From IMG/VR virus record IMGVR_UViG_3300009678_001574: a stretch of DNA of 64,000 bases. One strand, 5' to 3'. A program made the position numbers and the translations under genes. Of the stretch, positions 1 through 64,000 are shown one piece after another. Each line of letters begins with the position of its first letter. Position 1 is the stretch's first letter. The notes beneath the pieces are model-generated. The model was not told where the DNA came from, ran no database searches, and worked only from the letters and a program-made list of their open reading frames with translations. This DNA is from a virus.

Positions 1-156
1 TTAAAGGCAGCGCACTAGCAGCTCACATTACTTTGGTTAAGGGCGAGCGTAGTGAATTAGCAACTCTTGCTGCTGAGATATTATAATTTATATCTGCTGA
101 TGCGGAAATAGTGTATGTAGTCATATGACGATACAATTTAGTTTTGGAGAATTTTT

Positions 157-792
157 GTGGTAGCGAATTCAGTTGAAGAAAATAGTTTATCCCAACAAGG
201 CTATAAAGTAATAGCTGGCGTTGATGAAAGTGGAATGGGTTCTTTTGCTGGAGACGTGTATGTAGGAGTTGTAGTCTTCCCGTTAGGGATTGATTATAAA
301 ACCTTAATGCCTGGCCTAAATGATTCAAAACAAAAATCGGTAGAACAACGCAAGGTCTTATATTCACAGATTAAAAGCTGTGCTTTAGACTACGCAGTAG
401 CTACCGCATCTGTAGAAGAAATAGACCGTTTAAATATATATTGGGCTAGATTTCTCGCAGCCAGGCGAGCACTAGACATGCTGAAAGTCAAGCCCGATTA
501 TATTATCATAGACGGTAATAAAGTAATTCCAGAAATAACCACCCCTCAACATGCTATAGTAAAGGGAGACGGCAAGAGTATATCAATTGCCGCAGCCTCA
601 ATTTTAGCCAAAGTCGATAGGGATATACATATAGAAGCTCTAGCTGAATTAGTACATGCCGATTATGATTGGAAAAATAACAAGTCATATTATGCGGAGA
701 AGCAAGTAGAGGCTATTAAAAAGCATGGCAAGACTCCCTGGCACCGACAAAAGTATGTAGAAAAATACTTGGCAAAGCAAGATACATGGTGA
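157..792 (+). CDS. rnhB: Ribonuclease HII
   Basis: GVDESGMG, LNDSK, IIDGN and KGD..SISIAAASILAKV.RD motifs of RNase HII. Confidence 0.92.
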   Translation: MVANSVEENSLSQQGYKVIAGVDESGMGSFAGDVYVGVVVFPLGIDYKTLMPGLNDSKQKSVEQRKVLYSQIKSCALDYAVATASVEEIDRLNIYWARFLAARRALDMLKVKPDYIIIDGNKVIPEITTPQHAIVKGDGKSISIAAASILAKVDRDIHIEALAELVHADYDWKNNKSYYAEKQVEAIKKHGKTPWHRQKYVEKYLAKQDTW

Positions 793-795
793 AAC

Positions 796-1098
796 ATGAA
801 GGAATTTTACGATGAATGGACTGACGGTGAGGTTACTGATTATTTACGAACCTTTCCAGTTTTAGTCTTATTTAGAGTACATACTTCAAGTAAAAGTGCT
901 GAACTAATTATATATGGTCGCATGAACGAGGCTCAAAAGTTTGCCCTCAAAACGGCTATAGTATCTATGTTCGGCGGAAATGCTTTATCGAAAGGTTCGT
1001 GCGACAAAATAAACGAGTTCGCCGAAAAGTGGTATAACAGAAATGTTAAAACTATTAAAACGAGAGTAATAAACATTAAGAAGAAGAATATAAAATGA
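796..1098 (+). CDS. Hypothetical protein
   Basis: 100-aa ORF in a tightly packed operon. Confidence 0.6.
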   Translation: MKEFYDEWTDGEVTDYLRTFPVLVLFRVHTSSKSAELIIYGRMNEAQKFALKTAIVSMFGGNALSKGSCDKINEFAEKWYNRNVKTIKTRVINIKKKNIK

Positions 1099-1508
1099 CA
1101 GAAGAGCGTTCTGAAATTAAATTAGTCTCAAAATCTTGGGGCTTCGAAAAAATAATAGTAAATGATAAATACTGTGGTAAAATATTATTCATAGTAAAGG
1201 GTCATTCCACTTCTCTTCATTTCCATCAAATAAAAGATGAAACTTTTTATATTCAAAGTGGTAAGGTTCTAGTGTATTTTAGTGATGACTTGGCTAAAAT
1301 GAAAGAGCTAAGCAAGCCTGATGAAGATGGAATGACCAATCCTGAGATATACCAAAATCTATCAAAAGTTACACTTAATATTGGAGACAGTTTTCGCATT
1401 CCGCCAAAACGAGTCCATAAAATAATCGCGCTAGAAGACACTGAGCTTTTTGAGTTTTCAACGAGGCATGTTGATAGCGATAGCCATAGATTAATAAACG
1501 GGAGTTAA
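1095..1508 (+). CDS. Cupin-domain protein (mannose-6-P isomerase / lyxose isomerase-like)
   Basis: K.WG.E...N.KYCGKIL, SLHFHQIKDETFYI and RIPP..VHKI cupin motifs. Confidence 0.75.
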   Translation: MTEERSEIKLVSKSWGFEKIIVNDKYCGKILFIVKGHSTSLHFHQIKDETFYIQSGKVLVYFSDDLAKMKELSKPDEDGMTNPEIYQNLSKVTLNIGDSFRIPPKRVHKIIALEDTELFEFSTRHVDSDSHRLINGS

Positions 1509-1513
1509 TTAAG

Positions 1514-1837
1514 ATGTCAGAAGAAAATAAAAAAGTCGATATAAAACAATTATCATTAATGGACTTATATGCAATATATAATTTCATTAGATCTACAGAG
1601 AATAGACCTTTTACAATGGGCGCTGGCAAAGAAGCAAAAGCTTTAGTCAGAAACAGAACCGTTGAAATAGAAACTGAACTGATGATGCGCACTTTTGGTT
1701 GTAATCCCTTTACGATGAAGCCTGATAGCAAAGTGGTTGAGGGTGAAATGCCAGAGAAGATTGATCTAACAAAATTCGATGAGAAGCCAGAAGACGTTAA
1801 AAGATTTGTCGTAGAAAAAAATAAAGAGGCAAAATAA
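1514..1837 (+). CDS. Hypothetical protein
   Basis: 107-aa ORF coupled to tmk. Confidence 0.6.
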   Translation: MSEENKKVDIKQLSLMDLYAIYNFIRSTENRPFTMGAGKEAKALVRNRTVEIETELMMRTFGCNPFTMKPDSKVVEGEMPEKIDLTKFDEKPEDVKRFVVEKNKEAK

Positions 1838-2469
1838 TGTTCGTAACTTTTGAGGGAGTAGAAGGTTCTTCAAAGACTACACAAGCGGGCTTACTGTCCA
1901 AGTGGCTAGATTCTCAAAACATAGAACATCTTTTAACCAAAGAGCCTGGTGCGGTGCTCTCTAAAGAATGCCAGCAAATAAGACAATTACTATTAAGTCC
2001 GGAGAATCACCTCTCTTCCAGATCTGAATTGTTATTATACTTGGCTGACCGCGCACAACACGTAGATACTTGTATTAGACCAGCGTTAAACCAAAACAAG
2101 TGGGTAGTAAGTGATCGTTATTCATGGAGCACTTATGTATATCAGGGTTTTGGTCGTGGTCTAATAGAAGAGATGGGTGGATTTTTCCGAGGCATGTTAG
2201 ACTATGCTGCTGGAAATTTGTGGCCTGACCTAACATTCATTATGGATGTGCCAGTCGAAATAGGCTTGAAGAGAGCTAAGAGTTCTAATACAGAATTCGC
2301 AGGCGGCGATAGAATGGAATTAGAGGCAATAGAGTTTCATAAGAAATTAAGAATTGGCTTTTTAGAAGTAGCAAAAAATCGTCCAGATAAATGTATTGTA
2401 TTAGATGCTACCAAATCCATTGAGGAGTTGCACGAAGAGGTAAAGAAAGTTCTTCATAAACACATATGA
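1837..2469 (+). CDS. tmk: Thymidylate kinase
   Basis: FVTFEGVEGSSKTTQ P-loop, TKEPG, LYLADRAQH, SDRY. Confidence 0.95.
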   Translation: MFVTFEGVEGSSKTTQAGLLSKWLDSQNIEHLLTKEPGAVLSKECQQIRQLLLSPENHLSSRSELLLYLADRAQHVDTCIRPALNQNKWVVSDRYSWSTYVYQGFGRGLIEEMGGFFRGMLDYAAGNLWPDLTFIMDVPVEIGLKRAKSSNTEFAGGDRMELEAIEFHKKLRIGFLEVAKNRPDKCIVLDATKSIEELHEEVKKVLHKHI

Positions 2470-2684
2470 GCAAAGAACCGTATCTGATTTCTCCACAACT
2501 ATTAAAGAGTATCCAGATTGGCGATGCAATAGATCGAGAACTATTATTAGACTATACTAAAGGACTTATGCACGGAGCGAAGACGCCCGAGCTAAGAATC
2601 TATTGGACCATTATCAATAAGTGGGCCAACAAACATTTTATTACGAAGCATTTTACGGAAGAAGACGATGAAGCAATACCTTGA
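2466..2684 (+). CDS. Hypothetical protein
   Basis: 72-aa ORF overlapping both neighbours. Confidence 0.55.
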
Positions 2685-3486
2685 AACACTTAAATATGTA
2701 TTAGAAAATGGCGATAAAAGAGAAGACCGTACAGGAACTGGAACAATAGGAATGTTTGGTCTTCAGTCACGATACAACCTCGAAAAAGAATTTCCTGCCG
2801 TTACAACTAAACGTTTATTCTTTAAAGGTGTGGTACATGAACTGCTTTGGTTCTTAAAAGGTGATACTAACGTAAAATACTTACAAGACAACGGCGTCCG
2901 TATTTGGGATGAGTGGGCAAATGAAAGTGGCGAACTTGGCCCTGTATATGGTAAGCAATGGAGAAAGTGGGAAGAGTACGGTTATCATCCCGACTACGAC
3001 AAAGAACCCTCTTACATAGATCAGATTGCTGGTGTAATTAAGTCTATAAAAGAAAATCCTAATTCGAGAAGACACATAGTATCAGCATGGAATGTGGGAG
3101 AATTAGAGTACATGAAACTCCCTCCGTGCCATACGATGTTCCAATTCTATGTAGCAAATAATAAATTATCCTGCCAATTGTATCAGCGTTCTGCTGATAT
3201 GTTTTTAGGCGTACCCTTCAACATAGCATCCTATGCCTTATTAACCCATATGATTGCTCAAGTATGTGGATTGGGAGTAGGCGACTTTATACATACGATA
3301 GGTGATGGTCATATATATCTAAACCATTTGGATCAGGTAAAGCAACAATTATCACGTGAGCCTTTACCAGCACCTAAACTTTGGTTGAATCCAGAAATAA
3401 AAGATATTGATTCGTTTAAATATGAGGACATAAAATTGGTGGGCTACGAAAGCCATTCTTCTATCGCAGCACCAATAGCAGTATAA
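2668..3486 (+). CDS. thyA: Thymidylate synthase
   Basis: [49 protein letters not shown]. Confidence 0.97.
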
Positions 3487-3487
3487 A

Positions 3488-3847
3488 ATGGAAGTAGTTG
3501 ATTTACAAGAAAAGATTACTGGACTAAAAGGTTATATATCAGGCCTAAAACAAATAATCAATGCGGCTGAAAAAACAATTACAACGGCAGAAATACAAAT
3601 TATGAGAATTTGTAAGCATGAAGTCGGAATGCAATATGTGGTAGGATACGAAAGTCCTATGGATCCAGAAGATGGTGCAGAGCAATTTCATTGTGAATAC
3701 TGTGGAGTTTGTAATGTGTTATTTGTTATAGAGCCATTTGGTTATTATGGCAAACCAAGACAAACAGAATATAAGACAGTGGGATTGAACGGCGGTTTGT
3801 TAGCGCCGTATTTTATTGATCGCAAAACGATGTGGAAAGGTAAATGA
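3488..3847 (+). CDS. Hypothetical protein (coiled coil plus CxxC)
   Basis: ORF between thyA and folA. Confidence 0.55.
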   Translation: MEVVDLQEKITGLKGYISGLKQIINAAEKTITTAEIQIMRICKHEVGMQYVVGYESPMDPEDGAEQFHCEYCGVCNVLFVIEPFGYYGKPRQTEYKTVGLNGGLLAPYFIDRKTMWKGK

Positions 3848-4332
3848 TATCAATGATAGCGGCGATGACTGATAATAGAGTCATCGGCAAGGATAATGAA
3901 TTACCCTGGCATGTACCCGAAGATCTAAAATGGTTTAAAGAACAAACGGCGGGCAAACCAGTATTAATGGGACGCCGAACGCACGAATCTATTGGCCGAG
4001 TGTTAAAGGGTAGAGACAACCTAGTTATTACAAATAACAAAAGCTATAAGCCGTTACACGAATCGGTTAAGGTGTATAATAAGTTAGATGATGCTATAAA
4101 ATTATACCAAGGCGAAAAAGAGCTCGTAGTAATAGGTGGGCAGCAGATATATGAGCAATGTCTCAAATATTCATCAAGAATATACCTCACAATATTTCAC
4201 ACTGATATAGAAGGCGACGCATTTTTCCCAGAAATAGATAATAAACAGTGGAAGTCGAACATGATTAAAGCTGTAACTGACAGCCCCATTGTTAATTTTA
4301 ATTACGAATTTTATATATTAGAAAGGGTTTGA
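3844..4332 (+). CDS. folA: Dihydrofolate reductase
   Basis: NRVIGKDNELPWHVPEDLKWFK, MGRRT.ESIGR.L..R, VIGG.QIY, GDAFFP. Confidence 0.96.
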   Translation: MISMIAAMTDNRVIGKDNELPWHVPEDLKWFKEQTAGKPVLMGRRTHESIGRVLKGRDNLVITNNKSYKPLHESVKVYNKLDDAIKLYQGEKELVVIGGQQIYEQCLKYSSRIYLTIFHTDIEGDAFFPEIDNKQWKSNMIKAVTDSPIVNFNYEFYILERV

Positions 4333-4832
4333 CAATGTTGAGTATTCTTGCTATATTACTAATGATAGGACTTTCTTTTTACGCGTGGTGTTATATCCAC
4401 GAAATGTCTCATATTCTGATGGCTAAAAAGCGAGTAGGGCTTGAGTGGTTTAAGTTAAAGCTTTATCCACATATGAACGAAGGATCATTACGATGGGCTG
4501 CGTGTGAATATCTACCTAAAAAGCAGCCTACGCCAGAAGATGTAGCACTTATTTCATTAGCGCCCAGAATACCAGATTTGCTTGCATGTTGGCTATTCAT
4601 ACTTACGCCGTTATTTTCGGGGTGGTTCGCAGTTGCGTGGTTTATATTCTTTGGCGCAGGAATTATAGACTTGATTAATGGATCTATTGGATTTTCGCCT
4701 AATTCTGATTTGCAGAAGGCGGTAGCAACTGGTACTACAAAAACAGACGCAAAGGGATTAAGAATATTGGGACTTGCCTTCGTTGTCGTATCTATTGGAT
4801 TAACTGTATTATCGTATTTTGTGAGGTTGTAA
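4329..4832 (+). CDS. Membrane zinc metallopeptidase, M50-like
   Basis: Transmembrane segments with HEMSH (HExxH) and ISLAP motif. Confidence 0.55.
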   Translation: MTMLSILAILLMIGLSFYAWCYIHEMSHILMAKKRVGLEWFKLKLYPHMNEGSLRWAACEYLPKKQPTPEDVALISLAPRIPDLLACWLFILTPLFSGWFAVAWFIFFGAGIIDLINGSIGFSPNSDLQKAVATGTTKTDAKGLRILGLAFVVVSIGLTVLSYFVRL

Positions 4833-5579
4833 ATGGGCTTATTTGATTTTTTCTCTAATTTAGTTAAGAAGCAAACGGCTACTGTTCCATATAAGCAGCA
4901 ACAGCCCATTGTAGTCATAGTGCCATCCACTACAGTAACTCAGCCAGTCGTTGCTGCGCCTTTATTAGATTTGGGTGCAGTAACTTATAAAGAATCTCCA
5001 AATAAATCTGATCGCAGAGATGAAGTTCGGGGTATAGTATTACATCACACAGGGCCCGGATCCTTCAACGGTATAGTAAATTGGTTGATAGATCCCGCCG
5101 CCAAAGCATCAGCGCATTACGTGTTGGGTGTTAAAGGTGAATTAACGCAATTGGTTAATACCAGTCGAAATGCATGGCACGCTGGTAAAAGTAAGGCCAC
5201 GTTAGACGGTGCTGTGAGAGACGACCTAAATCACTGCACTATAGGCATTGAAATATGTAATGCTGGTGTATTACAAAAGGGCGAAGACGGCAAGTTTTAT
5301 TACGAAGCTGGCCGCGAAATGAAAGAGTGGAAAGGCGAGACGCCCGTAGAAGGATCGATAACATACCCAAGCGGACATACTGTTTCGGGTTATTATGTTC
5401 CGTATCCCAAAGTACAAGTCGACAAATTGGTGGAGTTATGTAAAGCTCTTGTTGCTAAATATCCACAGATAGGCAAAGAAGACATGCTAACTCACTACGC
5501 AATCGCTACTCCAGAAGGACGAAAGAATGATCCCTTTGGATTAGATATCCCGGCCGTCATTAAGGCGGTATTCGGATAA
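4833..5579 (+). CDS. N-acetylmuramoyl-L-alanine amidase (Amidase_2), probable endolysin
   Basis: IVLHHT, ASAHYV, AWHAGKS, N..TIGIEI, THYAIA...RKNDP. Confidence 0.9.
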   Translation: MGLFDFFSNLVKKQTATVPYKQQQPIVVIVPSTTVTQPVVAAPLLDLGAVTYKESPNKSDRRDEVRGIVLHHTGPGSFNGIVNWLIDPAAKASAHYVLGVKGELTQLVNTSRNAWHAGKSKATLDGAVRDDLNHCTIGIEICNAGVLQKGEDGKFYYEAGREMKEWKGETPVEGSITYPSGHTVSGYYVPYPKVQVDKLVELCKALVAKYPQIGKEDMLTHYAIATPEGRKNDPFGLDIPAVIKAVFG

Positions 5580-5619
5580 GGAGAGAGGAGAAATGTTTAA
5601 TTAGGTTAAGGGAGTTCGT

Positions 5620-6132
5620 ATGCAAAATGCATTGTTATTAGATAGAAATTATATGGCAATATCAGTAGTACCGTGGCAGAGAGCAATCAAGCTTACGGTA
5701 AAAGGTAAGGCAGAAGTAGTAAGTGAGGGTCAGTCTGAAGTTACCAGCGGTTCCGGTAAGCGTTTCAGAATACCTTCTATTATAAGACTATTGACTGTTG
5801 TGCCTTTTAGAGCATATAATGGACGACTCAGATTTAATCGTAAGAATGTACTGATTAGAGATGGATTTGAGTGTCAATATTGTAGTAAGCACTTAGGAAA
5901 GCTATCAGGGACAATTGATCATATCATTCCCCGATCGCGCGGTGGAGCAAGCGATTATTTAAATTGTATTGCGTGCTGCAAAGAGTGTAATAACATAAAG
6001 GGTGATAGAACTCCAGAAGAGGCAAAGTTTAAGCTCAAGAAGGCGCCTAAAAAGCCATCCTTCTTAACTTTATACAAGCACTATATGAAGAATTCACCCC
6101 AAGAATGGTCAGATTATATCATAGGATTATAA
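5620..6132 (+). CDS. HNH endonuclease
   Basis: NVLIRDGFECQYC, TIDHIIPRSRGG, NCIACCKECNNIKG. Confidence 0.9.
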   Translation: MQNALLLDRNYMAISVVPWQRAIKLTVKGKAEVVSEGQSEVTSGSGKRFRIPSIIRLLTVVPFRAYNGRLRFNRKNVLIRDGFECQYCSKHLGKLSGTIDHIIPRSRGGASDYLNCIACCKECNNIKGDRTPEEAKFKLKKAPKKPSFLTLYKHYMKNSPQEWSDYIIGL

Positions 6133-6136
6133 CATA

Positions 6137-6334
6137 ATGAAAATAACTTTTGAAGATGGCAGTTTTATTATGTTTGACATAACTAATAATTTTGATCAAC
6201 TAAACCTAATTATGTGTGGGCTTCAGGGCAGCAACAAGCTCACGATGTCATCTTCGAAACTCAACAGGGAACAGGTAGAGCAGGTAGTCAAGTTCTTGGA
6301 AAGCTGGCTTCAGCAACCATCAACTAATACTTAA
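6137..6334 (+). CDS. Hypothetical protein
   Basis: 65-aa ORF. Confidence 0.5.
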   Translation: MKITFEDGSFIMFDITNNFDQLNLIMCGLQGSNKLTMSSSKLNREQVEQVVKFLESWLQQPSTNT

Positions 6335-6420
6335 TTTTCTGTCCCCCTGCGGTGTATAATAAAAATGTACCAGGATAAGCTGGCACAGTAGTAGACAATT
6401 TTTATAAGGAGAAAGAAAAA

Positions 6421-6621
6421 ATGTCAACATCAAGAAACACCCGTCGACAGGGTTCAATTTGGTCGCGTGAAGAAGTTCGTACACTACGTAAGGTATTTGG
6501 CAACAGCCCAAATGTCAAAGTAGCAACCCTTCTACAACGTTCAGCAAAAGCGGTAGAACGCAAGGCTTCAAAGTTGGGCCTTCAGAAGACTCAAAAGTAT
6601 TTACGTACTTTAGGTCGGTAA
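6421..6621 (+). CDS. Small basic Myb/SANT-like HTH protein
   Basis: WSREEVRTLRK...VA.LL.RS..AVERKASKLGL; AAGGAG RBS. Confidence 0.6.
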   Translation: MSTSRNTRRQGSIWSREEVRTLRKVFGNSPNVKVATLLQRSAKAVERKASKLGLQKTQKYLRTLGR

Positions 6622-6632
6622 AACCACTAAAT

Positions 6633-6666
6633 AAAGGCCGCCCCATTCAGGGCGGCCTTTTACTTT
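6633..6666 (+). terminator. Intrinsic terminator
   Basis: aaaggccgccc-cattca-gggcggccttt hairpin with T tail. Confidence 0.8.
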
Positions 6667-6697
6667 CGCACTTAACAATTAAGACAAGAGAACACAC

Positions 6698-7762
6698 ATG
6701 AGTAAGTTAGAAAATGCACCATATGCCTTTACCTACGATGATTTCTTTTTAGCACCGGTGCATTCAAGTGTTAGATCACGTAAAGACCCCGACGTTTCCG
6801 TCGCACTTCCCGGATTACAATTAGACATACCGATACTTTCTTCCCCAATGAATACTATTACGGAAGAAGAGATGACACGGTGTATGCGCCAACAAGGCGC
6901 TGGGGCTGTGTTGCACCGTTACTTGTCCATCGAAGACCAGGTAGCTAAGTGTCGCAACCTACAGGACGTGTTAGCGGCTGAAGGTTCCAAGGCTGCGTTT
7001 TTCGTAGCGATAGGCGCTACGGGCGACTTCTTAGAACGAGCCCAAGAGCTTACAAAGGTGGGCGTTAATAACTTCTGTATAGACGTGGCAAATGGACACA
7101 ACCAGAACTGCATCGATGCCACCACGGTTATCCGGTCCAAGTTGCCCAGGTCTAAGATTATGGCTGGCAACGTTTGTACGTACGACGGCGCTGTGCGGTT
7201 AGCTAGCGCCGGGGCCACGAGTATACGCGTAGGCATCGGTCCCGGAAGCATGTGCACCACACGTATAGTCACGGGCCATGGCATTCCTCAACTTACGGCT
7301 CTAGAGGACTGTGCTAAGATACGGAACATGGGTTTCGAAAACGTCGCGCTGATAGCAGACGGTGGCATACGAAATTCAGGCGACCTGGTAAAGTCCCTTG
7401 CTATAGGTGCCGATGCTGTGATTTTAGGAAGTCTGCTTGCTGGGACTAAAGAAACGCCCGGTGAATTTATAGAAGAAGGTGGCCGCTTGTATAAGTATTA
7501 TGCAGGTATGGCCTCCGAACATGGTCGAGCCTCTTGGTTTGACCGTGGCAAGACAAGCTTCATTCCGGAAGGTGTATCGACCAAAGTTCCGTTTGAAGGC
7601 AAAGCGGCTTATAAAGTGGTAGAAAACTTAATAGGCGGATTAAGAAGCGGGATGTCTTACGCTAATGCAACCAGTATCCAAGAATTAAGAAATAACGCAA
7701 AGTGGATGCGCGTGACAGCCGCAGGTTACCAAGAAGGTACCCCGCACGGAAAAAGGGGCTGA
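6698..7762 (+). CDS. guaB: IMP dehydrogenase / GMP reductase family enzyme (no CBS domains)
   Basis: [26 protein letters not shown] catalytic Cys loop, IADGGIR.SGD..K.LA.GAD, GMAS; IMPDH vs GMPR not resolved. Confidence 0.85.
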
Positions 7763-7765
7763 AAA

Positions 7766-8218
7766 ATGAGTTTGTTATACATAGGCGTTAGAGTTGAAAT
7801 TTCAAATAGAAGTTCAAAAATTAAAGGAATAAAAGAAAGTTACTTTAAGAATTATAACACCGAAAATATTTTTGATTACCACGAAAATGGCAAAATAACT
7901 GTAGAACGAACTCAAGAGATGCTCATAGTTCGTGGCAAGACTGAAGACAAATTTACGACTGGGTTAATAAACTTTTCGGTTATGAATCCTTTGAGCGACG
8001 ACCCAAAAGAAATTAGCCGGTTAGTTAAGATAGTGAACGTACTAGGCAACGACCGGCTAATAAAAGAGCGCGTTAAGACTTTCGTAGAAGGTAAATCAAT
8101 GATAAACAATTTAGCAGAGTTCAAAGGGCTGGTTAAAGTGTTTATGAATATTAACGAAATATCGCCCGGCTTCATAGAGAGTGCTTGGTACTACGCGCCC
8201 GAAGCTAAACTAAAATAA
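7766..8218 (+). CDS. Hypothetical protein
   Basis: 150-aa ORF. Confidence 0.55.
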   Translation: MSLLYIGVRVEISNRSSKIKGIKESYFKNYNTENIFDYHENGKITVERTQEMLIVRGKTEDKFTTGLINFSVMNPLSDDPKEISRLVKIVNVLGNDRLIKERVKTFVEGKSMINNLAEFKGLVKVFMNINEISPGFIESAWYYAPEAKLK

Positions 8219-8389
8219 GTGGATACGGAATTGAAACGTTTGTATCGATTAGCTCTAGCCGGCGTTTGGAAAGTAACCGTGACTGACCTAGGCGAATATT
8301 ACAGCGTACACTTCTTGTACGGCGACGAAGAAACCAAGTATTACAAACGCAGCAGAGACTATCCAAAGCCAGTGATTATTAAATGTTAA
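8219..8389 (+). CDS. Small protein of the hxxhYxxxL family (not in ORF track)
   Basis: Hand translation MDTELKRLYRLALAGVWKV... (56 aa, GTG start abutting upstream stop). Confidence 0.55.
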   Translation: MDTELKRLYRLALAGVWKVTVTDLGEYYSVHFLYGDEETKYYKRSRDYPKPVIIKC

Positions 8390-8649
8390 CCGATGATAAC
8401 GTAGATAGCGTAAAACGTTTGTACCAAGAGTTTTTAGTTAAAAAGTGGTCATGGAATCGAATAGACATAGACGATAGCCTCAATAGTATATGGATACAAA
8501 CTTGGCTTAAACAAGGTGGGCACACAGCAATAGGACAGCCTATAGTGCTGTGGAAAATTAATAACTACCCAAAGGGTTATGATCATGAGCTGGATAGTTT
8601 ATATGGTAAGATTAAAAAATGGTTCCTTGTACACTGGGATAACAAATAA
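8383..8649 (+). CDS. Small protein, probable hxxhYxxxL family member
   Basis: DSVKRLYQEFLVKKW. Confidence 0.5.
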   Translation: MLTDDNVDSVKRLYQEFLVKKWSWNRIDIDDSLNSIWIQTWLKQGGHTAIGQPIVLWKINNYPKGYDHELDSLYGKIKKWFLVHWDNK

Positions 8650-8872
8650 TTTAGAACGCCGCCTCAAGACCCACGCAGACGGTAAAGGTTCCAAGTACGT
8701 TCGCTCGCATTTACCATTCGAATTGGTGTATAAAGAAATAGTAGCTGATCAAAGTGCAGCTCTAATTCGTGAAGCCGAAATAAAAAGTAAAAATGTTAAG
8801 TATAAACAAGGGCTAATTAACAGCCCTCTTAATACAATGAAGGAGAAAGACAATGAAGAAATTTCCAATTGA
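8585..8872 (+). CDS. GIY-YIG nuclease (UPF0213/YhbQ-like)
   Basis: WIVYMVRLKNGSLYTGITNNLERRLKTH..GKGSKY. Confidence 0.9.
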   Translation: MSWIVYMVRLKNGSLYTGITNNLERRLKTHADGKGSKYVRSHLPFELVYKEIVADQSAALIREAEIKSKNVKYKQGLINSPLNTMKEKDNEEISN

Positions 8873-9152
8873 ACCGCTATTCGATCGCGTGTTCGTAAAG
8901 AAAGATAATGCCGAGAAAACCGAATCAGGTTTTCACTTGCCACAAACTGTTAAAGGCCGCGCCGTTACAGGCACGGTAGTAGCAGCAGGTCAAGGTCGTC
9001 TAAATACTGAAACGGGTAAGATTTTACCGCTGATGCTGAAGGCCGGAGATCGCGTATATGTAAAGGAATTTAGCGGCTATACTATTAGATACAACGACGA
9101 AGAAGTATTTGTATTCGCAGAGAATGAAATTATAGGAAAGCTGGTTGAGTAA
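8853..9152 (+). CDS. groES: Co-chaperonin GroES
   Basis: PLFDRVFV, TESGFHLP, GTVVAAGQG, LKAGDRV, E.EIIG. Confidence 0.92.
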   Translation: MKKFPIEPLFDRVFVKKDNAEKTESGFHLPQTVKGRAVTGTVVAAGQGRLNTETGKILPLMLKAGDRVYVKEFSGYTIRYNDEEVFVFAENEIIGKLVE

Positions 9153-9620
9153 ATGATTAGGTTAACCGTCGAGTTAGTACCAGAAACGTGCTGGTATTCT
9201 AACGTCCGCAGCAATGTCTCAAAAGAAGATTGGGATAAACTTCGTAAGGCTGTGTATGTCAAGGCGGGATATGTGTGCGAAATATGTGGTGGTAAAGGCT
9301 CTAAGTGGCCTGTAGAATGCCATGAAGTTTGGCACTACAACGACGACGAGCATATTCAAACTTTAGAAAGAATGATAGCTTTGTGTCCAAGTTGCCACGA
9401 AGTTAAACACATAGGCTTTGCTAACGTTCGCGGTCGCTATGGCCGCGCGTTAAATCATTTAGCTTACGTAAACGGTTGGACTCCAGAGCAAGCCGAAGAA
9501 TACATAGCAACGCAATTTATATTGTGGAAAGAACGCTCTAAGCATACTTGGCAATTAAACATAGAATGCTTGGGTGACTACACAGGTATGAAGGACGGTA
9601 AGAATGAAGACGATAAATAA
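9153..9620 (+). CDS. HNH endonuclease
   Basis: ELVP..CW..NVR, CEICGG, VECHEVW, LCPSCHEVKH. Confidence 0.8.
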   Translation: MIRLTVELVPETCWYSNVRSNVSKEDWDKLRKAVYVKAGYVCEICGGKGSKWPVECHEVWHYNDDEHIQTLERMIALCPSCHEVKHIGFANVRGRYGRALNHLAYVNGWTPEQAEEYIATQFILWKERSKHTWQLNIECLGDYTGMKDGKNEDDK

Positions 9621-10798
9621 GAGCAAAAGTAAGGGCAAAAAGAAAAAGGCAAAGATAGATGCGGCCTACTTAGAGAAAGAGGCTAAGAAGTTATTTGATG
9701 AGCAATTCGATGAAGATACTGTACCCGTAGATATAGGCGATATAGTAATTTTTCTAGGTGAACTTACTGCTTACTTAAAAAGCAAGGAAGACGACGATGA
9801 GTGATATGTACGCAAAACTTAAAGAGCAAGCGCGAGAAAGCCAGAAGCGTTGGGATAAAATCGAAAGTATCATTAGCCATATGAAACAACGCAACAAAGA
9901 TGGCGAAGACCTATGGGAAGATGAAATCATAGAGTGTCTAGAGCTATTAATGTTAAACCTTCGTCCTGCTTCGAACGTAGAAGCTGAATTATCCAATCTT
10001 GAAAACAGTTTGTTTAATTTAGAGAAAACTTTTGGTAAGGTTAAGTAATGAGCAAATTTGGCATAACCAATTTGTTCCCCAATTTTAACTCTCGTGATTT
10101 ATCAAAAAAAGAATTGGAACAAATAATTAAGGAAGCTGTCGCGCGAGAACATCCTATGCGTTCTGTTAAGGAAGTCATATATAACAAGGATGGCGTAGAA
10201 GTTACTTTGGATAGCGGAGAAGTAATAGAAGTAGAAATAGATTGGCAAGAATTTGTGTTGAGGTAGCTATGACTGATTTTGGCAAAATAATGCGTCGCGG
10301 CAAACGAAGATTCAACATCAAGCAAAATGCCCCCATATCAAAGTGGGATCGTTGTGAGGCTTGCGATGTAAGAATCGAAGTATTTCCTTACAACGATGAG
10401 AAAGGTGAAGTGTGGTTGTTATGCGCAGAATGCACAAATTTGTTTGTGAAAGATGAGGAGAAATGAGAACAATTAATTCAAATCAAAATGAACTGTTTTC
10501 CGATACAAACGACAGCTCTATGACCGTTGCAATAGTAATGGATACAGACCGACAGCCTTGTTGGTATGTACAAGTAGAGAGGGCCGAGGAACAAAAAGAT
10601 TATTCGTGGAGAGTGGGAGTGAAAGGCAGCACTCATACTGAAGAACACGAGTTTAAATTTTCCGAAATTGGTAAGTCTAATGATGCGGAGACATGGAATT
10701 TAGTAAGCAGTCCAAATTTTCCCTTTAAGCTATTAGAGAAGTTTAAGGTCGGAGGGAAAAAAGCAGTTAAGGACTGGTTCAAAAATGGGTGTCCCTAG
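9604..10798 (+). CDS. Run of five small hypothetical ORFs (9604-9804, 9797-10048, 10048-10266, 10269-10466, 10463-10798)
   Basis: Overlapping start/stop junctions; no recognisable family. Confidence 0.5.
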
Positions 10799-11081
10799 GA
10801 TAGCATTAACACTATCTAGTATAATATTAAAGGCAATAGATATAATAACTACCTATTTGTTTGTTGACAAGATGGGTAGCATGGCTGAAGCAAATCCTAT
10901 AGTTCGAGAATCAATTAACTATTTTGGATTAACACCAGCGCTAGGTTTAAATTTCGCTTATTCGGTATTAGTTATAATACTGGCACACAGGCTAAAATTA
11001 AAAAGAGCACAGTGGGGAGTGGCAATTATCTTGCTGCTCGTATGTATAAATAATATCACGCAGATGATATTATTCTATTAG
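10785..11081 (+). CDS. Membrane protein, DUF5658-like
   Basis: DIITTY.....G..EANP motif between hydrophobic helices. Confidence 0.5.
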   Translation: MGVPRIALTLSSIILKAIDIITTYLFVDKMGSMAEANPIVRESINYFGLTPALGLNFAYSVLVIILAHRLKLKRAQWGVAIILLLVCINNITQMILFY

Positions 11082-11090
11082 GAGTAGATT

Positions 11091-11480
11091 ATGAAAAGAA
11101 TTCTTAGCACATTAGGTCTGATATTTTTAATTAGTTGCACGGCGTCGGCTGGTGAAAAATCGCAAGTAGAAAAGGATAGTCTAGCTAAACTCAAAACCTT
11201 TGAAGACAACATGGTGCAGATAACAGCACAACAAACCGTTGGCAGGGATGTTAAACTTGAAGTTCTTGAACGCGGCTTCTTTGATAATCATCTATTGGCT
11301 GTAGTGCATTTTCATTTTGTAGAAAAGCCATCAGAAGCAAATCCACAGGCAATGTCAGGACACATATTTTTTATCTTAGGTAGAATGAAGACGACTGAAG
11401 AATGGGTGCCAATGAATAACTTTAGTCGATTAGACGCGCCACCAGATGCTCCGAGTGGAGGAGAGGGAGAAAAGCTTTAA
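11091..11480 (+). CDS. Secreted protein / lipoprotein
   Basis: MKR-hydrophobic-LISC signal peptide. Confidence 0.55.
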   Translation: MKRILSTLGLIFLISCTASAGEKSQVEKDSLAKLKTFEDNMVQITAQQTVGRDVKLEVLERGFFDNHLLAVVHFHFVEKPSEANPQAMSGHIFFILGRMKTTEEWVPMNNFSRLDAPPDAPSGGEGEKL

Positions 11481-11797
11481 TGGCTAACTTCGACGAAATA
11501 CTTACTAAAGGCAAGGGCAAAGTCAAAGGCTCTGGCGGAACTAAAACTAAAAAAGACCAATGGAAAGAACATATTAGTTTGCTCATAACCATTATGACCA
11601 AACTCAATGGTATGTATGGTGCCGATGACAAGCATCATTTTCTAGTAGAACAAGCAAAATGCGGGAAGTGCAACAAGGTAACGTATCTGATTGCTATCAG
11701 GGATATTGAAAACAATAAACAGGTAATCAGATTTCATAATTCTTCTTGGAAGGTGATTAGCAAAGACACCTATCACTGTGATGTGTGCAAGAAGTAA
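11480..11797 (+). CDS. Hypothetical zinc-ribbon protein
   Basis: CGKC and CDVC pairs. Confidence 0.5.
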   Translation: MANFDEILTKGKGKVKGSGGTKTKKDQWKEHISLLITIMTKLNGMYGADDKHHFLVEQAKCGKCNKVTYLIAIRDIENNKQVIRFHNSSWKVISKDTYHCDVCKK

Positions 11798-11807
11798 TGA
11801 GGTTAAA

Positions 11808-12905
11808 GTGAATACTGTATTGGTAGACTTACAGTTAGGCGATTGTGGGAAAGGAAAGATAGCAGATCATTTAATGGAAGAACATGACATATGCGTTAGA
11901 TACTCTGGTGGGCCTAACACCGGAACAACCGTATGGACGAATGGAATTAAATATAAATTACATCATCTCCCTGTTGGACTCTTACGAAACAAGCCGAGCT
12001 ATATAGCACAAACTTGTCTAGTGAATCCTGCCAAGTTGATGAAAGAAATAATTGAATTAAAAGAATTGGGCTTTGATGTGGATAAGAATTTGAAGATTTC
12101 TCCACACTGTCACGTAATTACACAAGAACATATAGAGCGTGATATAGCTAATGAAACGAGCGGCTTAAGTTCTGGCGGCGTTGGTTCGACAAAGCAAGGT
12201 ATATCACCTTGTTCCCAAGACAAATACGCACGCAAGGGAATTCGTTTAGTAGAGCACGGCGGCTTTGAAAAATACTTGGCCGATGTACCACTTGATTTGA
12301 ACCATGCCATCAAACGCGGTAAGAGTATTTTATTTCAAAGCTCACAAGGTACGATGTTGGATATAGACCATGGTAATTATCCGTTTGTTTCTACAACCTC
12401 TAATATTGCCGGTGCAGCAGCTATGGCATGTGGCATAGGCCCACAATATATAAATAAGGTTATTGGTGTGTTTAAGCCCTATCTAACTTATGTTGGTGTG
12501 GGTGAATTCCCAACTGAAATAGCTGATGAGCAAGTTAATGCAACAATAGCAGAACGAGGCTATGAGTATGGAACTACCACAGGCCGTCGGCGTCGTATCG
12601 GTTGGTTAGATTTACCAGCGCTTGCTTATGCCTGTATGATTAACGGAGTACAAGAATTGGCTGTTACCAAGTCTGATGTACTAGAAGATATGCCAGTTCA
12701 ATATAGTGATCGTTGTTTGTTAGAAAATGGCGCATCCATTTATCTGCCATTTGACCATAAATATAAGGCTTGTTTAAAGAATGCTGATAACGTTAGAGAC
12801 CTATTGTATATTGTTACGGAAGACCTCAAGCGTATATACGACTTGGGTATTAGATTAAAATATATTTCCACAGGTAAGAATAGGGAAGAGATGAGGATAC
12901 TATGA
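11808..12905 (+). CDS. purA: Adenylosuccinate synthetase (short form)
   Basis: QLGDCGKGK, R.SGGPNTG.T, G.GSTKQGI, QGTMLDIDHG.YPFV, YGTTTGR.RRIGWLD; GTG start with GAGG RBS. Confidence 0.92.
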   Translation: MNTVLVDLQLGDCGKGKIADHLMEEHDICVRYSGGPNTGTTVWTNGIKYKLHHLPVGLLRNKPSYIAQTCLVNPAKLMKEIIELKELGFDVDKNLKISPHCHVITQEHIERDIANETSGLSSGGVGSTKQGISPCSQDKYARKGIRLVEHGGFEKYLADVPLDLNHAIKRGKSILFQSSQGTMLDIDHGNYPFVSTTSNIAGAAAMACGIGPQYINKVIGVFKPYLTYVGVGEFPTEIADEQVNATIAERGYEYGTTTGRRRRIGWLDLPALAYACMINGVQELAVTKSDVLEDMPVQYSDRCLLENGASIYLPFDHKYKACLKNADNVRDLLYIVTEDLKRIYDLGIRLKYISTGKNREEMRIL

Positions 12906-13192
12906 AGGAATTTGTAGATGCTATGGGTAACTTTGTTGAGATGTCCAAGCAATTAAAAAATAGCAACCCCTACAATAAAAAAAGTAAAAAGAACAGATGG
13001 CTAAAATGTGTTCGCTTACTTGAAGAAGGCTGGACAAGCACCGGCTGTGAAGACTTTGAAGATTCAGATGACCTTATTTTTACTTGGGCAAAAGGCGAAC
13101 AAATTCAAAAAATAAGACTGTCTTTTCTAGAACAAAAATTATGGCTAGAATATTTAGAGAAGAATTGCGGGGAAAAAAATGAGCAACAGTAA
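12902..13192 (+). CDS. Hypothetical protein
   Basis: 96-aa ORF. Confidence 0.5.
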   Translation: MKEFVDAMGNFVEMSKQLKNSNPYNKKSKKNRWLKCVRLLEEGWTSTGCEDFEDSDDLIFTWAKGEQIQKIRLSFLEQKLWLEYLEKNCGEKNEQQ

Positions 13193-13736
13193 TAACAGCA
13201 ATAACGCAAATTGGGTAAATAGCACGTCGGGCAATGTTATAGTTGCTACCGGTACAACTACGAGTAATAATTCAAGTGCAGTAGCAATTGGAAGTAATTC
13301 TGGCTGGTATGTTACACCTTCAACTACCACAGCAGTTGGTGTTATAGGAACTGGCGGTTATCAGCCCTATGGCGGAACGATTTCAATTGGTGGATCAACT
13401 ACTATTAACTATAAGCCTGATCACTATTATATAATGAAGTTGCCAGAAGAAGTTAAAAAGAAAATGCCAGAGAGTATTTACATTAATGGCATGTTGGCAA
13501 GTTTAGGAATGTTTGGTTCTGATGTAGATGTTGCCTTTACAGGACAAGACCTAATATTTCAGTCTGGTGTGTTGCGTGCTTTAACTTTTAACAACAAAGT
13601 TAAAATAGCAATATACTACAAGAAAAAAATATACCATTTCAAGTGCGAGCCAGATGCATTCGGCGGCGGTGTAGCCACTATATCAGAAAACTCCAATATT
13701 ATAATTACCGAATTATTAAGCACGATTGAACGTTAA
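13179..13736 (+). CDS. Hypothetical protein with N/S/T/G-rich low-complexity N-terminus
   Basis: MSNSNNSNNANWVNSTSG...TTT; globular C-terminal half. Confidence 0.6.
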   Translation: MSNSNNSNNANWVNSTSGNVIVATGTTTSNNSSAVAIGSNSGWYVTPSTTTAVGVIGTGGYQPYGGTISIGGSTTINYKPDHYYIMKLPEEVKKKMPESIYINGMLASLGMFGSDVDVAFTGQDLIFQSGVLRALTFNNKVKIAIYYKKKIYHFKCEPDAFGGGVATISENSNIIITELLSTIER

Positions 13737-14994
13737 TGGACATTGGTGTTCGTTTAGCGTATATGGTGATGTTGTCAGCAGATAGAGTATCTATCAAAAA
13801 GATACATCACGAATTAGTTAAAAGCTCCGAATTATTTTACTATCTAGATAAAACAAAATTCGATTGGAGTAACTTTGGACAGCAACGAACTAATACAAAA
13901 AAGGGGCGAAAAGATATTCCTTGATAACACGGAGATAACACCTGAAATAATAAAGTGCGTCTATTTTTTTATGTACTCACACGGCCACCTTTTGGATACC
14001 GAGCACGTCATTCACGATATATACGTTGAGCGACGATATTGGGATCCAGATGAGTGGCCTTCTTCTTTACCGGCGTTAAGCACGATAAGCCTGGAAAATA
14101 TTGCGGCCACCGATTTGTTAATCAAGCATCTTGGCACAAAAGAAAATATAATAATACCCGAAATCAAATTGTTATACCTGCTAGCCCTTGACTATGGCAA
14201 CTTTGACTTGCTAGATTCAATACAACCATCAGAAGACTTATTTGCGCAGCTAGATAGTGTCTTTCCGGATGCCTACCGTTACAACCTTCCCTTCGCGGTT
14301 AAAATGTATCATCGTATAAAAGAAAAGAAACTCTTCAACACGATTAGGTTCAAGTAGGCCTCGTGTTAGTGTATAATCCTCGTATGAAACAAGAATTCAC
14401 CACACAATCTATGAAAATTTCTGATGAAAAAGTCATCCATCGTATATACTGGCAATACTTCCAGTATGGTGTTGTGCCTTCACGTAAGAATATGTTAGGT
14501 CCGGCTCAACGATTGGCTTTCGTAGCTTTGGCTATGTGGTGCTCTACCAGTGGAATTATATTGGATCATTTTCTCGAAGCCTTAGATGATTATGAGTAGA
14601 ATGGATAGTACTATAAGATTTATGTACAAACTAGCGCTACTAGAAAAAATGCGGTTAAAAAGATTTGTATTGCAATATTACGATATTCAGGCAGTATTAA
14701 AACATCAAGATAGATTAATAAAAATAGATTTACCTGATGCTGTTTGTTTCATAGAGGCTTATGGAAGTGGAAAGTAAAGTTAAGTGTTTATATCTAATGA
14801 TACTAGGCGAGCAGTTAGATATAAAGAATTTTTATCGTAAGTGGAAATCGGATTATTATTCAGAGAAGAGCCCTTATTTTAGAAGTGTTAGAGATAGAGT
14901 AAGGCGCATGTGTAATACAAAGTTCTTAGATACGCCGATTAGTTATGTCGATATCGGTAAATTTATTGAAGATAATATAGGGTTTGGTCGATGA
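13736..14994 (+). CDS. First block of hxxhYxxxL-family ORFs (13736-13924, 13875-14357, 14363-14599, 14586-14777, 14761-14994)
   Basis: MDIGVRLAYMVML, PEIIKCVYFFMY, KVIHRIYWQYF, MDSTIRFMYKLAL, ESKVKCLYLMIL. Confidence 0.55.
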
Positions 14995-15593
14995 CAATAT
15001 TATTAGCTATTTTATTAGGTTTAGTATATTCAGAGTTTGTTGGTTATTGGATACATCGTTTATTACATAGTGAGAAGATACCTGCGTTAAGTAAAGACCA
15101 CATGATACATCACCTCAAGCTTTACAGTCCGAAGGGTTCGATGCGGTCAGAAACCTATCTCAGAGCGACTGGGGAGCGGTTTAGCGTGGGAAATATAGGT
15201 GTTGAGTGGTTAGCTCCCTTAGCGGTCGTGATCGGGGCTACAATCGCATTTATGACAGTTTTAAGCATTTCGGTCTTGAGCCAATTTTTGTTCCTCGGTT
15301 CAGCGATACTTTGGGGTATATTTGGATTTAGTTACATACACGACGGGTTACACGTCAGTAACTTTTGGATGCTTAACAACCACTTTATAAATGCTTGGTT
15401 TAAAAAGATAAGACGGCTACACGATATTCATCATACTAAAATAACTAACGACGGCAAGATGCACGTAAACTTTGGCATGTGCTTCTTTATATTAGACCGT
15501 ATATTCGGGACCAAAGCAGAAGTTACGGGGCGCTTTAACGATGCCGGCTATGAAGAGGCAAAGAAGCGTTACTCATTCATAAATAAGGAATAA
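14991..15593 (+). CDS. Fatty-acid hydroxylase / sterol desaturase superfamily membrane enzyme
   Basis: Histidine boxes HRLLH, HMIHH, HDGLH and HDIHH with TM helices; NFG motif. Confidence 0.8.
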   Translation: MTILLAILLGLVYSEFVGYWIHRLLHSEKIPALSKDHMIHHLKLYSPKGSMRSETYLRATGERFSVGNIGVEWLAPLAVVIGATIAFMTVLSISVLSQFLFLGSAILWGIFGFSYIHDGLHVSNFWMLNNHFINAWFKKIRRLHDIHHTKITNDGKMHVNFGMCFFILDRIFGTKAEVTGRFNDAGYEEAKKRYSFINKE

Positions 15594-15597
15594 TCCT

Positions 15598-16110
15598 ATG
15601 GGCAGACCACGGAAGACTAGAATTACCAAAGAACAAATCATTGCTTATCGAGAAGAGAAAAAGATACCTTCTTACAAGCGCAAGAAAGATATTAAACCTG
15701 GACCTTGGACTAATGTAGAAGTTGATTTTCAAGTGGAAGCTAAATTAAGGTTCTCTAAACACGTAATAGAAAAGTTTGGCGAGACCTGTGGTTCCTACAC
15801 CGATGATTCTAACTGGAACGAGAAAGGTTGGTATCCGGTCGTATTTAATATACTTGTCGACGGGCTAGATGAGTTAGTAAAGAAACACGGAGTAGATAAG
15901 GTTCTAGCAGCTTGTGAGAATAGTTTATGTGAGGCTATCGATGCTGAAGGTAAAACCAAATATGGTGATTTGATTATACTTCAGTTAGGCTCCGACAACT
16001 CACAAAACCCAGACCCAGCAAGGCGCTTCTTGTCGTGTCATGGGAAAACTAATAGAAAATTCATTGAGGGCTTTATGGCTAACAGGTCAGGCGAATATAA
16101 AAAGATATGA
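15598..16110 (+). CDS. Hypothetical protein
   Basis: 170-aa ORF with basic N-terminus. Confidence 0.55.
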   Translation: MGRPRKTRITKEQIIAYREEKKIPSYKRKKDIKPGPWTNVEVDFQVEAKLRFSKHVIEKFGETCGSYTDDSNWNEKGWYPVVFNILVDGLDELVKKHGVDKVLAACENSLCEAIDAEGKTKYGDLIILQLGSDNSQNPDPARRFLSCHGKTNRKFIEGFMANRSGEYKKI

Positions 16111-19100
16111 AGCCAGAGATATTTGTAACCTATTTCTTGTTGCTGTCAGGTAAAGGTATAATTGAAAAGGTAAGGGAACAAACTGTTAAAATGATGATGG
16201 AGTATCGTCGCTCGGAAGACCCTGCCATAAGAGTTGCGTATCAAATGTTAGTTCTCGATGCACTCAAAAGGTGTAAGTATAGAGAGGACGATGTCAATAG
16301 GCTATTGAGTATGCCAGAAGACTGGGATAGTTTTATAAGCAATTATAGGTAAATTAATCAACAATTACCTGATTTTAGGAGTTTTTGTGAGACCAACAAT
16401 ACAGATGATAGAGCCAGAGATATACGCAACTTATAGGCTGATACTTGATAATAATATATCACCACAGCGCGCCATAAGACTCTGGGCTGATACCAAAAGC
16501 ACTTATTACGAAAACAATACAGGCCGCGGTAAGTTGAAGATTATTTTAGGCCAATATATACAAGACTTTTGGGCTAAATGTAATACCAAAGAGATGTCAG
16601 AAGATAAGGAAGTAATTGAATTCATAAGGAAATTTCAACCAAAGCCATGGTGGAAACTCTGGTAATGACAACCATAGACGCCAAGGTATATGTCACTTAT
16701 AAGTTGTACTTTGATTGGAATTTTAAACCAAAAGATGTACAACATTACTGTGCTTGGTGGAAGTTTTTAGGTGGAATGGAGCGGTCAAATAGAGATTCGG
16801 TAATCAGTATAACTCAAAGAGCACTATACGAATACTATATGAAGACTCCCTTAGCGCTTCAGAATTTAGACGGAATTGATATAGTAAAGTTCATTCTTAG
16901 ACACCAATTTGATACCACTTGGGCCCGTATAAAAAACATCTTTTGGGGCGTTGGAGCTATTGTATTAAAAACTATATTCGGCGTGTAAGCCATTGAGTAA
17001 AATACATAGCCAACTATTTGATATTGTTGGATAATTTGGAACTTTAAACGAACACTAGGAAAATGAAAGAATTGTATAAAACAACCTGATTTTTACACAA
17101 TCATAAAGGCATTGTAAGTCCTTGATATTATTAGATAATTTCAACTCACTTTATACGGTGGTCTTTCATGAACGAAGCAATCAAAGAAATATACGCGGCA
17201 GCCCTCAAACACAAGAACAAATTGGAGCTACACGACACACACGACGGCGGCTACGAGGTTGAGGTCATACTGAACTTTGAGGAGTTGTCTTACCGCTATC
17301 GATTGCCAAGACCAACTGGAGAACTCAAAGATGAAACGGATTGATGACGAGGTTAGACTTTGTTACATCTTCGTTCTAACAGAAGGACGTATGATGAGGA
17401 ACCACTATGAAGACGACCGCGGTATCTACGTCGCAGTCTTGAACTCGAAGAAGCTACCAATACCTATCGACGTTTACTTATTGGAGAAGAGATGAACTAC
17501 GAACTACAAGATATATACGGCGCTCACTTCAAGGGCTTACGCTTTGAGTTCGTCCAAGCGCGGTATAATGAGTTCCAAGTTACTATCATCGAAGAGCAGG
17601 ACAAAGGCTGGCTAACAAGAACAGTCTTCGGTCTTACGCCAGAAGGAATAGGGCCGCCGCTCTTTATAAGTGAGATGCCATGGCCGAAGTGATGCCCGAC
17701 GAGCTATACGACTTATACCGTTTCGTGCTAGAGGACGGCTGGGTAATAGACCAGCACGAGCTTACGGTATTCTTGAGAGAGCCACTAACAGAAGACTTAG
17801 AACCAGTTGTTGTCTACCTACAACGCTTTACCTATGAGCCAAAGAAATGAGCCTAGATTCAACCTTACTACAGCTACAACAAATCTTTGGTAATAGCATT
17901 CACGCCTTGTACCAATACCACTTCCACAACTATACGTTCCTCCAAGACGGGCTAAAGGTGACTGTCGTATTCCACGAGAACAGCATACCGCATGAGATAA
18001 CCTTGGTAAACCTAGATGTTGGATGAAGGCTTTAAGTGTTTGTACTCGCTCTTATTAACGGGCAAACCAATGGTTACTGATATGATTTGGGACGAGCAGT
18101 TCATACACGTTTTCACCCAGGACGGCTTCATACACTTGGATTTCGTGGCTAGGCGATTAGAGGTCTATGGCACTAGGTTCTACGCAGGCCAACTAATACT
18201 CCCGGCGGCTGGAGACTATTCGATTTCTATTAAGGAGAATTTCTTTGGATAGAGAGATAATGCACACTTATGAGCTGTTCTTAGGGCGCTATATTATTAA
18301 CGACGGACGCATTAACAAGGTAGTTAAATTCCCCTTTTATGCTTGCGGCGGTACTTGTCAATCAGGGATAAGCGGAACTAAAGTTATCTTTTGCACCAGT
18401 TGTAAGTACCCAGAAGGACACTATTGTTATATAGACTACGTAACTGGTATTACCTATGAGACCAGAGACTCATCATTACAAACGCCTTATTGGATATTGG
18501 AGGCTAGGAAGAAGCGTGAAGCTATACCACAAGAAGCGACCTAATCGTTATTATAACTTAAAAGACTTATATATTTTTGTATTCGACGGCTATGAGATAG
18601 AGGAAGCTGAGGTAGTAGAACATTCAAAGACTATAGCTGTTAGTTTCAAATTTCCTAATGAGCCTAGGTGCACAGGAGCGGCTTTCAGGACGGACACACG
18701 AGATGAGCTTGTTAGGAAAGCGTAAGCCTGGAGAGCCCAACACCTTAAAGGACCTATACCGCCACTTACTAGAACAGGGCTTCAAAATAACCGATTATAC
18801 TATCGAACCAAATACTTTATTGATTAATTTAAAGATAACCAAGAAGACTACGTGGGCTATATTGGAGAGATTCGAAACACATCTATGAGCATATTACCTA
18901 AACAAAAAGACCTATTTACCAATACGCCTCATCAATCTGTATTAGGCTTATATAAAGCTGTCTTAATACACAAGCAGCCGGTTAAAGAGGCGATTAATGC
19001 TCTACCTAGTTTCAGTTCTTTTTCTATAGGGTCAGACGGGATAGTAGAGTTGTTTCATATATTCGATATGCGTGCCTATTTTGAACGAACGGGCTACGAT

Positions 19101-19398
19101 ATAACAAAGAACCAATGACTAAAGAACACAAGCAGTTATACCTAAACCTTTTATTGGGCTTTAAGGTGGTAGAATCGAGCTGGATAAGTATTCAGGGCGT
19201 TAGGTATTATAAAGTGAGTGTAACGGGACCAGATTCCATACCACCTCACAATACAACTATTTACTTGTGGAATCCATGACAAACCGATTATTCGATACCA
19301 TTAGGTTGTTAAGAGTCTATAGGGCCGTATTAGAGGAGCAATTACCACTAACAGAAGCTTTGTATTACTATTTACCCGAACTGTCTATATACTTATAA
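16107..19398 (+). CDS. Second block of hxxhYxxxL-family ORFs (16107-16352, 16387-16665, 16665-16988, 17168-17344, 17331-17495, 17492-17692, 17692-17850, 17847-18026, 18016-18252, 18245-18544, ~18520-18725, 18703-18888, 18885-19118, 19115-19279, 19276-19398)
   Basis: Hand translation including sub-60-aa ORFs; mostly overlapping or abutting start/stop junctions, many ATGA overlaps; shared N-terminal Tyr-Leu helix. Confidence 0.6.
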
Positions 19399-19435
19399 AC
19401 ACTTATACAACTGCTATATAAGCAATTATCCACCG

Positions 19436-19460
19436 AGGCCCTTTTTAGGGCCTTTTTTAT
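19436..19460 (+). terminator. Intrinsic terminator closing the AT-rich region
   Basis: aggccc-ttttta-gggcct followed by ttttt. Confidence 0.75.
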
Positions 19461-19504
19461 TTAAATATACCTATAAACCTGCGGTGGCGGTGGGTCTGCA
19501 AAGT

Positions 19505-19730
19505 TTGCATAGTGCGCAATCCGGAATCGCTGGCCTGTATAACCTTTTTGCATATCCCGCAACTTTTGCATACAACGCAGCGGAATGCGGTAGGAAAAGA
19601 TTGCATACCTCGCAAACATTGCACAATCGCCACGAATTGCGGACCCGGAAAAGATTGCATACGTCGCAAAAATTGCATACCGCGCAGGCCAAAACGGCGC
19701 CGAACCACGCAAAAATTGCATACGTCGCAA
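19505..19730. repeat. Array 1 of TTGC-N7-GCAA palindromes
   Basis: Perfect copies at 19505, 19548, 19601, 19655, 19716; imperfect at 19566, 19619, 19673. Confidence 0.9.
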
Positions 19731-19741
19731 GTTTTTTTTTC

Positions 19742-19771
19742 TTGACAACGCACCGCGTCATGCGGCAAAAT
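19742..19771 (+). promoter_or_regulatory. Sigma70-like promoter P1 with palindrome in spacer
   Basis: TTGACA-ACGCACCGCGTCATGCGG(18)-CAAAAT. Confidence 0.6.
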
Positions 19772-19867
19772 GGTCGCACAATCGAGGCAAGGCTAGCGGC
19801 ATGGTGCCGCTAATGCCTCGGGAAAGGTATCTCGCAAAATTTAACGCACCGCGTCGGTCGAATTTGC

Positions 19868-19897
19868 TTGCTAACGCGGTGCGGCATGTGAGATACT
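19868..19897 (+). promoter_or_regulatory. Sigma70-like promoter P2 with palindrome in spacer
   Basis: TTGCTA-ACGCGGTGCGGCATGTGA(18)-GATACT; another copy of the palindrome 30 bp upstream (19844). Confidence 0.5.
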
Positions 19898-19952
19898 TGG
19901 AAAATCAACAACGGGCAAGGCATGACGCCAGGCCCACGAAAGGGAAAGCACA

Positions 19953-20228
19953 ATGAACACCGTCCAGACCAGCACCGTCCCCGCCATCGTCGAGACCCCG
20001 GAGCAGGAGCTCACCCGTCTCCGCGCCGAGAATGAGGCGCTCAAGGCTGTCAAGGCCCAGGGTATCAAGGGCATGAAGGTGAGCGAGAAGGGCGCCTTGT
20101 CCATCTACGGCCTCGGTCGCTTCCCGGTCACGCTGTACCGTAGCCAGTGGGAGGCCCTGCTCGCCAAGGCGGAGGACATCAAGGCCTTCATCGAGGCGAA
20201 CGCGGCGAAGCTCAAAGCCAAGGAGTAG
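19953..20228 (+). CDS. Early protein A; coiled coil plus PC4-like beta module
   Basis: GC-rich codons; KVSEKGALSIYGLGRFPVTLY..QW; fold assignment is inference. Confidence 0.75.
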   Translation: MNTVQTSTVPAIVETPEQELTRLRAENEALKAVKAQGIKGMKVSEKGALSIYGLGRFPVTLYRSQWEALLAKAEDIKAFIEANAAKLKAKE

Positions 20229-20232
20229 CTCA

Positions 20233-20303
20233 GGCCGAAACCTAGGGCGCGCTAGTACAGGCGCCCGATGGTCTACGGGTATGGTGCCCGTACTGAGGAG
20301 GCC
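20233..20303 (+). ncRNA. Hammerhead ribozyme (type II, open stem II); predicted cut after 20273
   Basis: GGCC-GAAAC ... GUC / UACGGG-7nt-CCCGUA (stem I) / CUGAGGA-GGCC; complete CUGANGA, GAAA and GUC core. Confidence 0.9.
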
Positions 20304-20306
20304 GTC

Positions 20307-20546
20307 ATGGAAGGTTTGCACGTCGAGTTGCGCCGTCTGCGCATGAAGCCAGCGCCCATGCCCGTGAGTCCGCGTGAGGCTGTCGAGCCCACGCCTACGC
20401 CTGCCGCCGTCAAGGTGGTCAAGGTGTTCAACTCGGGTAGCGCCGAGGAGCGGAAGTTTGCCGAGAACATGGCGGTTATCGCCACGGCCTACCGCAACGG
20501 GCTCATCACGGAAGCCAAGGCCCAGGAGCTCGCGGCCAGACTGTAG
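20307..20546 (+). CDS. Early protein B
   Basis: GC-rich codons; RBS GAGGAG lies in the hammerhead core. Confidence 0.6.
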   Translation: MEGLHVELRRLRMKPAPMPVSPREAVEPTPTPAAVKVVKVFNSGSAEERKFAENMAVIATAYRNGLITEAKAQELAARL

Positions 20547-20580
20547 GACACACATACACACACACCTATGCGTGTGTGTC

Positions 20581-20645
20581 GGGATGCAAGCTATCACCTC
20601 CGCGTGGTGCATCCTGGGCAGGCATGGTGCCTGGCTAACGATGGC
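20581..20645 (+). ncRNA. HDV-like ribozyme 1; predicted cut between 20580 and 20581
   Basis: P1 GGGAUGC/GCAUCCU (G1.U wobble), P2 GCUAUC/GAUGGC, P3 ACC/GGU, L3 UCCGCGU, P1.1 CC/GG, P4 CAGGCA/UGCCUG, J4/2 GCUAAC with catalytic C20635. Confidence 0.9.
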
Positions 20646-20659
20646 AGAAAGTCACGGTC

Positions 20660-20857
20660 ATGTGTCGTGCGGACATTCGACGCCGCGTGGTAGCGGTGTT
20701 GGCCAACGGGTCTATGGGTCCGGGCGCCTTGCAAGATACGCTCTTCGACTTGGAGAGCCGCGAGGTGGCACGGGAATTGCGCGAGCTTGTGAAGCGCGCC
20801 GCCGTGAAACACAACGGCAAGGTCGGTCGCGGCAGTAGGTATGCCCGCGCCGTGTAG
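20660..20857 (+). CDS. Early protein C, small winged-helix-like
   Basis: VVAVLANG.M....L...L...VARELRELVK..AV...G..R...Y; fold is inference. Confidence 0.6.
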   Translation: MCRADIRRRVVAVLANGSMGPGALQDTLFDLESREVARELRELVKRAAVKHNGKVGRGSRYARAV

Positions 20858-20868
20858 GACATACGCCG

Positions 20869-21096
20869 TTGCACACTACGCAACGGTAGGACGGTAAGCA
20901 ATCTGCCTCCGCGTGGCACCGTCCGGGTAACGCTAAAGATTGCACAGTAGGCAAAGGTTGCATAGTACGCAACTCTTGCACACTGACACACACATACACA
21001 TGCACCTAGTTGCATAGTACGCAATCGTTGCGTACCCAGGACGAAGTGGCGTGCTCGCAGAAATTGCGTAGCCCGCAAACTTTGCATACCTGGAAA
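20869..21096. repeat. Array 2 of TTGC-N7-GCAA palindromes
   Basis: Perfect copies at 20869, 20940, 20958, 21010, 21064; imperfect or half sites at 20976, 21028, 21082. Confidence 0.9.
20889..20943 (+). ncRNA. HDV-like ribozyme 2 (minimal P4); predicted cut between 20888 and 20889
   Basis: P1 GGACGGU/ACCGUCC, P2 GCAAUCU/AGAUUGC, P3 GCC/GGC, L3 UCCGCGU, P1.1 CC/GG, J4/2 GCUAA with C20933. Confidence 0.85.
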
Positions 21097-21105
21097 GTGT
21101 GTGTG

Positions 21106-21180
21106 ACGCGGTGCAGCAAAATTTTGACGCGGTGCGTCGGTCGATTTTTGTTGACAACGCGGTGCGTCAAGCGGCAAAAT
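21106..21180 (+). promoter_or_regulatory. Sigma70-like promoter P3 with three ACGC-N3-GCG operator-like sites
   Basis: TTGACA(21151)-ACGCGGTGCGTCAAGCGG(18)-CAAAAT; sites at 21106, 21127 and 21157. Confidence 0.65.
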
Positions 21181-21233
21181 CGGTTTCACAATCGGCGCAA
21201 CGGAAACGGCGCCGCCAAGGGAAAGGACACGGC

Positions 21234-21437
21234 ATGACACTGACACCGGCTTATGGTCGGGACTACAAGAGCAAGGCAGAGGTCGAGGCAGCCTGGGACG
21301 GCGGTAAGGATTTCCAGATTGCCAGCGTGGGGCCGTGGATGGGCTCCTACGTGACCAAGCGGGAGCTGGCGGGTAACGAGAAGGAAGTAAGCATCCGTTA
21401 CGCCAAGCTCTCGAAGGTGGTAGTCCTGAAGGTGTGA
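21234..21437 (+). CDS. Early protein D
   Basis: MTLTPAYGRDYKSKAEV...GKDF; GAAAGGA RBS; GC-rich codons. Confidence 0.75.
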   Translation: MTLTPAYGRDYKSKAEVEAAWDGGKDFQIASVGPWMGSYVTKRELAGNEKEVSIRYAKLSKVVVLKV

Positions 21438-21462
21438 ACGCAGGGCCGGCTAGTACAGCGGC

Positions 21463-21549
21463 CCTAGTCTAAAGCAGCCGGCAGTAGTTAGGCCGCCAGT
21501 CCAAAGCCTGGGAAAGCTCCTAACGGAGTTCAATGCTGATGGGACCTAG
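21463..21549 (+). ncRNA. Twister ribozyme 1; predicted cut 21470/21471
   Basis: U^AA-AGC-A-GC, P3 CGGC/GCCG, P4 CCAG/CUGG, L4 UCCAAAGC, P5, then GCU-GA-UGGG; P2 AGC/GCU and T2 UCCA/UGGG covary relative to other copies. Confidence 0.85.
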
Positions 21550-22155
21550 TAGTGAGGCTTAGTGAGTAGGTAAGGGCGTAGGTAGTTACTGCCACGTTCG
21601 AGACTCAGGCGAAAGTCAGCCAGGTCGAAGGCGTAGCATATACCGACGATAACCTCCAAGGGGCTAAGTAAGCGAACGGCGGTGTTGGCAGCGTGAGCCG
21701 TAATCATGCTGTAGTCTGGTAAGCGGGACTTTAACTCGGCTAGGTGGTGACTCTCACTCGTGTTGGTAGCCACGTTACGGTTGCCCGGTGACTAGGACTC
21801 GCATGGGAATCAGCCCTGCCTAGACAACTTCACAGAGCTTCGGCTCTTGGATTCTATCAGCTTGCGCTTCTGGTAAGGCATATAGCTTTACTCGAAGGCG
21901 TGGTTAGTGGGCTGATAGTCTTACGCTCTCGCAGTTAAAGAGAGCACGCACATGACCACACTCCTCGTTAGGCTTAGATTATGCTAAGCCACGAAAAACT
22001 CGCTTGGTGAGTGGGCCTATTTGGCTGACACCACAAGCCTGCGAGCGGAGTAGTGGTGGCGTGTTTTCGCCAAGCCTAACGAGCGCTTTAGGGGCCGCGC
22101 AGTTCAACCGCGCAATGGTCCCAGAGTTGTGGGTTACCTTGGTGCAAGAAAACCC
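21546..22155 (+). ncRNA. Candidate large structured ncRNA between twisters 1 and 2
   Basis: No convincing long ORF; long-range helices 21574-82/21920-28, 21854-61/21911-18, 21964-75/22072-83; UUCG hairpin 21834-47. Confidence 0.55.
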
Positions 22156-22220
22156 TCGTAATGCGGCAAGCGTATGCTTACGGTCACAAGCCCGTGTAAA
22201 CGCAGAGTGAGAAAGACGAG
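22155..22220 (+). ncRNA. Twister ribozyme 2; predicted cut 22159/22160
   Basis: U^AAUGCGGC, P3 AAGC/GCUU, P4 ACGG/CCGU, L4 UCACAAGC, GCA-GA-GUGA (T2 UCAC/GUGA). Confidence 0.92.
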
Positions 22221-22222
22221 TC

Positions 22223-22435
22223 ATGGATTACTCGTATCTGAAGCATTTGTCCGATGCTCAGTTGCGTACACTCAAGGTCCGGTACGCAATGGCAAAGGGC
22301 AACAGTTGGGAACACAAGCTCTTTTGCGCCGTGGATAGAGTGCTTACCGACCGCGAAGGCGTAACGCACTTCAAGACCGGGCGCATGGGAGACTGCCTGC
22401 ACATGGACCCACTCATGAACCCGAAAGGAATCTGA
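22223..22435 (+). CDS. Early protein E
   Basis: 70-aa ORF directly after twister 2. Confidence 0.6.
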   Translation: MDYSYLKHLSDAQLRTLKVRYAMAKGNSWEHKLFCAVDRVLTDREGVTHFKTGRMGDCLHMDPLMNPKGI

Positions 22436-22438
22436 CCG

Positions 22439-22882
22439 ATGAGCACACAGGAACCCAAAGACAAACCCGGAGTCGTCAACGGCTCCTTCGTCCGCAAAGA
22501 CTTCTACCTCTCACCGCCCGTCAAGGGAGCGCCGGTGGAAGCGTGGGAAGCCTGGCAGAAAGCGGACGACTTGCTTGCCGCCAACGCCAAGCGGAAGCAC
22601 ACCAAGAGCCTCAAGCACGAAGAGGTGCCTGAGTTCCTCCAGCCCAAGGTGCTTAGCAAGGTTGGCGGCGTCTACCGGCAGTCGGCGATGGTGGGCTTCA
22701 TCGGGGACGGAGATACCGCCCGAGTGGAAGCGGCCGTGGATGCCGAGCAGGGCAAGGTGCTGGCGCTCAACTCCTTCCGTCATGGTGGGCGTGGGCAGCA
22801 GACCGCTAGTCGCTCTGGTTCGGCCAAGCGTGCAGCTCGACGGGCAGCGAAGGAAGCCCGCCGCAAGAATACTCGGCACTAA
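22439..22882 (+). CDS. Early protein F (basic C-terminal tail)
   Basis: GC-rich codon usage. Confidence 0.7.
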   Translation: MSTQEPKDKPGVVNGSFVRKDFYLSPPVKGAPVEAWEAWQKADDLLAANAKRKHTKSLKHEEVPEFLQPKVLSKVGGVYRQSAMVGFIGDGDTARVEAAVDAEQGKVLALNSFRHGGRGQQTASRSGSAKRAARRAAKEARRKNTRH

Positions 22883-22901
22883 CACACAAGGGCGCTCACC
22901 C

Positions 22902-22970
22902 GCCCGCTAATGCAGCCTGGAGCAATCCCGCTCTAGCCAGTCACAAGCCTGGATAAATGCAGAGTGGCAT
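22902..22970 (+). ncRNA. Twister ribozyme 3; predicted cut 22908/22909
   Basis: U^AAUGCAGC, P3 CUGGAGC/GCUCUAG, P4 CCAG/CUGG, L4 UCACAAGC, GCA-GA-GUGG. Confidence 0.92.
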
Positions 22971-23040
22971 GTAGGTGGTAGGCACACATATACACACACA
23001 CCTACATACACATACAGTGTGCCAAGAAAGGGTTAAGTAC

Positions 23041-23328
23041 ATGACTGCTACCGAATTTCTCAAGAGCAAGAACGTTCCCTTCGATGGCTTGGATGCGGGC
23101 CAGTGCCGCACCATCGCCAAGGCCTACGGCTGGGCTGCTCCGAAGGCGGGCGTCAGCGTGGTGAGCTACACGCCGACCCAGAGCAAGAAGGGTCCGGGCC
23201 TCTACCTCAAGGTGGAGATCGAGGGAGCGCGTGAGGGCATGTTCCGCCTCTGCGACGGCAACGAGCTCACCCCGGCGGCCCGTGAGGTCATCGCCACCAT
23301 CGGCAACGACTGCGCCGACCTGCTGTAA
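23041..23328 (+). CDS. Early protein G
   Basis: ATG at 23041; GC-rich codons. Confidence 0.7.
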   Translation: MTATEFLKSKNVPFDGLDAGQCRTIAKAYGWAAPKAGVSVVSYTPTQSKKGPGLYLKVEIEGAREGMFRLCDGNELTPAAREVIATIGNDCADLL

Positions 23329-23356
23329 GACAAAGGCACCTGGGCAAGTGTAGAAA

Positions 23357-23420
23357 CTGCCCTGTTAATGCGGCCGGGATAGCCCGCAGGTCACAAGCCC
23401 TGGTAAACGCAGAGTGGCAC
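23357..23420 (+). ncRNA. Twister ribozyme 4; predicted cut 23366/23367
   Basis: U^AAUGCGGC, P3 CGGG/CCCG, P4 CAGG/CCUG, L4 UCACAAGC, GCA-GA-GUGG. Confidence 0.92.
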
Positions 23421-23438
23421 CTCAAACCGGGAGTGAGC

Positions 23439-23789
23439 ATGGGAAGCAGCAACCACAAAGGCATGGACACGTACAACCGCATCATCACCGACGCGCGAGC
23501 CACTGGCAAGCCTATCGGTCCGCAGTTCCACAAGTTCGACTTCCAGCGCAAGATATGGGAGAAGATGAACCTCACCCAGCCGGAAGCGAAGGTGCTCACC
23601 CAGACCCGTACCGCCCAAGCCGTCGTGACCAAAGACCAGACCCGAGAGGCCATCAAGGCCAAGCTCACGGTCAAGGTCACAGCGCCACAGCCTCAGTCCC
23701 TCCGCGAGAAGTACCAGGCTGAGCAACTCAAGAAAATCGCGGACGGCTACAAGGTCGAAGAAGGCATCAAGTACGTCAGCAAAGAGTAG
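23439..23789 (+). CDS. Early protein H
   Basis: GGAG RBS; GC-rich codons. Confidence 0.7.
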   Translation: MGSSNHKGMDTYNRIITDARATGKPIGPQFHKFDFQRKIWEKMNLTQPEAKVLTQTRTAQAVVTKDQTREAIKAKLTVKVTAPQPQSLREKYQAEQLKKIADGYKVEEGIKYVSKE

Positions 23790-23975
23790 TCCCACCCACA
23801 CGGAAGGAAAGGACATGCTGCGTAAAATTTAGCGCCAGTGGCTAAGGCGCGGTATAAGTGCCCACCTACTCCCTTGCGCCTGGACTTGGGAATCAGTAGT
23901 TAAAGCAGGCTGGATACACGGGAGCTACTCATGCTCTGCTCGTGACCGTGTATCGAGATATTGTAGGTAGAGCAA

Positions 23976-24038
23976 TGTTGTTAATGCCACCTGCATAGTG
24001 CAGCCGGTTCCAAGTCCGGAGAAGGCAGAGGAACAACA
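23976..24038 (+). ncRNA. Twister ribozyme 5; predicted cut 23982/23983
   Basis: P1 UGUUG/CAACA, U^AA-UGCC-AC, P3 CUGCA/UGCAG, P4 CCGG/CCGG, L4 UUCCAAGU; T1 AC/GU and T2 UUCC/GGAA covary. Confidence 0.92.
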
Positions 24039-24051
24039 CAAGGAGAAGCCA

Positions 24052-24213
24052 ATGCTCAAGCACAGCCTCGGTGACAAGCTCCGCCCGTTCATCCGTGAAA
24101 CCGTCAAGGCCAACGTGGAGAAGGCCAACCCGCATCTCACCAGCAACCCCAAGCTCCTCGACAACGTGACCCGCTCCATCATCACCAAGGGCCTCGCTCC
24201 TCTGTACCTGTAG
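24052..24213 (+). CDS. Early protein I (53 aa)
   Basis: AGGAG RBS right after twister 5; GC-rich codons. Confidence 0.7.
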   Translation: MLKHSLGDKLRPFIRETVKANVEKANPHLTSNPKLLDNVTRSIITKGLAPLYL

Positions 24214-24248
24214 CTCTCCCGCCCTCTATTGGACTCAGAGGCATGTGA

Positions 24249-24323
24249 GTCCTTAATGCGGCTAGGCACGGTCAAAGCCTAGGAGTCCCAAGCCTCCACA
24301 AACGCAGAGGGATACGAAAGGAC
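24249..24323 (+). ncRNA. Twister ribozyme 6; predicted cut 24254/24255
   Basis: U^AAUGCGGC, P3 UAGGC/GCCUA, P4 GGAG/CUCC, L4 UCCCAAGC, GCA-GA-GGGA. Confidence 0.92.
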
Positions 24324-24429
24324 GTGTATGTATCATAAGTAAGCGCCTAGAAAACTAGTAAGGGCGCAACGACAGAAATACTTACCTAGCACACTCACGT
24401 ATACCTAGGCAATGTGCGTGAGTGTGTGA

Positions 24430-24488
24430 CAGTGTAATGCGGCTATGAGTGGTCCCAAGCCCACCTGAGAAACGCAGAGGGAATCACA
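24430..24488 (+). ncRNA. Twister ribozyme 7 (no P3); predicted cut 24435/24436
   Basis: U^AAUGCGGC, P4 GUGG/CCAC, L4 UCCCAAGC, GCA-GA-GGGA. Confidence 0.9.
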
Positions 24489-24502
24489 ACAAAGGAGAAA
24501 GT

Positions 24503-24724
24503 ATGCTCAAGGTCATTGGTGCGATCACGTTGGTCGGTGGCTTGGCTTTCGGTGCGGCCTACTTCGGCGGGTACATCGACGGCAAGGCAGAGGTTCAGGT
24601 CACGGAGCAGGGTCGCAAGGCTGCTTCGGACACTCTTCGTAGCGCGCAGCAGGGCATCAGCAACGGGCTGAACCGTGCGGCTGATGCGGTCCACAGTGCC
24701 GAGGTTCCCAGCACCCAGCGGTAA
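24503..24724 (+). CDS. Early protein J, N-terminal membrane anchor
   Basis: AAAGGAG RBS; MLKVIGAITLVGGLAFGAAYFGG. Confidence 0.75.
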   Translation: MLKVIGAITLVGGLAFGAAYFGGYIDGKAEVQVTEQGRKAASDTLRSAQQGISNGLNRAADAVHSAEVPSTQR

Positions 24725-24914
24725 GTCGTAGGTTACATAGCTAATCATCCGTCGCCGAAAGGGAAAGGGAAAGGGAATAGTACACAAGCGCCAAGTTAAA
24801 GACGCTCTAAGGCGTAAGCCTACTTGAGCACACTAACAGTAACACGGCGCATCCTTTGAACGAGTAGGAACAGGTCGTTGATTAGCGTTTGATTAAAAGG
24901 CGGGTTAAATGTCC

Positions 24915-24995
24915 TGCCTCAATGCAGCTAGATGGATGCCCTATCTGTCTAACGGTCCCAAGCCCGTAAAGCGCAACGCAAATGCAGAGGGTACA
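24915..24995 (+). ncRNA. Twister ribozyme 8; predicted cut 24920/24921 (C^A)
   Basis: C^AAUGCAGC, P3, P4 ACGG/CCGU, L4 UCCCAAGC, small P5 GCG/CGC, GCA-GA-GGG. Confidence 0.85.
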
Positions 24996-25051
24996 TCCTG
25001 GCGAGCAATGGTATGGTTGGTATGGACAGGACCAAAGCCCCAACTGAGAAC

Positions 25052-25120
25052 GCAGTAGGTAGGAAACAAGGCGAGCGGCACGCAAGGTAAGTCCTGCTCC
25101 GCCTACCTACTGCTTTTTTC
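25052..25120 (+). terminator. Terminator closing the ribozyme-rich operon
   Basis: gcagtaggtagg / cctacctactgc 12-bp stem followed by tttttt. Confidence 0.75.
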
Positions 25121-25280
25121 GCTGAAGGCCCGGATATTCTCGGTAGTATGTCTGGTTTTTTATAACAGACATTATTACAGACGATATCTTATAGGCATTG
25201 GTGTGCCTAAATAAAGCCGGTGGGTAGAATATGCACTACCAACTTTTTTAGAAACGCTGTGTAAGCATAAGGAGGTAGGT

Positions 25281-26381
25281 ATGAAGGACACAATCGTTGT
25301 TCAGTTCAAGCCCATCACGACCTACTGCTTCCATATGCGTTTGAACGATTTTCTAGAGGCTGTGCAGAACGGCAGCTTCATAGACGATGACGGACACGGC
25401 TATTTGGCTACTGAAAGCCAAGAATCGTCTGTGCGTGTCAATCCGTCTGATGTAGCTACTACGCTTCTCGAAAACCCTTCCTACTTCGGTTGGGCCACAC
25501 ACGTAGCTTGGTTTAATAAGTAAGGCCCATCCGACTTGGATACGGTGCCTACTCACAGGACCATGGAGGTAGGTATGTCGTGTATCTGCAAGCCCAACGA
25601 CCCGTGTGACTATCACCTTGCTACGTGCATCGTGTGTAGTCCGCGCTGTGTAGGTCATCCGAATAGCGGTCCTGGCTTGCGTGAGCGGCTTTCTCAGTAC
25701 GAAGTTCAATTTGTCTCGCATCGTGGTAATATCGCGGTGGCAAAGAGTTTCGTGGGCTATGACAAAGCCAAGCAAGACAAGGTGAATAATCCAGCTCTGC
25801 CTTTCAACGTAGTGGAGCTGGTCACGCACGGTTCTGTCCGCGCTTCGTTGGTCTGGCGAAACGGTCGGTGGTGCTGATGGATACCTGTTGCATGAGTGAC
25901 TGCCCAAGCCCAAAGCACGCTGACTCATTGCGTGGGTATTGCGCGGAACACCACCTTGCCCACCAGCAGACGTTGCATAACGAATATTTCTCGCTTCCTG
26001 CGTTGCTAGCCGAGCGTAAGCATAAGGCCGAGCAAGGCAACTGGTATCCGGCCAATGGTGGTACGGAAACGCCCTTTCACACACGCAATCGACGCAGACT
26101 GCTGTATTGTTGGCAACCTAGCACTGGCCGACACGCCTACCTAGACTTGGACACGGACTTGATACTGTCCGACTCCGAGGCTCAGATAGCGTTGGGGACG
26201 TAGCATGGACCAAGACCTACCAGAGATAATTACTGTCGATGGCTTGCGTAGTCCATGTGGAACTATCGAGTACTGGGGCCAAGCTACTAGACAACCAGAT
26301 GGCAAATACGTCTGCTACGCTAATGTGGGCGGAATGCTAGCTTTGGTTGAGGTCAGAATCACCACGGAGACTGTTGTGTAA
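25281..26381 (+). CDS. Four small hypothetical ORFs (25281-25523, ~25575-25877, 25877-26203, 26205-26381)
   Basis: RBS-led, coupled ORFs; third contains WYPANGGTE.PF..R..RRLLYCWQP.TG.HAYLD. Confidence 0.6.
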
Positions 26382-26448
26382 ACATCCGGCCTGTAAGCCC
26401 CGACACAGGCTCAAATATGGGGCCTTTTCCTTTCTTTAGGAGACACAC

Positions 26449-26745
26449 ATGGTTGTCTTTACAGTTCGACTTGGCGATGAATCATTCCAGGTTTATCTCC
26501 AAAAGGGATTTTTCTATCCGGATGGTACTCCTGCCATTCGTGCCTTCACCGACCAAGGCGAGCCGTTCGCTAACTTGACCGTAGCCATCGAAGGCACCAA
26601 GCTCAAGCAAGGTGAGTACCTGGTCAAGACTTGGGGCGAGAATCGACAACTGGCTGAGGCTGTTCTAAGGAATAACCTGCTAGTTGATACGGGCCGCCGG
26701 GTTAGGACTGAGTATGTAGAAGCTCAGGTCTGGCGCGAACCCTAA
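26449..26745 (+). CDS. DUF4313-like protein
   Basis: Y.DGTPAI......EPFANLTV ... TG......Y pattern. Confidence 0.45.
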   Translation: MVVFTVRLGDESFQVYLQKGFFYPDGTPAIRAFTDQGEPFANLTVAIEGTKLKQGEYLVKTWGENRQLAEAVLRNNLLVDTGRRVRTEYVEAQVWREP

Positions 26746-26761
26746 ACGCAAGGACACGCAC

Positions 26762-29700
26762 ATGAGTGACACGCATTGTGACGATATGATTCACGAGCCC
26801 ACGCTTCCCCTGTGCGTGCGGTATTTCCTACTCGTTCATCGTCTGCCTGCCATCGACGGTACTTTGATTACCGCGTACAAGGGCGCACCGGAATGCTACG
26901 CTACCTGGAAGGGCAAGCGTGTGCGTCTGGTTATGGCCTCGCGCTTTGGTGACGTAGGCATTACCACCAAACTCCACCACGAGAACGGTTACGAAGAGCG
27001 CGTGTCGCTGGATGCCTTGACCGACTTTGGCGATAAGCCTTAAATCGTGTACGAAAGGCTTTGGAGGACAAGACGCATGGTTCCAATCCGAGCGCATATC
27101 GCTGGTCCCAAGTGTGTAGCTGTCGCGGCTAAAGGAATGTACGGTAAGTGGAACACGCTCTACTTCAAGTGTGAGCCCAAGAAGTTCTACGATGGTGTGA
27201 TTGCCTATCGTCTGGGCGCATACGTTCAAGACGCTTTCCCTTTCCTCACAGCCAACGAACGTGAGTTTTTAATTTCAGGCATCACACCCGCACAGTGGAA
27301 GGCTATCTTCGGTAGTAGCCCACACGAGGAGTAACGAGATGGTGGGTCAAATAGTAGAGCTAACCAAACACTACCACGTAGTATGTGATGGTACGACTCA
27401 CTGGAAACGCATCGGCACGGGTATGGGTGGCCGCCTAGAAGCCATCAAGCTCAAGGCTTGTGACTGCGTAAAGAAGCCCGTTGCCAAGACGTTCAACGGT
27501 TTGATTCCTTCGCTGTAGGAGGCAAAGTGTTCGCACTCAAAGTAATCGGCGTGTGGGCCTGTATGGACGTGTTGCTCGTCTGGGGCTTTCACTACATCGT
27601 TTCGCATCGAGGCTGGTGATGCGCGAAGGCTGGGTAAGCGTTACTCCCGGTTCTATGGGAGCTTGTGCCCTCGCCTTGGACTTGTTCGGACTAGACCGCG
27701 TTGACCCAGGTTGTTGGTTATCGCCAGTCTGGGTGTATGTTGTTGGCTTGTCTGAAGCCGACCTACACGCTGCCGCACAACTACTCAGTGAACGAGGCTT
27801 AACGCTCGGAGGTCAACGTGTCGCTTGATACCCAAAAGACCTACAAGGTCAAAGGCTTCCAGGGTGTAGCCTGTAAGTTCGTTGGTTATCCACAGCGTTG
27901 GGAATCCGACGACTACGCCTACGGACATGGTGAGTGGGTAGATGATACTGATTCCGGTTGCGTACTCGTGGTTATGGTAGGCGACGACCACAAGCATCGC
28001 GTTCCTGAAACCGACTGTACTCCAATCGACGACCTTGACTACTGTGGGGTTTGTGGTCAAATCGGCTGTGCTCATGACGGCAGGGACCGAACGTGACTCC
28101 TTGCTTTGTATGCAAGTATTGCGGCAAGGTGCTCGGGCAAGAACACTTTGAGCAACACTTCATCGACGCTCATGAACACGGTAAGCCCGTGATGCGAGGC
28201 TTTGTCGACGGAGAACGCAAGCCCTTTCGAGTAGTGGTTAGTTAGAAAAGGCTCAACCCAAATTTTTTTGGGAAGGGAAAATCCAAAACGCTGTGTAAGT
28301 GTAAGTCTGCCACAACGGACAAGGCTTAGGCCGGTATTCAATCCGGGTGGGTAGCGCGTGGTTGACCAGGCAGACTTAGGGAGAAGCACATGAAGATGAT
28401 GCTCGTAGTCGAGGCCAAGTTCTTGCCCGTCCCAACCAGTATCAAGGTTCTAGACAATTGGGGCTTTGTAGGTGTAGTGGACGGCGAAGGTACTCCCGTT
28501 GCTGACGGTGAGCATATGTACCTGGAAGGTGAAGCCGCCGATTTCATTCGCTGGCTCGGTGGATACGATGCTGTGTGGCGTACCAAGGACGGCACGTCGC
28601 CCATGTTCCAACAGTTCGAGGCTTGTCACGTACCGCACGAAAAGGTAGCGGCCCTGAAATTATTTGGAGGCTAGATGCGTACTCACTTCTACATCGCCTA
28701 TCGTAACGCCGGTGAGGAACTGGTCGACTCGGTTGGCTGTTTCCCCACGGAGAAGCTCGACCGTAAGTTTCTCCACGATTTGCTGGATGAGTTCATCGAC
28801 GGTCACAAGTTCCCAGGCAATACGCCTGACTTGAACCAGACCTGTTTCCAGCTCAAGATCTGCGACGCTCACAAGGGGTAACTATGAAGCTCGACCAAGC
28901 TACTGTTCACCGAGTATTTCCTGTAGCCTGGCTGCTGGGTTTCGTAGCTGGTATGTTGGTCGTGGTAGGTTGCGCTGCTCAAAGCAAGTACGCTGTTCGT
29001 ACCTGCAAAGACGGGCGTACTGTCCAAGTACTCAAGCCTGTGGTGAGTAACGCTCCACTCAACAAGCTCGTGTTGGATAACCGCACCCGTGAGGCTTGCG
29101 GTGACTGACTTGAGTGATGCGCTGAAATCGTACTTGCAAGCTGCCGAGTCTGTTCGCAAGGCCGAAGCTGAGTGTGCCTACGACCGCAGCTACTTCCTCG
29201 ATTCTGATTATCGCCACTTGGAAGCTACCGAAAAAAGATTCGTAGCTGAGTTGGCCAAGCGCGTAGACCAACACAAGGTTGAGTCTGCTACGGTGTGTGG
29301 TCACTGTAAGCAAAACGATTGCGAAGAGAAAGACTCTGGTTGGTGTTTAGACAACCCTGAATAGGAGGCTGCCGTGGACCAGCGCGACAAGTGGCTTTCG
29401 ATGTTGAACAATGTGAAGGCACAGGGTATGTCGGGCGAAGAGTCCATGAACTCTGAAGGCGCCCACGAAGCCTACCAAAAGTACAAGGGCTGGTACTGGG
29501 TGGAGGTAGGCCACAACGCCTCGCACTGGTTCTGCGTGGGTAGGAACGCGGACTACACACAGTTCGCCGTGTCGTCCAATGAGTACAATCCGTTGGAGGA
29601 CATCGATAACTGCAAAGTCTATCGCGAGTCGTCTGACTTGAGCACCACCTTGGCTGGTGCATACTTGGGGCATCTATAGGTGCCACGCAAATCGAAGTGT

Positions 29701-31414
29701 AAGACCAAAGAAGAATACACCTATCTAGACAAGCACGTCTGGGTTAAGGTGTGTGGTTGCAAAGAACCTTGCAGTCAAGGTTATGCTTTGCCTTACGGTT
29801 CCTTCACTGACCTACAAGGAACGTTGGAGTAAACACATGGAGTTCAAGAAAACTGATCCACGTGTAGCCAAGTTCGTGTACTTGTTTCGTGAGTACCGCG
29901 GTCGTAAGCCCGTGCGTATTCGTGAAGCCAAGTCGTATCACGTTTCGGACTATTGGTCCGAAGGCTCACGCACGTACTGCTTTTTTGTGGATGCCACCAC
30001 AGGCGAATACCTGCCCACAGACCGCGTAGGTTTCACACCACAGACTGCTGCCAATCCCTTCGGGCTTCGTACTGGCAGCTTTACTATGAAGCCAGGCATC
30101 GCTGTAGTAGAGAATGTCATCTTCTGTGGCAAGGACTTGGGCATCCGAGTTGTGTTGCACCCAGACGATTACGCGAAGTGGAGTGCGTGATGGGTTACGA
30201 CCTAGACCTACAAACGAAAAAGAAAGGTGCCGAGCTGGATGCCTTGTGGGATAAGCTAAAGGAAGCTGTCCTAGCAAAGTTCAACTCCGTTCCCAAAGAG
30301 GAACGCCTTACGCAAAGCCACGACCAAGTAGAAGCCTGGTGCTCTGAGGTCGCTGCTGACTTGAACCTTTCGTTTCGGCGTGAAGATGACTGGCTCTGTT
30401 TCACAGACAAAGCTCTTGCTCCCAACTAAGGAGACTAGCGTGTCCAAGTTGTGCGTGTACCTAGTCGATGGCAAGCCCGTGGTTGTGGTCTACGAAGACA
30501 ACACTCGCCTGGTGTACCACTCGCCACGTTGCTTTTCGGTCAGCCCAGTAAGGAGGCGATAGTGTCCAGCACAGTTCCATCCGCCGCAGAAGCGTTGGCT
30601 ATCACTGAGAGTGAAGTCAACAAGGTGTCTGCCAAGATACTCGACGACATCGTTGAGAAAATCCATTCAGCTGCAACGAGCCTGAAGACCGATTCGAGCA
30701 TCAGCCTGAGTGGCCGAGATATGAACGCAGCCGAGCACGTCATCCAAATCTTGCGTTCCACTGGCTACGAAGTCAAGTCCGAAAACATGAACGACCCAAG
30801 AGAGGGTAGCTTCGCAGTTATCCACTTCAGTTGGGCAAGGGCTAAGAAGTAATGTTGGTTGTAGCGCTTCTCATTCTCTCAGCCCCGCAGGCTGAGTGCA
30901 ATAAGACAGGCAAAGAGCCTATGGTCATTGTCCGTGGCGACAAGAACCACTACGTTCGCTTGCTTGAGGGTGAGGAAGCGTACTGCGACCAGCTTGTCTC
31001 TGACTTCAATAGCGGCAAGGCTCTGCGAGCGTGTGGGTGTGCAAAAGCATCGAGTCAGCCACAGGATGTGGTCCGACTTCGCTGCGCTGTAGTAGCGGAC
31101 GGCAAGCTGTATTCCAGTACAGTAGCCACCTACTATTACTATCCCGATTCAGTTCCAGCGTGCGTGTCGTTTCGTGACCGCTTGAACTATGAGGTCAGAC
31201 GATGAAACGATTGCGTGAATGGTGGCGTAAGCGCCAGGAAGAACGAGCTGCTCTGTGTGCTCAGAACGCTAAGTTCGTCAAGCGTGCCTGGGCCATACAA
31301 GCACTAGATGAACCAATCCTCAAAGCCATCAAGGCGGGAGACCTAGCTCGGGTTAAGGAACTGCGGGCTAGACAGAATGCGCTCCCATGCCCGATGTGCG
31401 GGAGAACGTCATGA
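26762..31414 (+). CDS. Dense run of about 15 small hypothetical accessory ORFs (e.g. 26762-27043, 27047-27334, 27818-28096, 28390-28674, 28675-28881, 28884-29108, 29374-29679, 29837-30190, 30560-30852, 30852-31205, 31202-31414)
   Basis: Consistent + strand polarity, RBS-like purine tracts; internal starts approximate; no family recognised. Confidence 0.55.
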
Positions 31415-31551
31415 AGCCCATCAAGAAGAAGGTTGTCGTCAAGGTCCGCAACTGGCAGGCCGTTAACGCCCACTTTCGCAAGGCTGGTTCCATGAAGGAC
31501 CACAAGAAGGAAGCCAGCAAGAAGGCTTGTCGTGGAAAGGTTGTGCCATGA
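31411..31551 (+). CDS. Small basic protein with ArfA-like RN..A...RKAG motif
   Basis: Hand translation MKPIKKKVVVKVRNWQAVNAHFRKAGSMKDHKKEASKKACRGKVVP. Confidence 0.4.
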   Translation: MKPIKKKVVVKVRNWQAVNAHFRKAGSMKDHKKEASKKACRGKVVP

Positions 31552-33003
31552 GTGCCAGTGAAACTCTGAAAGAGATTCATCAAGGACTCAAGACCCTTGT
31601 GGGCGCTGTCACAATGGCCTGCCCACATTGCCTGTCTGACTTGACCGGCGATGAAATCCCCGAAGAGCATCGCCATAACTTTGGTGGTACTCACTTCAGC
31701 CGCCGCATTGGCGTAGTCGATAACGACCGCGTTCAATACTGGGAGTGTCCAGATTGTGGAGGGCAATGGCCGCGTACTGAACCTGTCACGCCAGGCCAAT
31801 TTCGTACAACTCACGCAAGAGGTTAGGGGCTAACTTGACTACCATCGACAAGAAAATCGGCTGCAAGATTGCTGGTAAGGGTGGAGTTAAGTGCCGCTGC
31901 TGTGGACCTTCCGTCGGGGAGGATACCAAACGCTTCCGTCGCCAAGTGAAGCGCGGCAAGGTCAAAGAGCATGTTCGCAAAGAAGTTAAGGAACAGCTCG
32001 AAAAGGAGTGAGTCATGTCCGACTCCGTAATCAAACTGCATCCTCTTGCTCAGGTTCTAGATGAACTGCCAGGAGACGAAGCCGTAGCCGTTGTGCTAAT
32101 GATGGCTCTAGGCTCTGACGAAGACAAGGCCAAGCTGGCTGCTGCTTTTGAGCAGCAAGCTAAGAAGCCATGAAGCTCACCGACACCAGAGCTGTAGGTG
32201 AATGGGCTATGTTCAGACGCCGCCTGATTACTGGGGTGGCGTGCTTGCCCGTGTCTCTTGCATTCATGGTGTGGGCCTTTGTGAAATCACAGCCCATGTT
32301 TTTCATGCCAGCGTTCATGTGCATCATAGCTGGCTGGATAATGATTCAAATTGCTGCCGACACAGGCACCTACTCTACGAATCCCAAGGTCCGTGAATGG
32401 GCCGACAAGGTTAGGAACACATGAAGCTCGAAAAGGGAATGTTCGGTCATGAGTTTGCTGGCATCAAGACTCCGTTCAAGATTGTTTGTGGTCAGATGCG
32501 CGGCGGCAAGGGAAAGATTACCCATAACTCTGGCTGGTACAACTCTGACGGTGAGAAGCTCGGCTGGGGTGATTTGTCCGATGCCGACTTCAATAACATC
32601 CGAAGCAGCCTTGAGCCCGGTCAGAAGTTCGTTGTGCTTAGCGAGCAGGACTCTTACTGGAACTTCGTCAAGTTTTCAGGAACGATTGAGTCTATGTCGT
32701 CTCAAGTAGCCTCCACCGAGGCTTGCCCTGGACGTGAGTATCTAGCGGAACACGCTAGATTCGTCATCACCAGCGAGGAGTTCTACTATGTGGACCAATA
32801 TGGCTCACGCAAAGAAGAAAGCCTTGCATTTGGTTCGGTCAGTTGCAAGGTACTGCAACCCAATCAGGTTGCTGCGGTCATCGTTAGCACCTGACGGTGA
32901 GCCAACTGGAGGCATGGATTATCTCATCTATGCCTTGTTGCTTGCTTTGGTAGTCTCGCTGTGTGGCTACTCTTGGTGGCTATACGATAAACTCAAACTG
33001 TAG
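31548..33003 (+). CDS. Small hypothetical ORFs (31548-31826 zinc ribbon, 31835-32011 basic CRCC protein, 32170-32424 membrane, 32421-32894)
   Basis: CPHC/CPDC pairs; KCRCCGP; TM segments. Confidence 0.55.
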
Positions 33004-33012
33004 GAGCTTTCG

Positions 33013-33174
33013 ATGCTAGGCTTGTTGTTGACCCTGCTCTTCTACTTTGCTCCAGCGCTTGTTGCGTACATGCGTGGGCATAAGCAGAAGGATGTCATCT
33101 TCGTTCTGAATCTCATCTTCGGCTGGACACTCATTGGATGGGTGTTGTGCTTGATTTGGAGTCTGTTGAAGTGA
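33013..33174 (+). CDS. imm: Superinfection immunity protein (T4 Imm family)
   Basis: Hand translation LFYFAPALVAYMRGHKQKDVIFVLNLIFGWTLIGWVLCLIWS matches YF.P..A..R.H....IF.LNL..GWT.IGW. Confidence 0.88.
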   Translation: MLGLLLTLLFYFAPALVAYMRGHKQKDVIFVLNLIFGWTLIGWVLCLIWSLLK

Positions 33175-33924
33175 GTGATACTCGCCGCAACGGACAGCAG
33201 GTTTGGGCAGAGTTCATCAACGGCAAGAAAGAATGCGTTGACGAAGCCGAGTCAGAAGCCGAAGCACTGCACTTGCTGGATGAATACCGCCAGGTCTATA
33301 GCGGTAGCGTCAAGCGTATGTGGCTCCAGCTCAAGAGGGACTAATGAGCAAGACAATCGCAGAACTACAACTCGTAGCTGAGCAGGCATGGGTTGTGTAC
33401 TGGCAGTCAGTGGTTGCCACTGGCTACTACAAGTTTAGCAAATCTGAGCGTATGAGCCACAAGCAAGATGATGGCTCGTATGCGTGGCGCCCTAGCACTG
33501 AGGATGAAAAACTCAAGGATGCTATGGGCTCCTTGCACGCTCATGTTGAGCATGTCCAAGAGTTGACAAACCTGCTCATCGAACAAAGGGACGAACAATA
33601 AGGAGTTAGTCGCATGGCGGATTTCATCAAGGTCAATTTTAGCATGGATATCGCTCAGTTTATCAAGACTCTTACGTCTCGTGAGCTGGGTGACTTGATG
33701 CTATACGCCAATGCAGAATCTACAAGACGCTCTGAAGATTTCCTGCGGACCTTGGCCTTGAACCAATCTGAGATTCGCTTGGTTGGCAAGCGCGATAAGG
33801 TGATGTTTGCCAAGGCTCTCAGAGATCGTCTCGGGGCAGATAACGTAAGGCTCAAGGACGCAGAGGTTGCTTACGAATCTTACTGTCAGCGTATTCCACC
33901 AAGCGTGGAGAAAGTGAACGTGAA

Positions 33925-34512
33925 ATGATTACCGTTGGTGTCACCAAGTTTGCTGAACGTCAGCTCAAGCCTGATTTTGGTGGCACCCGTCTGACTTCAG
34001 AACAAATGGAACGATGCCGTAGTGTTGCAGAAGACCTGATTAACGTAGGGGCATCCAAGGCAGGTTACGCTCCATTTTGCAAAACGATTTCCATTCACTC
34101 AAGTCAAGTTCCAGATGTGCTCTCTCCGGTAGTGTGTATCAGTGAATACAACGAGCACTATCTGCGTACTGAGTATCGAGCACGTGCAGCTAACGAGCTT
34201 CCTGTGTTGGTACGCTACTTCACCAACGAAGAAGTAAGGCGTGGCCCAGCACATCATCTCAACGTGATTCTGTATTCACGTGAGCAGTTAGAAGCCGAAG
34301 ATAAGGCTACTGGGCAGTCCGACTTGATGGATGCAGCTTGGGGCATCGTTGCTGTGAATGCCGAACCGACCGAAATTGATTCACCAATGCCTCCTATTAC
34401 CATGATGCGCAACGCACTTGGTAAAGCAGAGGGTGGTTCTGGGTTTCCATTGGACCGTGAAAAATACCTAGAAGCGGTGCGTTACTGGTCCGCTCATGCA
34501 CAGGTAGAATGA
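33925..34512 (+). CDS. DUF3228 family protein
   Basis: GYAPFCK, ELPVL.RYF, ILYSREQL, PM.PITMMRNALG..EGGSG.PLDRE.Y...V.YW. Confidence 0.8.
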   Translation: MITVGVTKFAERQLKPDFGGTRLTSEQMERCRSVAEDLINVGASKAGYAPFCKTISIHSSQVPDVLSPVVCISEYNEHYLRTEYRARAANELPVLVRYFTNEEVRRGPAHHLNVILYSREQLEAEDKATGQSDLMDAAWGIVAVNAEPTEIDSPMPPITMMRNALGKAEGGSGFPLDREKYLEAVRYWSAHAQVE

Positions 34513-35931
34513 TGCAGCTCGTACACCTGACAAGTGAAACGTGTCCTACTTGCAGTAGTCGTACAGTGGCTTGCGAGCAACGCGCCAGACATTGTAATGG
34601 TGAGTGGTTTGAGACTCGCACCTACGAATGTGGATACAAGCTGGACTACGTGCCTAACTTCAGTCGTGCTGAGACTGTCCAGATATGCACGAAGTCTGAA
34701 GAGTACAAAACTTCCAAAGAGAAGCGGAGAGCTGCTGTCGATAAGCTCTTCAAGTTTGTGGCCGACTTGGAAGTTGATGACTCCTTCAAGAACAGAGTCC
34801 TAAAAGACTTTAGTTACTTCAACAGCATCTATTAAGGAAACACATGCGGTATATGTATGCCGTGCTAGTTCGTGTTGGTGGAGAGGTCGAAAACGTGTAT
34901 GCCTATCCGCTTTTGGGTCTGCACACAAACTTTGTCAAAGCAGATGCTCACGTCGAAATGATCATACACGACAGAGCGCAACGACCGAACTTCAAGATAT
35001 ACTGGGACTTGAAAGAAGAAATCCACGTAGGTAGCCACGCAGAGATGCGTAAGACTTACATGGAGTACACCAGTGCATCTGGTCGTTTGGTTAAAGAACA
35101 AGTTACCATTGACCGTAGAACTCTACGGTAAAGGAGATATATGATTCCCGATACAATCAAGTTCGTTGGTGGTCAGCACAAGGGTGTTACGTTCGTTCGT
35201 GGCACTGGACCAGCTCAGCGTGTTCTTCTGGGTGGAGGCATCAACTACCTGGTGAACTCAAAGAACTTTTGGTACAACGGTCACAACAAGTCCGTGAGTG
35301 CCGATTACCTTTCCGAGCACAAGAAGGAATGGGTTAGGGTTGACTAATGCTTGTGTTGCTGGTTGCTTTATCGCTAGCACAACAGCCTGAAGTAGAGGTA
35401 ATCGACTCGAAGGATTTGGACAAGGCAATAATCTATTTGATAACCAATGAGGCACAGCGCCTCAAAGCAAATGCTGAAATGCCGGTGTGTCCAATCGAAA
35501 CAGGCCGCTACTGGAACCTAGAGTGCGCCTAAAAGGAGTTGACAATGTGGAAGCCCATTAGCAAGTCGAGCTGCAAGGTCATCTTGGAGAAGTTCATCGT
35601 TCGTGAGTCCAAGCTCACGCAACCTCAGCTTCGTACTATCCTCGACCGCCTCTGTACGAAGAAGGATGGTACGACTTCGCCTCATACGGTCAAGACGTTC
35701 CTTCCGATGTACCAAGCTCTGGACCGTGGAGAGTTCCCGAAGCTGCCTGATATGCTCAGTGCTCTTCGTGCTCTCAACAAGCCTTTCGTTCGCCGCAAGA
35801 AGAAGGTTGAAGAGACGCCGGAAGCCGATGAGCAGACTTTCGAGGAAGGTCTGACTCCTGAAGAGGAAGAGTTGCTTAATGCAGCAACCAATGGGACGGC
35901 TACTCCAGTTCAGACTAAAACTGCAAGCTAA
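34509..35931 (+). CDS. Small hypothetical ORFs (34509-34835, 34844-35131, 35141-35347, 35347-35532, 35539-35931)
   Basis: Coupled ORFs; first has CPTC zinc ribbon. Confidence 0.55.
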
Positions 35932-35949
35932 AGAGTAGGTGGAGGGCAT

Positions 35950-36453
35950 ATGAGTTACGAACAAGCTCCAGCGACAAAGATGCTTGCTACACACTGTATG
36001 TTTTGCAATCGCCCATTGGTGGATGCTGCATCAGTCGAAGCCGGTATTGGTCCAGTATGTCGAGAGCGTGTCGGGTACAATGAGCATGTGTCCGACTCCG
36101 TGCGTAAGCAAGCCAATGCCATTATCCATAGCATTGCTCTGAACCGCAAAGACCCGTTCATCAATTTTCAGTTGCGTGAGCTAGAGAGCCTTGGCTTGAA
36201 TCGCTTGGCTCTGAAGATTGAAGAAGCCCTTGCTGAAATCAAAATTGAGGAGCGCGATAACCGACTCTGGGTTGAAGCTCCGTTCTTGGAATCTTCGCTG
36301 CGTGATTGGCGGTCCATCATCGGTCGTGTCTTCGATGGTCAGTCAAAGCGCAACGTGGTTCCGTCTAACCAACGTGTTGCCCTGTTTAGGCTTCTAACCA
36401 AGCATTACAGTGGTTGCACAGCAAAGGGACCAAAGGGTCTGTTCGTGTTGTAA
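35950..36453 (+). CDS. DUF6011-domain zinc-binding protein
   Basis: C.FCNRPL.D..S...GIGPVC. Confidence 0.7.
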   Translation: MSYEQAPATKMLATHCMFCNRPLVDAASVEAGIGPVCRERVGYNEHVSDSVRKQANAIIHSIALNRKDPFINFQLRELESLGLNRLALKIEEALAEIKIEERDNRLWVEAPFLESSLRDWRSIIGRVFDGQSKRNVVPSNQRVALFRLLTKHYSGCTAKGPKGLFVL

Positions 36454-36537
36454 TGCGCCTGACACCCAAGCACGAGATTGATTCTGAGGGTTTGTTGGCT
36501 ATGGTGTTGTTCACACTTGCATTAGCCATATACTACT

Positions 36538-38739
36538 GTGCGAACAATGTCTGACTTCAGACTTGAAGACTACACAGAGCCTCAGCCAATATGGGTAGTA
36601 GAGTACGAAACACTATTCGGTTGGCATCCGGTGCCCGACAATCTTCCTGCCCTGCACCTTAATGAGGCCGACGCTGATAAAGCCATGGTCACCATTGGTC
36701 AGGGCTATCCTAGTATGACGCTTCGCAAGACGCCATACTTTAGGCAGGACCGATGAAAGCTGGACTCTTGTTTAGATGGGGAAGTCTTTGGGTTGGAGCC
36801 CATTGGTCTTCCTATAACCGTAGGTTGTGTGTGAACCTCTTGCCATTTGTTACGGTATGGCTCATGCTTCCAGGGGGTAAGGTGCCATGAACTGTGCGAA
36901 CTGCAATCAATCAAAGGAACAGCATACTCATGATGGTAGGCTGTGTCCGACTAACGATGCTGACGCTGTGGAGGCTTACCACAACGACAGTGACCCTGAC
37001 TACTTTAGTACTTATAAGCCTGAGTTTCCCCGATACTTGAACGTCTACCGAGTTGAGCAGTCCTTCGGTGGCCATGAAGAAGGAGGGTGGTGGTACGATG
37101 TTGGTGAGCCTTTGGAGTCCGTCCTGGTCGATAACAAAGAAGAAGAGAAGCAAGTCAAGGCGAAGCTGGAGTCTCGCTACGCTGCTAGCCCTGACGACCG
37201 TGAGCGTATGCGTGGTCGGACTTCGGCAGCCGGTGGATATGACATCAGTATCTACTCTCAGTACCATTTCGCTAGGTTCTTCCCGGAAGAGCGGCCGAGG
37301 TACGAGTAATGGCTACCAAGACTTACTACGTCGAGCTGTCCAACGATCTGACAGGTTCGTATTCGGTGGAAGCCGGCTCAGACAGGGAAGCGGTTACCAA
37401 GGCCAAAGAGAAGTACGGGGATCGTTTAGACTACGTGTACCGCTTCAAGGATGACCACCGCATCACAGTGTTTAAGGACGGCGTAAACTTTTCAGAACTG
37501 GATTGATGGCAATGGACAAGGTAGCTAACCTACAAGTATATCTTAAGCAAGTAGGTATGCAGCCTTTGTCCGGGCCAGCACTCAAGGAAGCTAAGGGAGC
37601 AAATTACTTAGTTCTCTACGCTGGACGAGATAACAAGGATAAGTTTACCACGGCTCATGCAGTTAATGACCTGCACACAACAGAGTGTATGGTGAAACAT
37701 GAAATCTACTGCAAAGCCCGTGTCGTTGACTTGTCCGACTCTAGCATCGTACAAGAAGCGGAGAGATACTGTCCCTGTCATAATCCAGGCGTCTGCAAGG
37801 TGCCCTAGATGCAATGCTGATGCTGATAGTTTCCAGTTGGCTAGAAGCAAAGAATGGCCGCGTAAACAAGCAGACGGTGTGATGTTCTGCATCTGTGGAA
37901 TGTTTATAAGGTACTCATACCTATTGTCTGAAGACCGCAAAACTCTCAGAGAAATTAGGAGACCCCAATGACGATGGGCGTTGACATTGGTGAGCTTGTC
38001 TATAAGATGGTCTGCGGCTTGCACGGTGAACACAATAGTGAGCGTGCAGCGGATCCGACTGGCAAGCACGATGACTACGTTAGGGTAGGAGTTCCGACCA
38101 AGGCTCTCTACATTCCGTTCGACATTCGTGCATCGTATCGCAAGGACAAGATGGAAGGTGAGGCTTCTTGTAGTCTTCACTATCTGTTTTGCAGGCTGCA
38201 TGGTAATCCAGGCTTCTGCACTACCTACACGTTTGCTGCTGTGGATGCCAGTCCGTTTGCGAAGCTGCATGACATTACTCAATGGGAGTTCTTGTCGGCG
38301 CATGATTCCTGCTGGAGAGATGCAGCTAGGGATAGGGCTTGGAGAATCGAGCAGTACCTGTACGAAGAAGTGATGTTTCGTGCTGGCCTTCGTGATGAGG
38401 AAGCAAAGGTTCCTTACCGCGAATTGAATTGGCATGTATCTTTCCCGCTGTTCAACAAGAGGTTTTTCGATTGGGTTGATGTGCAAATCGATCGTGACTT
38501 GGAGGACAAGCATGGTTACGAAAAGCTCATCACCGTAATCAAAGAGAAGAAACATGAGCAAGCAAAAAGTCGTAGTGCGTAAGTTCAAGTGTCGTGGTGC
38601 TGGTTCAGATTGCCCGCCTCATGGGTTTGAGGTTCTCCGAGCCAAGCATACTCAGGTGGTCCAGTCGCGTGATATGCTTCTGGATGCTGACCTGGATAGA
38701 CTCAAGGGTCAAAACATCAAGGTTGTGGTTGTAAAGTAA
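36538..38739 (+). CDS. Small hypothetical ORFs (36538-36756, 36887-37309, 37309-37506, 37503-37808, 37968-38582, 38554-38739)
   Basis: Coupled + strand ORFs. Confidence 0.55.
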
Positions 38740-38752
38740 CCACGGAGGAAGT

Positions 38753-39190
38753 ATGAGCGAAGAAAACAAAGACGGTTTGCTCTCAGCCCTTCATTCGGCC
38801 TTCCAAGTTCTCAATGAGCGTAAGGCTAACAGGGACAAGGTTGCCCGGTTGCTTGCGACTCATGATAAGTTGGTTGCTACTGCTGAAGAGGAAGTGGAAA
38901 CTCTCAAGAAGAAGCATGGATTGGACCGCAAGGACCGTGCATCTAAAGAAGAGATGACGGCCATTCGAGCCAAGCTCCGCATCGTTCTTCGTGAGGCCCA
39001 GGGCGAGCCGATGTATCCGTCGCAGATTGCGGAGGATGCTGAACTGTCCGACATTGACCAAGTTCGGCGAGTCCTTCGTGAGATGGTTCAGACGGATGGG
39101 CCTGTGAAGAATATCCAAGAATCCCGTAGGGAATCGCAATACTACTGGGATGCTACTTGGAGGTCTCCAAGTCCAAGCCAACATGACTGA
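38753..39190 (+). CDS. Coiled-coil plus winged-helix protein
   Basis: IRIVL...GEPMYPSQIAEDAELSDIDQVRRVLREMV..G.V. Confidence 0.5.
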   Translation: MSEENKDGLLSALHSAFQVLNERKANRDKVARLLATHDKLVATAEEEVETLKKKHGLDRKDRASKEEMTAIRAKLRIVLREAQGEPMYPSQIAEDAELSDIDQVRRVLREMVQTDGPVKNIQESRRESQYYWDATWRSPSPSQHD

Positions 39191-39441
39191 TGCCAAGGCT
39201 GAAGAGATAAAACAATCCGAACCATTCTGGCTGCTGGTGCTTGACTTGTTCTGGTTGCTCTTCAAGCGAGCTATCTTTGCTGTAGCGTTCTTGGCAGTAG
39301 GTTATTACTACGGCTACTGTGATGGTTGGGATGACTTTCGTTTAGAATTGAAACAGATTCTACAAGGAAGAAAGCCTGCGCCTCATAGTGAGTACGAAGA
39401 AACTCTTTAGACACATTGGAGGTAAGTGTATAACTACCTCC

Positions 39442-39507
39442 TGCTTAAACTCACCGCATACATGGTGTATGCGCCAGTTCCAAGTCTGGGCAAAGAGCGA
39501 GGAAGCG
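39442..39507 (+). ncRNA. Twister ribozyme 9; predicted cut 39446/39447
   Basis: U^AA-ACUC-AC, 8-bp P3 CGCAUACA/UGUAUGCG, P4 CCAG/CUGG, L4 UUCCAAGU, GAGC-GA-GGAA; one A.C mismatch in P2. Confidence 0.8.
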
Positions 39508-39555
39508 TCATAAGTTGATGATACAATTCAGTATCCAACTATCATAGGAGAATCT

Positions 39556-39855
39556 ATGAAGACGATGCAGGAGTTGGTTGAGGCCATCACGGCCAAGGGT
39601 TTCCCCACGGAGGGCCTGGACGAGAAGCAGGTCCGCGAGCTGGGGCGAGTCCTGAAGCTGGAGGTCCCCCCGAAGGACCGCACGGTGGAGATCACCGAGT
39701 GGAAGGGGCGTCGGTACGTGAAGACCGACGGCTACGTCATCGGCACCAAGGACGGCAAGCCGGAGACGGCGAAGGGCTTGTTCTTGGAGGTCCGTGCCGT
39801 GGAGCAGGCCATCGCGGACTTGCAGGCCGCGCAGGCTCTCTTGGCCCAGGGCTAA
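39556..39855 (+). CDS. GC-rich early-type protein with PC4-like beta module
   Basis: VEITEWKGRRYVKTDG...KGLFLEV; host-like codon usage; AGGAG RBS. Confidence 0.65.
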   Translation: MKTMQELVEAITAKGFPTEGLDEKQVRELGRVLKLEVPPKDRTVEITEWKGRRYVKTDGYVIGTKDGKPETAKGLFLEVRAVEQAIADLQAAQALLAQG

Positions 39856-39898
39856 GAACCCGAATAGGGTAGCTGGGTCTGATTGCCCAGCTACCCCG

Positions 39899-40034
39899 TT
39901 CATCTAAAATTAGTGCTTTGAGTAAATGCGTGGAACGTGTACTTAGTAGGTGAGTAGAGTGCCGTACACTAGACAAGCGCTTGAACCGTAGTCTAAGCTC
40001 CTGCCCATTACTCAAAGCACTAATTTTAGATGAA
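39899..40034. repeat. Perfect 27-bp inverted repeat enclosing 82 bp
   Basis: ttcatctaaaattagtgctttgagtaa (39899-39925) / ttactcaaagcactaattttagatgaa (40008-40034). Confidence 0.95.
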
Positions 40035-40057
40035 TGCTAACAACAAGGAGTGAACAC

Positions 40058-40988
40058 ATGGCTCTCGAAGGCTTGAAGAAACATACACGCAAGATGGGCG
40101 TCAAGGGACAGGGCGATTTGTATGGTGGTTCTGTTAACCATGCGAAGTGGCGCGATGGTGTCGGTCGCTGTGGACACTACGATACTGAGCTGGACTCTGG
40201 CGGATTTTGCCGTGACCAAGACTGCCGGCGTGATAGACTCATCAAGGCACTCAAAGAGGGTCGCGCTCGCAAGTTGGATGACGGTACGCTCATTTGGATT
40301 ACCGCCAATGAGCCTGATGTAGTTGCTCCAGAAGAAATCAAAGAAGCAGAGTAACCAAGGAGAAGGAACATGCCCATTGAACTTGACCCCCGTGTTCGCC
40401 ATTTTCAGGAAGTCAAGCGTAAGAACAAGCTCGCAGCTATCAGGCGCAAGGAAGAGGCCGATAAGCTGAACGGCATTCGTCAGCAAATCAAGTTGGCGAA
40501 TCCTGCCGCGACTGACAATCAGGTAGAGTCTATCCTTCAGGCACATCTGAAGGCTCAAGCAGCCCGGACCATCACTGTGAACAACAAGACCGTCAAGGTC
40601 TACAACAACAACCGCTAGTACAGGGAAAGGAAGAAGTAATGAGCGAGTCCAAGAAGGTTCTTCAGCAGCTCCGAGACATCAAGAAGGGTATGGAGAAGGA
40701 CCCTGATCGTGTCGAAGAGTTCGTCATCGGTGGCAAGCACTTCAGGAACAAGGCGCCCAACATGCGTCTTGGCGACCGAGTTCGTTTCAAGGAGTCGAAG
40801 TAATGGGACGATTCAAGTTCAACCGCCGGGACATGAAAGAGAATCGTCAGAAGAATGCTCTTGCTCAGAAGGAAGAGCGAGCCAAGCGCACTCCACAGCA
40901 ACAGTTGGAGCATCTGGACACCATGTTCGGTGTAGGCCAAGGTGCTGCCAAGGAGCGCGCCCGGCTGAACAAGCAAATCTCAAGTTGA
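40058..40988 (+). CDS. Four small ORFs (40058-40354, 40370-40618, 40639-40803, 40803-40988), several basic
   Basis: Strong RBS, elevated GC. Confidence 0.6.
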
Positions 40989-41232
40989 TCCCGCAGGGCT
41001 GAAGGGGATCTGTGTATGGGGTTCCTAGCTTAACCTACGAAAGCTAGAACTAATATATAGATTAAGGCTAAGGATGCCAAGAGACGACCCGCTCGTGGGC
41101 AAGTAGCACAAGCCCTGAACTCCACACTTAAAAAAGAGACTTGAAGAACTAGAGATAAAAAGCAGTTTGGTGGTTCTGCTTAAAAACCATCACCAATCGA
41201 GTTTGTTTATATCCTTGTGATATAAACTATAT

Positions 41233-41293
41233 GCCGCCCAGGTATTATAGAACCGTCAAGGCGAAAGCCCCAGCATACTAGACGGGCAGCGGC
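41233..41293 (+). promoter_or_regulatory. Structured 5' leader, copy 1
   Basis: GCCGC-CCAGG...CCGUC..GGC-GAAA-GCC-CCAG...GACGG...GCGGC; same architecture at 60551. Confidence 0.55.
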
Positions 41294-41316
41294 TTTTTAC
41301 TTTTGGAGAACACACC

Positions 41317-41775
41317 ATGGCAAAGCGTCCTGTACTCAAGGTCGGTGATGTGGTTCGTCTCTCAAAGAAGGGACTTCGCACTCATCGTCACCAGCGTGCT
41401 CGTTTCGATACGATGGTTGTCCATAAAATCGAAGGCGCGGATGCCAGTGATGGTCATTGTAAGGTGGTCTGCACCTACTTCGAGAATGGTAAAGCCCATC
41501 GCGCCAAGTTTCGTCGGCGTGAGCTTTGGTCCACTGGCTACAATGCTGGTGTGAGCCAGCCTAAGGTCACCGGGATGTTTGGTCCAAAGAACTACGCTGA
41601 CCCTAAGACTGCCAAGACCCTTGGCGCTGTAACTTCCGCAACCAAGCCGGCACAAACTAACGATGGCAGGACTCATTGTATGAGCTGCACTCGACCCACT
41701 GTTTTCATTCCGGGCTTCGGTTCGGGTGGGTACAACATTTGCAAGAATAAGTCTTGCAAGATGTTTGACACTTAA
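41317..41775 (+). CDS. KOW/SH3-like plus C-terminal zinc-finger protein, paralog 1
   Basis: LKVGDVVRLSKKG...LWSTGYN...C..C..PT...ICKN.SC. Confidence 0.7.
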   Translation: MAKRPVLKVGDVVRLSKKGLRTHRHQRARFDTMVVHKIEGADASDGHCKVVCTYFENGKAHRAKFRRRELWSTGYNAGVSQPKVTGMFGPKNYADPKTAKTLGAVTSATKPAQTNDGRTHCMSCTRPTVFIPGFGSGGYNICKNKSCKMFDT

Positions 41776-41789
41776 AAGGAATAATCCTC

Positions 41790-42518
41790 ATGGCGAGGCA
41801 GAAAATACCTTCAAGGAATGCCTCCATGGGTTCCAAAGATGACGAGAGCGTGAGAGTTGCCATCGACGCTCTACAAGAACGGTTTAAGATGGCACTGGCA
41901 CTTACTGTTAGCCTGGACAATGATACATTGTTCTCGGTACTGGCTAGCGTAGATAAGATGCTAGCTCGAAAGTTGCCAGATTTTCACAACAACGCTATGC
42001 TTGATTGGCGAAAGACAATCACGGCAGAGCTGAATGTTCGTGGTATCTATACAGCTTAAATAAATTGGGTACGACAACCTCCATCTCTGAGCGGTCTATC
42101 ATGTACGACGACAGCTCAGGTAAGTTGTTGGAGACTTAAATCGTACGCCTCGACTAGTAAAATAGTCTGTGGAAAGCGGGCCTGTACCTCTCGCGAACAA
42201 CCTCATACGCAAAGGAAGTAAATGCTAGCAATAGTAACAAAAGACGGTCATGAAATACAATGGCATGTAGGAACCCCAGTACCAAAGATGTGGGGCAAGG
42301 GTGGTAGTGAGTATCAAGCTATGGAGCGCATCTATATGCTTCAGGCTGATGGTGATGAGCTGGCCCACGTTCAAAAGACTTTTACAAGTCGCGTAATCAT
42401 GCACTCTCCAGATGGTACGGAACAAATCAACGTGGATGTCCCTAGTCTGCCCATAGCCAATAAGCCAGTAGTTCGCTGGTATGGAGATTTAGCCAAGACG
42501 ATATTCCTAAACCTTTAG
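41790..42518 (+). CDS. Two hypothetical ORFs (41790-42059, 42222-42518)
   Basis: RBS-led ORFs separated by a structured gap. Confidence 0.55.
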
Positions 42519-42523
42519 GAGAA

Positions 42524-42970
42524 ATGATGAAGAGACTTGTTTGTACTCTGTTTGTCTTGCTGATTTCTTGCGGCGGAGACGAACATTCTAAGCCAGACTG
42601 CGACAAAGAAGACCGCGATGGCACCTACAGAGTTACTACTACTTACAACGGTGGCTCTTGTGGTGACTTAGGCACATTCTATGTCCAATTCAGCAAGGGT
42701 GCGGATACTACATACGACTGCATTGTTAATTATGAAGAGTGGACTAACGATGATTGCACCCTTCAACGTAATCTGACGTGTACAGTTCTGGTGCATGACA
42801 GCGGCACAGGTACAACTTCCACTGTCACAGTGGATTGGAACCAGACTTCAACCCAACAGGACGATAGTGGTGGTGTGTTTTACGCCAACGTAAGCATGAC
42901 TCAACGCGGTGGCAGCGGATTCAACTGCTCTGGAACATACTTCTTTACTTATACTCGTGTGAGCCGGTGA
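42524..42970 (+). CDS. Lipoprotein with Cys-containing extracellular domain
   Basis: MMKRL-hydrophobic-LISC-GGD lipobox. Confidence 0.7.
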   Translation: MMKRLVCTLFVLLISCGGDEHSKPDCDKEDRDGTYRVTTTYNGGSCGDLGTFYVQFSKGADTTYDCIVNYEEWTNDDCTLQRNLTCTVLVHDSGTGTTSTVTVDWNQTSTQQDDSGGVFYANVSMTQRGGSGFNCSGTYFFTYTRVSR

Positions 42971-45351
42971 ATAGTAGAGTTAGGCGTTTCCTGATAGCTT
43001 TGGCCGTGTGGCTGGGAATCATTCCTCAGACGCTTCTGTTTATCGCTGCTTGGGCTTGGGCTCCTGATTGGTACTGGCGAGTCGTATTGACCCTGCTTTT
43101 GTTGGTGCTAGTAATACTACCGCCAGTCCTATACGCCCTTTGGCCTAGGAATGTCGATGAAGCTACAAATAGTAAAGGGGTTTCAAAAGACAAGTGAGGT
43201 CTTTGTTTCTCCTGAGCACAAATCTAGCGGGTTCTTATGCTTCAACGTAATAGTAGGAAGCGTTAGCCGGTCCGACTTGCGTTCGTTTTTCGGACCACTG
43301 ACTGGTGATGAGGTCTTCCTGCACCTAGAAGATACTCATTGGGCCAATCTACTTAAAACTCTGGGCATCTTTCCTTCCGCCGGGCAAGCTAGAAAGAACG
43401 GCTGGGACAAAGAGATACCTGTAGGCTTTAGCGAGGCTTCATTTAAGAAGCAGCGAACAGTAGTATTCGTATTTCGCCAGCCTCTTGGTAGCTGGGACAA
43501 AGCCAAGGAGAAGTTATGGACCGCCGCGCAAAGATTTACAAACGCTATCTCAAGGCACTGGAGACTTTTATGGAAGCCAACAGAAGCAAAGCAGCCGTAG
43601 AGGTTCGTCATGCTCATAGCCTAAACGAACTAGCTACTCTAGATACTGCTCTGGTAATTCAAACAACCGGCGAAGTAGAGACGGAAGAGTTGATGGTGGT
43701 CATTCCGCCACTCAAGCCTGATGAGCGTAAGTTCTTTTGTAGTGGCTGGGCGCGTAAGTCTGGTCTGGTTAATGTACCGGCTTTGGAGAACCGATAATGG
43801 CATCTGGAAGCATCAAACTTTCTACGGAAGAGTTGATGAAGCTACTCTCCAAGGCTATTAGCGAGTCCTTCGGTCAGGTAGAGGTCAAAGAGATTGTCTT
43901 GTTTGACCGAAATTACAACCACCTCAACATCCTTCACTTCGATTCGGCTGAAGTTCAGTTCGAGAAGTAGTAAGTTCCTCCGGGCTGGTAGGAGGCTAGA
44001 TATTAAACACTAGTGAAAGGAGCGCAAGCCTCGCTCCGAGTAACAATATGGTCGCCAATGAAGCGTAAAAGCGGTCAGATTGAGAAGGTCAAGAACTTCC
44101 TTTACCAAATGGGAGCTTGGTCGCCTTACACTTTGGGCTCTGGTGCTGTCAAGGCGCGTCGTAAGTTTCGCAAGATTAAGCGTATGGCTTTCGAGCGCTG
44201 TCCTGAGTACAAAGCGGACGGTGCTTTCATTGCCATCTACCACGCTTTTCGCCTCGTTAAGTTCGATAGGTACGGGCGGTATTGGGAAGACCTGCGTAAG
44301 TGCTTTCCCAAACAGAGCTGGGACAATACAACTAACAAGCTGGTACATACTCCGTCTGACTTCAAGCGTGACCAGTGTAGGAAGTGGAGTTTGAACGGTC
44401 CAATTCTGGCGCCAAAGGAAGATAATGCTAACGCCCAAGTATAAGATAGGTGATAAGGCTTATAAAGGCTTTCTCACTTCAGACCCGCCAGACTGTCCTA
44501 CCTGTCACCAGCCTAACTACGGTGACGATGCTGATATGCGCTGGAAGGTATCAGTCCAAGAATCGACCATTATCGGCATCATGATTCGAGAAGGTATCCG
44601 GGAGTGCGAGGATGGTGTGTACTACCAGCTCGACACGGAACACTGGGTGCTTGCGGAGGACGATTTCCACGCTACTCATGCGGAGGCTTTAGAGGCCATC
44701 AATAAGTACAAGGAAGAAAGTCGTGAGCGGGCTAGAGAAACACACAAAGAGCTTGAAGAGTATTCACGCTCCAAAGGCTCAGCAGGTTAACGGTCTAACT
44801 GCTACGTGTAAGAATATACCTTTAGAGACTTACATACGAGCCATTAAGTCTCTGCGGCGAGAAGGGTTCATTTCTAAGTCGCGGGCTATCTGGGTACTGA
44901 AGGTGATTCGTAAGGCCAAGGGAATCTCCTATACAGAATTCATGGCACTATATAGGAGGACTAAGTAATGCGAGTGATGTCTTGGCTAAAGACCATGTTC
45001 TTCAAACCCAAAGAAATGAAGTTGTCTTGTAGACCGGAATGCAAGTATTGCACCGATATGGAAGACAAGTACTACCCATCCGCTAGAGAGATGGTCTGTC
45101 AGCCAAGGTGTGTTTATTGTAATCCGTAGGGAGGGCCAGTGATGCGTGCTGTAATAGGGGCACTTTTAGCAGTTGTTCTTTCCTGTAGTGATGAATCCGG
45201 TAGGAAGGCAGCCGAGGAACTAGCCAATAGCCTTGTGTGTGCCTGGAATAAAGAGCACGCCTTGTGTGTATGCTATCATCAACCACCAGCAACCTGGGCG
45301 ACACATCAAGAGTCCGGTATTCTGGTGCCTGACCGCGTTTGTAAGAAGTGA
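42967..45351 (+). CDS. Small hypothetical ORFs (42967-43197 membrane, 43157-43600, 44013-44444, 44425-44790, 45139-45351 lipoprotein-like, and others)
   Basis: Coupled + strand ORFs. Confidence 0.5.
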
Positions 45352-45800
45352 GCTTGGGTGGGCTGTTGCGGAATGGGCACCGAGCGCTGCTCTTTAATGA
45401 GTCTCCGGTGGGTAGTCAGCCCCACCACAGTCTTTCCCAAATAGAGGACTGAATAGTCCATACATACGGTCCTAAGGGCTCTACGGGTGAAAGCAAAGCC
45501 AGCAGGCGCTATAGCTGGTGAGACTGTAGTGAGGTTGTACAGCCCACGCACTCGGTATCTCTTGGGGAATCGCCGCTGGTTAGAGGGCCAGACACCTCTG
45601 ATTGGGTTAGTCGGCACCATTGACGGCTGTTCTGGAGCCACCAGCTACTGGAGAGTGTAGCTAGACTATGATTAAAGGCATGGTCATGGTCGAAAAATTG
45701 ATAATGGCTCAAAGAAGGTGAGAAGCCTTCTACTTTTCGGTCAGTTAAGTATTAAGGTACGGCAGCATTGGGTGCTGCCGGCGCTTGGTAGTTAAGCGCC
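45352..45800 (+). ncRNA. Candidate structured ncRNA in long intergenic gap
   Basis: Helices 45358-66/45539-47, 45379-84/45551-56 (pseudoknotted), 45400-05/45520-25, many local hairpins. Confidence 0.45.
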
Positions 45801-45823
45801 AGTTCAAGGTAAGGACTCAAGTA

Positions 45824-46877
45824 ATGACTTTCAGACTCACAGACCTGCCAGTAGAGCCCAATCATGATGAAATGACCTGCTCGTATATGTCGCAAGTCAA
45901 GCAAGTGAATAGCGTAGAAGCTCTCAAGGCTCACGTAGACAAGTGGAAGGCCCTGTGGAACCTGGATGTTCCTCCTGGCATGAAGGTGACTCAAGAAGAA
46001 TTGAATCTCGCTAATGGCACATTCGACGCTGAAGCCGCTTTTGCTTGCGTTAAGAGGTGCTACGAGCCTGATGGACATTGCGGGCATACTTCGCCGTCGT
46101 GTTACGGTATGCACATCGTTCTTCCGCCAGTTCTTTTGTTCGCCCATCTAATCGGAAAAGAATACGGAGTGCCCACTGATATCGCCGTTATTCAAATGTG
46201 CGGTGGTTATGGGGCTTTGGAGCGATGAAGATTCGCTGGTGGAGAGTATTTGCGCTGCTTGTTGGCAGCACCCTTTGTGCTGGTATCTTAGCCAGTTTTG
46301 GTGTGAGCTTTTGGTGGCGCTGTGCTGCTATGCAGGTGCCGCTGATGATTGCGGTTTGGCTGACTAAGCCTGTAACTTGGGAGGAATCATGACAACATTT
46401 TTGATTATGTTGGTGCTAGGTGCGCCGGGCAATGAATGTCCGTTTAACGCGGTGTGTGCTACTAGCCATAACGGCGCGCCTGCAACGGCGACTATTACTC
46501 TCTCGGCCACCATTGTTTCTGCTAAGGCACTCACGATGGATATTCAGCCTCTGGAAGTGAAAGAAGCCTATGCTGTAAATCTCTCCGGTATTACGACTGG
46601 CATTCCAGATGCCGCTACTGTCCAAGAACGGTATCTTGTCATCGACGATGCACCGTCGTCAGAAGAGCCCTTGGTGTTCGCACTGGAAGACCACAGCATT
46701 AGCTACTCAAACCCTCGAAATGTCTTCGTGATGAATATCCCTAACGGTATGGATATGCCGAAGGGTAAAGAACTTGTAGCTATGGTAGACGCTGTGATGC
46801 TAGTAAAGAATCCGGCAGTCTGGCTGGCTTCCGTTAGAACTAAACACAAGTCAAAGAGAGCTACAAGCAGGCGATGA
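45824..46877 (+). CDS. Hypothetical ORFs (45824-46228, small membrane ORF, 46389-46877 secreted)
   Basis: Signal peptide MTTFLIMLVLGAPG in last ORF. Confidence 0.5.
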
Positions 46878-47131
46878 GCTTAGTTCCTTGCCCCGATTGT
46901 AAGACAAGCGAGTTCGTATCAGCGAACGAACATGCAGACAGCAAGTATGCATGTATGTTTTGGAATGTTGCTTGTAAGAACCCAGCTTGTCAACAGCAAT
47001 GGTGGCCTAAGAAACATATGCCACGCTGTACTTATAACTTCGATAGTAAAGAAAAAGCTATCGAAGCCTGGAATAAAGAACAAAACTTCAACTTCGCCTT
47101 CTCCACAGGCGGTCAGTGGACAGGAGACTAG
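46874..47131 (+). CDS. Lar-like restriction-alleviation zinc-ribbon protein
   Basis: L.PCPDC ... V.C....C ... ..E.AIEAWN. Confidence 0.55.
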   Translation: MSLVPCPDCKTSEFVSANEHADSKYACMFWNVACKNPACQQQWWPKKHMPRCTYNFDSKEKAIEAWNKEQNFNFAFSTGGQWTGD

Positions 47132-47132
47132 C

Positions 47133-47555
47133 GTGGATCATCGCCTATCTGGTGCCGATAGAGCTAAGCATACAAAGTTTGATGAAAGAACTATGATGCT
47201 TGAAGCCATCCTCGAAACGGACGAAGGCGAAGAGGTCTACTACTTCCCAACCAAGTATGAAGTATGCCCTACCTGTGACGGTAAGGGCTCGCATGTAAAT
47301 CCGAGCATCGACTCACATGGCATTACATCTGATGAATGGCAAAACGACTGGAGCCATGAAGAGCAAGAAGAGTATATGTCGGGTGGTTATGATGTATCTT
47401 GCTACGAGTGTTCTGGTAAGCGTGTCGTTCCGGTAGTAGATGAAGACAAGTGTAGTGACGAATTGAAAAGCAAGGTCGCCGCATGGCACAAACAACTCGC
47501 TGACCTAGCTGCCTACGATGCTCAAAGTCGCAGAGAGCAGGAAATGGGCTACTAG
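47133..47555 (+). CDS. DnaJ-type zinc-finger protein
   Basis: CPTCDGKG and CYECSGK; start re-assigned to GTG 47133. Confidence 0.55.
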   Translation: MDHRLSGADRAKHTKFDERTMMLEAILETDEGEEVYYFPTKYEVCPTCDGKGSHVNPSIDSHGITSDEWQNDWSHEEQEEYMSGGYDVSCYECSGKRVVPVVDEDKCSDELKSKVAAWHKQLADLAAYDAQSRREQEMGY

Positions 47556-47920
47556 CATGACAGATGTTACTAAGAACTTGAAAGAAAAAATCTCTAGAAA
47601 GATGTTTCAAGTGAGCGCTATAGCTTGCAATGTCTCTAGTGCTTTGAGTGAAGCCAACCAAAACTCGCTGTTGTCTGACTTGGCTGAAATCCAGAAATGC
47701 TGCGTCGAAGCTGCTACTGCTTTTAAGACCATGCAGACTACCTATACAGCTGAGCAACACGCACAACAACTGCCTGATGTTCATACGGAACATTGTTGTA
47801 AGTTGTGTGGTTGTAAATACGGAGACGACACCGTAGATGATGAAGGCTATGTACGTTGTTCCGTAGCCAACGATAGTAAGAAACAAACTTACCCTTGTAG
47901 AGACCACTGTAGATTTTAGG

Positions 47921-48406
47921 TTGCATAACGTGAGTCACACGATTCTAGCCCCTGAATATACGAAGCAAGTGTTTGTTCATAAATCTCTAAAAGCACTAGT
48001 GAAAAAGGTGCTCCCTAAAGTACGAAGTCTGAAAAGGTCGCTAAAGTTCAATGCTCTGGCAGTTCGTGGACACAGCGGTATCATTGTGGGAACCGTATTG
48101 TCTTATCAAACAGGCATACCTCTTCTGGTAGTTCGCAAACCTGGAGAGTCACGTCACGATTCACTTCACGTTAATGGCAATATCCCTAATGAGTGTCGGT
48201 ACCTAATAGTGGACGATTTGATTTCTACTGGAAGTACGATACGCTTTATAAGTAATAAACTTAAAGAGGCGACTACTTTCAAAGGGCTGAAGACTCCAAC
48301 GTTGGTTGGCATTCTACTCTATTACGAGTCTTACAATCGCGCATCCTTTCAATGCGATAGTGATAGTGAACTCGTACCTGTCTATAACATGAAGGGCGCA
48401 GGATAA
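47921..48406 (+). CDS. Type I phosphoribosyltransferase
   Basis: LIVDDLISTGST PRPP-binding motif; VRGHSG, VVRK. Confidence 0.85.
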   Translation: MHNVSHTILAPEYTKQVFVHKSLKALVKKVLPKVRSLKRSLKFNALAVRGHSGIIVGTVLSYQTGIPLLVVRKPGESRHDSLHVNGNIPNECRYLIVDDLISTGSTIRFISNKLKEATTFKGLKTPTLVGILLYYESYNRASFQCDSDSELVPVYNMKGAG

Positions 48407-48410
48407 ACAA

Positions 48411-49507
48411 ATGTCAGAAATTAAACCGGCAATTAAACAAGTAGTAGTTTCAACCCCAGAAGTCAAGCGACCAGATATGGTTGTTGACTCCGAATCCTCG
48501 CTGCATGGTTTTGAGCAAGCCACAAAGCAATGTGTGTGGCATCTTGGCAGTGTGTGCTTTGGCGATAAATTTACTGCGAGTTTGTTTTCTGGACAACTCA
48601 AGGTTCCTATTTGCCAGCATCATATGGATGGGCACAGAGTCATTATGACTATTGCCTCCAAGATGACTGATAAACAAAGAAAAAAGGCTCTGGAAGCTGT
48701 TTTGGAGATGACGGAAGAGGACCGTCTGAGTCTTGTCCGTAGTCGTGGTTACAAACTGGTTCCCTGGAGTGAGGTGTAAAGTGTTGCCATTGATTCTCTC
48801 TGCTTCGTTGATGGCTTCTGCTGGAAACTTTTCTCTTATCGGCCCGAACTGTGAAGAGCAACAGGCAGATACCAAGAAGTATTATGGTTCTGCTCTGGTT
48901 GGTGTGGTCTTCCTCTTCGGCGGGGTTCTTCTACTGGAGCGCGATCACCGCGGCATGGGTGGATTTGCTCTAGGCGTTGGCACTCCTCTTGCTGGTTTGG
49001 GGCTTGCCGGGATGTTTGAACTGTATAAGTGGTGATGTCTTGAAGTATCAAGATATGGTCTTTAAGAAGGACAAGAGCGGCAAGTTTAAGTCCAAGGTTG
49101 TTACGCTTACCACTAAGATGAAGGTGGCTTGTGAGCTGTGCTATCCCAAAGGCGAAGAACTTGGTTGGATAGGCAATCTACTTCTTATTCGTTTTCGTAA
49201 GAAGTTCATTCTACTTCAAGCTCCATTTCACAGAGACGAGGTTTATACTTTTCCAAGCAAGCCCAAGGCTGAACCCAAGATGGGAAAGCCTGCCCCAAAG
49301 GGAAAGAAAAGTGCTTGGGTAAGGTGGGCTGAGGAGGTTGATGCTATGAATCTCGGTGTTGCTTCGCTTCTTGGTATTGGAGGAACACACGAGTTTGCAA
49401 GCAGTCTCATTAAGCACAAAGTATGGTCTGGAAAGGGTCCAGCCAGAGATTCCGTGTATTTGAAAGCCGCCTCTTTAATACGCAAGTGGGAAAAGAAAAA
49501 GTCATGA
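48411..49507 (+). CDS. Hypothetical ORFs (48411-48779, small membrane ORF to 49035, 49055-49507)
   Basis: Coupled ORFs. Confidence 0.5.
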
Positions 49508-50013
49508 AAATTCTTCTCGCAATTCTTGCTTCGATGTACAGCTTCAAGGCTCAAGCAGATAGTGGCAGTCTACTTACTGCTGGCTTCGGAGCTTCGCTTG
49601 GTGCACAACAGAGTTTCGAGTATGAGTCCAGCGCCTTCATAGAGGGCAAGGTTCGGCTTCGCGCCTTGAAAGGCCTAGGCTTAGAAGCTGCATATAATCC
49701 CATGGTACTCAAACAAGATGGACCGAAGTACGATTCGACTATCAAAGTGTTTGGACTTGTCCATGTAGTTCCTCTGACGCCCGTTGGAGCCTATGTAAAG
49801 GTCGGTGTTGGTTCGGCTGACTTTAGAACTCTCTTCAAAGATGATTTGACCGCTTCGTATCATCTAGGCCTTGGTGCTAACTACTACTTTGGAGACAACC
49901 TGGCTGTAGGCTGTGAGGGAGTAGCATCCTTTCCGAGTTTCAGAAGTATGGATGATGGCTTTGGCGCTCAACGGCGATACAAGTTTTCAGCCGACATCTT
50001 CTATTATCTTTAA
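49504..50013 (+). CDS. Outer-membrane beta-barrel protein (OmpA/Ail-like)
   Basis: Signal peptide (AQA), alternating amphipathic strands, YVKVGVG, LGLGANYYF, terminal aromatic FYYL. Confidence 0.75.
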   Translation: MKILLAILASMYSFKAQADSGSLLTAGFGASLGAQQSFEYESSAFIEGKVRLRALKGLGLEAAYNPMVLKQDGPKYDSTIKVFGLVHVVPLTPVGAYVKVGVGSADFRTLFKDDLTASYHLGLGANYYFGDNLAVGCEGVASFPSFRSMDDGFGAQRRYKFSADIFYYL

Positions 50014-50017
50014 ATTT

Positions 50018-50100
50018 GGGTAGATGGCAGAGCGGCAATTGCAGGAGACTGTAAATCTCCCGCTTCGGCTTCGGAGGTTCGAGTCCTTCTCTACCCACCA
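50018..50100 (+). tRNA. tRNA-Tyr(GUA)
   Basis: GGGTAGA/TCTACCC acceptor, GGAGA-CTGTAAA-TCTCC anticodon arm, long variable arm, GGTTCGAGTCC, encoded CCA. Confidence 0.95.
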
Positions 50101-50105
50101 CTTGT

Positions 50106-50232
50106 GCCCTTGTAGTTCAATTCTTAGAGCAACGCTGCCTGGTAGCTTCGGCTGCTAATAGGGTGGGAGTTTGATCACTCTCTTCGGTCTTCGAGGCGTA
50201 GATATATGGTGTAAATCCTTTCAGGGGCTCCA
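50106..50232 (+). ncRNA. tRNA-like RNA with 58-nt structured insert in anticodon arm
   Basis: Acceptor GCCCTTG/CAGGGGC+T+CCA, D arm GTTC/GAGC, ACGCT/GGCGT stem enclosing two hairpins, degenerate T arm. Confidence 0.6.
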
Positions 50233-50243
50233 ATCGAGGAAAC

Positions 50244-50483
50244 ATGAAGTTCAACATAAGTAAAGAATGGTGTCAATGGGCTGCTGAATTGGAAAACAAT
50301 TCAGAGGTTGGTGCTGGTGTTCAGGCTGGAAAGATTCGCAAGATTGCTGACCTTCCCAGAGTATGCAATGATTTCGCTCATGACCCGCCAGGGATGATTG
50401 TGCTAGATAACGGCGTGTATCAATATGAATGTCCTGGTTGTGGGCACATAACTACATTCACTGTCAACAAGCCAACTCTCTAA
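50244..50483 (+). CDS. Small zinc-ribbon protein
   Basis: C...H.PP ... CPGCG; GAGGA RBS. Confidence 0.55.
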   Translation: MKFNISKEWCQWAAELENNSEVGAGVQAGKIRKIADLPRVCNDFAHDPPGMIVLDNGVYQYECPGCGHITTFTVNKPTL

Positions 50484-50488
50484 ATTAC

Positions 50489-50560
50489 GCCAGCGGTCTC
50501 GGAGGCTCCAAGATAATCGTTCAATCGTCTCCCGAGGTGCAACGCCTCCCGCTGGCTCCA
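50489..50560 (+). pseudogene. Degenerate tRNA-like element (72 nt)
   Basis: Acceptor GCCAGCG/CGCTGGC+T+CCA and T-like arm GAGG-TGCAACG-CCTC; D and anticodon arms do not pair well. Confidence 0.5.
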
Positions 50561-50787
50561 ACCGAAATTTGGGACCATCTCCAACTTTTCACGTTGAAGC
50601 CCTTTCATGGCTGCGGTGGCCCCAATTTAACTACAGAGTAAGGGAATAAACAAATGGATGCAATGGTTGCTCGTGCTGTGGCTTCAGTTGCGGTTTGTGC
50701 TGCTGGCGCCTATGCAATGAATATCTCGAATGGTTCAACTGGTATTGGCTGGACTGTTCTTGGTCTTCTAATTATTTGGGGTAATGC

Positions 50788-51274
50788 TTGAGGCCGAACG
50801 CTACACACGCTCTCTTAGGCAGCGATGGTATTGGTAGCGTAGGAGTGATTTCCTGGCATACCAATGAATTTGAGGCATACCGAGAAGCAAAACGAATTAA
50901 CGATAACGGTGGCAAGGTTAAGGTTGTGCCTGTGGTTGATGGCGAACTTACCCCTGAGCATCAGGCCGAAAAAGCCAAGCTCTTTGAAGACCGTTATAAT
51001 GCGGTGATCGGAAATGGATAAGGAATCCACTGAAGTTAAACTGAACAGACTCAAGGCCGAAGTTGAAAAACTATTGTCCGACTTCAGGCATTCAGCGCAA
51101 CACCATAGAAACACGAGCCAGTCTGCCGGCGAACATAACTCTTCGTCTACCTGGCATCAAGGGTCTTCTGATGCATACCGTAGAGTCAGCGAACGTATCG
51201 AAGATTGGCAGCAAACGGTTAATCAATTGGTTGATGAACTTATCACTCAAGAAAAGAACAAGTCGGGACCATAG
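50788..51274 (+). CDS. Two hypothetical ORFs (50788-51021, 51014-51274)
   Basis: Second ORF stop lies inside tRNA-Lys 5' end. Confidence 0.5.
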
Positions 51275-51340
51275 CTCAGTTGGTAGAGCATCTGGCTCTT
51301 AACCAGAGAGTCGCTGGTTCGATCCCAGCTGGTCCCACCA
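51265..51340 (+). tRNA. tRNA-Lys(CUU)
   Basis: GGGACCA/TGGTCCC acceptor, TCTGG-CTCTTAA-CCAGA anticodon arm, GGTTCGATCCC, encoded CCA; 76 nt. Confidence 0.95.
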
Positions 51341-51347
51341 AACGAAT

Positions 51348-51919
51348 ATGACAAAGCAAAATAGAATAGATAAGGCCTTACGGTTCGCTATCAAGTACGG
51401 TGGCATTGACGGAGCGCATCATAAGACCTGGGTAATAGACCAGATAGTTAGAGCCTTGACTGGTTGCCCAACAGTCACGCGTAGAGCAAGAGACTATCAG
51501 GATAAGCCTTATACCTATCGCTGCCAAGGTGAGTCTAAGGAATACAAAGACCTGGTGAAGCGAGCAAAGGCTGGCGAAGATGGGCCAGATACTTACGAAT
51601 GGGATGAGGGCATTCCTCCTTAACCAACAGGTGTACTATGCGTAAAGGTCGAATAGAAAATTGGCAAGAAGTTGAGTTCTTCAAGCAGACTCGCATCTAT
51701 GGAAACGTATATGAGTGCGATGCATTTGAAGAAGGTGAAGGTATGATGACCAACGAACTGGTTAAGTACCATGCAATCTTCGGTACTACAGTAGCAGAGA
51801 CTCGTAGCGGTTCAATGTATACATTGGGCAAGCCGGCTGAAAACCCGCGAACGCTCAAAGAAATATTTGCTGAATATGCAGATACCGAAATCAAAGAATC
51901 GAACCACAGTTATAATTAG
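51348..51919 (+). CDS. Two phage-type hypothetical proteins (51348-51623, 51638-51919)
   Basis: YGGIDGAHHK.WVIDQ.VRAL; I.NW...IYG.VY...ET..GS.Y.LG. Confidence 0.6.
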
Positions 51920-52048
51920 AAGGATTCCTAGGGCAATCAAAATCCTCTACACTGTGTACACATTAAACCGACGGTCAGGGAGTAGTCACAAACTAGCCTG
52001 GAAGACTGCAAAGGGTTTCTTTAAGTTAGCTTTAGCTTGGGGTTAGCA

Positions 52049-52525
52049 ATGGAAGAAGAAATCATCTACAATCGTTTTGAGCGAGTGTTTGATGAGTGGG
52101 TGTGTTTGCATGACGAGCACATTTACTTCAAGGGCTACAACCCCAATGTTCCTGCAATTTTTCTTTGTGGGAGAACTTTACGAGTTCGGGCTAACGATGC
52201 ATGGTCCAAGCTGCCTAAGCATTTGAAAGAGGCAACTGTTGCTCACGAAATTGGACACCGTGAGATGGGACACGCTAGTGTTCCTCAAGACAACCCGTTC
52301 TACCGCACTGGCTTCATTCTTCAGGGTAAGGTGAATCCTAGAGAGCTTGAGGCTGATAGGTATGCTTGCAAGTTGGTAGGCACGGAAAGCTATGTCAAGT
52401 CTCTTAGGGAGCTTAGGGAAATCATGGCTATGAATCCATCTACTCCAGCAACTGCTTTGCGTGAGCTTGAACTTAGGGCTTGCATTCTTGAAGATAAAAT
52501 AAACATTCTTTCAAAGTACAATTAA
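52049..52525 (+). CDS. Zinc metallopeptidase (M48 / ImmA-IrrE-like)
   Basis: VAHEIGH (HExxH) and ELEADRYA. Confidence 0.7.
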   Translation: MEEEIIYNRFERVFDEWVCLHDEHIYFKGYNPNVPAIFLCGRTLRVRANDAWSKLPKHLKEATVAHEIGHREMGHASVPQDNPFYRTGFILQGKVNPRELEADRYACKLVGTESYVKSLRELREIMAMNPSTPATALRELELRACILEDKINILSKYN

Positions 52526-52740
52526 CAATGAAACAACTGCTAACAGAAACTGGCATTGGACTGGTGGTTATCATCATCTTTATGGCCGGTGTCTTAATTG
52601 CGGTAAAGTGTGGCTAATGGAAACTCAAGCTATGAAAGATGCAGAGCTTATGTATAAGGCTCTGATGCAGATTGCTTTTGGTGAAGGTCAAGTCAATGCA
52701 AAAGAGATTGCGACAGATGCAATCCTAAAGGTGGTAGAAA

Positions 52741-53175
52741 ATGCCGGACGAGCACTCAAGCAAAGTGGCCGTATATCCGGGTTCGTTCAACCCGTGGCAT
52801 AGCGGACATAGCGATGTACTGGCTAAGGCGCTAGCTGTTTTCGATAGGGTTATCGTTGCAGTAGGGACTAATCCTGATAAGCACGACAGCTCCCTGGAAG
52901 TTTATAATAATCTAACGACTGTCTTTTCTGTGAACCCTCGTGTAGAGGTTAAGCGCTTCACTGGGCTGTTGGCAGACTTCGTTAAAGAAATTGGTGCGAC
53001 GGCTGTAGTGAGAGGGCTGAGAAACAGCAACGATTTCGAGTTTGAACAGACGCAACAATACTGGAATGAAGACCTGGGGCTTCCGTGTCCCATTCTACAT
53101 TTCATATCCAAGCGCGAACTTGTACATATGTCTAGCACTATGATTCGCCAGCTTGAAAAGTTCAAAGGAAAATGA
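52741..53175 (+). CDS. coaD: Phosphopantetheine adenylyltransferase
   Basis: AVYPGSFNPWHSGH, FDRVIVAV..NP.K, VRGLRN..DFEFE, SST.IR. Confidence 0.88.
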   Translation: MPDEHSSKVAVYPGSFNPWHSGHSDVLAKALAVFDRVIVAVGTNPDKHDSSLEVYNNLTTVFSVNPRVEVKRFTGLLADFVKEIGATAVVRGLRNSNDFEFEQTQQYWNEDLGLPCPILHFISKRELVHMSSTMIRQLEKFKGK

Positions 53176-53741
53176 TTAGGATATTACTGGCTGCTTTGCT
53201 TATCTCGTGTGACGCGGGTCAAGTAGATGTGGTACAGCCGCCAGTAACGCCTGGGTTTTCTTTTTGCGAGTTCAATGTAGAGGGAGCATGTGTAATTTTA
53301 TACAGCCCTCATATGAAGGTTGACCCAGTAATATTATCTACGTATCTGGGTTATCTGGAATACGAAGTTAACTACTATTTTCCTGGGTTAGACCTGTCTG
53401 ACTTGGCCGAACAAGAGCAGTTGGATATAGTATATAAGTGGGCCAACTGGAGCACAGAGCACCAAGGAGAATACGCAGACTACGAAACTACAGCTTACAT
53501 CTATCTCCGCCAAGGTGAGGCTATAGTTCCTAGAATGGAGTGTACTGACAGGTACCTCATAGTGCTGCATGAGGTTCTACACTTCTTGACTGAGCGTTAT
53601 CTGTTCTACGTTTATGTAGATGGAGACGTTCACAATGTGCCTAATTTGTTTAGACGTTGGGCTTTCTTGAACGACCTATCTACAGACCTCACAGTAGAGG
53701 GTAGGCTTACCACTATGGTTTTAAGGTACTGTCAAACGTAG
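53172..53741 (+). CDS. Lipoprotein with HExxH motif
   Basis: LLISC lipobox; VLHEVLH. Confidence 0.6.
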   Translation: MIRILLAALLISCDAGQVDVVQPPVTPGFSFCEFNVEGACVILYSPHMKVDPVILSTYLGYLEYEVNYYFPGLDLSDLAEQEQLDIVYKWANWSTEHQGEYADYETTAYIYLRQGEAIVPRMECTDRYLIVLHEVLHFLTERYLFYVYVDGDVHNVPNLFRRWAFLNDLSTDLTVEGRLTTMVLRYCQT

Positions 53742-53747
53742 GAATAC

Positions 53748-54158
53748 ATGAACGACGAAGAACAGATAGAGCAGCTAACCAAAACTTTGTATAGAGTTGA
53801 GCAGCAGAACAAGAACCTGCATCAGCTTATCAATGAAGGTGGCGGCTGTTGTAAGTGTGAAGTGGATAAGTACGGTATAGTGATAGATACCTGTGAAGTC
53901 CACCTTGAACTAGAGCAAGCCAAGACTCGCAAAAATCCCAAGTATGAATTTGGGTACGTAAGACTTGGGTACTCATTTGATAACGTTACTGGACAAGGTT
54001 TTGTTCTCAAGTGGAGCTGTAAGGGTATCGGCTTTGGTGAACTTACCTTCATCAAAGATGGCGATAAAACCAAATGCGAAACGGAATGTATGTCTCCTGA
54101 GTTTGTTCAAGCTGTGCTGGACGAATTCTGTCGTGGTCTAATTCTTCTAAATAGGTAA
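53748..54158 (+). CDS. Hypothetical protein
   Basis: 136-aa ORF. Confidence 0.5.
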   Translation: MNDEEQIEQLTKTLYRVEQQNKNLHQLINEGGGCCKCEVDKYGIVIDTCEVHLELEQAKTRKNPKYEFGYVRLGYSFDNVTGQGFVLKWSCKGIGFGELTFIKDGDKTKCETECMSPEFVQAVLDEFCRGLILLNR

Positions 54159-54162
54159 GCTC

Positions 54163-54618
54163 ATGCGTAACACGCTCTGCATTATAGACATGCAGCCAAA
54201 GTTTCCTGCCTCTGACCATATTTTGCAGCAGGTCATTTGGAAGGTAGAAGAAGCTAAACAGAACAAATGGTACATAGTAGTACTAGAGTATGACAACTAT
54301 GGTCGTACTAATGCAGCCTTGTGTAATATTCTGCGAGGCTATAAGCGCAAGGTCTATGTCACTAAGTACGAGGACGATGGTAGTTTGGAGTTCGCATCAG
54401 CCGCCCATAAGAACAAGTTCAGTTTAAGTACGGTTGTAGTGATGGGCGTGAATAGAGGATGGTGCGTAAGAGATACTGTAGCTGGACTTTTAGACCACGG
54501 AAAAATCAAAAGCATTCTGATTGCCAAAGATGCTACCTGGGGCCGTCGACCGGCCAAAGAACTCGAAAGCCTAGAAGCCCTTGTTTCTCAGTATCCTAAT
54601 AGGATTAAATTTGTATGA
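54163..54618 (+). CDS. Isochorismatase / cysteine hydrolase family (nicotinamidase-like)
   Basis: LCIIDMQ, K..DDGS, VVMGVN..WCV..T. Confidence 0.75.
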   Translation: MRNTLCIIDMQPKFPASDHILQQVIWKVEEAKQNKWYIVVLEYDNYGRTNAALCNILRGYKRKVYVTKYEDDGSLEFASAAHKNKFSLSTVVVMGVNRGWCVRDTVAGLLDHGKIKSILIAKDATWGRRPAKELESLEALVSQYPNRIKFV

Positions 54619-55529
54619 GCCTTGTGCCTAACCCATTATTTGCTATCAAAACTCATACCTTGACTTTAGAAAAGGTGTGGGAGCACTACGAAGCCTGTCT
54701 CAAGGTACACGACTGGACCTACGAATATAGCGACGACTTCAGGTATTGGTCTAAAGGCAAGGGCGAGCGAGATTACATCAACCACACAAAGAAAGTGCTA
54801 GAGAAGCATGATGCACCTCGTGCCCAAACTCTCTATGCTAAATACGAAATCAAATGAATCAACTTGATTGGAAAGCTTACTTCAAGCCAGACGAAACCTG
54901 CGCAGAAATTCGCAACAAGTATGCTAAGCTAAATGAGCTAAACGAGTATCAAAGTGAGGCTGCTAGTGCCGCAGTTCGTGAAGCGTTTGAAGCTGGTTTT
55001 GCTACTGCCTTCGTAAGTGGATATACTGAAGGGCAGAAGATTAACACTAACCGACTGGTTAAGCTGTTGGCAATCAGAGCGCTGTTCAGTGTCATCTGTG
55101 CCCTGCCAGTGGTGTCTGCGCTACTAACTGTTACCCAGCGCGTTGAAATTGCTTTCTTTAGTGCTGCGCTACTGCTCACTGGATGGTTCTATATGTGGGA
55201 CAGGTTCTTTTACGCACTACCTGGAATGATGCTTAGACTGTCGGACTTCATCGCAAAGCGTAAGGCCGCAGCACAAAAGAAGAAGGATGAGCTACCTCGA
55301 TAGATGCTGTGGTCGTGTACCAGAAACTTGGCGAGAACTAGAAGCTGAGTTTAATAAGATAGAAGTATTAGAGAGGGCTTTAATAAGAGACTTAACAACT
55401 CTTAAAGAAAGCTCTGCTATTCCCCTGTCGTGTAACTTTTACTTTTCGCTCCACGAATTCGATATGATTCCAGGCTATAGAATCTGGCAAGACCGTAAAC
55501 GACTTTTGGCTCATTACCCAGAGGACTAA
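54615..55529 (+). CDS. Three hypothetical ORFs (54615-54857, 54854-55303 membrane, 55287-55529)
   Basis: Coupled ORFs; HDW.Y..SDD...W..G in first. Confidence 0.55.
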
Positions 55530-56072
55530 ATGATTATCGCTGGTATTGGCTCACGCACTACACCGAAGAGTATTCTCTCTGAGATGATTCACATTGGTGA
55601 GTGGTGCCGTGCTAATAAGGTTGCGGTTCGTTCTGGTCATGCTGAAGGAGCTGACTGGGCCTTTGAGCAGGGCGCACAAGAGAATTGTATTGCTTATTTG
55701 CCGTGGGCTACTTTCAACCAACACCTTCAATCGAGAGCACACTTCATAGTTCCTGCGCTTACCACTGAACTAGAGCATTCAGTAAGAAAGTATCATCCAG
55801 CACCTAACAATCTTAGTCCAGCAGCATTTAAGTTGATGGCTAGAAACTTCTGTCAGATAGTCGGGTTGGATGGTTCAAAGCTCACTAACGCTGTTGTGTG
55901 CTGGACGTCAGATGGTAAAGCATCTGGTGGTACTGGACATGCTCTGAGGATAGCGGCAGACCCAGAGTATAATATTCCTGTGCTAAATATGCACAGCGAA
56001 AAATTTAATACAGCAGATAAGGTATGCGTAGTTTTGAAAAGCATGTTCGACAGTTCAATCATTCAGATTTAG
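55530..56072 (+). CDS. SLOG / DprA-like nucleotide-binding protein
   Basis: IAGIGSR.TP, SGHAEGAD.AFE.GA, ARN..QI.G, GGTGHALRIA. Confidence 0.75.
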   Translation: MIIAGIGSRTTPKSILSEMIHIGEWCRANKVAVRSGHAEGADWAFEQGAQENCIAYLPWATFNQHLQSRAHFIVPALTTELEHSVRKYHPAPNNLSPAAFKLMARNFCQIVGLDGSKLTNAVVCWTSDGKASGGTGHALRIAADPEYNIPVLNMHSEKFNTADKVCVVLKSMFDSSIIQI

Positions 56073-56087
56073 TAAAGGGCTTACAAG

Positions 56088-58259
56088 ATGCGTTCCAAGT
56101 ATATTAATCCTACGAGCAGTGAAGAGAGCCCGTTCGTAGGTGTGGCTCTGGACTATGCACACAATCTTTTCGCTGGCACGTTCATCCGTAATCTGGGAAC
56201 CAAGAAGAGTTCAATTCATGTAGAAGACGACGACCTCGGCGCAATCTTCGTTGAGACATTCGGAATTGTTTATCCGAAGGCCGCGAAGGACTTTACCTCG
56301 CTTACTCCGAAGCAGCAGGGCGTTTGGCTTCGTAAGTATCTTAAGGCCAAGGGCAAGGTTGCCAAGGAGCCGCGTGCTGTTGGCGAGCCTGTCAGGTCTA
56401 ATATTGATACAGTTTCTTATCTGTCTGGCCTGACTTTGGTTCAGAAGAAGATTCTTACATTTCTTCTGGCTATTAATGATTTGCCTAGCCTTAAGGAACT
56501 GGTTCATCTGTTTGACTATGTGACCACTTCTCATGCAGTTCAGCTTGTTGCTATTGCCATCAACTCACCTCACAAGGAAGTGGCAGACGCTCTTGCTCCC
56601 ACTGGTCGGCTAGTTAGCTGTGGTCTAGTGTCCATTGATGCTGGGTCTAACCACCTTGAAGAGAAGATTGACACTATGACTGGGATTACCGATATCATGT
56701 CGGTTCCCAATCTCACTCAAGAGTCATTGCTTTCTCACTTCCTTCCTACTACGCCGCCCACCAAGTTGGAGTGGTCCGACTTCAGTCATATGGAAGCTCA
56801 GGTTTCCTTTGCTCGGTCCATCCTTGAATATGGTATTAGCCGCGCTCAACGTGGCATCAATATCATCTTCTATGGAGATACTGGTACTGGCAAGACTGAG
56901 TTGGCTAAGCTGTTGGCAAGGGAGATTGGCGCTACGCTATACAGTGTGGGAACTGAGAACCAAGAAGGTGGTGACCCAGATGCTGCCGAACGTATTGCTT
57001 CCCTTTTGATTGGACAGTGGCTTGTGAGTGGTGGTAATTCTGTACTGCTGTTCGACGAGCTTGAAGACCTGTTCAGTTGGGGTAGCTTTGACTTTGGTGC
57101 CTTTGGTAGAGCCGATGTTAAGTTCTCTAAGCAGTGGTTTAACAATGTTCTCGAAAAGAATCTTGTTCCCACTATTTGGATTACCAATAACGTGAGAGGA
57201 ATTGACCCAGCGTTTCTTCGTCGGTTTACCTATGCTATTGAGTTCAAGCCCCTTGACTCTAAGCAACGAGCTAAGGTTATCACTCGGTACCTCATTGGCT
57301 CTGTGTTGACTGAAGCACAAGTTAATATCTTGGCAGAGAAGTACAATGCTAGCCCGGCGCAAATCAATAACGCCATCGCAGTAGCTAGATTGATTTCTGA
57401 AAATGGTGAGCCAGATATTAAGTCCATTGAACAAGTGCTTGGTGCTACTGAGCGTAGTATCAGCCTGACTGCTCGTGGTCATGTTGAGAAGGCTCCACCA
57501 AAGGTTAACTTCAATGTAAGTTCTTACTGTCTAGATGCGCTTAACGCTTCTGATAACCTTCTTGAGATTGCTGATAAGATTCTTGGTTGGAAGCCTAGCC
57601 ATGAACCTGGTATCTCAATGTGCTTGTATGGACCTCCTGGCACTGGTAAGTCTGAGTACGTTAAGTACGTAGCTTACAAGATGCAGAAGAATGTTCTTGT
57701 CAAGCGAGCGTCCGATATTCTCAACCTGTACTTGGGTGAGAGTGAGAAGGCTATCGCTAGAGCTTTCCAAGAGGCAGAAGAGACTGGTTCAATCCTTCTC
57801 TTTGACGAAGTGGATTCGTTCCTTCAGGACCGCAACAAGGCTACTAAGTCTTGGGAAGTCACGCAGGTTAATGAGTTCCTTCAGCAGATGGAAATCTTCA
57901 GGGGCTTCGTGGTTTGCACTACTAACCTGTATGAAGGTCTTGATGCCGCGTCTTTGCGTAGGTTCATCTTCAAGATTAAGTTTGACTTCTTGAAGCCCGA
58001 GCAGACGGTAATGTTATTCAGGACTATGCTGCCTGAAATTCTTACCAACTTTGGTTTGCTTGGCTTCGATGACGAAGACCTTATCAAGAAGGAAGCTGCC
58101 AGCATCTATGGGCTTGCGCCTGGAGACTTCGCTGCTGTGCGTAGGCGAGAGAAGGCTCTTGGTAGAGTCCACGATATTCAAGAAGTGATTAAGATGCTTA
58201 AGGATGAGGTTAAGGCTAAGCATTTGATTAAGCCTAACAACATCGGTTTCGGGAGTTGA
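56088..58259 (+). CDS. AAA+ ATPase with two AAA domains
   Basis: GDTGTGKT / LLFDELE / DPAFLRRF and GPPGTGKS / LLFDEVD / LDAASLRRF; C-terminal IGF tail. Confidence 0.9.
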   Translation: MRSKYINPTSSEESPFVGVALDYAHNLFAGTFIRNLGTKKSSIHVEDDDLGAIFVETFGIVYPKAAKDFTSLTPKQQGVWLRKYLKAKGKVAKEPRAVGEPVRSNIDTVSYLSGLTLVQKKILTFLLAINDLPSLKELVHLFDYVTTSHAVQLVAIAINSPHKEVADALAPTGRLVSCGLVSIDAGSNHLEEKIDTMTGITDIMSVPNLTQESLLSHFLPTTPPTKLEWSDFSHMEAQVSFARSILEYGISRAQRGINIIFYGDTGTGKTELAKLLAREIGATLYSVGTENQEGGDPDAAERIASLLIGQWLVSGGNSVLLFDELEDLFSWGSFDFGAFGRADVKFSKQWFNNVLEKNLVPTIWITNNVRGIDPAFLRRFTYAIEFKPLDSKQRAKVITRYLIGSVLTEAQVNILAEKYNASPAQINNAIAVARLISENGEPDIKSIEQVLGATERSISLTARGHVEKAPPKVNFNVSSYCLDALNASDNLLEIADKILGWKPSHEPGISMCLYGPPGTGKSEYVKYVAYKMQKNVLVKRASDILNLYLGESEKAIARAFQEAEETGSILLFDEVDSFLQDRNKATKSWEVTQVNEFLQQMEIFRGFVVCTTNLYEGLDAASLRRFIFKIKFDFLKPEQTVMLFRTMLPEILTNFGLLGFDDEDLIKKEAASIYGLAPGDFAAVRRREKALGRVHDIQEVIKMLKDEVKAKHLIKPNNIGFGS

Positions 58260-58870
58260 TGATGATTGGCATTGTCTTTATCTTGTTGGTGGTATATCAG
58301 CTCAAGCATTTCATTGCTGACTATCCACTTCAAGGTACATACATGCTGGGCAAGTTTAAGCCGGGCTGGGACTTTCTCGGCCCGCTTACTGCTCACTGTG
58401 GCGTTCATGCTGCAATGACCTTTGTCATTAGCTGTGTGTGCTTCTTTGTGGCCTATGGATTTAACTTCTACAGCTTGTTGCCTGTGGGAGTAATGTCTTT
58501 GATTCTAGCAGCAACGGACTTTGCAATTCATTTTGCCATGGACCGTATCAAGGCTGGGCCAAAGTATCTGGGTAGGTACAAGGCTCTGTCTGGTGCTGAG
58601 TTTATGAACTATGTGCAGAAGCTCAAGTTCGCTCAGTCTGGTGTGGAGCAAGCTACAAAGATGCTGGCCAAAGAAGGCGCTACAGAAGCAGACAAGGACT
58701 TCTGGGAAAACAATAGAAATTTTCATCAGCAAGATGTAGATACTGTTCTTACAGCCTTTAAGAATAATGTATATTTTTGGTGGGCTTTGGGACTAGACCA
58801 GATGGTGCATCACCTTACGCACTATGGTATTGTATATATCATCGTGACAAACATGAACCTGGGACAATAA
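58256..58870 (+). CDS. DUF3307 membrane protein
   Basis: KHFIADYPLQ, H...H, IHFAMD..K, LG.DQ..HHL.H. Confidence 0.8.
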   Translation: MMMIGIVFILLVVYQLKHFIADYPLQGTYMLGKFKPGWDFLGPLTAHCGVHAAMTFVISCVCFFVAYGFNFYSLLPVGVMSLILAATDFAIHFAMDRIKAGPKYLGRYKALSGAEFMNYVQKLKFAQSGVEQATKMLAKEGATEADKDFWENNRNFHQQDVDTVLTAFKNNVYFWWALGLDQMVHHLTHYGIVYIIVTNMNLGQ

Positions 58871-59200
58871 ATGCGAGCTGGATTCTTTGTTGACCGACTC
58901 AAGGTTCATATTGATTTTCCTGGAGCTACTAAGTTCAGACTTACCACTCTGTATCGCCAGAAAGAATTCGAGGTTGGTAAGCATAGATTCATTAATGCAG
59001 AAACACTTGAGCCTATCAAGTTTGTTTCTAACGATATTGCCTTCTACTTACTTATCAGTGAGCATACTGGAATGAATCCTAAAGACGACACAACCAGGTA
59101 TAGCTTTAAGGCTCAAATTACAGACCGCGGCGGTCTAGTAGGAGAAACGGTTCATAACAAGCCGCTCACTGTAGACTTCAAGATGGCGAGGAAAAAGTGA
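58871..59200 (+). CDS. Hypothetical protein
   Basis: 109-aa ORF. Confidence 0.5.
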   Translation: MRAGFFVDRLKVHIDFPGATKFRLTTLYRQKEFEVGKHRFINAETLEPIKFVSNDIAFYLLISEHTGMNPKDDTTRYSFKAQITDRGGLVGETVHNKPLTVDFKMARKK

Positions 59201-59673
59201 AGGAAGCAAGAGTAGATATTCTTTCGGCAGAGATTCTTAAAACCGCCGATGCTATCTGCTTCACCTCTAATGGCATTGTGAAATCCAATGGTGAGCTGGT
59301 TATGGGCGCTGGTATAGCTAAGGCATTTGCTGACAAGTGGCCGCCTTTGGCTATTCGAGCTGGTCACTGTGTTAAGATGGGCGGCAATAGAGTACATTGG
59401 CTAAAGGACATTTTTACTTATCGCCTTGACGATGGCAGTCATAAGTACGTAGCTGTTGTTTCTTTTCCAACCAAAAACGATTGGAAGAGTCCATCTAGTT
59501 TGCCTCTCATCATCGAATCTGCCACGCAACTATCTACTCTCGCTAATATTCGTAAATGGAACAATGTATATCTTCCTAGGCCTGGTGTTGGACTTGGTGG
59601 ACTGGATTGGAAGAATGTTAAAGCTGCTATCGAACCGCTACTTGATGACAGATTTACAGTAGTGTATAAGTGA
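59197..59673 (+). CDS. Macrodomain (ADP-ribose processing) protein
   Basis: TSNG.V..NG.LVMGAGIAK, FPTK.DW, PRPGVGLGGL.W. Confidence 0.85.
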   Translation: MKEARVDILSAEILKTADAICFTSNGIVKSNGELVMGAGIAKAFADKWPPLAIRAGHCVKMGGNRVHWLKDIFTYRLDDGSHKYVAVVSFPTKNDWKSPSSLPLIIESATQLSTLANIRKWNNVYLPRPGVGLGGLDWKNVKAAIEPLLDDRFTVVYK

Positions 59674-59680
59674 GGTTGTT

Positions 59681-59971
59681 ATGAGCAAGATGCCAGCTAG
59701 AATATTGTGGAAGGCTTATGATGGTAGAGAGTTCATCATTGAGCCGCACAAGCTAAAACTGAATAGCATGGAAGAAGTCTATGTTCATATCAGCGAACTT
59801 CGCAAGAAACACGGCTATGAAGACCCAACATTCATGCACGTTGTAGCTCCACCCGAACTAGACGTTGGCAAGACTACTGATACCAGTGAATTGCCTGACA
59901 AGCTCAGGGCTGAAGTTGAAAACGTAATCAAGGAAGGGCTTGACCGGCCCGACCCAAAGAAACAAAACTAA
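59681..59971 (+). CDS. Hypothetical protein
   Basis: 96-aa ORF. Confidence 0.5.
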   Translation: MSKMPARILWKAYDGREFIIEPHKLKLNSMEEVYVHISELRKKHGYEDPTFMHVVAPPELDVGKTTDTSELPDKLRAEVENVIKEGLDRPDPKKQN

Positions 59972-59980
59972 GGAAATAAA

Positions 59981-60412
59981 ATGCACACGATGAAAATTTT
60001 GCGAGGAGTTAGCGGCAGCGGCAAGAGCACCAGGGCTAAGGAGCTTTGTAAGGAAGTTCTTGGTCAGGGTAAGCAGGCTGTCACCTGCTCTGCTGACGAA
60101 TTTTTTGTCGACCCCGCTACTGGTGATTACAACTTCGACAGTCGTAAGTTGGGTGAGGCTCATGCTTGGTGCCGTGGCAATGCTCACATGGCTATGCGTC
60201 TCGGTGTTGACCTCGTAGTCATTGATAACACCAACACTCGTCGCTGGGAGTACGAGGGTTATATCAAGATGGCCACTGATGCTGGCTACGAAGTGAGCGA
60301 AGAAATCGTTGGACAGTTCGATGAGAGCAATCTCAAGGCGTATGCCAATCGTAACAAACACGGTGTTCCGCTGGATGCTATTCGTAAGATGGCACAGAGG
60401 TTTGAAAAGTAA
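59981..60412 (+). CDS. P-loop kinase, AAA_33 / N4BP2 / polynucleotide-kinase-like
   Basis: ILRGVSGSGKST, SADEFF, AH.WC, VVIDNTN...WE, RN.HGVP...I..M..RFE. Confidence 0.85.
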   Translation: MHTMKILRGVSGSGKSTRAKELCKEVLGQGKQAVTCSADEFFVDPATGDYNFDSRKLGEAHAWCRGNAHMAMRLGVDLVVIDNTNTRRWEYEGYIKMATDAGYEVSEEIVGQFDESNLKAYANRNKHGVPLDAIRKMAQRFEK

Positions 60413-60550
60413 TTCGTAAGTTGGGCCTTAAAAAGCCCTTCCCGGTAGTGAGGGTCAGAACTACTTCCGACGGTGTAGGAATTGATACCCGAGGCAGACA
60501 CTGAGCCATAGATGTGAGGACGGCGGGTAAATAGCCGCAATTAAATAATA

Positions 60551-60627
60551 GCCGCCCAGGCACTATTGTCATCATGGCTATGATCCTTTTATGTTCATAG
60601 CCCCAGGTTTAATTGGTGACATGCGGC
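60551..60627 (+). promoter_or_regulatory. Structured 5' leader, copy 2
   Basis: GCCGC-CCAGG...UGUCAUC..GGCUAUGA/UCAUAGCC-CCAGG...GGUGACA.GCGGC. Confidence 0.55.
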
Positions 60628-60648
60628 AATTTAACTACGAGAACAAAC

Positions 60649-61023
60649 ATGAATAGACCAACTCTAAAGATTGGCGATGTGGTTCGCTTGTCTAAAAAGG
60701 GCAAGGTAGCTTACGCAAAGCATAAGATTCTGTTCGACCGTATGGTAGTTCAAGACATCCAAGGGGATTCTTCGGATGGTAGATGTAAGATTGTTTGTAC
60801 TTACTTCTTTGGCAATCAAGCATCTAAGGGTATCTTTGCTCGCAAGCACTTGTGGAGTACTGGATACAATGTAAACGACAAGAGCACAAATACTTCATAC
60901 GCTACTGACAACAACGGAAAATTGTTTTGTGTTAAGTGTAATCAGCCAACAAGGCTAGTCATGGGGATTATCAAGTCATACGACATATGTAAGAATACAT
61001 CATGTGTATGGTATAACAACTAA
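60649..61023 (+). CDS. KOW/SH3-like plus zinc-finger protein, paralog 2
   Basis: LKIGDVVRLSKKG...LWSTGYN...CVKC..PT...ICKN.SC; aligns with 41317-41775. Confidence 0.75.
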   Translation: MNRPTLKIGDVVRLSKKGKVAYAKHKILFDRMVVQDIQGDSSDGRCKIVCTYFFGNQASKGIFARKHLWSTGYNVNDKSTNTSYATDNNGKLFCVKCNQPTRLVMGIIKSYDICKNTSCVWYNN

Positions 61024-61037
61024 TGATGTAAGGCTAC

Positions 61038-61358
61038 ATGGACCCTCCAAAAATATTGCCTCCAGAACATGATAAATTGGAACCCAGTGAGCTGGTTCTA
61101 CAGTTAATATCATCTATAAGAAATCTAGATGGTATGCTGGATATTTTGATTGAAGTAGTATCCAGTGATATGTGTAAAGAGGAATATAAAGAGGAGTTGA
61201 AATCTCGTACAGATAGACTGCTCCAAACTAGATTTTGTTTGACCTATAGTCTAATGGACACTAGACCGACACTGGCCAAAGTACTAGAGGTGAGTGAGCA
61301 TAGTGTCTTGGCATCTGGTCCTGCTCTTTATGATGCTATTAAAAGGCGAGTAAGATGA
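61038..61358 (+). CDS. Hypothetical protein
   Basis: 106-aa ORF. Confidence 0.5.
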   Translation: MDPPKILPPEHDKLEPSELVLQLISSIRNLDGMLDILIEVVSSDMCKEEYKEELKSRTDRLLQTRFCLTYSLMDTRPTLAKVLEVSEHSVLASGPALYDAIKRRVR

Positions 61359-61800
61359 ATAGGTTAATTAAGTTCGTAGAAAACAAGTACGTTAGCATTA
61401 CCATTGTAGTGTTAAACGTACTATTATTTCTAGTATCCAATGACAGGTCCTCTAAGATATTAAGCCTGGCTTGCATATGTAGCGTTGTGGTTAGCCAGCT
61501 ACTCAAGAGTATTCACAAAGACAATAACAAATGAACAAGGCTTATATAGTTCCTTTCGTTCTAGGAACGATATTCGGATGTTTCATTTGGTACTTTGGTA
61601 GCGAGATACTTAACCGTCCAACTAGTCGTGAACTAACTCCACAAGAGGAAGTTGAACGTATGATGGACTGCCTTGGAATAGGAGACTAACTGTGGATATC
61701 AAAGAGACACTTGTTGAAATTATCAAGCTTACGCATTCAACTGATGGTGGACAGGATTCGGCATATGAGCGCCTTCAAGACATTCGCAAAACGGCTGGTG

Positions 61801-62169
61801 ATGCTCTTCACAGCATTGACCCTGCTGCTGAAGAGGAAGTGGCCTTGGACTAGATACAAGGTATTCCTCGATGATGACAGGATGCCTTCTCAGATTTATG
61901 GACCTGGCGCTAATAGTAGGTGGACTGTTGCTAGGACCACCGAAGCTGCTAAGGTCCTGCTACTTACCGGCAAAGTAACTCACATCTCCCTTGACAACGA
62001 TTTGGGTGACGGGCAGGCTGAAGGTCACACTCTTTTGTTTTGGATGATAGAGAATGATGTTTGGCCGTCCGACTTCGTTGAAGTTCACTCTGCTAATATC
62101 GCCCGCTCCCCAGGAATGAAGGCAGATATTGAGCGCTGGTTCTACACCGCGAAAGGAAAGAAACGATGA
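61801..62169 (+). CDS. Cyclic-phosphate-processing receiver domain protein (start uncertain)
   Basis: KVFLDDDR.P, ISLDNDLG...EG..LL.W, VHSAN. Confidence 0.75.
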   Translation: MLFTALTLLLKRKWPWTRYKVFLDDDRMPSQIYGPGANSRWTVARTTEAAKVLLLTGKVTHISLDNDLGDGQAEGHTLLFWMIENDVWPSDFVEVHSANIARSPGMKADIERWFYTAKGKKR

Positions 62170-63227
62170 GATTTACTAGATACAATATGTTGGTCAAATC
62201 GGTTGTAAGCATACGGCCGGCCATACTACATACAGTATGTGATTGTTGTGATGATACCATTTGGCTTGAGCTAACTTACAGGGTATCTACCGCTAATAAG
62301 ACCTACAATATTTGTATGTCATGTGCACCTAACAAGCAGACGGCATATGAACTTATCAATCCAAGATACGCTACTGTTCAAAATGTCCTAGTGCGTAATG
62401 CCAATCGAATGGCTGAACTAGCTAGCAGAAAGATTGAGCTGGCTCAAGATGGCTTGAAGAAAATTATTCAAGTTATGCATGACCCCAGTTCGGACTGGAA
62501 TCCTGAACGAGACAAGATTATCGTTGAGGTTACAGTTGAGGCAGAAAATACTTTGAGAGAGTTGGATGGTGGGGCTAGAGCTGTCCAACTCTCAAATCGA
62601 AAAAAGACTAAGAAGCGGGAAGCGTTTCCCGAAACAAATAAGGAGCATGCAAATGTCTGAAGCAATGAAGAAGATTCGCTATAGTGGAGTTAAGCGCAAT
62701 AAGCGCAAGAATATTCTTGTGACTCTTCGTCTACAAGATGAGTTGTTCTTCGGTATTGCGCGTTGCAATATCAAGGCAGATAAGTATAACCGTAAGCTGG
62801 GGCAGACTCTGGCTCTTGGTCGTGCTACTGATGCCGCGAGTAACCAAGATATCCCCGCTAGTACGCTTTACATCGACAAGACTGGATTGTCTGGCAAGTG
62901 TACGATTGACAACACGAAGTTTCTTCTCCGTTATTTCGAGTCTTTTCGCTAAAGGAGCTGTAAATGTCTTACACGATTAACGATGCTGTAGCTGAGTATA
63001 CGAAGATAATCGAGGATAGGACTAGCAAAAAGATTGACGACCCAGGTGTTCGTGAGCGTGTTACTGCACTGAACAATAAGTGTGCAGAAGAGGGCGTTAT
63101 ATTTAGCGCTAGCGCCGATGTCATCATTGCGGGTGTGAAGGGCGAGGCGCCTCCCGCAGAAGATAATTATGATTCTTTCAACGATGATAGTTCATGGGAG
63201 GACGATTGGGAATCGTACTCCTTCTAG
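62166..63227 (+). CDS. Three hypothetical ORFs (62166-62660, 62653-62952, 62964-63227)
   Basis: Coupled ORFs; G.ARC...D.YNRK.G..LA.GRA in second. Confidence 0.55.
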
Positions 63228-63236
63228 GGGTACGTC

Positions 63237-64000
63237 ATGCTTCTGATTGGTTCTGTTGCTGCTAAGTACCATATACCGCAGTTTAGACAACCAGACGATG
63301 TTGACCTTATTCTTAGTGAGAATGAGGTAGGAGATTTCTACAGGATTAACGAGGATAGGATTGTGGAGTTTAGACCGCAATTCTATAGCAATCGTTATAC
63401 TTGTAAGTTGGTAGACGCTTGTAACATTAGCAGAGTCGAACTGCATGTGGCGACTCCTGGTTCTGGTTATGAGATGCTTCTCAATGCACAAAGGCATATA
63501 AGCATAGTTCAGGTTATGAACTGTAGAGCCTATGTTGCTAGCCTTCGTACTCTGTTGGCTATCAAGAAGACTCACATTACATTTCCTGTTAAGTGGCAAA
63601 AGCATATTCGAGACTATCATATCTTGAAGCAGCATGACCATGAAGGACAAAACTTCATGCAAGATAATGTTATGCTCAAAGACGCCTACTCAATGATACT
63701 TGAAGATACGATGAAGCGTTTCGGCAAGTACAGAGCATCTAGCCTCAATATGACCAATGAGGAGTTCTTTGCCAAGTCTGCTGCTTATGTAGGTAGGAAG
63801 TATGAACATGATGACCTGCACAGGCTTGTTATGTTTTATGACACTCCAATGTACACCAAGCTTAAGACCGACCAATCTAAGGCATTGTGTCTTAGGTCTA
63901 AGTGGGATGAGCTTAGCCTCGATGACCAAATTAGGGCTGTTAAGGAAGAGGCATACGTCATAGCCTTGGAACGTAAAATTATTCCAGCTTATGAGCGCGG
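63237..64000 (+). CDS. Phage protein with nucleotidyltransferase-like N-terminus, truncated by window end
   Basis: Hand translation MLLIGSVA...DDVDLI...YEHDDLH...EEAYVIALER; open to 64000. Confidence 0.6.
   Translation, partial: MLLIGSVAAKYHIPQFRQPDDVDLILSENEVGDFYRINEDRIVEFRPQFYSNRYTCKLVDACNISRVELHVATPGSGYEMLLNAQRHISIVQVMNCRAYVASLRTLLAIKKTHITFPVKWQKHIRDYHILKQHDHEGQNFMQDNVMLKDAYSMILEDTMKRFGKYRASSLNMTNEEFFAKSAAYVGRKYEHDDLHRLVMFYDTPMYTKLKTDQSKALCLRSKWDELSLDDQIRAVKEEAYVIALERKIIPAYER

Follow-up and report, generated by a model that had tools for sequence, protein, structure and literature searches.

The window, a stretch of 64,000 nucleotides from IMG/VR virus record IMGVR_UViG_3300009678_001574, holds a non-coding stretch at positions 21471-22159 that is flanked by two matches to type P1 twister ribozymes (Rfam covariance models, + strand). 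U^A cleavage dinucleotides lie at both predicted cuts, 21470/21471 for twister 1 and 22159/22160 for twister 2, so that the excised piece would be 689 nt long with twister 1 at its own 5′ end. Rfam matches and an ORF scan confirmed the coordinates and content of the original prediction, which had described a 689-nt ORF-free stretch between two twister cut sites. The features of the locus are as follows:

21151-21180, + strand: sigma70-like promoter TTGACA-18-CAAAAT before gene D (consensus scan match only)
21234-21437, + strand: gene D (67 aa), upstream neighbour of the RNA in clade A
21466-21546, + strand: twister 1 (type P1; RF03160, 37.9 bits, E 1.4e-5), predicted cut 21470/21471
21471-22159, + strand: predicted excised RNA of 689 nt, made up of twister 1 and a 613-nt body (21547-22159)
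22155-22213, + strand: twister 2 (type P1; RF03160, 56.4 bits, E 6.7e-11), predicted cut 22159/22160
22223-22435, + strand: gene E (70 aa), which separates the RNA from gene F in clade A only
22439-22882, + strand: gene F (147 aa; C-terminal tail basic), downstream of the RNA in every locus

The RNA and the early-type small genes form one transcription unit behind the promoter-like site, in keeping with the early-operon setting proposed for them. The box pair of this site has a second, identical copy at 19742-19771, and no terminator-like site was found on the + strand between 21151-21180 and the RNA; the transcript carrying the RNA probably starts at 21151-21180. Clade B lacks the 5′ twister and has a TGGCAC-N5-CTGCA (sigma54-like) box upstream of the RNA in 5/5 loci. 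An upstream box of its own is as expected if the RNA is a gene in its own right.

Homologs of the excised RNA (blastn and nhmmer) were found at the same genomic place in 17 metagenomic phage contigs, 6 of these loci being new ones recovered from the RNA pattern alone. The 17 contigs provide 12 distinct full-length RNA sequences, which show 67-92% identity or are detectable by profile only. Compared with L008, identity is 92% for the RNA, 99% for D and 95% for E, and compared with L004 it is 67% for the RNA and 82% for D, so conservation of the RNA is no higher than that of its neighbouring genes. Among GenBank phages there was no DNA similarity to the RNA, and region 19001-27000 gave a single unrelated 128-nt match. 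In IMG/VR, neither protein F nor the long RNA pattern retrieved a relative, and two short RNA motifs gave chance matches only. Searches of GTDB genomes with the RNA pattern and an F profile were empty, providing neither a prophage copy nor a clue to the host. The RNA is so far known from one narrow uncultured phage lineage. The region is mosaic, with single hairpins that look swapped between lineages.

The neighbouring genes differ in how closely they accompany the RNA. Homologs of D with 72-99% amino acid identity lie upstream of it in L003-5, L008-10, L012, L021 and L023, and D has no Pfam or PHROG match. In clade B an E-like gene is found approximately 1 kb further downstream. Gene F, by comparison, lies downstream of the RNA in 17/17 loci, including the 6 found by RNA pattern alone, and this adjacency is retained through the rearrangement of D and E. 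F belongs to no Pfam or PHROG family, a Pfam search of 48 F-family members returned isolated sub-threshold matches only, and its AlphaFold model is poor (pLDDT 57). A distant F homolog (P0097, locus L027) is accompanied by no detectable copy of the RNA, from which it follows that F does not need the RNA. A match between the type of F C-terminus and the type of RNA hairpin was sought by eye, but L023 breaks it.

The stretch is non-coding. No ORF of at least 20 aa was found on the + strand in 21471-22003, and the three longest ORFs (+ 22004-22210, − 21546-21773 and − 21979-22224) contain stops or frameshifts in relatives, with two or more of L010, L012, L004 and L021 disrupting each candidate frame. 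With no frame conserved among relatives, the earlier statement that there is no credible long ORF stands. That small proteins are encoded here, by an 11-codon ORF whose ATG at 21953 lies in a CA-rich context or by the ORFs of 68, 75 and 81 aa across the two strands, is a reading to which we give almost no credence: the ATG at 21953 is ACG in L010, the mini-ORF overlaps elements PK2 and P13 of the fold set out below, all of the longer ORFs are interrupted as described, and substitutions are pairwise compensatory, not codon-periodic.

These compensatory changes back approximately 22 helices. In clade A, over 140 pairs, 91.6% of cells are paired against 83.6% in shuffles, 48 pairs show double changes against 19.6 +/- 3.1, and the covariation score is 0.346 against 0.190, with slid controls at or below 0.094; 0/500 shuffles reach the paired fraction, the double-change count or the covariation score. 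For 83 pairs across 12 sequences, double changes occur in 50 pairs against 30 and the score is 0.49 against 0.233 (0/500), although, with several of the 12 distinct sequences closely related, the shuffle tests somewhat overstate significance. Only 6 sequences sufficed to give 47 compensatory pairs. As in a general test for structured RNA, compensatory changes exceed both shuffled and slid controls and paired cells contain more G-U than A-C (107 versus 13), the latter bias indicating selection on RNA of the + strand. Folding z-scores of the single sequence (−2.3 on the + strand, −3.3 on the − strand) are no better on + than on −, which makes energy uninformative and leaves the evidence comparative. 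The proposal of a large phage non-coding RNA, structurally conserved in homologs, is supported: the stretch encodes a genuine, conserved RNA of about 610-690 bases that is non-coding and has an intricate fold. Its parts are listed here:

21558-21668, + strand: 5′ arm of nested helices P2-P6 with an apical loop (single-sequence MFE folds and CM R1 alignment A5)
21615-21621, + strand: 5′ strand of PK1 (GUCAGCC), located in the arm's apical loop and pairing with 22023-22029
21688-21730, + strand: hairpins P7 (21688-96/21704-12) and P8 (21713-17/21726-30), preceded by conserved AGCGAACGG
21746-21850, + strand: variable central region with Pc1 (21765-71/21779-85), Pc2 (21804-07/21814-17) and P9 (21833-38/21843-48)
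21854-21918, + strand: P10-P11-P12, a hairpin of three tiers whose AUAUA-type loop is conserved
21900-21959, + strand: PK2, a 10-bp pseudoknot of 21900-09 with 21949-59, whose 5′ strand is the internal loop of the P10-P12 hairpin
21926-21944, + strand: small hairpin CUCUC...GAGAG (alignments A1, A2, A7)
21964-22083, + strand: domain closed by the 12-bp P13 (21964-75/22072-83), with P14, P16, P17 and the PK1 loop inside
22023-22029, + strand: 3′ strand of PK1 (GGCUGAC), located in the P13-P17 domain loop
22086-22124, + strand: hairpin P18-P19
22131-22155, + strand: 3′-terminal hairpin P20 (GGGUU/AACCC), whose UGCAAGAA loop is conserved

When the 12 homologs are folded singly by MFE, 10-11 of them show the nested architecture of the 5′ arm, built from different helix sequences, with L006 clearly deviating. 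In alignment A5, 78% of its cells are paired against 66.5% in shuffles and 17 pairs show double changes (0/500); P2 occurs in 8 versions and P3 in 5. For P4-P6 of clade B, CM R1 repeated the register errors of MAFFT, and single-sequence folds with per-helix inspection were preferred. The apical loop of the arm contributes to PK1, a covarying 7-bp long-range loop-loop helix in which 95% of cells pair in alignment A2. Among the 12 sequences there are four or five versions of it (GUCAGCC/GGCUGAC, UUCGGCU/AGCCGAA, UUCGGCA/UGCCGAA, with UGCCGAU in L011, and AUCGGCC/GGCCGAU), fully complementary except for the terminal U-U of L011. The sequences are compatible with pairing within one molecule or between molecules. 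In clade A, 98% and 97% of cells are paired in P7 and P8, with 3 versions each, and alignments of clade B contain equivalent hairpins of other sequence. The central region, which is larger and built differently in clade B, has in clade A 5 versions of Pc1, 4 of Pc2 and 6 of P9, the UUCG hairpin (21833-48) that had already been noted.

In the three-tier hairpin, P10, P11 and P12 occur in 9, 9 (99% paired) and 11 versions among the 12 sequences, and the 8-bp helix at 21854-61/21911-18, taken originally from the window alone, has 4 versions in clade A and 9 overall. PK2 is paired in 96% of cells, with 6 double-change pairs and 10 versions among the 12 sequences. PK1 and PK2 are the best-supported long-range interactions, and neither was part of the original prediction, whose three long-range helices included one of 9 bp (21574-82/21920-28). 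That helix can be drawn in the window sequence but finds no comparative support, because its 3′ strand runs into a subclade-only insertion and its 5′ strand lies in the covarying P3/P4. Besides the window, only L008, L010 and L023 have the 14-nt insertion (21923-36), around which the small hairpin is built. The 12-bp helix also proposed at 21964-75/22072-83, now P13, fared better: it has 10 versions, and its pairing was inspected by eye in each clade B sequence. Inside this domain P14 is 100% paired with 6 versions, and P16 and P17, whose register varies between lineages, are assigned with less certainty. P18 has 9 versions and P19 has 8; the T-loop-like GUUCAAC (22103-09) remarked on in their loop is present in the window but specific to it, most relatives having AAUAAUAC-type loops. 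P20 covaries between GGGUU/AACCC in clade A and GAUAGGG/CCCUAUC in clade B, and its low paired count (60%) stems from the MAFFT register in clade B. A candidate third long-range pairing, of 21861-67 with the P20 loop (22142-48), could form in all 12 sequences, but none of its pairs shows a double compensatory change, and it would compete with P10/P11. An RNAalifold helix P1 (21544-50/21739-45) was dropped, as it does not hold in L004 and L021. Seven conserved single-stranded motifs were examined for possible antisense targets, and their reverse complements showed no enrichment on the window's + strand.

The fold does not correspond to a known family. At gathering score, Rfam 15 has no family for the RNA body; an 8-kb Rfam scan found nothing in 21547-22154 at E <= 10; and a 621-nt scan with the laxest filters gave noise only (nqrA-Marinomonas, 18.6 bits versus 95.5, E 2.2). 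Just as was first supposed, the 621-nt body matches neither tmRNA nor RNase P nor group I introns in Rfam at E <= 10, and the large RNAs suggested for comparison (GOLLD, ROOL, OLE, HEARO, raiA) do not match at that limit either. ARAGORN detected no tRNA or tmRNA gene in 19000-26000, and Rfam tRNA matches occur only at 50018 and 51265. The size and helix number are in the range of group I/II introns, and the RNA is intergenic in a mosaic region with apparently exchanged single hairpins, features that would also suit a self-splicing intron, whether decayed or unusual, or another kind of mobile RNA element. Such an origin is nevertheless very improbable, given that no group I/II or other Rfam match appears at E <= 10, no intron-encoded protein and no interrupted host gene are found (the flanking genes D and E are both intact), the position is fixed in 17/17 loci, and small ribozymes rather than splice sites form the borders.

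Both bordering twisters remain below the gathering score of RF03160 (67.2 bits), as do all eight twister-P1 matches on the + strand in 21466-24995 to which they belong; the E-values of the two bordering twisters are nonetheless far beyond chance. Natural twisters tolerate many imperfections (PMC11662667). The conserved core is present in each (U^AA cleavage site, GCC, AAGC loop, GAG; P1, P2, P4 and pseudoknots), as read from a full-length alignment to model positions 1-68 for twister 2 and against orthologs in alignment A1 for twister 1. The latter has an extra, optional 17-nt hairpin that is missing from its relatives, and its orthologs in L004, L008, L010 and L012 score 51-63 bits; twister 2 has orthologs in L004, L008 and L010. 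After the predicted cuts, twister 1 would remain on the 5′ end of the RNA and twister 2 on the downstream E-F message.

At the 3′ border a ribozyme is present in every lineage, and it belongs to one of two unrelated classes: twister, or an HDV-like ribozyme that takes the place of twister 2 in L012, L013, L021 and all clade B loci. The idea of ribozyme-defined ends therefore holds for the 3′ end throughout, and at the 5′ end for clade A only. The HDV-like elements, read along a cmscan alignment, have the nested double pseudoknot: a P1 of 7 bp from the cut site in six covarying versions; a covarying P2 (GUGAGU/ACUCAC, GUGAGC/GCUCAC, UGUGUA/UACACA); an invariant P3 GCC/GGC with L3; a P4 that is absent, 3 bp or 8 bp; and a C-containing J4/2 (CUAA, CCAA or CGAA). 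Their Rfam score is sub-threshold (RF02682, 16.7 bits versus a gathering score of 44, E 3.4, L014 1208-1276), and a 60-kb Rfam scan gave no match to them at E <= 0.1. In all lineages the predicted cut of either class falls 1-4 nt past the same terminal hairpin. The exchange of twister and HDV-like ribozymes at the same nucleotide-level position, a rare natural experiment, indicates that cleavage at this position would be under selection irrespective of the ribozyme class.

Ribozymes are not confined to the borders of the RNA. In this operon, matches at gene borders comprise 8 twister, 2 HDV-like and 1 hammerhead-like, and relatives are similar; since every gene border has one, the ribozymes beside the RNA are not specific to it. 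One could thus regard the RNA as a cis-acting part of the mRNA, a giant leader or spacer that aids ribozyme folding, insulates cistrons or controls the synthesis or stability of E-F, with no free RNA. Its constant place immediately before F within a single transcription unit, an operon rich in ribozymes and CA-rich leaders that resemble processing or translation modules, and neighbouring genes at least as well conserved would fit such a role. We consider it improbable. A ribozyme lies between the RNA and F in every lineage, which would leave no cis action once cleaved; approximately 600 nt with some 22 covarying helices and two long-range helices go far beyond what known insulators or leaders require; the operon's other gene borders lack such an RNA; and so does the distant F gene.

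The explanation that we favor, with a probability of roughly 0.8, is that 21471-22159 encodes a large, pseudoknotted non-coding RNA of a family not described before, which is released by ribozymes and acts in trans. The analysis shows its conservation, structure, strand, lack of coding, the ribozyme motifs at both borders and the replacement of the 3′ ribozyme by another class; that the RNA is in fact cut out, is stable, works in trans and has a partner is what we infer. A polycistronic early-type transcript of the + strand would run from the promoter-like site at 21151 through gene D, the RNA and genes E and F, and self-cleaving ribozymes probably excise the RNA from it. Twister 1 would cut at 21470/71 and be kept as a 5′ domain, and twister 2 would cut at 22159/60, four bases past the terminal hairpin, and leave with the downstream message. 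Both cuts together would yield a discrete RNA of approximately 690 nt with a 5′-OH and a 2′,3′-cyclic phosphate, its approximately 22 helices joined by PK1 (7-bp loop-loop) and PK2 (10-bp pseudoknot). As a stable structured RNA it would act in trans, most likely within a ribonucleoprotein or an RNA assembly, and the adjacent small basic protein F would be the first candidate partner.

Two extensions of this trans-acting RNA can be considered. The RNA may be the unit of a homo-oligomer, with PK1 formed between molecules so that the released RNAs chain up or close, with or without F, and with bulk synthesis in the first minutes of infection; the finding of two ribozyme classes at the same 3′ position would then imply that assembly or end-joining depends on a precise 3′ end free of any scar. 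We regard this as unlikely. The other, not exclusive of the favored explanation but a variant of it, is that a host RtcB-type ligase joins the excised ends into a circle. Twister cuts leave a 5′-OH and a 2′,3′-cyclic phosphate, the ends that RtcB joins. In clade A both ends would come from predicted twister cuts and so be exactly of this kind, and both ribozymes would cut at their own 5′ edge, giving a nearly scar-free 3′ end. Several features make circularization rather unlikely: no conserved helix joins the two ends, the putative P1 having failed; clade B has a promoter-like box instead of a 5′ ribozyme, so that its 5′ end would be a triphosphate; and no ORF of RNA ligase size was found in the window.

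To our knowledge, few large, highly structured non-coding RNAs are known from bacteria and phages, and those we know of (RNase P, tmRNA, group I/II introns, OLE, ROOL and GOLLD) are each a ribozyme, the core of a ribonucleoprotein or an RNA-only assembly. The present RNA would add a new family with a well-constrained fold, approximately 22 helices and two long-range pairings having been obtained from just 12 sequences. Its size suits in vitro transcription and its natural ribozyme borders should provide homogeneous ends, making it directly usable for probing and cryo-EM.

Much like GOLLD, ROOL and OLE, the large "ornate" non-coding RNAs of bacteria and phages (Weinberg et al. 2017, PMC5737381), the RNA has approximately 600-800 nt, many covarying helices, conserved loops and covarying long-range loop-loop pairings, and with GOLLD and ROOL it shares the association with phages. 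Covariation gave the first sign of the kissing loops in ROOL and GOLLD, which turned out to link separate molecules (10.1101/2024.12.08.627333), and PK1 might be read in the same way. Unlike these families, the RNA has no match to their Rfam models at E <= 10 and lies between self-cleaving ribozymes in a protein-coding operon, not beside tRNA genes. Theta ribozymes, which are minimal HDV-like ribozymes, adjoin phage tRNA genes (PMC10879173). Analogously, an HDV-like element, minimal or with P4, stands directly 3′ of the non-coding RNA in L012, L013, L021 and clade B and would trim it to a nearly scar-free 3′ end. Here, however, the processed RNA would be a novel one of approximately 600 nt, not a tRNA, and the element differs in L3 (UUGACGU) and in its low RF02682 score.

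In the Tornado system of Litke and Jaffrey (2019), engineered twister-flanked cassettes reportedly yield circular RNA via RtcB. The RNA described here is likewise bracketed by two twisters, with the same 5′-OH and 2′,3′-cyclic phosphate ends predicted. It differs in being natural, in having two P1-type twisters that would cut at their own 5′ edge, with twister 1 staying on the RNA, and in lacking an end-pairing stem; in clade B the same route of circularization would not be possible. Ribozyme-rich phage gene clusters are said to have been described by Weinberg et al. in 2015. In such clusters, twister, hammerhead and HDV-like ribozymes are found between genes (PMC6765202), and the operon of the RNA resembles them in its ribozyme matches at gene borders. 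In the described clusters, ribozymes separate protein genes or carry small motifs, whereas here a conserved 613-nt non-coding RNA lies between two of them, a concrete substrate for the question of what ribozyme-studded early phage operons do.

Positions 21471-22159 encode a conserved, non-coding, plus-strand RNA that is elaborately folded, bordered by ribozyme motifs and without known relatives. In the window it lies between two type-P1 twisters (RF03160), whose U^A cleavage dinucleotides occur exactly where the original prediction had put them:

21151-21180, sigma70-like promoter (sequence match) in front of gene D
21234-21437, + strand, gene D
21466-21546, + strand, twister 1, type P1, cleavage dinucleotide U^A at 21470/21471
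21471-22159, + strand, the RNA (body 21547-22159)
22155-22213, + strand, twister 2, type P1, cleavage dinucleotide U^A at 22159/22160
22223-22435, + strand, gene E
22439-22882, + strand, gene F

The predicted excised piece of 689 nt consists of twister 1 itself and the 613-nt body. Given how twister and HDV-like ribozymes are known to cleave, we infer release as a discrete RNA with a 2',3'-cyclic phosphate and, in the group of homologs that includes the window (clade A), a 5'-OH. With the folded twister at one end and the terminal hairpin P20 at the other, it should be shielded from end-dependent decay. No terminator-like site follows the promoter match on the plus strand, so the RNA would be made within a D-RNA-E-F transcript.

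The window is phage DNA with all genes on one strand, and its PHROG matches include thymidylate synthase, an adenylosuccinate-synthetase-like protein of the PurA/PurZ family, an amidase endolysin and an ATPase. G+C rises from ~0.40 to 0.62 at about 19.5-20 kb, where a block of very small genes starts. By position (1-20000 versus 20000-64000) it is 0.35-0.46 before ~19.5 kb and 0.62 at 20-21 kb, then falls slowly to 0.44; the ribozyme operon begins at this sharp composition break. Rfam in E-value mode yields eight type-P1 twister matches on the plus strand at 21466-24995 (38-59 bits, E 1e-5 to 1e-11), preceded upstream by two HDV-like matches and one hammerhead-like match. All ribozyme matches in the window score under the curated thresholds, and a gathering-score Rfam scan therefore displays only two tRNAs. 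Further gene-free stretches, 115-190 nt long, lie between this operon's ribozymes at 24316-24430, 23790-23977 and 24725-24915, and twisters 6 and 7 enclose one of them; these too could be small RNAs that are excised. CA-rich leaders of the ACACAUACACAC type repeatedly separate a ribozyme from the start codon that follows it (20548-20567, 20990-21009 and ~22985-23035), and also downstream of HDV-like ribozymes in loci of the second group of homologs (clade B); they are possibly unstructured translation-enhancing leaders for 5'-OH messages.

GenBank phages contain no DNA similar to the RNA, and IMG/VR returned nothing similar in searches with protein F, RNA motifs and RNA patterns. A large metagenomic protein collection contains 15 relatives of protein F (147 aa), 42-97% identical to it, and the contigs encoding them all carry a gene-free gap upstream of F (700-900 nt; 1.8 kb in locus L011). 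By blastn, the RNA aligns over its full length in L008, L009 and L010 (88-89%), over its first 453 nt in L012 (82%) and at 67% in L003-5; a nucleotide profile finds it in every remaining locus. A degenerate pattern from the best-conserved hairpin retrieved seven JGI contigs, six of them new, with zero hits in IMG/VR and in 185,579 GTDB genomes. The total is 17 loci and 12 distinct full-length sequences, divided between clade A (the window, with one copy, L008, L010, L023, L012/L013, L004 and L021) and clade B (L014, L015, L006, L011 and L020/L022). Genes D and E are moved or absent in clade B; F follows the RNA in 17/17 loci, including those found via the RNA alone. We regard the main rival, an RNA acting in cis as a leader or spacer, as improbable. 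We favor a trans-acting, ribozyme-released RNA, at a probability of roughly 0.8.

Two twisters bracket the RNA in the window, L008, L010, L023 and L004. Throughout clade B, and in L012, L013 and L021 of clade A, another conserved element stands in for the 3' twister; its cmscan alignment to the HDV-like ribozyme model RF02682 is weak (16.7 bits, E 3.4). Compared side by side, its sequences show all parts of the HDV-like fold: P1, which is 7 bp long and covaries in six versions (CCUGUGC/GCACGGG, CCCAUAC/GUAUGGG, CUUACUC/GAGUAAG, CUCUAGU/GCUAGAG, CCCUAGC/GCUAGGG and CCUUAGC/GCUAGGG), a covarying P2, an invariant GCC/GGC P3, P4 (missing in some, 3 bp or 8 bp in others), and a C within J4/2. Because cleavage by HDV-like ribozymes occurs at P1's first base, the predicted cut falls 1-3 nt past P20, the same place as the window's twister-2 cut (4 nt past P20). 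Two unrelated ribozyme classes, each cutting at its own 5' edge, would thus give the same nearly scar-free 3' end. The elements lie at L014 1208-1276, L012 ~3152-3210, L015 ~1815-1885, L006 ~1733-1805 and L011 ~4105-4185, and in L021, L020 and L022 (minus strand of the loci). This HDV-like subfamily, with the L3 sequence UUGACGU, is missed by Rfam at usable thresholds; some copies are minimal and others have a P4 stem, and downstream come a CA-rich leader and then the start of gene F.

Clade B has no 5' twister; in its place are some 40-130 nt of additional sequence, structured in L014, the locus examined for this. A TGGCAC-N5-CTGCA box (sigma54-type consensus) occurs upstream of the RNA in 5/5 clade B loci, ~40-130 nt before the core (L014 422-437, L015 1009-1024, L011 3402-3417, L006 945-960 and, on the minus strand, L020 1874-1889); none is present near the RNA in the window. 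In a phage early region, a promoter that depends on sigma54 would be unusual.

RNAalifold on six sequences gave 165 pairs, 47 with compensatory double changes. For counting, 22 helices were set in window coordinates from clade-wise consensus folds. Among the seven clade A sequences (140 pairs), 91.6% of cells are paired versus 83.6% after shuffling, 48 pairs show double changes versus 19.6 +/- 3.1, and the covariation score is 0.346 versus 0.190. Across all 12 sequences (83 pairs, in the 12 helices aligned across clades by MAFFT) the corresponding values are 87.6% versus 73.8%, 50 versus 30 and 0.49 versus 0.233. In both sets 0/500 shuffles reach the observed values, and sliding the 3' partner by 1-3 columns leaves the clade A covariation score at 0.094 or less. 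Paired cells hold 107 G-U against 13 A-C, so it is the plus-strand RNA that is under selection, and not DNA or the opposite strand.

MAFFT puts the 5' arm (P2-P6, 21558-21668) out of register between the clades, as does a covariance model trained on the MAFFT alignment; when each of the 12 homologs is folded singly by MFE, most share the same five-tier nested architecture with differing helix sequences, L006 being the clear exception. The arm's apical loop forms PK1, in which GUCAGCC (21615-21) pairs with GGCUGAC (22023-29) in a 3'-domain loop 400 nt apart. Other lineages carry UUCGGCU/AGCCGAA, UUCGGCA/UGCCGAA and AUCGGCC/GGCCGAU, and complementarity is perfect save one terminal pair in L011. 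PK2, a 10-bp pseudoknot between 21900-09 (internal loop of the P10-P12 hairpin) and 21949-59, has ten sequence versions with 96% of cells paired. Of the originally predicted elements, the 8-bp helix, the 12-bp helix and the UUCG hairpin are confirmed. The 9-bp helix (21574-82/21920-28) is not, as its 3' strand enters an insertion limited to the window's subclade, and its 5' strand is part of P3/P4. Compared with L008, L010, L023 and L004, the window's P11-P12 hairpin (21866-21897) resembles distant L004 and not its near-identical neighbor L008, whose flanking proteins A-E are 96-100% identical to the window's; from these sequences, entire hairpins appear to be swapped, or to change more quickly than the genes next to them.

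The RNA is non-coding. No plus-strand ORF of at least 20 aa occurs in 21471-22003; a 68-aa plus-strand ORF and 75- and 81-aa minus-strand ORFs are all interrupted by stops and frameshifts in relatives, and the 11-codon ORF at 21953 loses its ATG in L010.

Protein F, which matches no Pfam or PHROG family, has a basic C-terminal tail and a poor AlphaFold model; that it binds the RNA is possible but doubtful. An exhaustive profile search expands its family to 112 clusters at 50% identity (89 with E <= 1e-10), with W36, W39 and G77 invariant. The family spans far more than the RNA's range and is known only from metagenome assemblies; IMG/VR, GTDB genomes and GenBank phages contain none of its members. 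P0097 (locus L027), the one distant member examined, is encoded on contigs of up to 218 kb, and no RNA copy is detectable with it; the RNA-F link is thus real in this lineage and not obligatory for F. L027 has a 740-nt gene-free gap (4820-5558) holding two tRNA-gene-like sequences split by ~100-nt inserts (5' halves ...CCCAAUUGGCAGAGGCG, 3' halves GUAGGUUCGAAUCC...), with a twister-like element between them (UAAUGCGGGC...CCCAACCC...AAACGCAGAGGG). ARAGORN calls no tRNA there.

The RNA family is new. The Rfam library searched includes GOLLD, ROOL, OLE, HEARO, raiA, RNase P, tmRNA and intron models, and a scan of the 621-nt body at E <= 10, its filters set as permissive as possible, gave only noise, with no match to the large non-coding RNAs GOLLD, ROOL, OLE, HEARO and raiA. 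ARAGORN found nothing in the RNA region, and both searches agree with the original reading that it matches no recognizable tmRNA, RNase P or group I signature. The broader phenomena have precedents in large ornate phage RNAs, ribozyme-punctuated phage operons and phage tRNAs trimmed by HDV-like ribozymes (PMC10879173). We know of no description of a large non-coding RNA as cargo between ribozymes or of a swap of ribozyme class at one border, and our literature search found nothing of the kind. To our knowledge, every RNA this large and complex has so far turned out to be a ribozyme, the core of an RNP or an assembly of RNA only; the function of this one is speculative. Oligomerization appears unlikely, and circularization quite unlikely. 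In ROOL and GOLLD, covarying kissing loops proved intermolecular (preprint 10.1101/2024.12.08.627333), and PK1 could by analogy either bridge separate molecules or serve as a tertiary contact.

What the first reader, a model, noticed from the sequence alone, without database searches (positions are those of the whole stretch)
21471..22159. 689-nt largely ORF-free RNA excised exactly between twisters 1 and 2
Seen in sequence: the longest gap of the early operon is bounded by two twister cut sites. It has no credible long ORF; only an 11-codon MTTLLVRLRLC follows the phage-typical cacgcacATG context at about 21952. It carries long-range helices: gggcgtagg 21574-82 with cttacgctc 21920-28, ctatcagc 21854-61 with gctgatag 21911-18, and a perfect 12-bp ctcgttaggctt 21964-75 with aagcctaacgag 22072-83. 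There is also a cUUCGg hairpin and a T-loop-like gttcaac. Inference: a phage large ncRNA with ribozyme-defined ends, potentially circular, expressed immediately after infection (protein sponge, anti-defence decoy or scaffold). It does not match tmRNA, RNase P or group I signatures that I can recognise.
Basis: partly seen in the sequence, partly recalled or inferred. Interest (0 to 1): 0.82.

Follow-up and report, generated by a model that had tools for sequence, protein, structure and literature searches.

The report
Ribozyme-released large structured phage RNA
A roughly 600-nucleotide gene-free stretch of an uncultured large phage encodes a previously undescribed, intricately folded RNA that self-cleaving ribozymes cut out of a longer transcript, and it always sits just upstream of the same small basic protein gene.

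Summary
Sub-threshold but convincing twister-P1 matches at 21466-21546 and 22155-22213 predict cuts at 21470/21471 and 22159/22160, so the product is exactly 21471-22159. The 608 nt between the ribozymes is non-coding under every stop-codon reassignment tried, and it is the most ORF-poor stretch of the window.

I found 11 further distinct homologues in metagenome contigs. They show a conserved multi-domain fold:
- In the 3' domain, 94% of cells are paired, against 74% in shuffles and 36-42% in slid controls.
- 38 of 52 pairs in that domain show compensatory changes.
- A covarying long-range helix ties the 5' and 3' domains together.

The third helix and the 11-codon ORF are not.

No Rfam family matches the RNA body. 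In relatives the 3' end is made at the equivalent position by an HDV-like ribozyme instead of a twister. In one subfamily a sigma-54-like promoter motif replaces the 5' twister, which argues against circularity as a family trait.

A 147-aa protein gene with a basic tail follows the RNA in 12 of 12 loci.

Best reading: a new class of large trans-acting phage ncRNA, possibly the RNA part of a ribonucleoprotein. Its function is not known.

The parts
21145..21180 (+). Sigma-70-like promoter candidate (TTGACA-18-CAAAAT). It is a near-duplicate of 19736-19771 and is preceded by an array of TTGCATAC..CGCAA repeats of 18-nt period at 20932-21096.
   Evidence: Consensus match only; function is inferred.
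21234..21437 (+). Upstream 67-aa gene of the same transcription unit. Conserved upstream of the RNA in subfamily A.
21466..21546 (+). Twister-P1 ribozyme 1, with an extra inserted hairpin. The predicted cut is between 21470 and 21471. The ribozyme core stays on the 5' end of the released RNA.
   Evidence: Homologous twisters in L011, L013, L014, L005 and L027 score 51-63 bits. The two-nucleotide contact GUC[NN]AAGCC / GA[NN]G covaries between copies (CA/UG here, GC/GC in L011, AC/GU in twisters 2-4).
21471..22159 (+). Predicted excised RNA product, 689 nt: twister-1 core plus a 613-nt structured body.
21547..21829 (+). 5' domain of the RNA body. It holds the near-invariant GGUAGGUARG (21567-76; the window itself reads AGUAGGUAAG) and CUCCRAGG...GCGAACGG motifs, plus covarying hairpins at 21688-21712, 21716-21743 and 21762-21789.
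21615..21621 (+). 5' strand of the long-range helix (GUCAGCC) that pairs with 22023-22029.
   Evidence: pair types AU:6/GC:5, CG:7/AU:2/UA:2 and GC:6/UA:2/AU:1. Mapped to window coordinates.
21830..22160 (+). 3' domain, the most conserved part. Covariance model R1 matches it at 274.6 bits. There is one copy per locus and none elsewhere in the window.
21834..21847 (+). c(UUCG)g-capped hairpin. The stem covaries. Subfamily B has GNRA-like loops at the same position.
21854..21918 (+). Helix CUAUCAGC / GCUGAUAG enclosing a covarying hairpin (21867-21897) whose loop AUAUA is conserved.
21862..21866 (+). 5' strand (UUGCG, part of the conserved GCUUGYGC) of the helix that closes the 3' domain by pairing with UGCAA at 22143-22147.
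   Evidence: One-sided changes only: 96.7% paired, no double compensations.
21900..21959 (+). Helix GUGGUUAGUG / CACAUGACCAC, 10 pairs of which 6 covary. In the window clade it encloses a lineage-specific insertion at 21920-21942.
21964..22083 (+). It encloses a sub-domain with the conserved UUAUGC loop and GGGCCU...GGCUGACACC.
   Evidence: helix 4: 7 of 7 pairs with changes on both sides
22023..22029 (+). 3' strand (GGCUGAC) of the long-range helix that pairs with 21615-21621.
22091..22122 (+). Covarying hairpin with a 7-nt loop GUUCAAC (22102-22108). The loop pattern N-U-N3-A-C is kept in 11 of 12 homologues (L008 departs), which is compatible with a T-loop.
22155..22213 (+). Twister-P1 ribozyme 2. 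The predicted cut is between 22159 and 22160. It stays on the 5' end of the downstream mRNA. In 8 related loci an HDV-like ribozyme takes its place.
22223..22435 (+). 70-aa gene of no known family. It lies between the RNA and the 147-aa gene only in subfamily A, and is not found there in L027.
22439..22882 (+). 147-aa protein gene with an invariant GGVYRQS core and a Lys/Arg-rich C-terminal tail. It is the first or second gene after the RNA in all 12 loci. Candidate protein partner.
   Evidence: No family, fold or PDB lead.

Best explanation
The region encodes a new family of large (about 600-780 nt), multi-domain, trans-acting non-coding RNA of an uncultured large phage lineage.

How it is made.
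- It is transcribed as part of a polycistronic + strand transcript, probably starting at the promoter-like site near 21180.
- It is released co-transcriptionally by two self-cleaving twister ribozymes.
- Twister 1 cuts at 21470/21471 and remains as a 76-nt 5' appendage with a 5'-OH.
- Twister 2 cuts at 22159/22160. This leaves a 2',3'-cyclic phosphate 12 nt past the helix that closes the 3' domain, with almost no foreign sequence attached.

What it does. The body folds into two domains locked together by a long-range helix (21615-21 with 22023-29). It carries many invariant unpaired nucleotides, as expected for an RNA that makes specific tertiary or intermolecular contacts. Separation from the downstream mRNA is conserved in the 11 loci where it could be assessed, through two different ribozyme classes. 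The mature RNA therefore most likely works as a free molecule rather than as a leader.

The most likely partner is the small basic-tailed 147-aa protein encoded directly downstream. It is co-transcribed with the RNA, so the two are made together, which would give a phage ribonucleoprotein acting during infection.

Shown: sequence conservation, covarying structure, the non-coding nature of the region, ribozyme motifs at both ends, and gene linkage.

Inferred: actual cleavage, action in trans, binding to the protein, and timing of expression. The biochemical activity is unknown.
For: Homologues and structure.
- nhmmer and the covariance model find one copy per locus in 11 further distinct metagenome loci, at 209-285 bits for the 3' domain.
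- RNAalifold on 5 full-length close relatives gives 169 pairs, 39 of them compensatory.
- On 11 full-length members it gives 71 pairs, 48 compensatory, including the inter-domain helix.
- The pair count on the 3' domain gives 94.1% paired against 74.5% in shuffles (0 of 500 reach it) and 36-42% when partners are slid. The covariation score is 0.586 against 0.09-0.11.

Non-coding.

Ends.
- Twisters flank the RNA in the window, L011, L013 and L005.
- In L008, L010, L014, L015, L016, L017, L027 and L048 an HDV-like element sits at the equivalent 3' position, 8-14 nt after the closing helix. P1 pairs 7 of 7 with five different sequences, P2 covaries, P3 is GCC/GGC with a 7-nt L3, and J4/2 reads C-N-A-A.
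- Convergent use of two ribozyme classes at one site indicates that the processed 3' end matters.

Linkage. The p147 homologue follows the RNA in 12 of 12 loci, including the two loci found with an RNA-only pattern. p147 has a conserved Lys/Arg-rich tail.

No Rfam family matches the body even at E <= 10 on a 791-nt query.
Against: - No experimental data of any kind. All members come from uncultured metagenome contigs.
- All twister matches are below Rfam's gathering score, and the HDV-like call rests on my own motif analysis plus a non-significant CM hit (13.5 bits, E 2.5).
- Ten of the 12 loci were found through the p147 protein, so the linkage statistic is biased. Only 2 loci are independent.
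- The p147 model is poor (pLDDT 57), and nothing identifies p147 as RNA-binding beyond its basic tail.
- The alignment used for one search was fitted to the model, which inflates pairing somewhat.
- With only 12 related sequences, part of the covariation signal reflects shared ancestry.
Confidence: 0.6

Rival explanations
1. Cis-acting element. The structured RNA acts on its own transcription unit while nascent, and the released RNA is only a by-product. Examples would be a put-like processive antiterminator, a folding or pausing platform, or a regulator of the downstream p147 gene.
For: In subfamily B the RNA lies directly after a promoter-like motif, at the head of a long run of small genes, and directly before p147. 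It is always co-oriented and co-transcribed with p147.
Against: A ribozyme severs the RNA from the downstream mRNA in the 11 loci where it could be assessed, using two ribozyme classes. In subfamily A a gene and a twister precede the RNA, so it is not at the 5' end of the transcript. A length of 600-780 nt with inter-domain helices is far beyond known cis-antiterminator or leader RNAs (my knowledge of put, EAR and riboswitch leaders).
Confidence: 0.12
2. RNA-only machine. The RNA is itself catalytic (a new large ribozyme), or it self-assembles into a homo-oligomeric particle as ROOL, GOLLD and OLE do, without needing p147.
For: Size, multi-domain architecture, long-range helices and many invariant unpaired positions are the hallmarks used to nominate large ribozymes and ornate RNAs. 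Two conserved hairpin loops contain palindromic AUAU/UAUA cores (21880-84 and 21978-83) that could form kissing dimers. ROOL and GOLLD are phage- or prophage-associated and form RNA-only cages (PMC12286853).
Against: There is no sequence or Rfam relationship to any such RNA. No substrate or assembly evidence exists. The strict linkage to p147 suggests a protein partner.
Confidence: 0.15
3. Circular RNA. The 5'-OH and 2',3'-cyclic phosphate ends left by the two twisters are joined by an RtcB-type ligase into a stable circle.
For: The end chemistry produced by twister cleavage is the RtcB substrate (established knowledge). Both ends of the window RNA are ribozyme-made.
Against: Subfamily B lacks a 5' ribozyme and has a promoter-like motif instead, so its 5' end would be a triphosphate. 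Eight loci use an HDV-like 3' ribozyme with no matching 5' partner of the same class. A circle would retain an intact twister core and be prone to re-cleavage. Only a 3-bp GGG/CCC pairing links the ends. No ligase gene was seen in the window, although only 64 kb is visible.
Confidence: 0.05
4. Non-functional spacer or decayed gene or mobile element that merely lies between two ribozymes.
For: There is no known function. The family is rare, with 12 distinct sequences in very large collections.
Against: Nucleotide conservation runs across members whose flanking protein is only 45-60% identical. There are pervasive compensatory substitutions and invariant motifs across both subfamilies. There is no residual reading frame.
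Confidence: 0.03

Closest known systems
ROOL and GOLLD (large ornate RNAs of phages and prophages; Rfam RF03087, RF01998)
   Same: More than 500 nt, intricately structured, encoded by phages, defined by covariation, function unknown. A stand-alone RNA product rather than a leader.
   Different: No sequence or CM similarity. ROOL and GOLLD usually sit near tRNA genes and are not known, to my knowledge, to be excised by flanking self-cleaving ribozymes or to be tied to one specific small protein gene.
Twister / hammerhead ribozyme-rich loci and their associated RAGATH motifs (Weinberg 2015, 2017; PMC5737381)
   Same: Several self-cleaving ribozyme classes are clustered on one strand among small phage-like genes. 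Structured RNAs of unknown role are found next to such ribozymes.
   Different: The RAGATH motifs held in Rfam are small and none matches here. Here the ribozymes delimit a 600-nt RNA precisely, and two ribozyme classes are interchangeable at its 3' end.
Retrozymes and viroid-like circular RNAs (ribozyme-excised RNAs)
   Same: An RNA unit is cut out of a longer transcript by flanking small ribozymes, leaving 5'-OH and 2',3'-cyclic phosphate ends.
   Different: Those use the same ribozyme in direct repeat and circularise. Here the 5' ribozyme is dispensable in one subfamily, the RNA is DNA-encoded in a phage operon, and nothing indicates replication or circularity.
HDV-like ribozymes at the 5' ends of coding RNAs (R2 / L1Tc retrotransposons; theta ribozymes of gut phages)
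   Same: In 8 relatives an HDV-like fold cleaves at its own 5' edge. It frees the upstream RNA and leaves the ribozyme as the 5' cap of the downstream mRNA.
   Different: This element starts with C rather than the usual G at +1 and is not detected by Rfam models at significant scores. The window itself uses a twister at this position.

Membership tests
twister-P1 ribozyme (RF03160): the two flanking elements | Match to the family covariance model at or above the curated gathering score (67.2 bits) | tested here: not met
   37.9 and 56.4 bits. E-values are 1.4e-6 and 6.6e-12 for the 791-nt search, so the matches are significant but below the curated cut-off.
twister-P1 ribozyme (RF03160): the two flanking elements | P1-UAA-P2 ... 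GCC ... GUCNNAAGCC ... AAA ... GAGNG architecture, with covarying stems and a covarying pseudoknot | tested here: met
   Full-length model alignments (1-68 of 68) are shown. P2 is compensated in twister 1 (AGCA/UGCU against UGCA/UGCA in L011). The pseudoknot dinucleotide covaries between copies (CA/UG, GC/GC, AC/GU, CC/GG).
twister-P1 ribozyme (RF03160): the two flanking elements | Self-cleavage at the U^A step | not testable with these tools
   Needs in vitro transcription and a cleavage assay.
HDV-like ribozyme (element replacing twister 2 in 8 relatives) | Nested double pseudoknot: P1 (7 bp), P2, P3 (3 bp) with a 7-nt L3, P1 3' strand directly after P3, and J4/2 carrying C-N-A-A | tested here: met
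   P1 pairs 7 of 7 in all 8 loci with 5 distinct sequences. P2 is 5-6 bp with 5 distinct sequences. P3 is GCC/GGC with L3 UUGACGU. J4/2 reads CCAA, CUAA or CGAA.
HDV-like ribozyme (element replacing twister 2 in 8 relatives) | Significant match to an Rfam HDV-type model; G at +1 forming a G.U pair | tested here: not met
   Only a local 13.5-bit hit (E 2.5) to RF02682. P1 begins with C-G, not G.U.
Known large ncRNAs (GOLLD, ROOL, OLE, HEARO, raiA), RNase P, tmRNA, group I and group II introns, rRNA fragments | Match to the family covariance model | tested here: not met
   No hit to any of 4227 Rfam 15 families in 21547-22154, even at E <= 10 with lax filters. ARAGORN finds no tmRNA or tRNA there.
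Circular ribozyme-processed RNAs (retrozyme / viroid-like) | Ribozymes at both ends in all members, and ends brought together for ligation | tested here: not met
   Subfamily B has no 5' ribozyme. Only a 3-bp end pairing is predicted.
Protein-coding gene or pseudogene | An open frame under some code, codon periodicity of substitutions, and indels in multiples of 3 | tested here: not met
New family defined here (provisional) | Conserved sequence plus covarying secondary structure across independent loci | tested here: met
   12 distinct loci.

The most novel reading that the evidence does not exclude
This is the founding member of a new class of large functional RNA: either a ribozyme or the RNA core of a phage ribonucleoprotein formed with the p147 protein. 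Its exact termini are so important that evolution has recruited two unrelated self-cleaving ribozyme classes (twister and an atypical HDV-like fold) to generate the same 3' end. If so, it is a natural case of ribozyme-based maturation of a non-coding RNA in a DNA phage.
Probability: 0.3. Interest if true: 0.9.

Novelty: new variant of a known kind. Interest (0 to 1): 0.8.

Why it matters
Fewer than a dozen classes of bacterial or phage RNAs longer than 500 nt with complex conserved folds are known. Nearly all of them turned out to be ribozymes, ribonucleoprotein cores or, recently, self-assembling RNA cages. A new class with clear covariation is therefore a direct lead to new RNA biochemistry.

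The biological role of bacterial and phage twister, hammerhead and HDV-like ribozymes is a long-standing open question. This locus gives a concrete, testable role: they dice a phage polycistronic transcript into defined units and mature a non-coding RNA, with different ribozyme classes interchangeable at one site.

The RNA-p147 pair and the short DNA needed to reconstitute it (about 1.5 kb) make the hypothesis testable in vitro, even though the phage is uncultured.

Tried and rejected
- blastn and megablast against 50,697 phage records found no match to the RNA or to 20 kb around it.
- Relatives of the upstream 67-aa protein in IMG/VR (L001-L004) carry neither the RNA nor twisters.
- The 147-aa protein found nothing in IMG/VR.
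- Three further DNA-pattern scans of IMG/VR gave only chance hits or none: L018, L019 and L077-L085.
- The metagenome pattern scan returned 34 stretches, of which only L027 and L048 are true members.
- The GTDB genome scan returned 23 stretches, all chance matches.
- MFE z-scores do not discriminate between the strands.
- Stop-codon recoding (TAG, TGA, TAA) was rejected.
- The motif GCCTTGACGTGGCG was first considered as a repeated phage promoter. That was rejected because it occurs once per locus and not at all in the window. A sigma-70 reading was rejected on spacing.
- The structure prediction of p147 was too poor (pLDDT 57) to justify a fold search.
- Pfam, PHROGs, a PDB profile search and the ESM Atlas gave no lead for p147 or its neighbours.
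- A search for targets complementary to the near-invariant GGUAGGUAAG in the window gave nothing notable.
- Literature searches found no description of this RNA or of such a ribozyme-bounded ncRNA.
- I did not type an 838-column structure string into the count of structure pairs for the full-length alignment. The pair table is used instead.
Full report
**1. What is at the coordinates**

The window is a + strand-only stretch of an uncultured large phage.
- It carries nucleotide-metabolism genes: RNase HII, thymidylate kinase, ThyA, DHFR, an IMPDH/GMP-reductase-family protein and a PurZ-like adenylosuccinate synthetase.
- It also carries an HNH endonuclease, an amidase, two tRNAs and many small genes of no known family.
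- No deposited phage is close to it.

At gathering thresholds Rfam reports only the two tRNAs. With E-value thresholds it reports eight twister-P1 matches, all on the + strand and all intergenic, between 21466 and 24995 (E 2e-11 to 3e-5). Further upstream it reports weaker HDV-like (20579-20648, 20887-20964) and hammerhead-II (20233-20310) matches.

The finding lies between the first two twisters, 21466-21546 and 22155-22213. Both align over the whole model. Twister 1 has an extra inserted hairpin and compensated changes in P2. The two-nucleotide tertiary contact (GUC[NN]AAGCC with GA[NN]G) covaries among the copies: CA/UG in twister 1, GC/GC in its orthologue in L011 and L013, AC/GU in twisters 2-4, and CC/GG in others.

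Twister cleaves at the U^AA step next to P1 (established knowledge, recalled rather than looked up here). The product keeps the twister-1 core (76 nt) at its 5' end and ends a few nucleotides into twister 2.

**2. The region is not coding**

- Between the ribozymes (21547-22154) the longest + strand open run is 66 codons.
- No reassignment of any stop codon opens the region.
- The region is unusually rich in TAG: 31 per kb against about 10 per kb in the flanks.
- It is the stretch with the shortest open frames in the whole window.
- Against homologues, 9 of 11 and 11 of 12 indels are not multiples of three, and substitutions are spread evenly over the three codon positions.
- The 11-codon ORF at 21952 loses its start codon in three of the four close relatives.

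**3. Homologues**

The downstream 147-aa protein (22439-22882, called p147 here) has 15 relatives in the 5.8-billion-protein collection. Their contigs all show a gene-free gap of 770-1840 nt upstream.

nhmmer with the 689-nt query, and then with a profile, detects the RNA in every one of these contigs. A DNA-pattern scan of JGI metagenomes added two loci found independently of the protein, L027 and L048.

This gives 12 distinct sequences in two subfamilies:
- Subfamily A: window, L011 (=L012), L013, L027, L014, L016 (5'-truncated), L005 (=L006, L007). Identity to the window is 65-92%.
- Subfamily B: L015, L017, L010, L048, L008 (=L009).

Subfamily B is alignable to A along the whole length. 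It has a 5' extension of about 110 nt and internal insertions. It shares the motifs GGUAGGUARG (the window, L011, L013 and L014 read AGUAGGUAAG), CUCCRAGG...GCGAACGG, GCUUGYGC, GGUGGGC and UUAUGC.

No member was found in IMG/VR, in GTDB representative genomes, or in four more distant phages that share the upstream gene. The family is rare and confined to one phage lineage.

**4. Structure**

RNAalifold on five full-length subfamily A sequences predicts 169 pairs, 39 with compensatory double changes. On eleven full-length sequences of both subfamilies it keeps 71 pairs, 48 of them compensatory.

A covariance model of the 3' domain (R1, 312 positions) finds exactly one copy per locus at 209-285 bits and nothing else in 391 kb.

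Pair counting on the model-fitted alignment gives these figures:
- 94.1% standard pairs, against 74.5 +/- 1.1% in shuffles (0 of 500 reach the observed value).
- 36-42% when partners are slid by 1-3 columns.
- 38 of 52 pairs with changes on both sides.
- A covariation score of 0.586, against 0.09-0.11 for the slid controls.

The alignment is fitted to the model and the sequences are related, so these figures are somewhat generous. The margin is nevertheless large.

In window coordinates, the supported elements are:
- Hairpins at 21688-21712, 21716-21743 and 21762-21789.
- The c(UUCG)g hairpin at 21834-21847, which has GNRA-like loops in subfamily B.
- CUAUCAGC/GCUGAUAG (21854-61 with 21911-18), enclosing the 21867-21897 hairpin whose loop AUAUA is conserved.
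- 21900-09 with 21949-59.
- The 11-bp helix 21964-74 with 22073-83, with 9 covarying positions.
- The 21971-90 hairpin with the conserved loop AUUAUG.
- The 22091-22122 hairpin, whose 7-nt loop keeps N-U-N3-A-C in 11 of 12 members (L008 departs), compatible with a T-loop.
- A domain-closing helix 21862-66 with 22143-47.
- A long-range helix 21615-21 with 22023-29 that ties the 5' and 3' domains together. In all of subfamily B its A-U pair is replaced by G-C, and two further positions also covary.

Its 3' strand lies in an insertion of about 18 nt found only in the window, L011 and L013.

**5. The ends are what is conserved, not the ribozyme**

In the window, L011, L013 and L005 both ends are flanked by twisters. 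L014 and L027 have the 5' twister, and L016 is truncated at its 5' end.

In L014, L016, L027 and all of subfamily B, twister 2 is replaced by a single-copy motif containing GCCUUG(A/U)CGUGGC. I tabulated it in eight loci. It has the topology of an HDV-like ribozyme:
- A 7-bp P1 that is perfectly paired in all eight loci with five different sequences.
- A 5-6-bp P2 between J1/2 and the region after P4, again with five different sequences.
- P3 GCC/GGC around a 7-nt L3, with the P1 3' strand directly following P3.
- A variable or absent P4.
- J4/2 reading C-(C/U/G)-A-A.

Rfam's F. prausnitzii HDV model aligns P1-P3 locally, but only at 13.5 bits, and P1 starts with C rather than G. I therefore call it HDV-like in architecture, not a proven member.

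HDV-type ribozymes cut at the 5' edge of P1. This puts the RNA 3' end 8-14 nt after the domain-closing helix, the same place as in the window, where it is 12 nt. Two unrelated ribozyme classes thus generate the same 3' end.

At the 5' end, subfamily B has no ribozyme. Instead it has a motif, at the homologous position in all five loci, that matches the sigma-54 promoter consensus in sequence and spacing: TGGCAC-N5-CTGC.

The window clade instead has an upstream gene (21234-21437) preceded by a sigma-70-like promoter candidate at 21145-21180. This candidate is a near-duplicate of one at 19736-19771. Each sits behind an array of TTGCATAC..CGCAA repeats.

**6. Linkage**

A p147 homologue is the first gene after the RNA in L027 and in subfamily B. 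It is the second gene, after the 70-aa gene, in the rest of subfamily A. Overall this is 12 of 12 loci, including the two found without using the protein.

p147 has an invariant GGVYRQS core and a Lys/Arg-rich C-terminal tail. It has no Pfam, PHROG, PDB or Atlas relative, and its AlphaFold model is poor (pLDDT 57).

**7. Interpretation**

Shown: a conserved, non-coding, multi-domain folded RNA, with ribozyme motifs positioned to release it, and strict synteny with p147.

Inferred:
- The ribozymes cleave.
- The RNA acts as a free molecule. The argument is that separation from the downstream mRNA is preserved through two ribozyme classes.
- p147 is its partner.

I put 0.6 on 'trans-acting processed ncRNA, probably a ribonucleoprotein with p147'. 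The first clause alone is much more secure, at about 0.9 for 'real structured ncRNA family with ribozyme-defined 3' end'.

Rivals:
- A cis-acting co-transcriptional element: 0.12.
- An RNA-only catalyst or self-assembling particle like ROOL and GOLLD (PMC12286853): 0.15. This is not exclusive of the main reading.
- A circular RNA: 0.05. It is disfavoured because subfamily B lacks a 5' ribozyme, the circle would retain an active twister, only 3 bp link the ends, and no ligase is seen.
- Junk: 0.03.

**8. Comparison and novelty**

The RNA is not a member of any Rfam 15 family. I found no paper describing it or describing a ribozyme-bounded large ncRNA in a phage.

In kind it is closest to the large ornate phage-associated RNAs (ROOL, GOLLD) and to the structured motifs found near twister and hammerhead ribozymes (RAGATH; PMC5737381). 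It differs from them in three ways: precise excision by ribozymes, interchangeability of ribozyme classes at its 3' end, and an invariably linked small basic protein.

I rate it a new variant of a known kind, meaning a new class of large structured phage RNA, with high interest. It is a new complex RNA fold, and it is also one of the clearest natural contexts in which a role for bacterial and phage self-cleaving ribozymes can be tested.

Noticed in passing
window 20233-24995: A ribozyme-punctuated operon. Eight twister-P1 matches lie at 21466, 22155, 22904, 23362, 23978, 24250, 24431 and 24916, with two HDV-like matches (20579-20648, 20887-20964) and one hammerhead-II-like match (20233-20310). 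All are on the + strand and sit between nearly every pair of small genes. The layout is conserved in related contigs.
   Followed up: partly
L008:1741-1812, L015, L017, L010, L048, L014, L016, L027 (motif GCCTTGACGTGGCG): An atypical HDV-like element. P1 starts with C, P4 is optional, and J4/2 reads C-N-A-A. It replaces twister 2 at the RNA 3' end in 8 relatives. Rfam models do not detect it at significant scores, so it may be an unrecognised HDV-like subclass.
   Followed up: partly
L008:945-959, L010:3402-3416, L015:422-436, L017:1009-1023, L048:630-644; window 20766-20780 and 48978-48992: A sigma-54-type promoter consensus (TGGCAC-N5-YTGC) with correct spacing lies at the homologous position upstream of the RNA in all five subfamily B loci. 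Each of these loci also has one minus-strand copy. Two exact + strand copies occur in the window. Sigma-54 promoters are unusual in phages.
   Followed up: partly
window 19498-19771 and 20932-21180: Two arrays of 18-nt-period repeats (TTGCATAC-N3-CGCAA-N4). Each is followed by a near-identical promoter-like sequence, TTTTT(C/G)TTGACAACGC...GCGGCAAAAT. They look like duplicated regulated promoter regions with operator arrays.
   Followed up: no
window 19435-19462: A strong intrinsic-terminator-like hairpin with a T-run lies just before the GC jump and the first repeat array. It may mark the end of the preceding transcription unit.
   Followed up: no
window 1-64000: G+C rises abruptly from about 38-43% (1-20000) to 58% (20000-24000), then declines steadily to 44% by 64 kb, with all genes on one strand. 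The ribozyme/ncRNA block is the most GC-rich part. I have no explanation for this.
   Followed up: no
window 11778-12905: An adenylosuccinate-synthetase homologue whose best match is the phage PurZ family (phrog_1211). A PurZ-like gene also lies upstream of the RNA in L009. This hints at a 2-aminoadenine (Z) genome.
   Followed up: no
window 20539-20568, 20979-21008, 22975-23014; also 5' of the p147 homologues in L008, L010, L015, L017, L048: CA-rich leaders (ACACACAUACACAC...) lie immediately upstream of ribosome-binding sites and start codons. In the HDV-like loci part of this tract forms the P2 3' strand.
   Followed up: no
window 21437-21464 and 20239-20266: A repeated hairpin, GGGCCGG-CUAGUACA-GCGGCCC, lies directly upstream of twister 1, and a similar one sits at the hammerhead-like site. 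It would form a stable 3'-terminal hairpin on the upstream mRNA after cleavage (family D10).
   Followed up: no
window 24316-24430 and 24725-24915: Two further ribozyme-bounded or ribozyme-adjacent stretches without a credible ORF. They may be additional small processed RNAs.
   Followed up: no
window 21920-21942: An insertion specific to the window, L011 and L013 within the RNA.
   Followed up: partly

Follow-up and report, generated by a model that had tools for sequence, protein, structure and literature searches.

A twister ribozyme behind an RNA pseudoknot at a conserved phage locus: a candidate unit of ribozyme-punctuated gene expression

The window analyzed here, that is, the whole 64,000-nucleotide stretch of IMG/VR record IMGVR_UViG_3300009678_001574, is part of the genome of a giant uncultured phage, and its genes are nearly all small and on the + strand. 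The features recognized around the ninth twister ribozyme motif of the window, together with a related cassette located upstream, are the following:

39183–39410, + strand: upstream gene, a small protein of 75–86 amino acids with a hydrophobic, membrane-like segment (from the open reading frame list)
39412–39441, + strand: H-type RNA pseudoknot of 30 nt (hairpin fold, descriptor scan and covarying homologues)
39442–39507, + strand: ninth type-P1 twister of the window (48.3 bits and E 1.2e-7 against Rfam RF03160)
39508–39555, + strand: leader with a small hairpin and the ribosome-binding site AGGAG (39546–39550), 5 nt before the ATG
39556–39855, + strand: ORF99, 99 amino acids (AlphaFold2 pLDDT 94.1, fold searches, GC3 0.93)
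39862–39901, + strand: strong 3′ hairpin starting 7 nt past the ORF99 stop codon (−28.5 kcal/mol, z −6.9)
39899–40034, no strand: perfect 27-bp inverted repeat with an 82-nt core, the sole inverted repeat of at least 20 bp within 200 nt in the window
40058–40354, + strand: downstream gene, whose synteny with ORF99 is conserved
22904–23420, + strand: paralogous cassette, with a twister (22904–22970), an ORF99 paralogue (23041–23328), a pseudoknot (23337–23362) and a twister (23362–23420)

With its ATG at 39183, the upstream gene overlaps the stop of the preceding ORF (38753–39190). The other eight twisters lie in a main operon and span positions 21466–24995; all of them score below the Rfam cut-off (37.9–59.2 bits). 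The nearest one ends at 24995, 14.4 kb from twister 9, in agreement with the 14 kb given in a preliminary description of the locus. That description presented a satellite island in which a promoter fires a few nucleotides ahead of a twister, followed by a GC-rich, PC4-like gene and a hairpin. The twister, the GC-rich ORF and the hairpin were all found where it had placed them. The promoter was not recovered, and the likeness to PC4 turned out to be weak.

Twister 9 was detected at 48.3 bits, with E-values of 1.2e-7 in the whole window and 1.5e-9 in a local search, below the RF03160 gathering score of 67.2 bits. P1, P2 and P4 are nested around a conserved core with the UAA cleavage context, and the model alignment places the predicted cut between U39446 and A39447, inside the UU/AA at 39445–39448. 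All four pairs of P1 can form, one of them a G-U, and P3 (8 pairs) and P4 (3 pairs) are intact. In P2, three of the four pairs are present, and the outer one, next to the active site, is the A-C mismatch (A39449/C39498) that had been pointed out previously. In the tertiary contacts, T1 is UCC (39479–81)/GGA (39501–03) where the other copies have CCC/GGG, CAC/GUG or CCA/UGG, and T2 is AC (39453–54)/GU (39484–85) where most copies have GC/GC. Both contacts stay complementary by double changes, and the compensatory changes were also seen in twister 5 and in a metagenomic relative, L001. Twister 9 conforms at all columns in which the other eight copies are invariant. Because the helices are otherwise intact, T1 and T2 are compensated and the invariant columns are retained, self-cleavage of twister 9 is rated as likely from its sequence. 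There was no second ribozyme after ORF99 at E-values up to 10 in the segment 39300–40100, and a search of IMG/VR with a twister-9-type DNA pattern gave no matches.

The segment between the upstream gene and the twister is filled by the pseudoknot. Its first nucleotide is the second one past the upstream stop codon, and its last adjoins P1 of the twister without a spacer (39441/39442). Stem S1 pairs 39412–39414 with 39426–39428 (CAC/GUG), and the 7-bp stem S2 pairs 39418–39424 with 39435–39441. The S2 hairpin has a folding energy of −12.1 kcal/mol, which is in the top 2% among local 34-nt windows. Loop 3, from 39429 to 39434, is exactly the hexamer TATAAC.

This hexamer had been read as a −10 box. 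The elements are indeed present, with TTTAGA at 39406–39411, a 17-bp spacer and TATAAC at 39429–39434, and the scissile bond U39446/A39447 lies 12 nt past the hexamer, as described. The two hexamers match the sigma-70 consensus at four and five of six positions, respectively, the final T of the −10 being the missing one. By the definition applied here, a sigma-70 promoter has −35 and −10 hexamers separated by 16–18 bp, and its −10 carries A as the second and T as the sixth letter. The site at 39406–39434 fails this definition because of the missing last T, and it is absent from the list of the promoter scan. The exact hexamer pattern is expected only 0.06 times per window, a figure that has to be read with the pattern having been set post hoc. 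The putative −35 hexamer extends over the upstream gene's stop codon. Between this gene and twister 9, the terminator scan gave no terminator-like site. The main operon possesses a distinctive promoter-like 30-mer in two copies (at 19742 and 21151), of which no counterpart was found at the twister 9 locus. The octamer TGTATAAC, shared with position 19536, was also considered as a promoter signal and rejected, as it occurs in three copies for 1.9 expected. Since TATAAC is loop 3 of a covarying pseudoknot placed after a stop codon, the RNA located 5′ of the twister appears to be made and used, and the start of transcription would therefore lie upstream of 39412. Transcription of, and selection on, the RNA preceding the twister sits uneasily with transcripts beginning at about 39441, so that the promoter proposed to fire some 5 nt before the ribozyme is not retained. 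An AT-rich RNA loop makes a tempting −10 box, and we correct this misreading here.

The same hairpin with a nearly identical loop was present at three other places: at 23337–23362 before twister 4 (with three mismatches to the motif consensus), in the metagenomic locus L005 before a twister, and in L003. A search of IMG/VR with a pattern made from these copies gave 36 loci, about two-thirds of which have the full 26-nt consensus in common (reference copy L009:5258-5283:-). Several loci contain four to five copies each, all on one strand. As defined here, the motif has a 3-bp S1 in which the 5′ flank pairs with the loop, a 5-bp S2, a loop 3 rich in A and a location directly behind a stop codon. 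The copy at twister 9 shows all of these features and is a diverged version of the 26-nt phage intergenic motif in which both helices are kept; its loop 3 differs from the "ATAAAC" variant found in L018 and L036 by the deletion of one base.

In an alignment of 20 distinct copies (A8), 96.3% of the cells are paired. Five of the eight pairs vary on both sides, with covariation in both helices, and the outer pair of the short helix (1–14) occurs in all four Watson-Crick types (C-G, A-U, G-C and U-A). The covariation score was 0.345 as compared to 0.121 ± 0.022 in shuffled alignments, none of 500 shuffles being as high, and did not exceed 0.068 in slid controls. None of 38 motif copies overlaps an ORF on the same strand. 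The motif starts at a median of 14 nt past the upstream stop codon and the next gene starts 15–896 nt away (median 115), so that it behaves like an element attached to gene 3′ ends. The homologues lie directly after stop codons within co-directional gene runs. The motif matches no Rfam family, and a literature search by sequence string found no paper containing it. The possibility that it serves a T7-like single-subunit RNA polymerase as a promoter was discarded, as the covariation in both helices points to an RNA; PF00940 had no match in five phage records bearing the motif (two of them at least 90% complete), and the control genomes were likewise unmatched. The motif is a new multi-copy phage RNA element with an unusually clean covariation for its size, and a covarying pseudoknot abutting a ribozyme is newly recognized here. 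Most copies in other phages have no adjoining ribozyme, and the function of the pseudoknot is therefore deduced from its position only and may be something other than the capping of 3′ ends. A hairpin before every twister was not upheld as a rule: the Fisher test gave p 0.03 over the nine copies of the window, of which only twisters 1 and 9 are notable, and the hairpin is missing at the L001 twister and at the second L005 twister.

The gene following the ribozyme, ORF99, has a GC content of 0.65 and a GC3 of 0.93, the maximum among the 156 + strand ORFs (mean 0.49, sd 0.12), which bears out its description as GC-rich. The other genes of the window with a high GC3 are located in the ribozyme operon. 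The ORF99-family gene ranks first or joint first in GC3 in all four informative loci, and selection on codon use is therefore favoured over recent import. A recent horizontal transfer was rejected as the origin of the high GC3, the gene being syntenic in relatives at 46% identity and the homologues also being the GC3 maxima of their loci. The host-like, GC3-rich codons suggest that ORF99 would be made in quantity. It is probably expressed early, a timing that we infer.

The ORF99 family comprises proteins of about 100 amino acids in 46 representative clusters, and has no Pfam or PHROG assignment. The closest relatives (P0002–P0004, 78–84% identity) come from ENA and Logan contigs; the gene-neighbourhood comparison below covers the loci L001–L005. 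ORF99 and its neighbours had no matches in IMG/VR, and blastn and tblastn searches of deposited phages gave no hits. In a PHROGs search with ORF99 and nine neighbours, only ORF 35950 was matched, to families of unknown function.

In the AlphaFold monomer model, residues 1–34 form a SAP/HeH-like helix pair, the SAP/HeH (Rho-N-like) motif being defined as two short helices with an extended loop between them over about 35 residues. This part aligned over 34 residues with the SAP domain of MANF (Z 4.5, rmsd 1.7) and also with the N-terminal domain of Rho (Z 3.9, rmsd 1.9). Residues 40–99 form a five-stranded sheet followed by a long C-terminal helix, the PC4 fold being defined by a curved sheet of four strands and a helix at the C-terminus. 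Much as in the PC4/Sub1 single-stranded DNA-binding proteins (BPSL1147 and the PC4-like protein of phage T5 among them; PDB 5a4n, 1pcf and 4bg7), the C-terminal 60 residues are predicted to make a curved antiparallel sheet and then a long helix, and Foldseek ranked PC4-family chains first (BPSL1147, human PC4 and MoSub1, at 17–24% identity), with a probability of 0.90–0.93 but E-values of 0.1–0.3. With VIA-align, Z was 3.4–4.1 for PC4, BPSL1147 and the T5 PC4-like protein (PC4 itself: Z 4.1, rmsd 6.1 over 58 residues), compared to 5.0 for Borrelia PUR-alpha and COMMD (rmsd 3.8 over 56–58 residues). The Pfam PC4 profile (PF02229) gave 13.1 bits (E 0.072) against ORF99, far below the cut-off of 25 bits, and matched only one of the 46 family members at E 0.1 or better. 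A PDB profile search reached BPSL1147 weakly (E 0.6), and a neighbour cluster in the Atlas named PC4 scored a weak 0.79. Unlike PC4/Sub1, ORF99 has the additional N-terminal SAP/HeH-like motif. A PC4/PUR-like nucleic-acid-binding fold is a fair description of the model, and ORF99 does not count as an established member of the PC4 family. ORF99 is probably a small, dimeric protein, predicted from the model to bind nucleic acids.

A first metagenome scan gave no matches and a second one gave five loci (L001–L005). The gene order of L001 is the same as in the window, with homologues of ORF 38753–39190 (42% identity), of ORF99 (46% amino acid identity) and of the downstream gene (at 5630–5917, 46%). 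A twister of 41.6 bits is situated 98 nt ahead of the ORF99 homologue, and a terminator-like hairpin, listed by the terminator scan, 12 nt past it. The gene directly upstream of the L001 twister encodes a GIY-YIG/NUMOD3 endonuclease and is on the opposite strand, so that a start site near this twister is possible. L005 has the ORF99 homologue followed by the pseudoknot and a first twister, then a small ORF, a second twister and the homologue of the downstream gene (589–864, 45% identity, E 9e-25). Each of the two genes after the ORF99 homologue is thus preceded by a twister, which would punctuate a polycistronic RNA. L002–L004 contain family members and no ribozymes at E-values up to 10. Inside the main operon of the window, the ORF99 paralogue between twisters 3 and 4 was recognized by the family HMM (E 3.3e-7) and aligned with ORF99 by hhalign over the first 53 columns, the N-terminal half (95% probability, E 2.2e-8). 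The pseudoknot motif stands directly beside four of the six ORF99-family genes examined (twice in the window, and in L003 and L005).

The hairpin that ends this arrangement has a core at 39867–39896 of 11 Watson-Crick pairs, as previously counted, and one G-U. The fold of 39862–39901, including the outer pairs, was equalled by none of 200 shuffles. It has no U-tract and is not in the list of the terminator scan, so that it does not qualify as an intrinsic terminator. Hairpins at the equivalent position exist in L001 and L005. On sequence comparison, the twister, the GC3-rich gene and the strong hairpin form a conserved cassette, and the link of a specific gene family to twisters is new here. 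The locus had been described as a satellite; the syntenic recurrence of the twister-gene-hairpin order in L001, the twisters in the next slots of L005 and the paralogue in the main operon speak against its being an isolated one.

We propose, with moderate confidence, that the locus is a cut-and-cap unit of ribozyme-punctuated gene expression at a conserved position, rather than a promoter-driven island. The proposal is built on motifs, conservation, covariation, synteny and paralogy. Transcription would most probably enter from upstream through the co-directional run of small genes, pass the 30-nt pseudoknot after the upstream stop codon and then the type-P1 twister, which would cut itself 5 nt past the pseudoknot, between U39446 and A39447. 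The upstream product would end with the compact pseudoknot and a 2′,3′-cyclic phosphate, a putative cap against 3′ exonucleases. The downstream product would be a single-gene ORF99 message opening with a 5′-hydroxyl and the folded twister body, with a free AGGAG, and its 3′ end may lie at or near the −28.5 kcal/mol hairpin. The covarying pseudoknot on the upstream product and the strong hairpin on the downstream product thus flank the cut. More tentatively, the 26–30-nt pseudoknot may represent an undescribed and widespread class of phage RNAs whose role would be to mark and protect message 3′ ends, either by blocking exonucleases or by docking a protein; coupled here to twisters, it would provide a natural "cut-and-cap" module yielding stabilized single-gene mRNAs.

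Several known systems can be compared with this arrangement. Twister 9 resembles the RF03160 type-P1 twisters in its P1-P2-P3-P4 layout, its UAA cleavage context, its AAG loop core and the T1 and T2 contacts, and, like those clustered in phage and prophage operons, it is intergenic in a co-directional run of phage genes. It differs from them by its score below the cut-off and the mismatched outer P2 pair, by its location directly after a separate conserved H-type pseudoknot, and by its occurrence at an orthologous site before one gene family. As with the clustered hammerheads of prophages, ribozymes stand on both sides of single genes or of short stretches of a long phage transcript (Perreault et al. 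2011, PMC3088659). The purpose of the hammerheads was unproven; processing of long phage transcripts into gene-length mRNAs was proposed in 2011 (PMC3088659). This idea is still unproven and the roles of self-cleaving ribozymes in bacteria and phages are an open question (PMC6765202). The ribozyme class is a different one here, and, unlike in the hammerhead clusters, the predicted cut products carry at their 3′ ends a covarying pseudoknot and a hairpin, respectively. In Escherichia coli, polycistrons cut by twisters expressed all their cistrons only when a stem-loop stood just upstream of each cleavage site (PMC9872166), and the leader-removing ribozyme RiboJ led to higher transcript and protein levels (PMC6206723). 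In pRAP (PMC9872166) and RiboJ (PMC6206723), as proposed here, a stable structure before the ribozyme cut shields the upstream cistron, and the downstream cistron opens with the ribozyme body followed by an exposed ribosome-binding site. Those devices are synthetic and work in E. coli, whereas the natural element uses a pseudoknot, for which protection is putative, and not a plain stem-loop. The layout mirrors the design that synthetic biologists needed for the expression of ribozyme-cut polycistrons. With a twister kept at an orthologous site before one gene family, the locus is a compact, testable case.

If transcription instead started at about 39441 from a sigma-70-type promoter, the twister would trim the leader and convert the 5′-triphosphate into a 5′-hydroxyl, and the locus would be a natural RiboJ-like insulator or stabilizer. 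The correctly spaced hexamers agree with this, and so does L001, where the twister is about 20–50 nt from the divergent GIY-YIG gene and a sigma-70-like site would start transcription about 20 nt before the cut. There are also precedents in a halovirus hammerhead lying no more than 3 nt from the 5′ end mapped for an early transcript (PMC3088659) and in the expression boost given by RiboJ (PMC6206723). At twister 9, however, the −10 hexamer lacks its final T and escaped the scan, the −35 hexamer runs into a stop codon, there is no terminator upstream and the 30-mer of the main operon is not present. In addition, TATAAC is loop 3 of a covarying pseudoknot whose homologues differ at this very place and sit after stop codons in operons. 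We consider this reading unlikely. The further claim of the preliminary description, that end chemistry rather than the separation of cistrons is the selected function, was its key inference and found no support, the L005 twisters being ones that would punctuate a polycistronic RNA. It is about equally improbable that twister 9 is a decaying, inactive relic surrounded by unrelated leftovers. A score of 48.3 bits against a cut-off of 67.2, the A-C pair in P2 and the gene family members that do without a ribozyme in L002–L004 would fit such a decay. However, all eight operon copies are likewise below the cut-off, the columns invariant in these copies are all kept, double changes leave T1 and T2 fully complementary, and the orthologous site of L001 retains a twister at a protein identity of only 46%.

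The direct contact of the pseudoknot with P1 also allows for a regulatory sensor, by which a small ligand or an ORF99-family protein would control the folding of P1 and hence make cleavage and the output of ORF99 conditional, in a feedback. The size of the pseudoknot and its A-rich loop 3 recall the smallest riboswitch pseudoknots, four of the six ORF99-family genes examined stand beside the motif, and ORF99 is predicted to bind nucleic acids. Such a sensor is slightly less plausible still, since none of the 36 viral motif loci encodes an ORF99-family protein, most motif copies have no neighbouring ribozyme, and no alternative pairing between the pseudoknot and the 3′ strand of the twister was seen for twister 9. 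The last reading, in which the 5′-hydroxyl and 2′,3′-cyclic phosphate ends serve the circularization or ligation of RNA by an RtcB-type or phage ligase, appears very improbable. It draws on the twister following the ORF99 homologue in L005, on an RNA ligase of the Rnl1 type and an enzyme resembling Thg1, both within 4 kb in L001, and on an adjoining AAA_33 P-loop kinase in L002 and L003. In the window, however, the ORF99 message has a ribozyme at its 5′ end only, so that circularization has no support there, and no RNA ligase is encoded among the ten largest ORFs; for clustered hammerheads, Perreault et al. detected no spliced or circular products (PMC3088659). From the stabilization or circularization model advanced earlier, a role in the protection of RNA ends thus stays plausible and circularization does not.

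Beyond the ORF99 hairpin, the inverted repeat at 39899–40034 occupies the slot which, in L005, is that of the twister, the small ORF and the second twister.

A 26-nt intergenic RNA motif of phages was found to form an H-type pseudoknot, both helices of which covary cleanly. Copies number up to five per locus, all on the same strand, and the typical position is 7–27 nt past a stop codon. The motif has no Rfam family, and a sequence-string search of the literature found no paper on it. The copies were distributed as follows.

Window 23337-23362: pseudoknot copy before twister 4
Window 39412-39441: pseudoknot copy abutting twister 9
L003:766-791 and L005:194-220: copies in metagenome loci with genes of the ORF99 family (ORF99 being the 99-aa protein gene behind twister 9)
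L009:5258-5283, minus strand: reference copy, viral locus
L012-L014, L016-L019, L021-L026, L031, L033, L034, L036-L041: further viral loci fetched from IMG/VR by the motif pattern

In two of these viral contigs, a motif copy was followed, approximately 180 nt downstream, by a pistol ribozyme scoring above the Rfam gathering score.

L016:5118-5186, minus strand: pistol ribozyme
L024:6623-6692, plus strand: pistol ribozyme

A perfect 27-bp inverted repeat, the sole such repeat in the window, flanks an 82-nt core at positions 39899-40034. The same slot is occupied by a twister, a small ORF and another twister in the relative L005, and by a hairpin and an additional ORF in the relative L001. In appearance the repeat is either an insert that can be replaced or a processing site of the RNase III type.

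In the syntenic relative L001, an antisense GIY-YIG/NUMOD3 homing endonuclease was inserted immediately ahead of the twister, and genes for an Rnl1-type RNA ligase, a Thg1-like enzyme and a metallophosphatase were located nearby.

L001:4054-4830 (-), 6981-8069 (+), 9044-9844 (+) and 3365-4057 (+): endonuclease and the three nearby genes

These nearby genes are of the RNA-repair type, close to RNAs with predicted 5'-OH and cyclic-phosphate ends. In the ribozyme-free loci L002 (143-595) and L003 (2-394), an AAA_33 P-loop kinase gene (25.8–26.8 bits, slightly below the 27-bit cut-off) preceded the ORF99-family gene. On the 3' side of the ORF99 homologue in L002, a segment about 100 nt long (969-1070), with two hairpins inside a long closing stem, may be a structured RNA; it had no match in Rfam.

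In the ribozyme operon, the main twister cluster of the window, a promoter-like 30-mer (TTGACA, 18 bp, CAAAAT) occurs twice in almost the same sequence. Ahead of the first copy lies an array of at least six 'TTGCATAC..CGCAA'-type box repeats, probably binding sites for a regulator.

Window 19480-19771 and 21120-21180: promoter-like 30-mers and repeat array

The ribozyme-adjacent genes (19953-20228, 22975-24213 and 39556-39855) share a GC3-rich codon signature (0.77–0.93 versus a window mean of 0.49), which may be codon usage resembling that of the host and serving tRNA-independent expression at an early stage. The left part of the window (157-12905) is AT-rich and encodes RNase HII, thymidylate kinase, thymidylate synthase, N-acetylmuramoyl-L-alanine amidase, an IMPDH/GMP-reductase-type enzyme and adenylosuccinate synthetase.

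Follow-up and report, generated by a model that had tools for sequence, protein, structure and literature searches.

What kind of RNA is encoded directly behind a phage tRNA-Tyr gene, where 127 nt (positions 50106–50232, + strand) have the outline of a tRNA but carry two hairpins in the place of the anticodon loop? A sequence-only reading had offered two answers, namely a tRNA scaffold displaying a structured RNA domain or an unusual intron-containing tRNA. The stretch of DNA analysed here (64,000 nt, "the window") belongs to an ENA metagenome contig of 468,446 bases with densely packed small ORFs on the + strand and matches to phage families; by its sequence it is from an uncultured jumbo phage. 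A 100% identical sequence (L033) came from a separately listed Logan run, representing a second assembly without new variation, so an assembly error is an unlikely origin of the 127-nt element.

The tRNA-Tyr(GUA) gene (50018–50100, +) ends 5 nt before the element, as had been read, and has the same position in two homologous loci, L035 and L036. A gene for an outer-membrane beta-barrel protein (OMP; PF13505, 49504–50013, +) anchors synteny with L035, and its presence suggests a diderm host for the phage; the sole named distant homologue was from a Deltaproteobacteria bin. Lying directly before the tRNA cluster and kept in L035, the OMP gene is itself a candidate superinfection-exclusion or envelope-modifying gene. 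No ORF of at least 60 aa overlapped 50106–50232. The next ORF (79 aa, 50244–50483, +), which has its ribosome-binding site immediately 3′ of the element's CCA, was missing at the equivalent place in L035. Further along the + strand, cytidylyltransferase-like, isochorismatase-like, macrodomain and AAA_33 kinase genes (52741–54618 and 59197–60412) possibly form an NAD/ADP-ribose and RNA-repair counter-defence neighbourhood. Around position 20000 of the window the G+C content steps abruptly from ~0.39 to 0.58.

Structure and ancestry of the element

The sequence and a listing of its pairs bore out the tRNA frame as first read, with acceptor stem, D arm and encoded CCA in place. The 5′ strand of the acceptor stem (50106–50112, +) pairs with 50222–50228 over 7 bp, including two G.U pairs, and is of the Thr type (G1-C72, C2-G71, C3-G70 and U73); the discriminator U73 and the CCA (50229–50232, +) are read directly from the sequence. 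The D arm (50115–50130, +) has a 4-bp stem (50115–50118/50127–50130) and an 8-nt loop without GG (C18-U19, or U18-U19 in L035). The 5′ strand of the anticodon stem (50132–50136, +) pairs with 50195–50199 over 5 bp and is identical to that of the tRNA-Thr(UGU) of L019; only 3 bp and two G.A oppositions were present in L035. In the T arm (50205–50221, +), the loop (50210–50216) is invariant and contains G55-U56, and the stem has U.U oppositions at 49-65 and 51-63 in the window. The T arm had been called degenerate, which is true of the stem in the window lineage but not of the loop, nor of the L035 stem, which has a perfect 5 bp with A51-U63.

The insert replacing the anticodon loop is exactly 58 nt (50137–50194), as the sequence-only reading had it. 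Its hairpins H1 (50137–50164, +) and H2 (50165–50182, +) were both present in the MFE and centroid folds of the window copy. H1 is closed by a cUUCGg tetraloop, which is cUACGg in L035 and lost in L036, and is the least constrained part of the element. The H2 loop (50170–50177) is T-loop-like (G53-U54-U55-U56-G57-A58) and invariant except for the final purine. A stub hairpin of 3 bp (H3, 50184–50194, +) follows and is not kept in L035. Because two hairpins occupy the place of the codon-reading loop, the element cannot decode. ARAGORN and Rfam made no tRNA, tmRNA or family call on 50106–50232. A scan of both strands of the whole window for a frame of acceptor stem, T-loop and CCA gave four matches, i.e. 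tRNA-Tyr, tRNA-Lys, the element and a 72-nt sibling RNA. The folding energy of the window copy was within chance (z −0.2 to −0.5 against shuffles) and was dropped as support for it; the L035 copy folded at z −3.3.

In all three homologues the elbow contained Y18-U19 and G55-U56, with no D-loop GG. The G55-U56 combination was found in none of 229 scored phage tRNAs. The D-loop GG was absent from all 10 of these tRNAs with G55 and from 6 of 7 with U56, but from only 1 of 212 with U55-C56, indicating that loss of the GG and the variant T-loop are coupled and do not reflect random decay. Ten phage tRNAs with normal anticodon arms also combined G55 with a GG-less D loop, and the elbow variant is therefore not diagnostic of non-ribosomal use. 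In the tRNA arrays of L115, L116 and L124, 16 of 17 tRNAs with a G55 or U56 T-loop lacked the D-loop GG and were apparently decoding. Non-proteinogenic tRNA-Gly of Staphylococcus aureus have U18-U19 or C18-U19 (PMC4574755), a TGC or TGT T-loop triplet and A51-U63 (PMC7826273), and bind EF-Tu weakly (PMC4574755; PMC7826273). The 51-63 pair of the element was A-U in L035 and U.U in the window copy.

The acceptor, D stem, A26, anticodon stem and U73 were nearly identical to those of phage tRNA-Thr(UGU) (e.g. L019:2729-2803), a likeness biased by the fact that L019-type loci were fetched by a pattern built on the element. By covariance model, Arg(UCU) genes scored close to Thr. The combination of G1-C72, C2-G71, C3-G70 and U73 occurred 12 times among 254 phage tRNAs, each time in a tRNA-Thr (12/12). 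The letters CTTCGA, previously taken for the remnant of an Arg-UCG anticodon, are indeed present, within H3, but were not conserved in L035. Since they differ there and the acceptor signature is Thr-only, the Arg remnant was rejected; on this sequence evidence the frame is derived from a tRNA-Thr gene and not from a tRNA-Arg gene. A Thr-like C-U-G-G-U-A-G stretch in H1, considered as a hidden anticodon, is paired and not conserved, and was also rejected.

A second copy of the 3′ portion of another tRNA, comprising hairpin, T arm and stub, is the probable origin of the insert, a proposal with modest support from sequence comparison. When scored against a T-loop profile, G plus the H2 loop ranked in the top 0.12% of window 8-mers, in a post hoc comparison whose profile included one sequence retrieved through those letters. 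In local alignments of the inserts to 227 tRNAs (pattern-fetched ones removed), H2 was mostly laid on the T arm, and 6, 11 and 2 of 150 shuffles scored as high for the three inserts. If the insert is such a duplicate, the RNA would present two T-loop-like surfaces. Homology to tRNA-shaped RNAs of L118, L145 and L130 through shared loop letters was considered and rejected: the family model did not match them, and these loci had been selected by that very pattern.

Homologous loci and evidence of selection

Homologues L035 (907-1028) and L036 (313-439) were reached via neighbouring proteins, giving three distinct sequences including the window. The elements are 122–127 nt long, with inserts of 54–58 nt. 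L036 is a close strain with nine differences from the window copy, six of them within H1; four changes in stems replace G.U by Watson-Crick pairs, and one breaks the loop-closing pair of H1. L035 is from a diverged phage in which OMP gene, tRNA-Tyr and element follow in the same order as in the window. In the OMP gene, 33 of 58 four-fold degenerate sites (57%) differed between L035 and the window.

At this divergence, L035 matched the window letter for letter in the acceptor end, the T-loop and bases 1 to 7 of the H2 loop, apart from one G.U to A-U change in the acceptor stem. The identity of one 7-mer by chance at 57% neutral divergence would be ~0.003. One substitution in the acceptor (14 nt, U73 and CCA), against changes in 5 of 8 D-stem bases, indicated that the acceptor end is sequence-constrained. 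The D stem, H1, H2 and T stem of L035 had other letters but retained their pairing, and H1 again had a cUNCGg loop. Two of four D-stem pairs and three of six H2 pairs were changed on both sides. A covariance model built from the window sequence alone found L035 at 56 bits and placed its insert on H1 and H2.

Covariation among homologues, proposed beforehand as a check, was then counted on a model-fitted alignment, because MAFFT misaligned the insert. On this alignment, which was fitted to the proposed structure, 12 pairs were changed on both sides, all of them from L035 (the one informative sequence of three), and 93.9% of cells were paired; none of 500 shuffles equalled this, and slid controls gave at most 4. 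As for random decay of the insert helices, which had been named as a sign against a structured domain, no pair of H2 was broken, while the H1 tetraloop was lost in L036. Identity of the acceptor, T-loop and H2 loop, together with compensated helices, despite 57% four-fold divergence, pointed to an element under selection, as judged from three sequences. The conservation and the compensated helices of L035 supported the earlier view of a tRNA scaffold displaying a structured RNA domain, and we regard a conserved, functional, non-decoding RNA as quite probable.

Pattern scans, blastn and the covariance model brought up no further family members from IMG/VR, GTDB, cultured phages or plasmids. The IMG/VR pattern scans and the GTDB scan yielded nothing beyond canonical tRNAs, ends of tmRNA, tRNA-shaped RNAs of unrelated kind and chance matches, and a scan of one metagenome gave four chance matches in a coding region. 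IMG/VR searches with neighbouring proteins detected no close phage, and on other contigs with homologues of these neighbours the region was absent or the contig ended before it. The family thus appears, as far as seen, to be narrow within the collections searched.

Other tRNA-shaped RNAs in the cluster and in other phages

The 72-nt sibling (50489–50560, +) has an 8-bp acceptor stem and a 4-bp T stem (8/4), no D arm, a Thr-type end and a G55 T-loop. The loop of its 6-bp middle stem opens with a copy of the UCCA end. The sibling (72–74 nt) was more widely kept than the 127-nt element, being present in L035:1117-1190, L036:696-767, L110:495-566 and, as a 3′ part, L111:1-41. A third tRNA-shaped, CCA-ended RNA of 69 nt, with a G55 T-loop, a shrunken D hairpin and a non-canonical middle loop, occupies in L035 (1043-1111, +) the place of the 79-aa ORF of the window. 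Behind the sibling, a mini RNA (50569–50625, +) has a closing stem around two hairpins with Glu(UUC)-type 7-nt loops, a fold that was reproduced; it was absent after the sibling in L036, L110 and L111.

Unannotated tRNA-shaped RNAs with anticodon inserts were also seen in other phage loci (L145:1287-1389, −; L118:1107-1211, −; L131:2800-2955, +; L130 at about 902-1019, +). An alanine-type acceptor with G3.U70 is seen in those of L145, L118 and L131. A hairpin with the letters of the H2 loop and similar flanks is common to L145 and L118, which by sequence look like a separate family. In L117:1605-1715 and L125:5175-5285, tRNA shells of 111 nt carry a long hairpin instead of the anticodon loop, and a tRNA-Gly(UCC)-like gene in L116:315-424 (−) has a normal anticodon arm and a very large variable region (~40 nt).

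Possible roles and comparison with known systems

An intron-containing tRNA, spliced to a decoding form (miniature group I, BHB-like or protein-spliced), would account for an insert in the anticodon loop. However, U33 appeared in none of the eight excisions that leave a 7-nt loop, whichever of the three homologues was taken, no anticodon was common to them, no Rfam intron matched at E up to 10, the insert is only 54–58 nt, and the exons themselves lack G18-G19 and U55-C56. As no excision restores U33, the intron reading was discarded, and we give it hardly any chance. A slowly decaying pseudo-tRNA, i.e. a tRNA-Thr gene that a duplicated piece of a tRNA has disrupted and that owes its structure to ancestry, would agree with the T-stem mismatches, the lost H1 tetraloop of L036, the modest likeness between insert and tRNA 3′ halves and the absence of the element from the IMG/VR, GTDB, phage and plasmid collections. 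Neutral divergence of 57%, however, would not spare the acceptor, T-loop and H2 loop, and would leave unexplained the two-sided changes in D stem, H1 and H2 and the stable fold of the L035 copy; we consider decay improbable. The same grade was given to a processing signal (t-element), at which RNase P and 3′ nucleases would split a long + strand transcript, the insert being incidental. From the CCA to the following start codon there are 11 nt, which include the ribosome-binding site, and no + strand terminator-like site was found near the element. But tRNA-Tyr, 5 nt upstream, already offers a cut site, the L035 element lies between tRNA-Tyr and two further tRNA-shaped RNAs (four tandem RNAs, no ORF between), and a signal for which shape suffices would need neither an invariant H2 loop nor a compensated D stem.

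The tRNA frame might also be merely a stable scaffold for H2, acting as a self-complementary kissing loop or as a mimic of the 16S rRNA 5′ helix-1 loop, which we take it to resemble. The last six bases of this invariant loop are palindromic, its sole change (A to G) keeps self-complementarity through G.U, two H2 copies formed a duplex in cofolding, and the same seven letters occur in hairpin loops of the tRNA-shaped phage RNAs of L118, L145 and L130. Yet these three were picked by that pattern and are unmatched by the family model, the cofold was an extended duplex as expected of any hairpin with such a loop, and the 16S likeness shrinks in L035; the idea is very doubtful. A further rival is that the element can be charged and serves outside the ribosome as a donor or carrier of an aminoacyl group (Thr, Gly or Cys) for a transferase of phage or host that depends on aminoacyl-tRNA. 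Its D-loop, T-loop and T-stem signature is that of the staphylococcal non-proteinogenic tRNA-Gly, its acceptor is invariant, G1-C72, C2-G71 and U73 are acceptor determinants of bacterial GlyRS, and U73 alone gives Cys charging of minihelices (PMC9976931). On the other side, recognition as a Thr, Gly or Cys tRNA normally requires bases of the anticodon too (PMC9976931), while the element has no anticodon loop; the staphylococcal tRNAs retain their anticodon, and no aminoacyl transferase was found among the neighbouring proteins scanned. A donor or carrier is unlikely, if slightly less so than decay or processing.

Our preferred, still tentative reading is that the element is a functional, non-decoding tRNA mimic of the jumbo phage, and with the same reserve we suggest that it acts by binding host proteins that recognise tRNAs. 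The sibling in the same cluster, with the same Thr-type end, was counted for this reading; the two U.U oppositions in the T stem of the window, a fold no stabler than shuffles and the drift of H1 in L036 were counted against it. The element would be co-transcribed with tRNA-Tyr, cut by RNase P at G1 and trimmed at the 3′ side to the encoded CCA, giving a stable RNA of 122–127 nt. A branched domain of 54–58 nt instead of an anticodon loop would exclude it from the ribosome, as would elbow and T-stem changes like those keeping the staphylococcal tRNA-Gly off EF-Tu. The invariant acceptor end, the T-loop and the T-loop-like H2 loop could then be handles for host proteins reading tRNA ends or elbows. 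The likeliest such role would be that of a decoy or a competitor, directed at defence enzymes that attack tRNAs, e.g. the class of acceptor-reading toxins; anticodon nucleases would find no anticodon loop on it. FaRel2, a member of the antiphage-linked toxSAS class, picks tRNA-Gly as well as tRNA-Thr on the basis of acceptor pairs 1, 2, 4 and 5 (10.1101/2024.07.05.602228). FaRel2 shows the existence of a target class of this kind; it does not show that the element is aimed at it. That the element is specifically an anti-defence decoy we regard as rather unlikely, though worth considering.

Somewhat less likely again, and likewise by analogy, the phage may make a set of ribosome-excluded mimics with Thr-type CCA ends, sequestering host enzymes by which tRNA ends are sensed or attacked (e.g. 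Gly/Thr-specific toxSAS). If so, anti-defence by RNA decoys with Thr ends could also explain RNAs like RNAC of phage T4. A decoy would mean that phages oppose tRNA-targeting immunity with non-coding look-alikes as well as with replacement tRNAs, whereas a charged element would point to a new non-ribosomal role of aminoacyl-RNA during infection. RNAs of this shape are overlooked by tRNA annotation tools. The Thr-type end common to two mimics of one cluster, the elbow signature of ribosome-excluded tRNAs and the second T-loop-like hairpin provide testable handles.

Compared with canonical tRNA (RF00005), the element has the 7-bp acceptor stem, the D stem and the NCCA end, but lacks the 7-nt anticodon loop with U33 and the G18-G19 and U55-C56 elbow. 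It differs from the phage tRNA-Thr(UGU) of L019 in that 54–58 nt replace the 7-nt anticodon loop and elbow bases are altered. Like tmRNA, it has an acceptor and T arm with CCA and a larger domain in place of the anticodon loop; unlike tmRNA, it has C3-G70 (no G3.U70 alanine determinant), a D stem, no reading frame or pseudoknots and a third of the size. YrlA and other bacterial and phage Y RNAs (RF02553) are also non-decoding tRNA mimics with a T-arm-like hairpin beyond a stem at the anticodon position. In YrlA, which is encoded beside a Ro60 gene, the order of the tRNA parts is permuted, with T arm, closed acceptor hairpin and D arm (PMC4201824), whereas the insert of the element lacks an inner D arm, H2 is followed by no more than a stub, and the outer frame has free tRNA ends. 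No Ro60/Rsr Pfam match was found among called genes within 10 kb, and the element had no RF02553 match in Rfam. The staphylococcal non-proteinogenic tRNA-Gly (NP1-3) share with it Y18-U19, the TGT/TGC triplet, a weak 51-63 pair, G1-C72 and U73; they have a Gly anticodon (C35-C36), receive their amino acid from GlyRS and supply Fem transferases, against no anticodon and C3-G70 in the element. The element is therefore not a member of the YrlA RNAs, tmRNA, intron-containing tRNAs or non-proteinogenic tRNA-Gly, and no description of its family was found in Rfam or in the literature (mostly open-access coverage).

The closest resemblance in kind is to RNAC (species 1) and RNAD (species 2) of phage T4, of 139 and 119 nt, which are cut from a tRNA precursor (PMC2330249) and have no known function (PMC9697503, PMC12685909). 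No homology to rnaC/rnaD was detected: the covariance model missed the T4 locus (L146), and blastn of phages gave no T4-like match. The T4 RNAs and the element are alike in their location in a phage tRNA cluster, their size of 120–140 nt and their tRNA-like 3′ part, and in RNAC, as in the element, the 3′ end carries a T arm and long hairpins stand where the decoding arm would be. RNAC lacks a D arm, its T-loop is of the canonical TTC kind and its acceptor is imperfect, whereas the element keeps a D arm, an anticodon stem and a Thr acceptor. The element is thus a Thr-type variant of the known but unexplained class of RNAs from phage tRNA clusters exemplified by T4 RNAC and RNAD.
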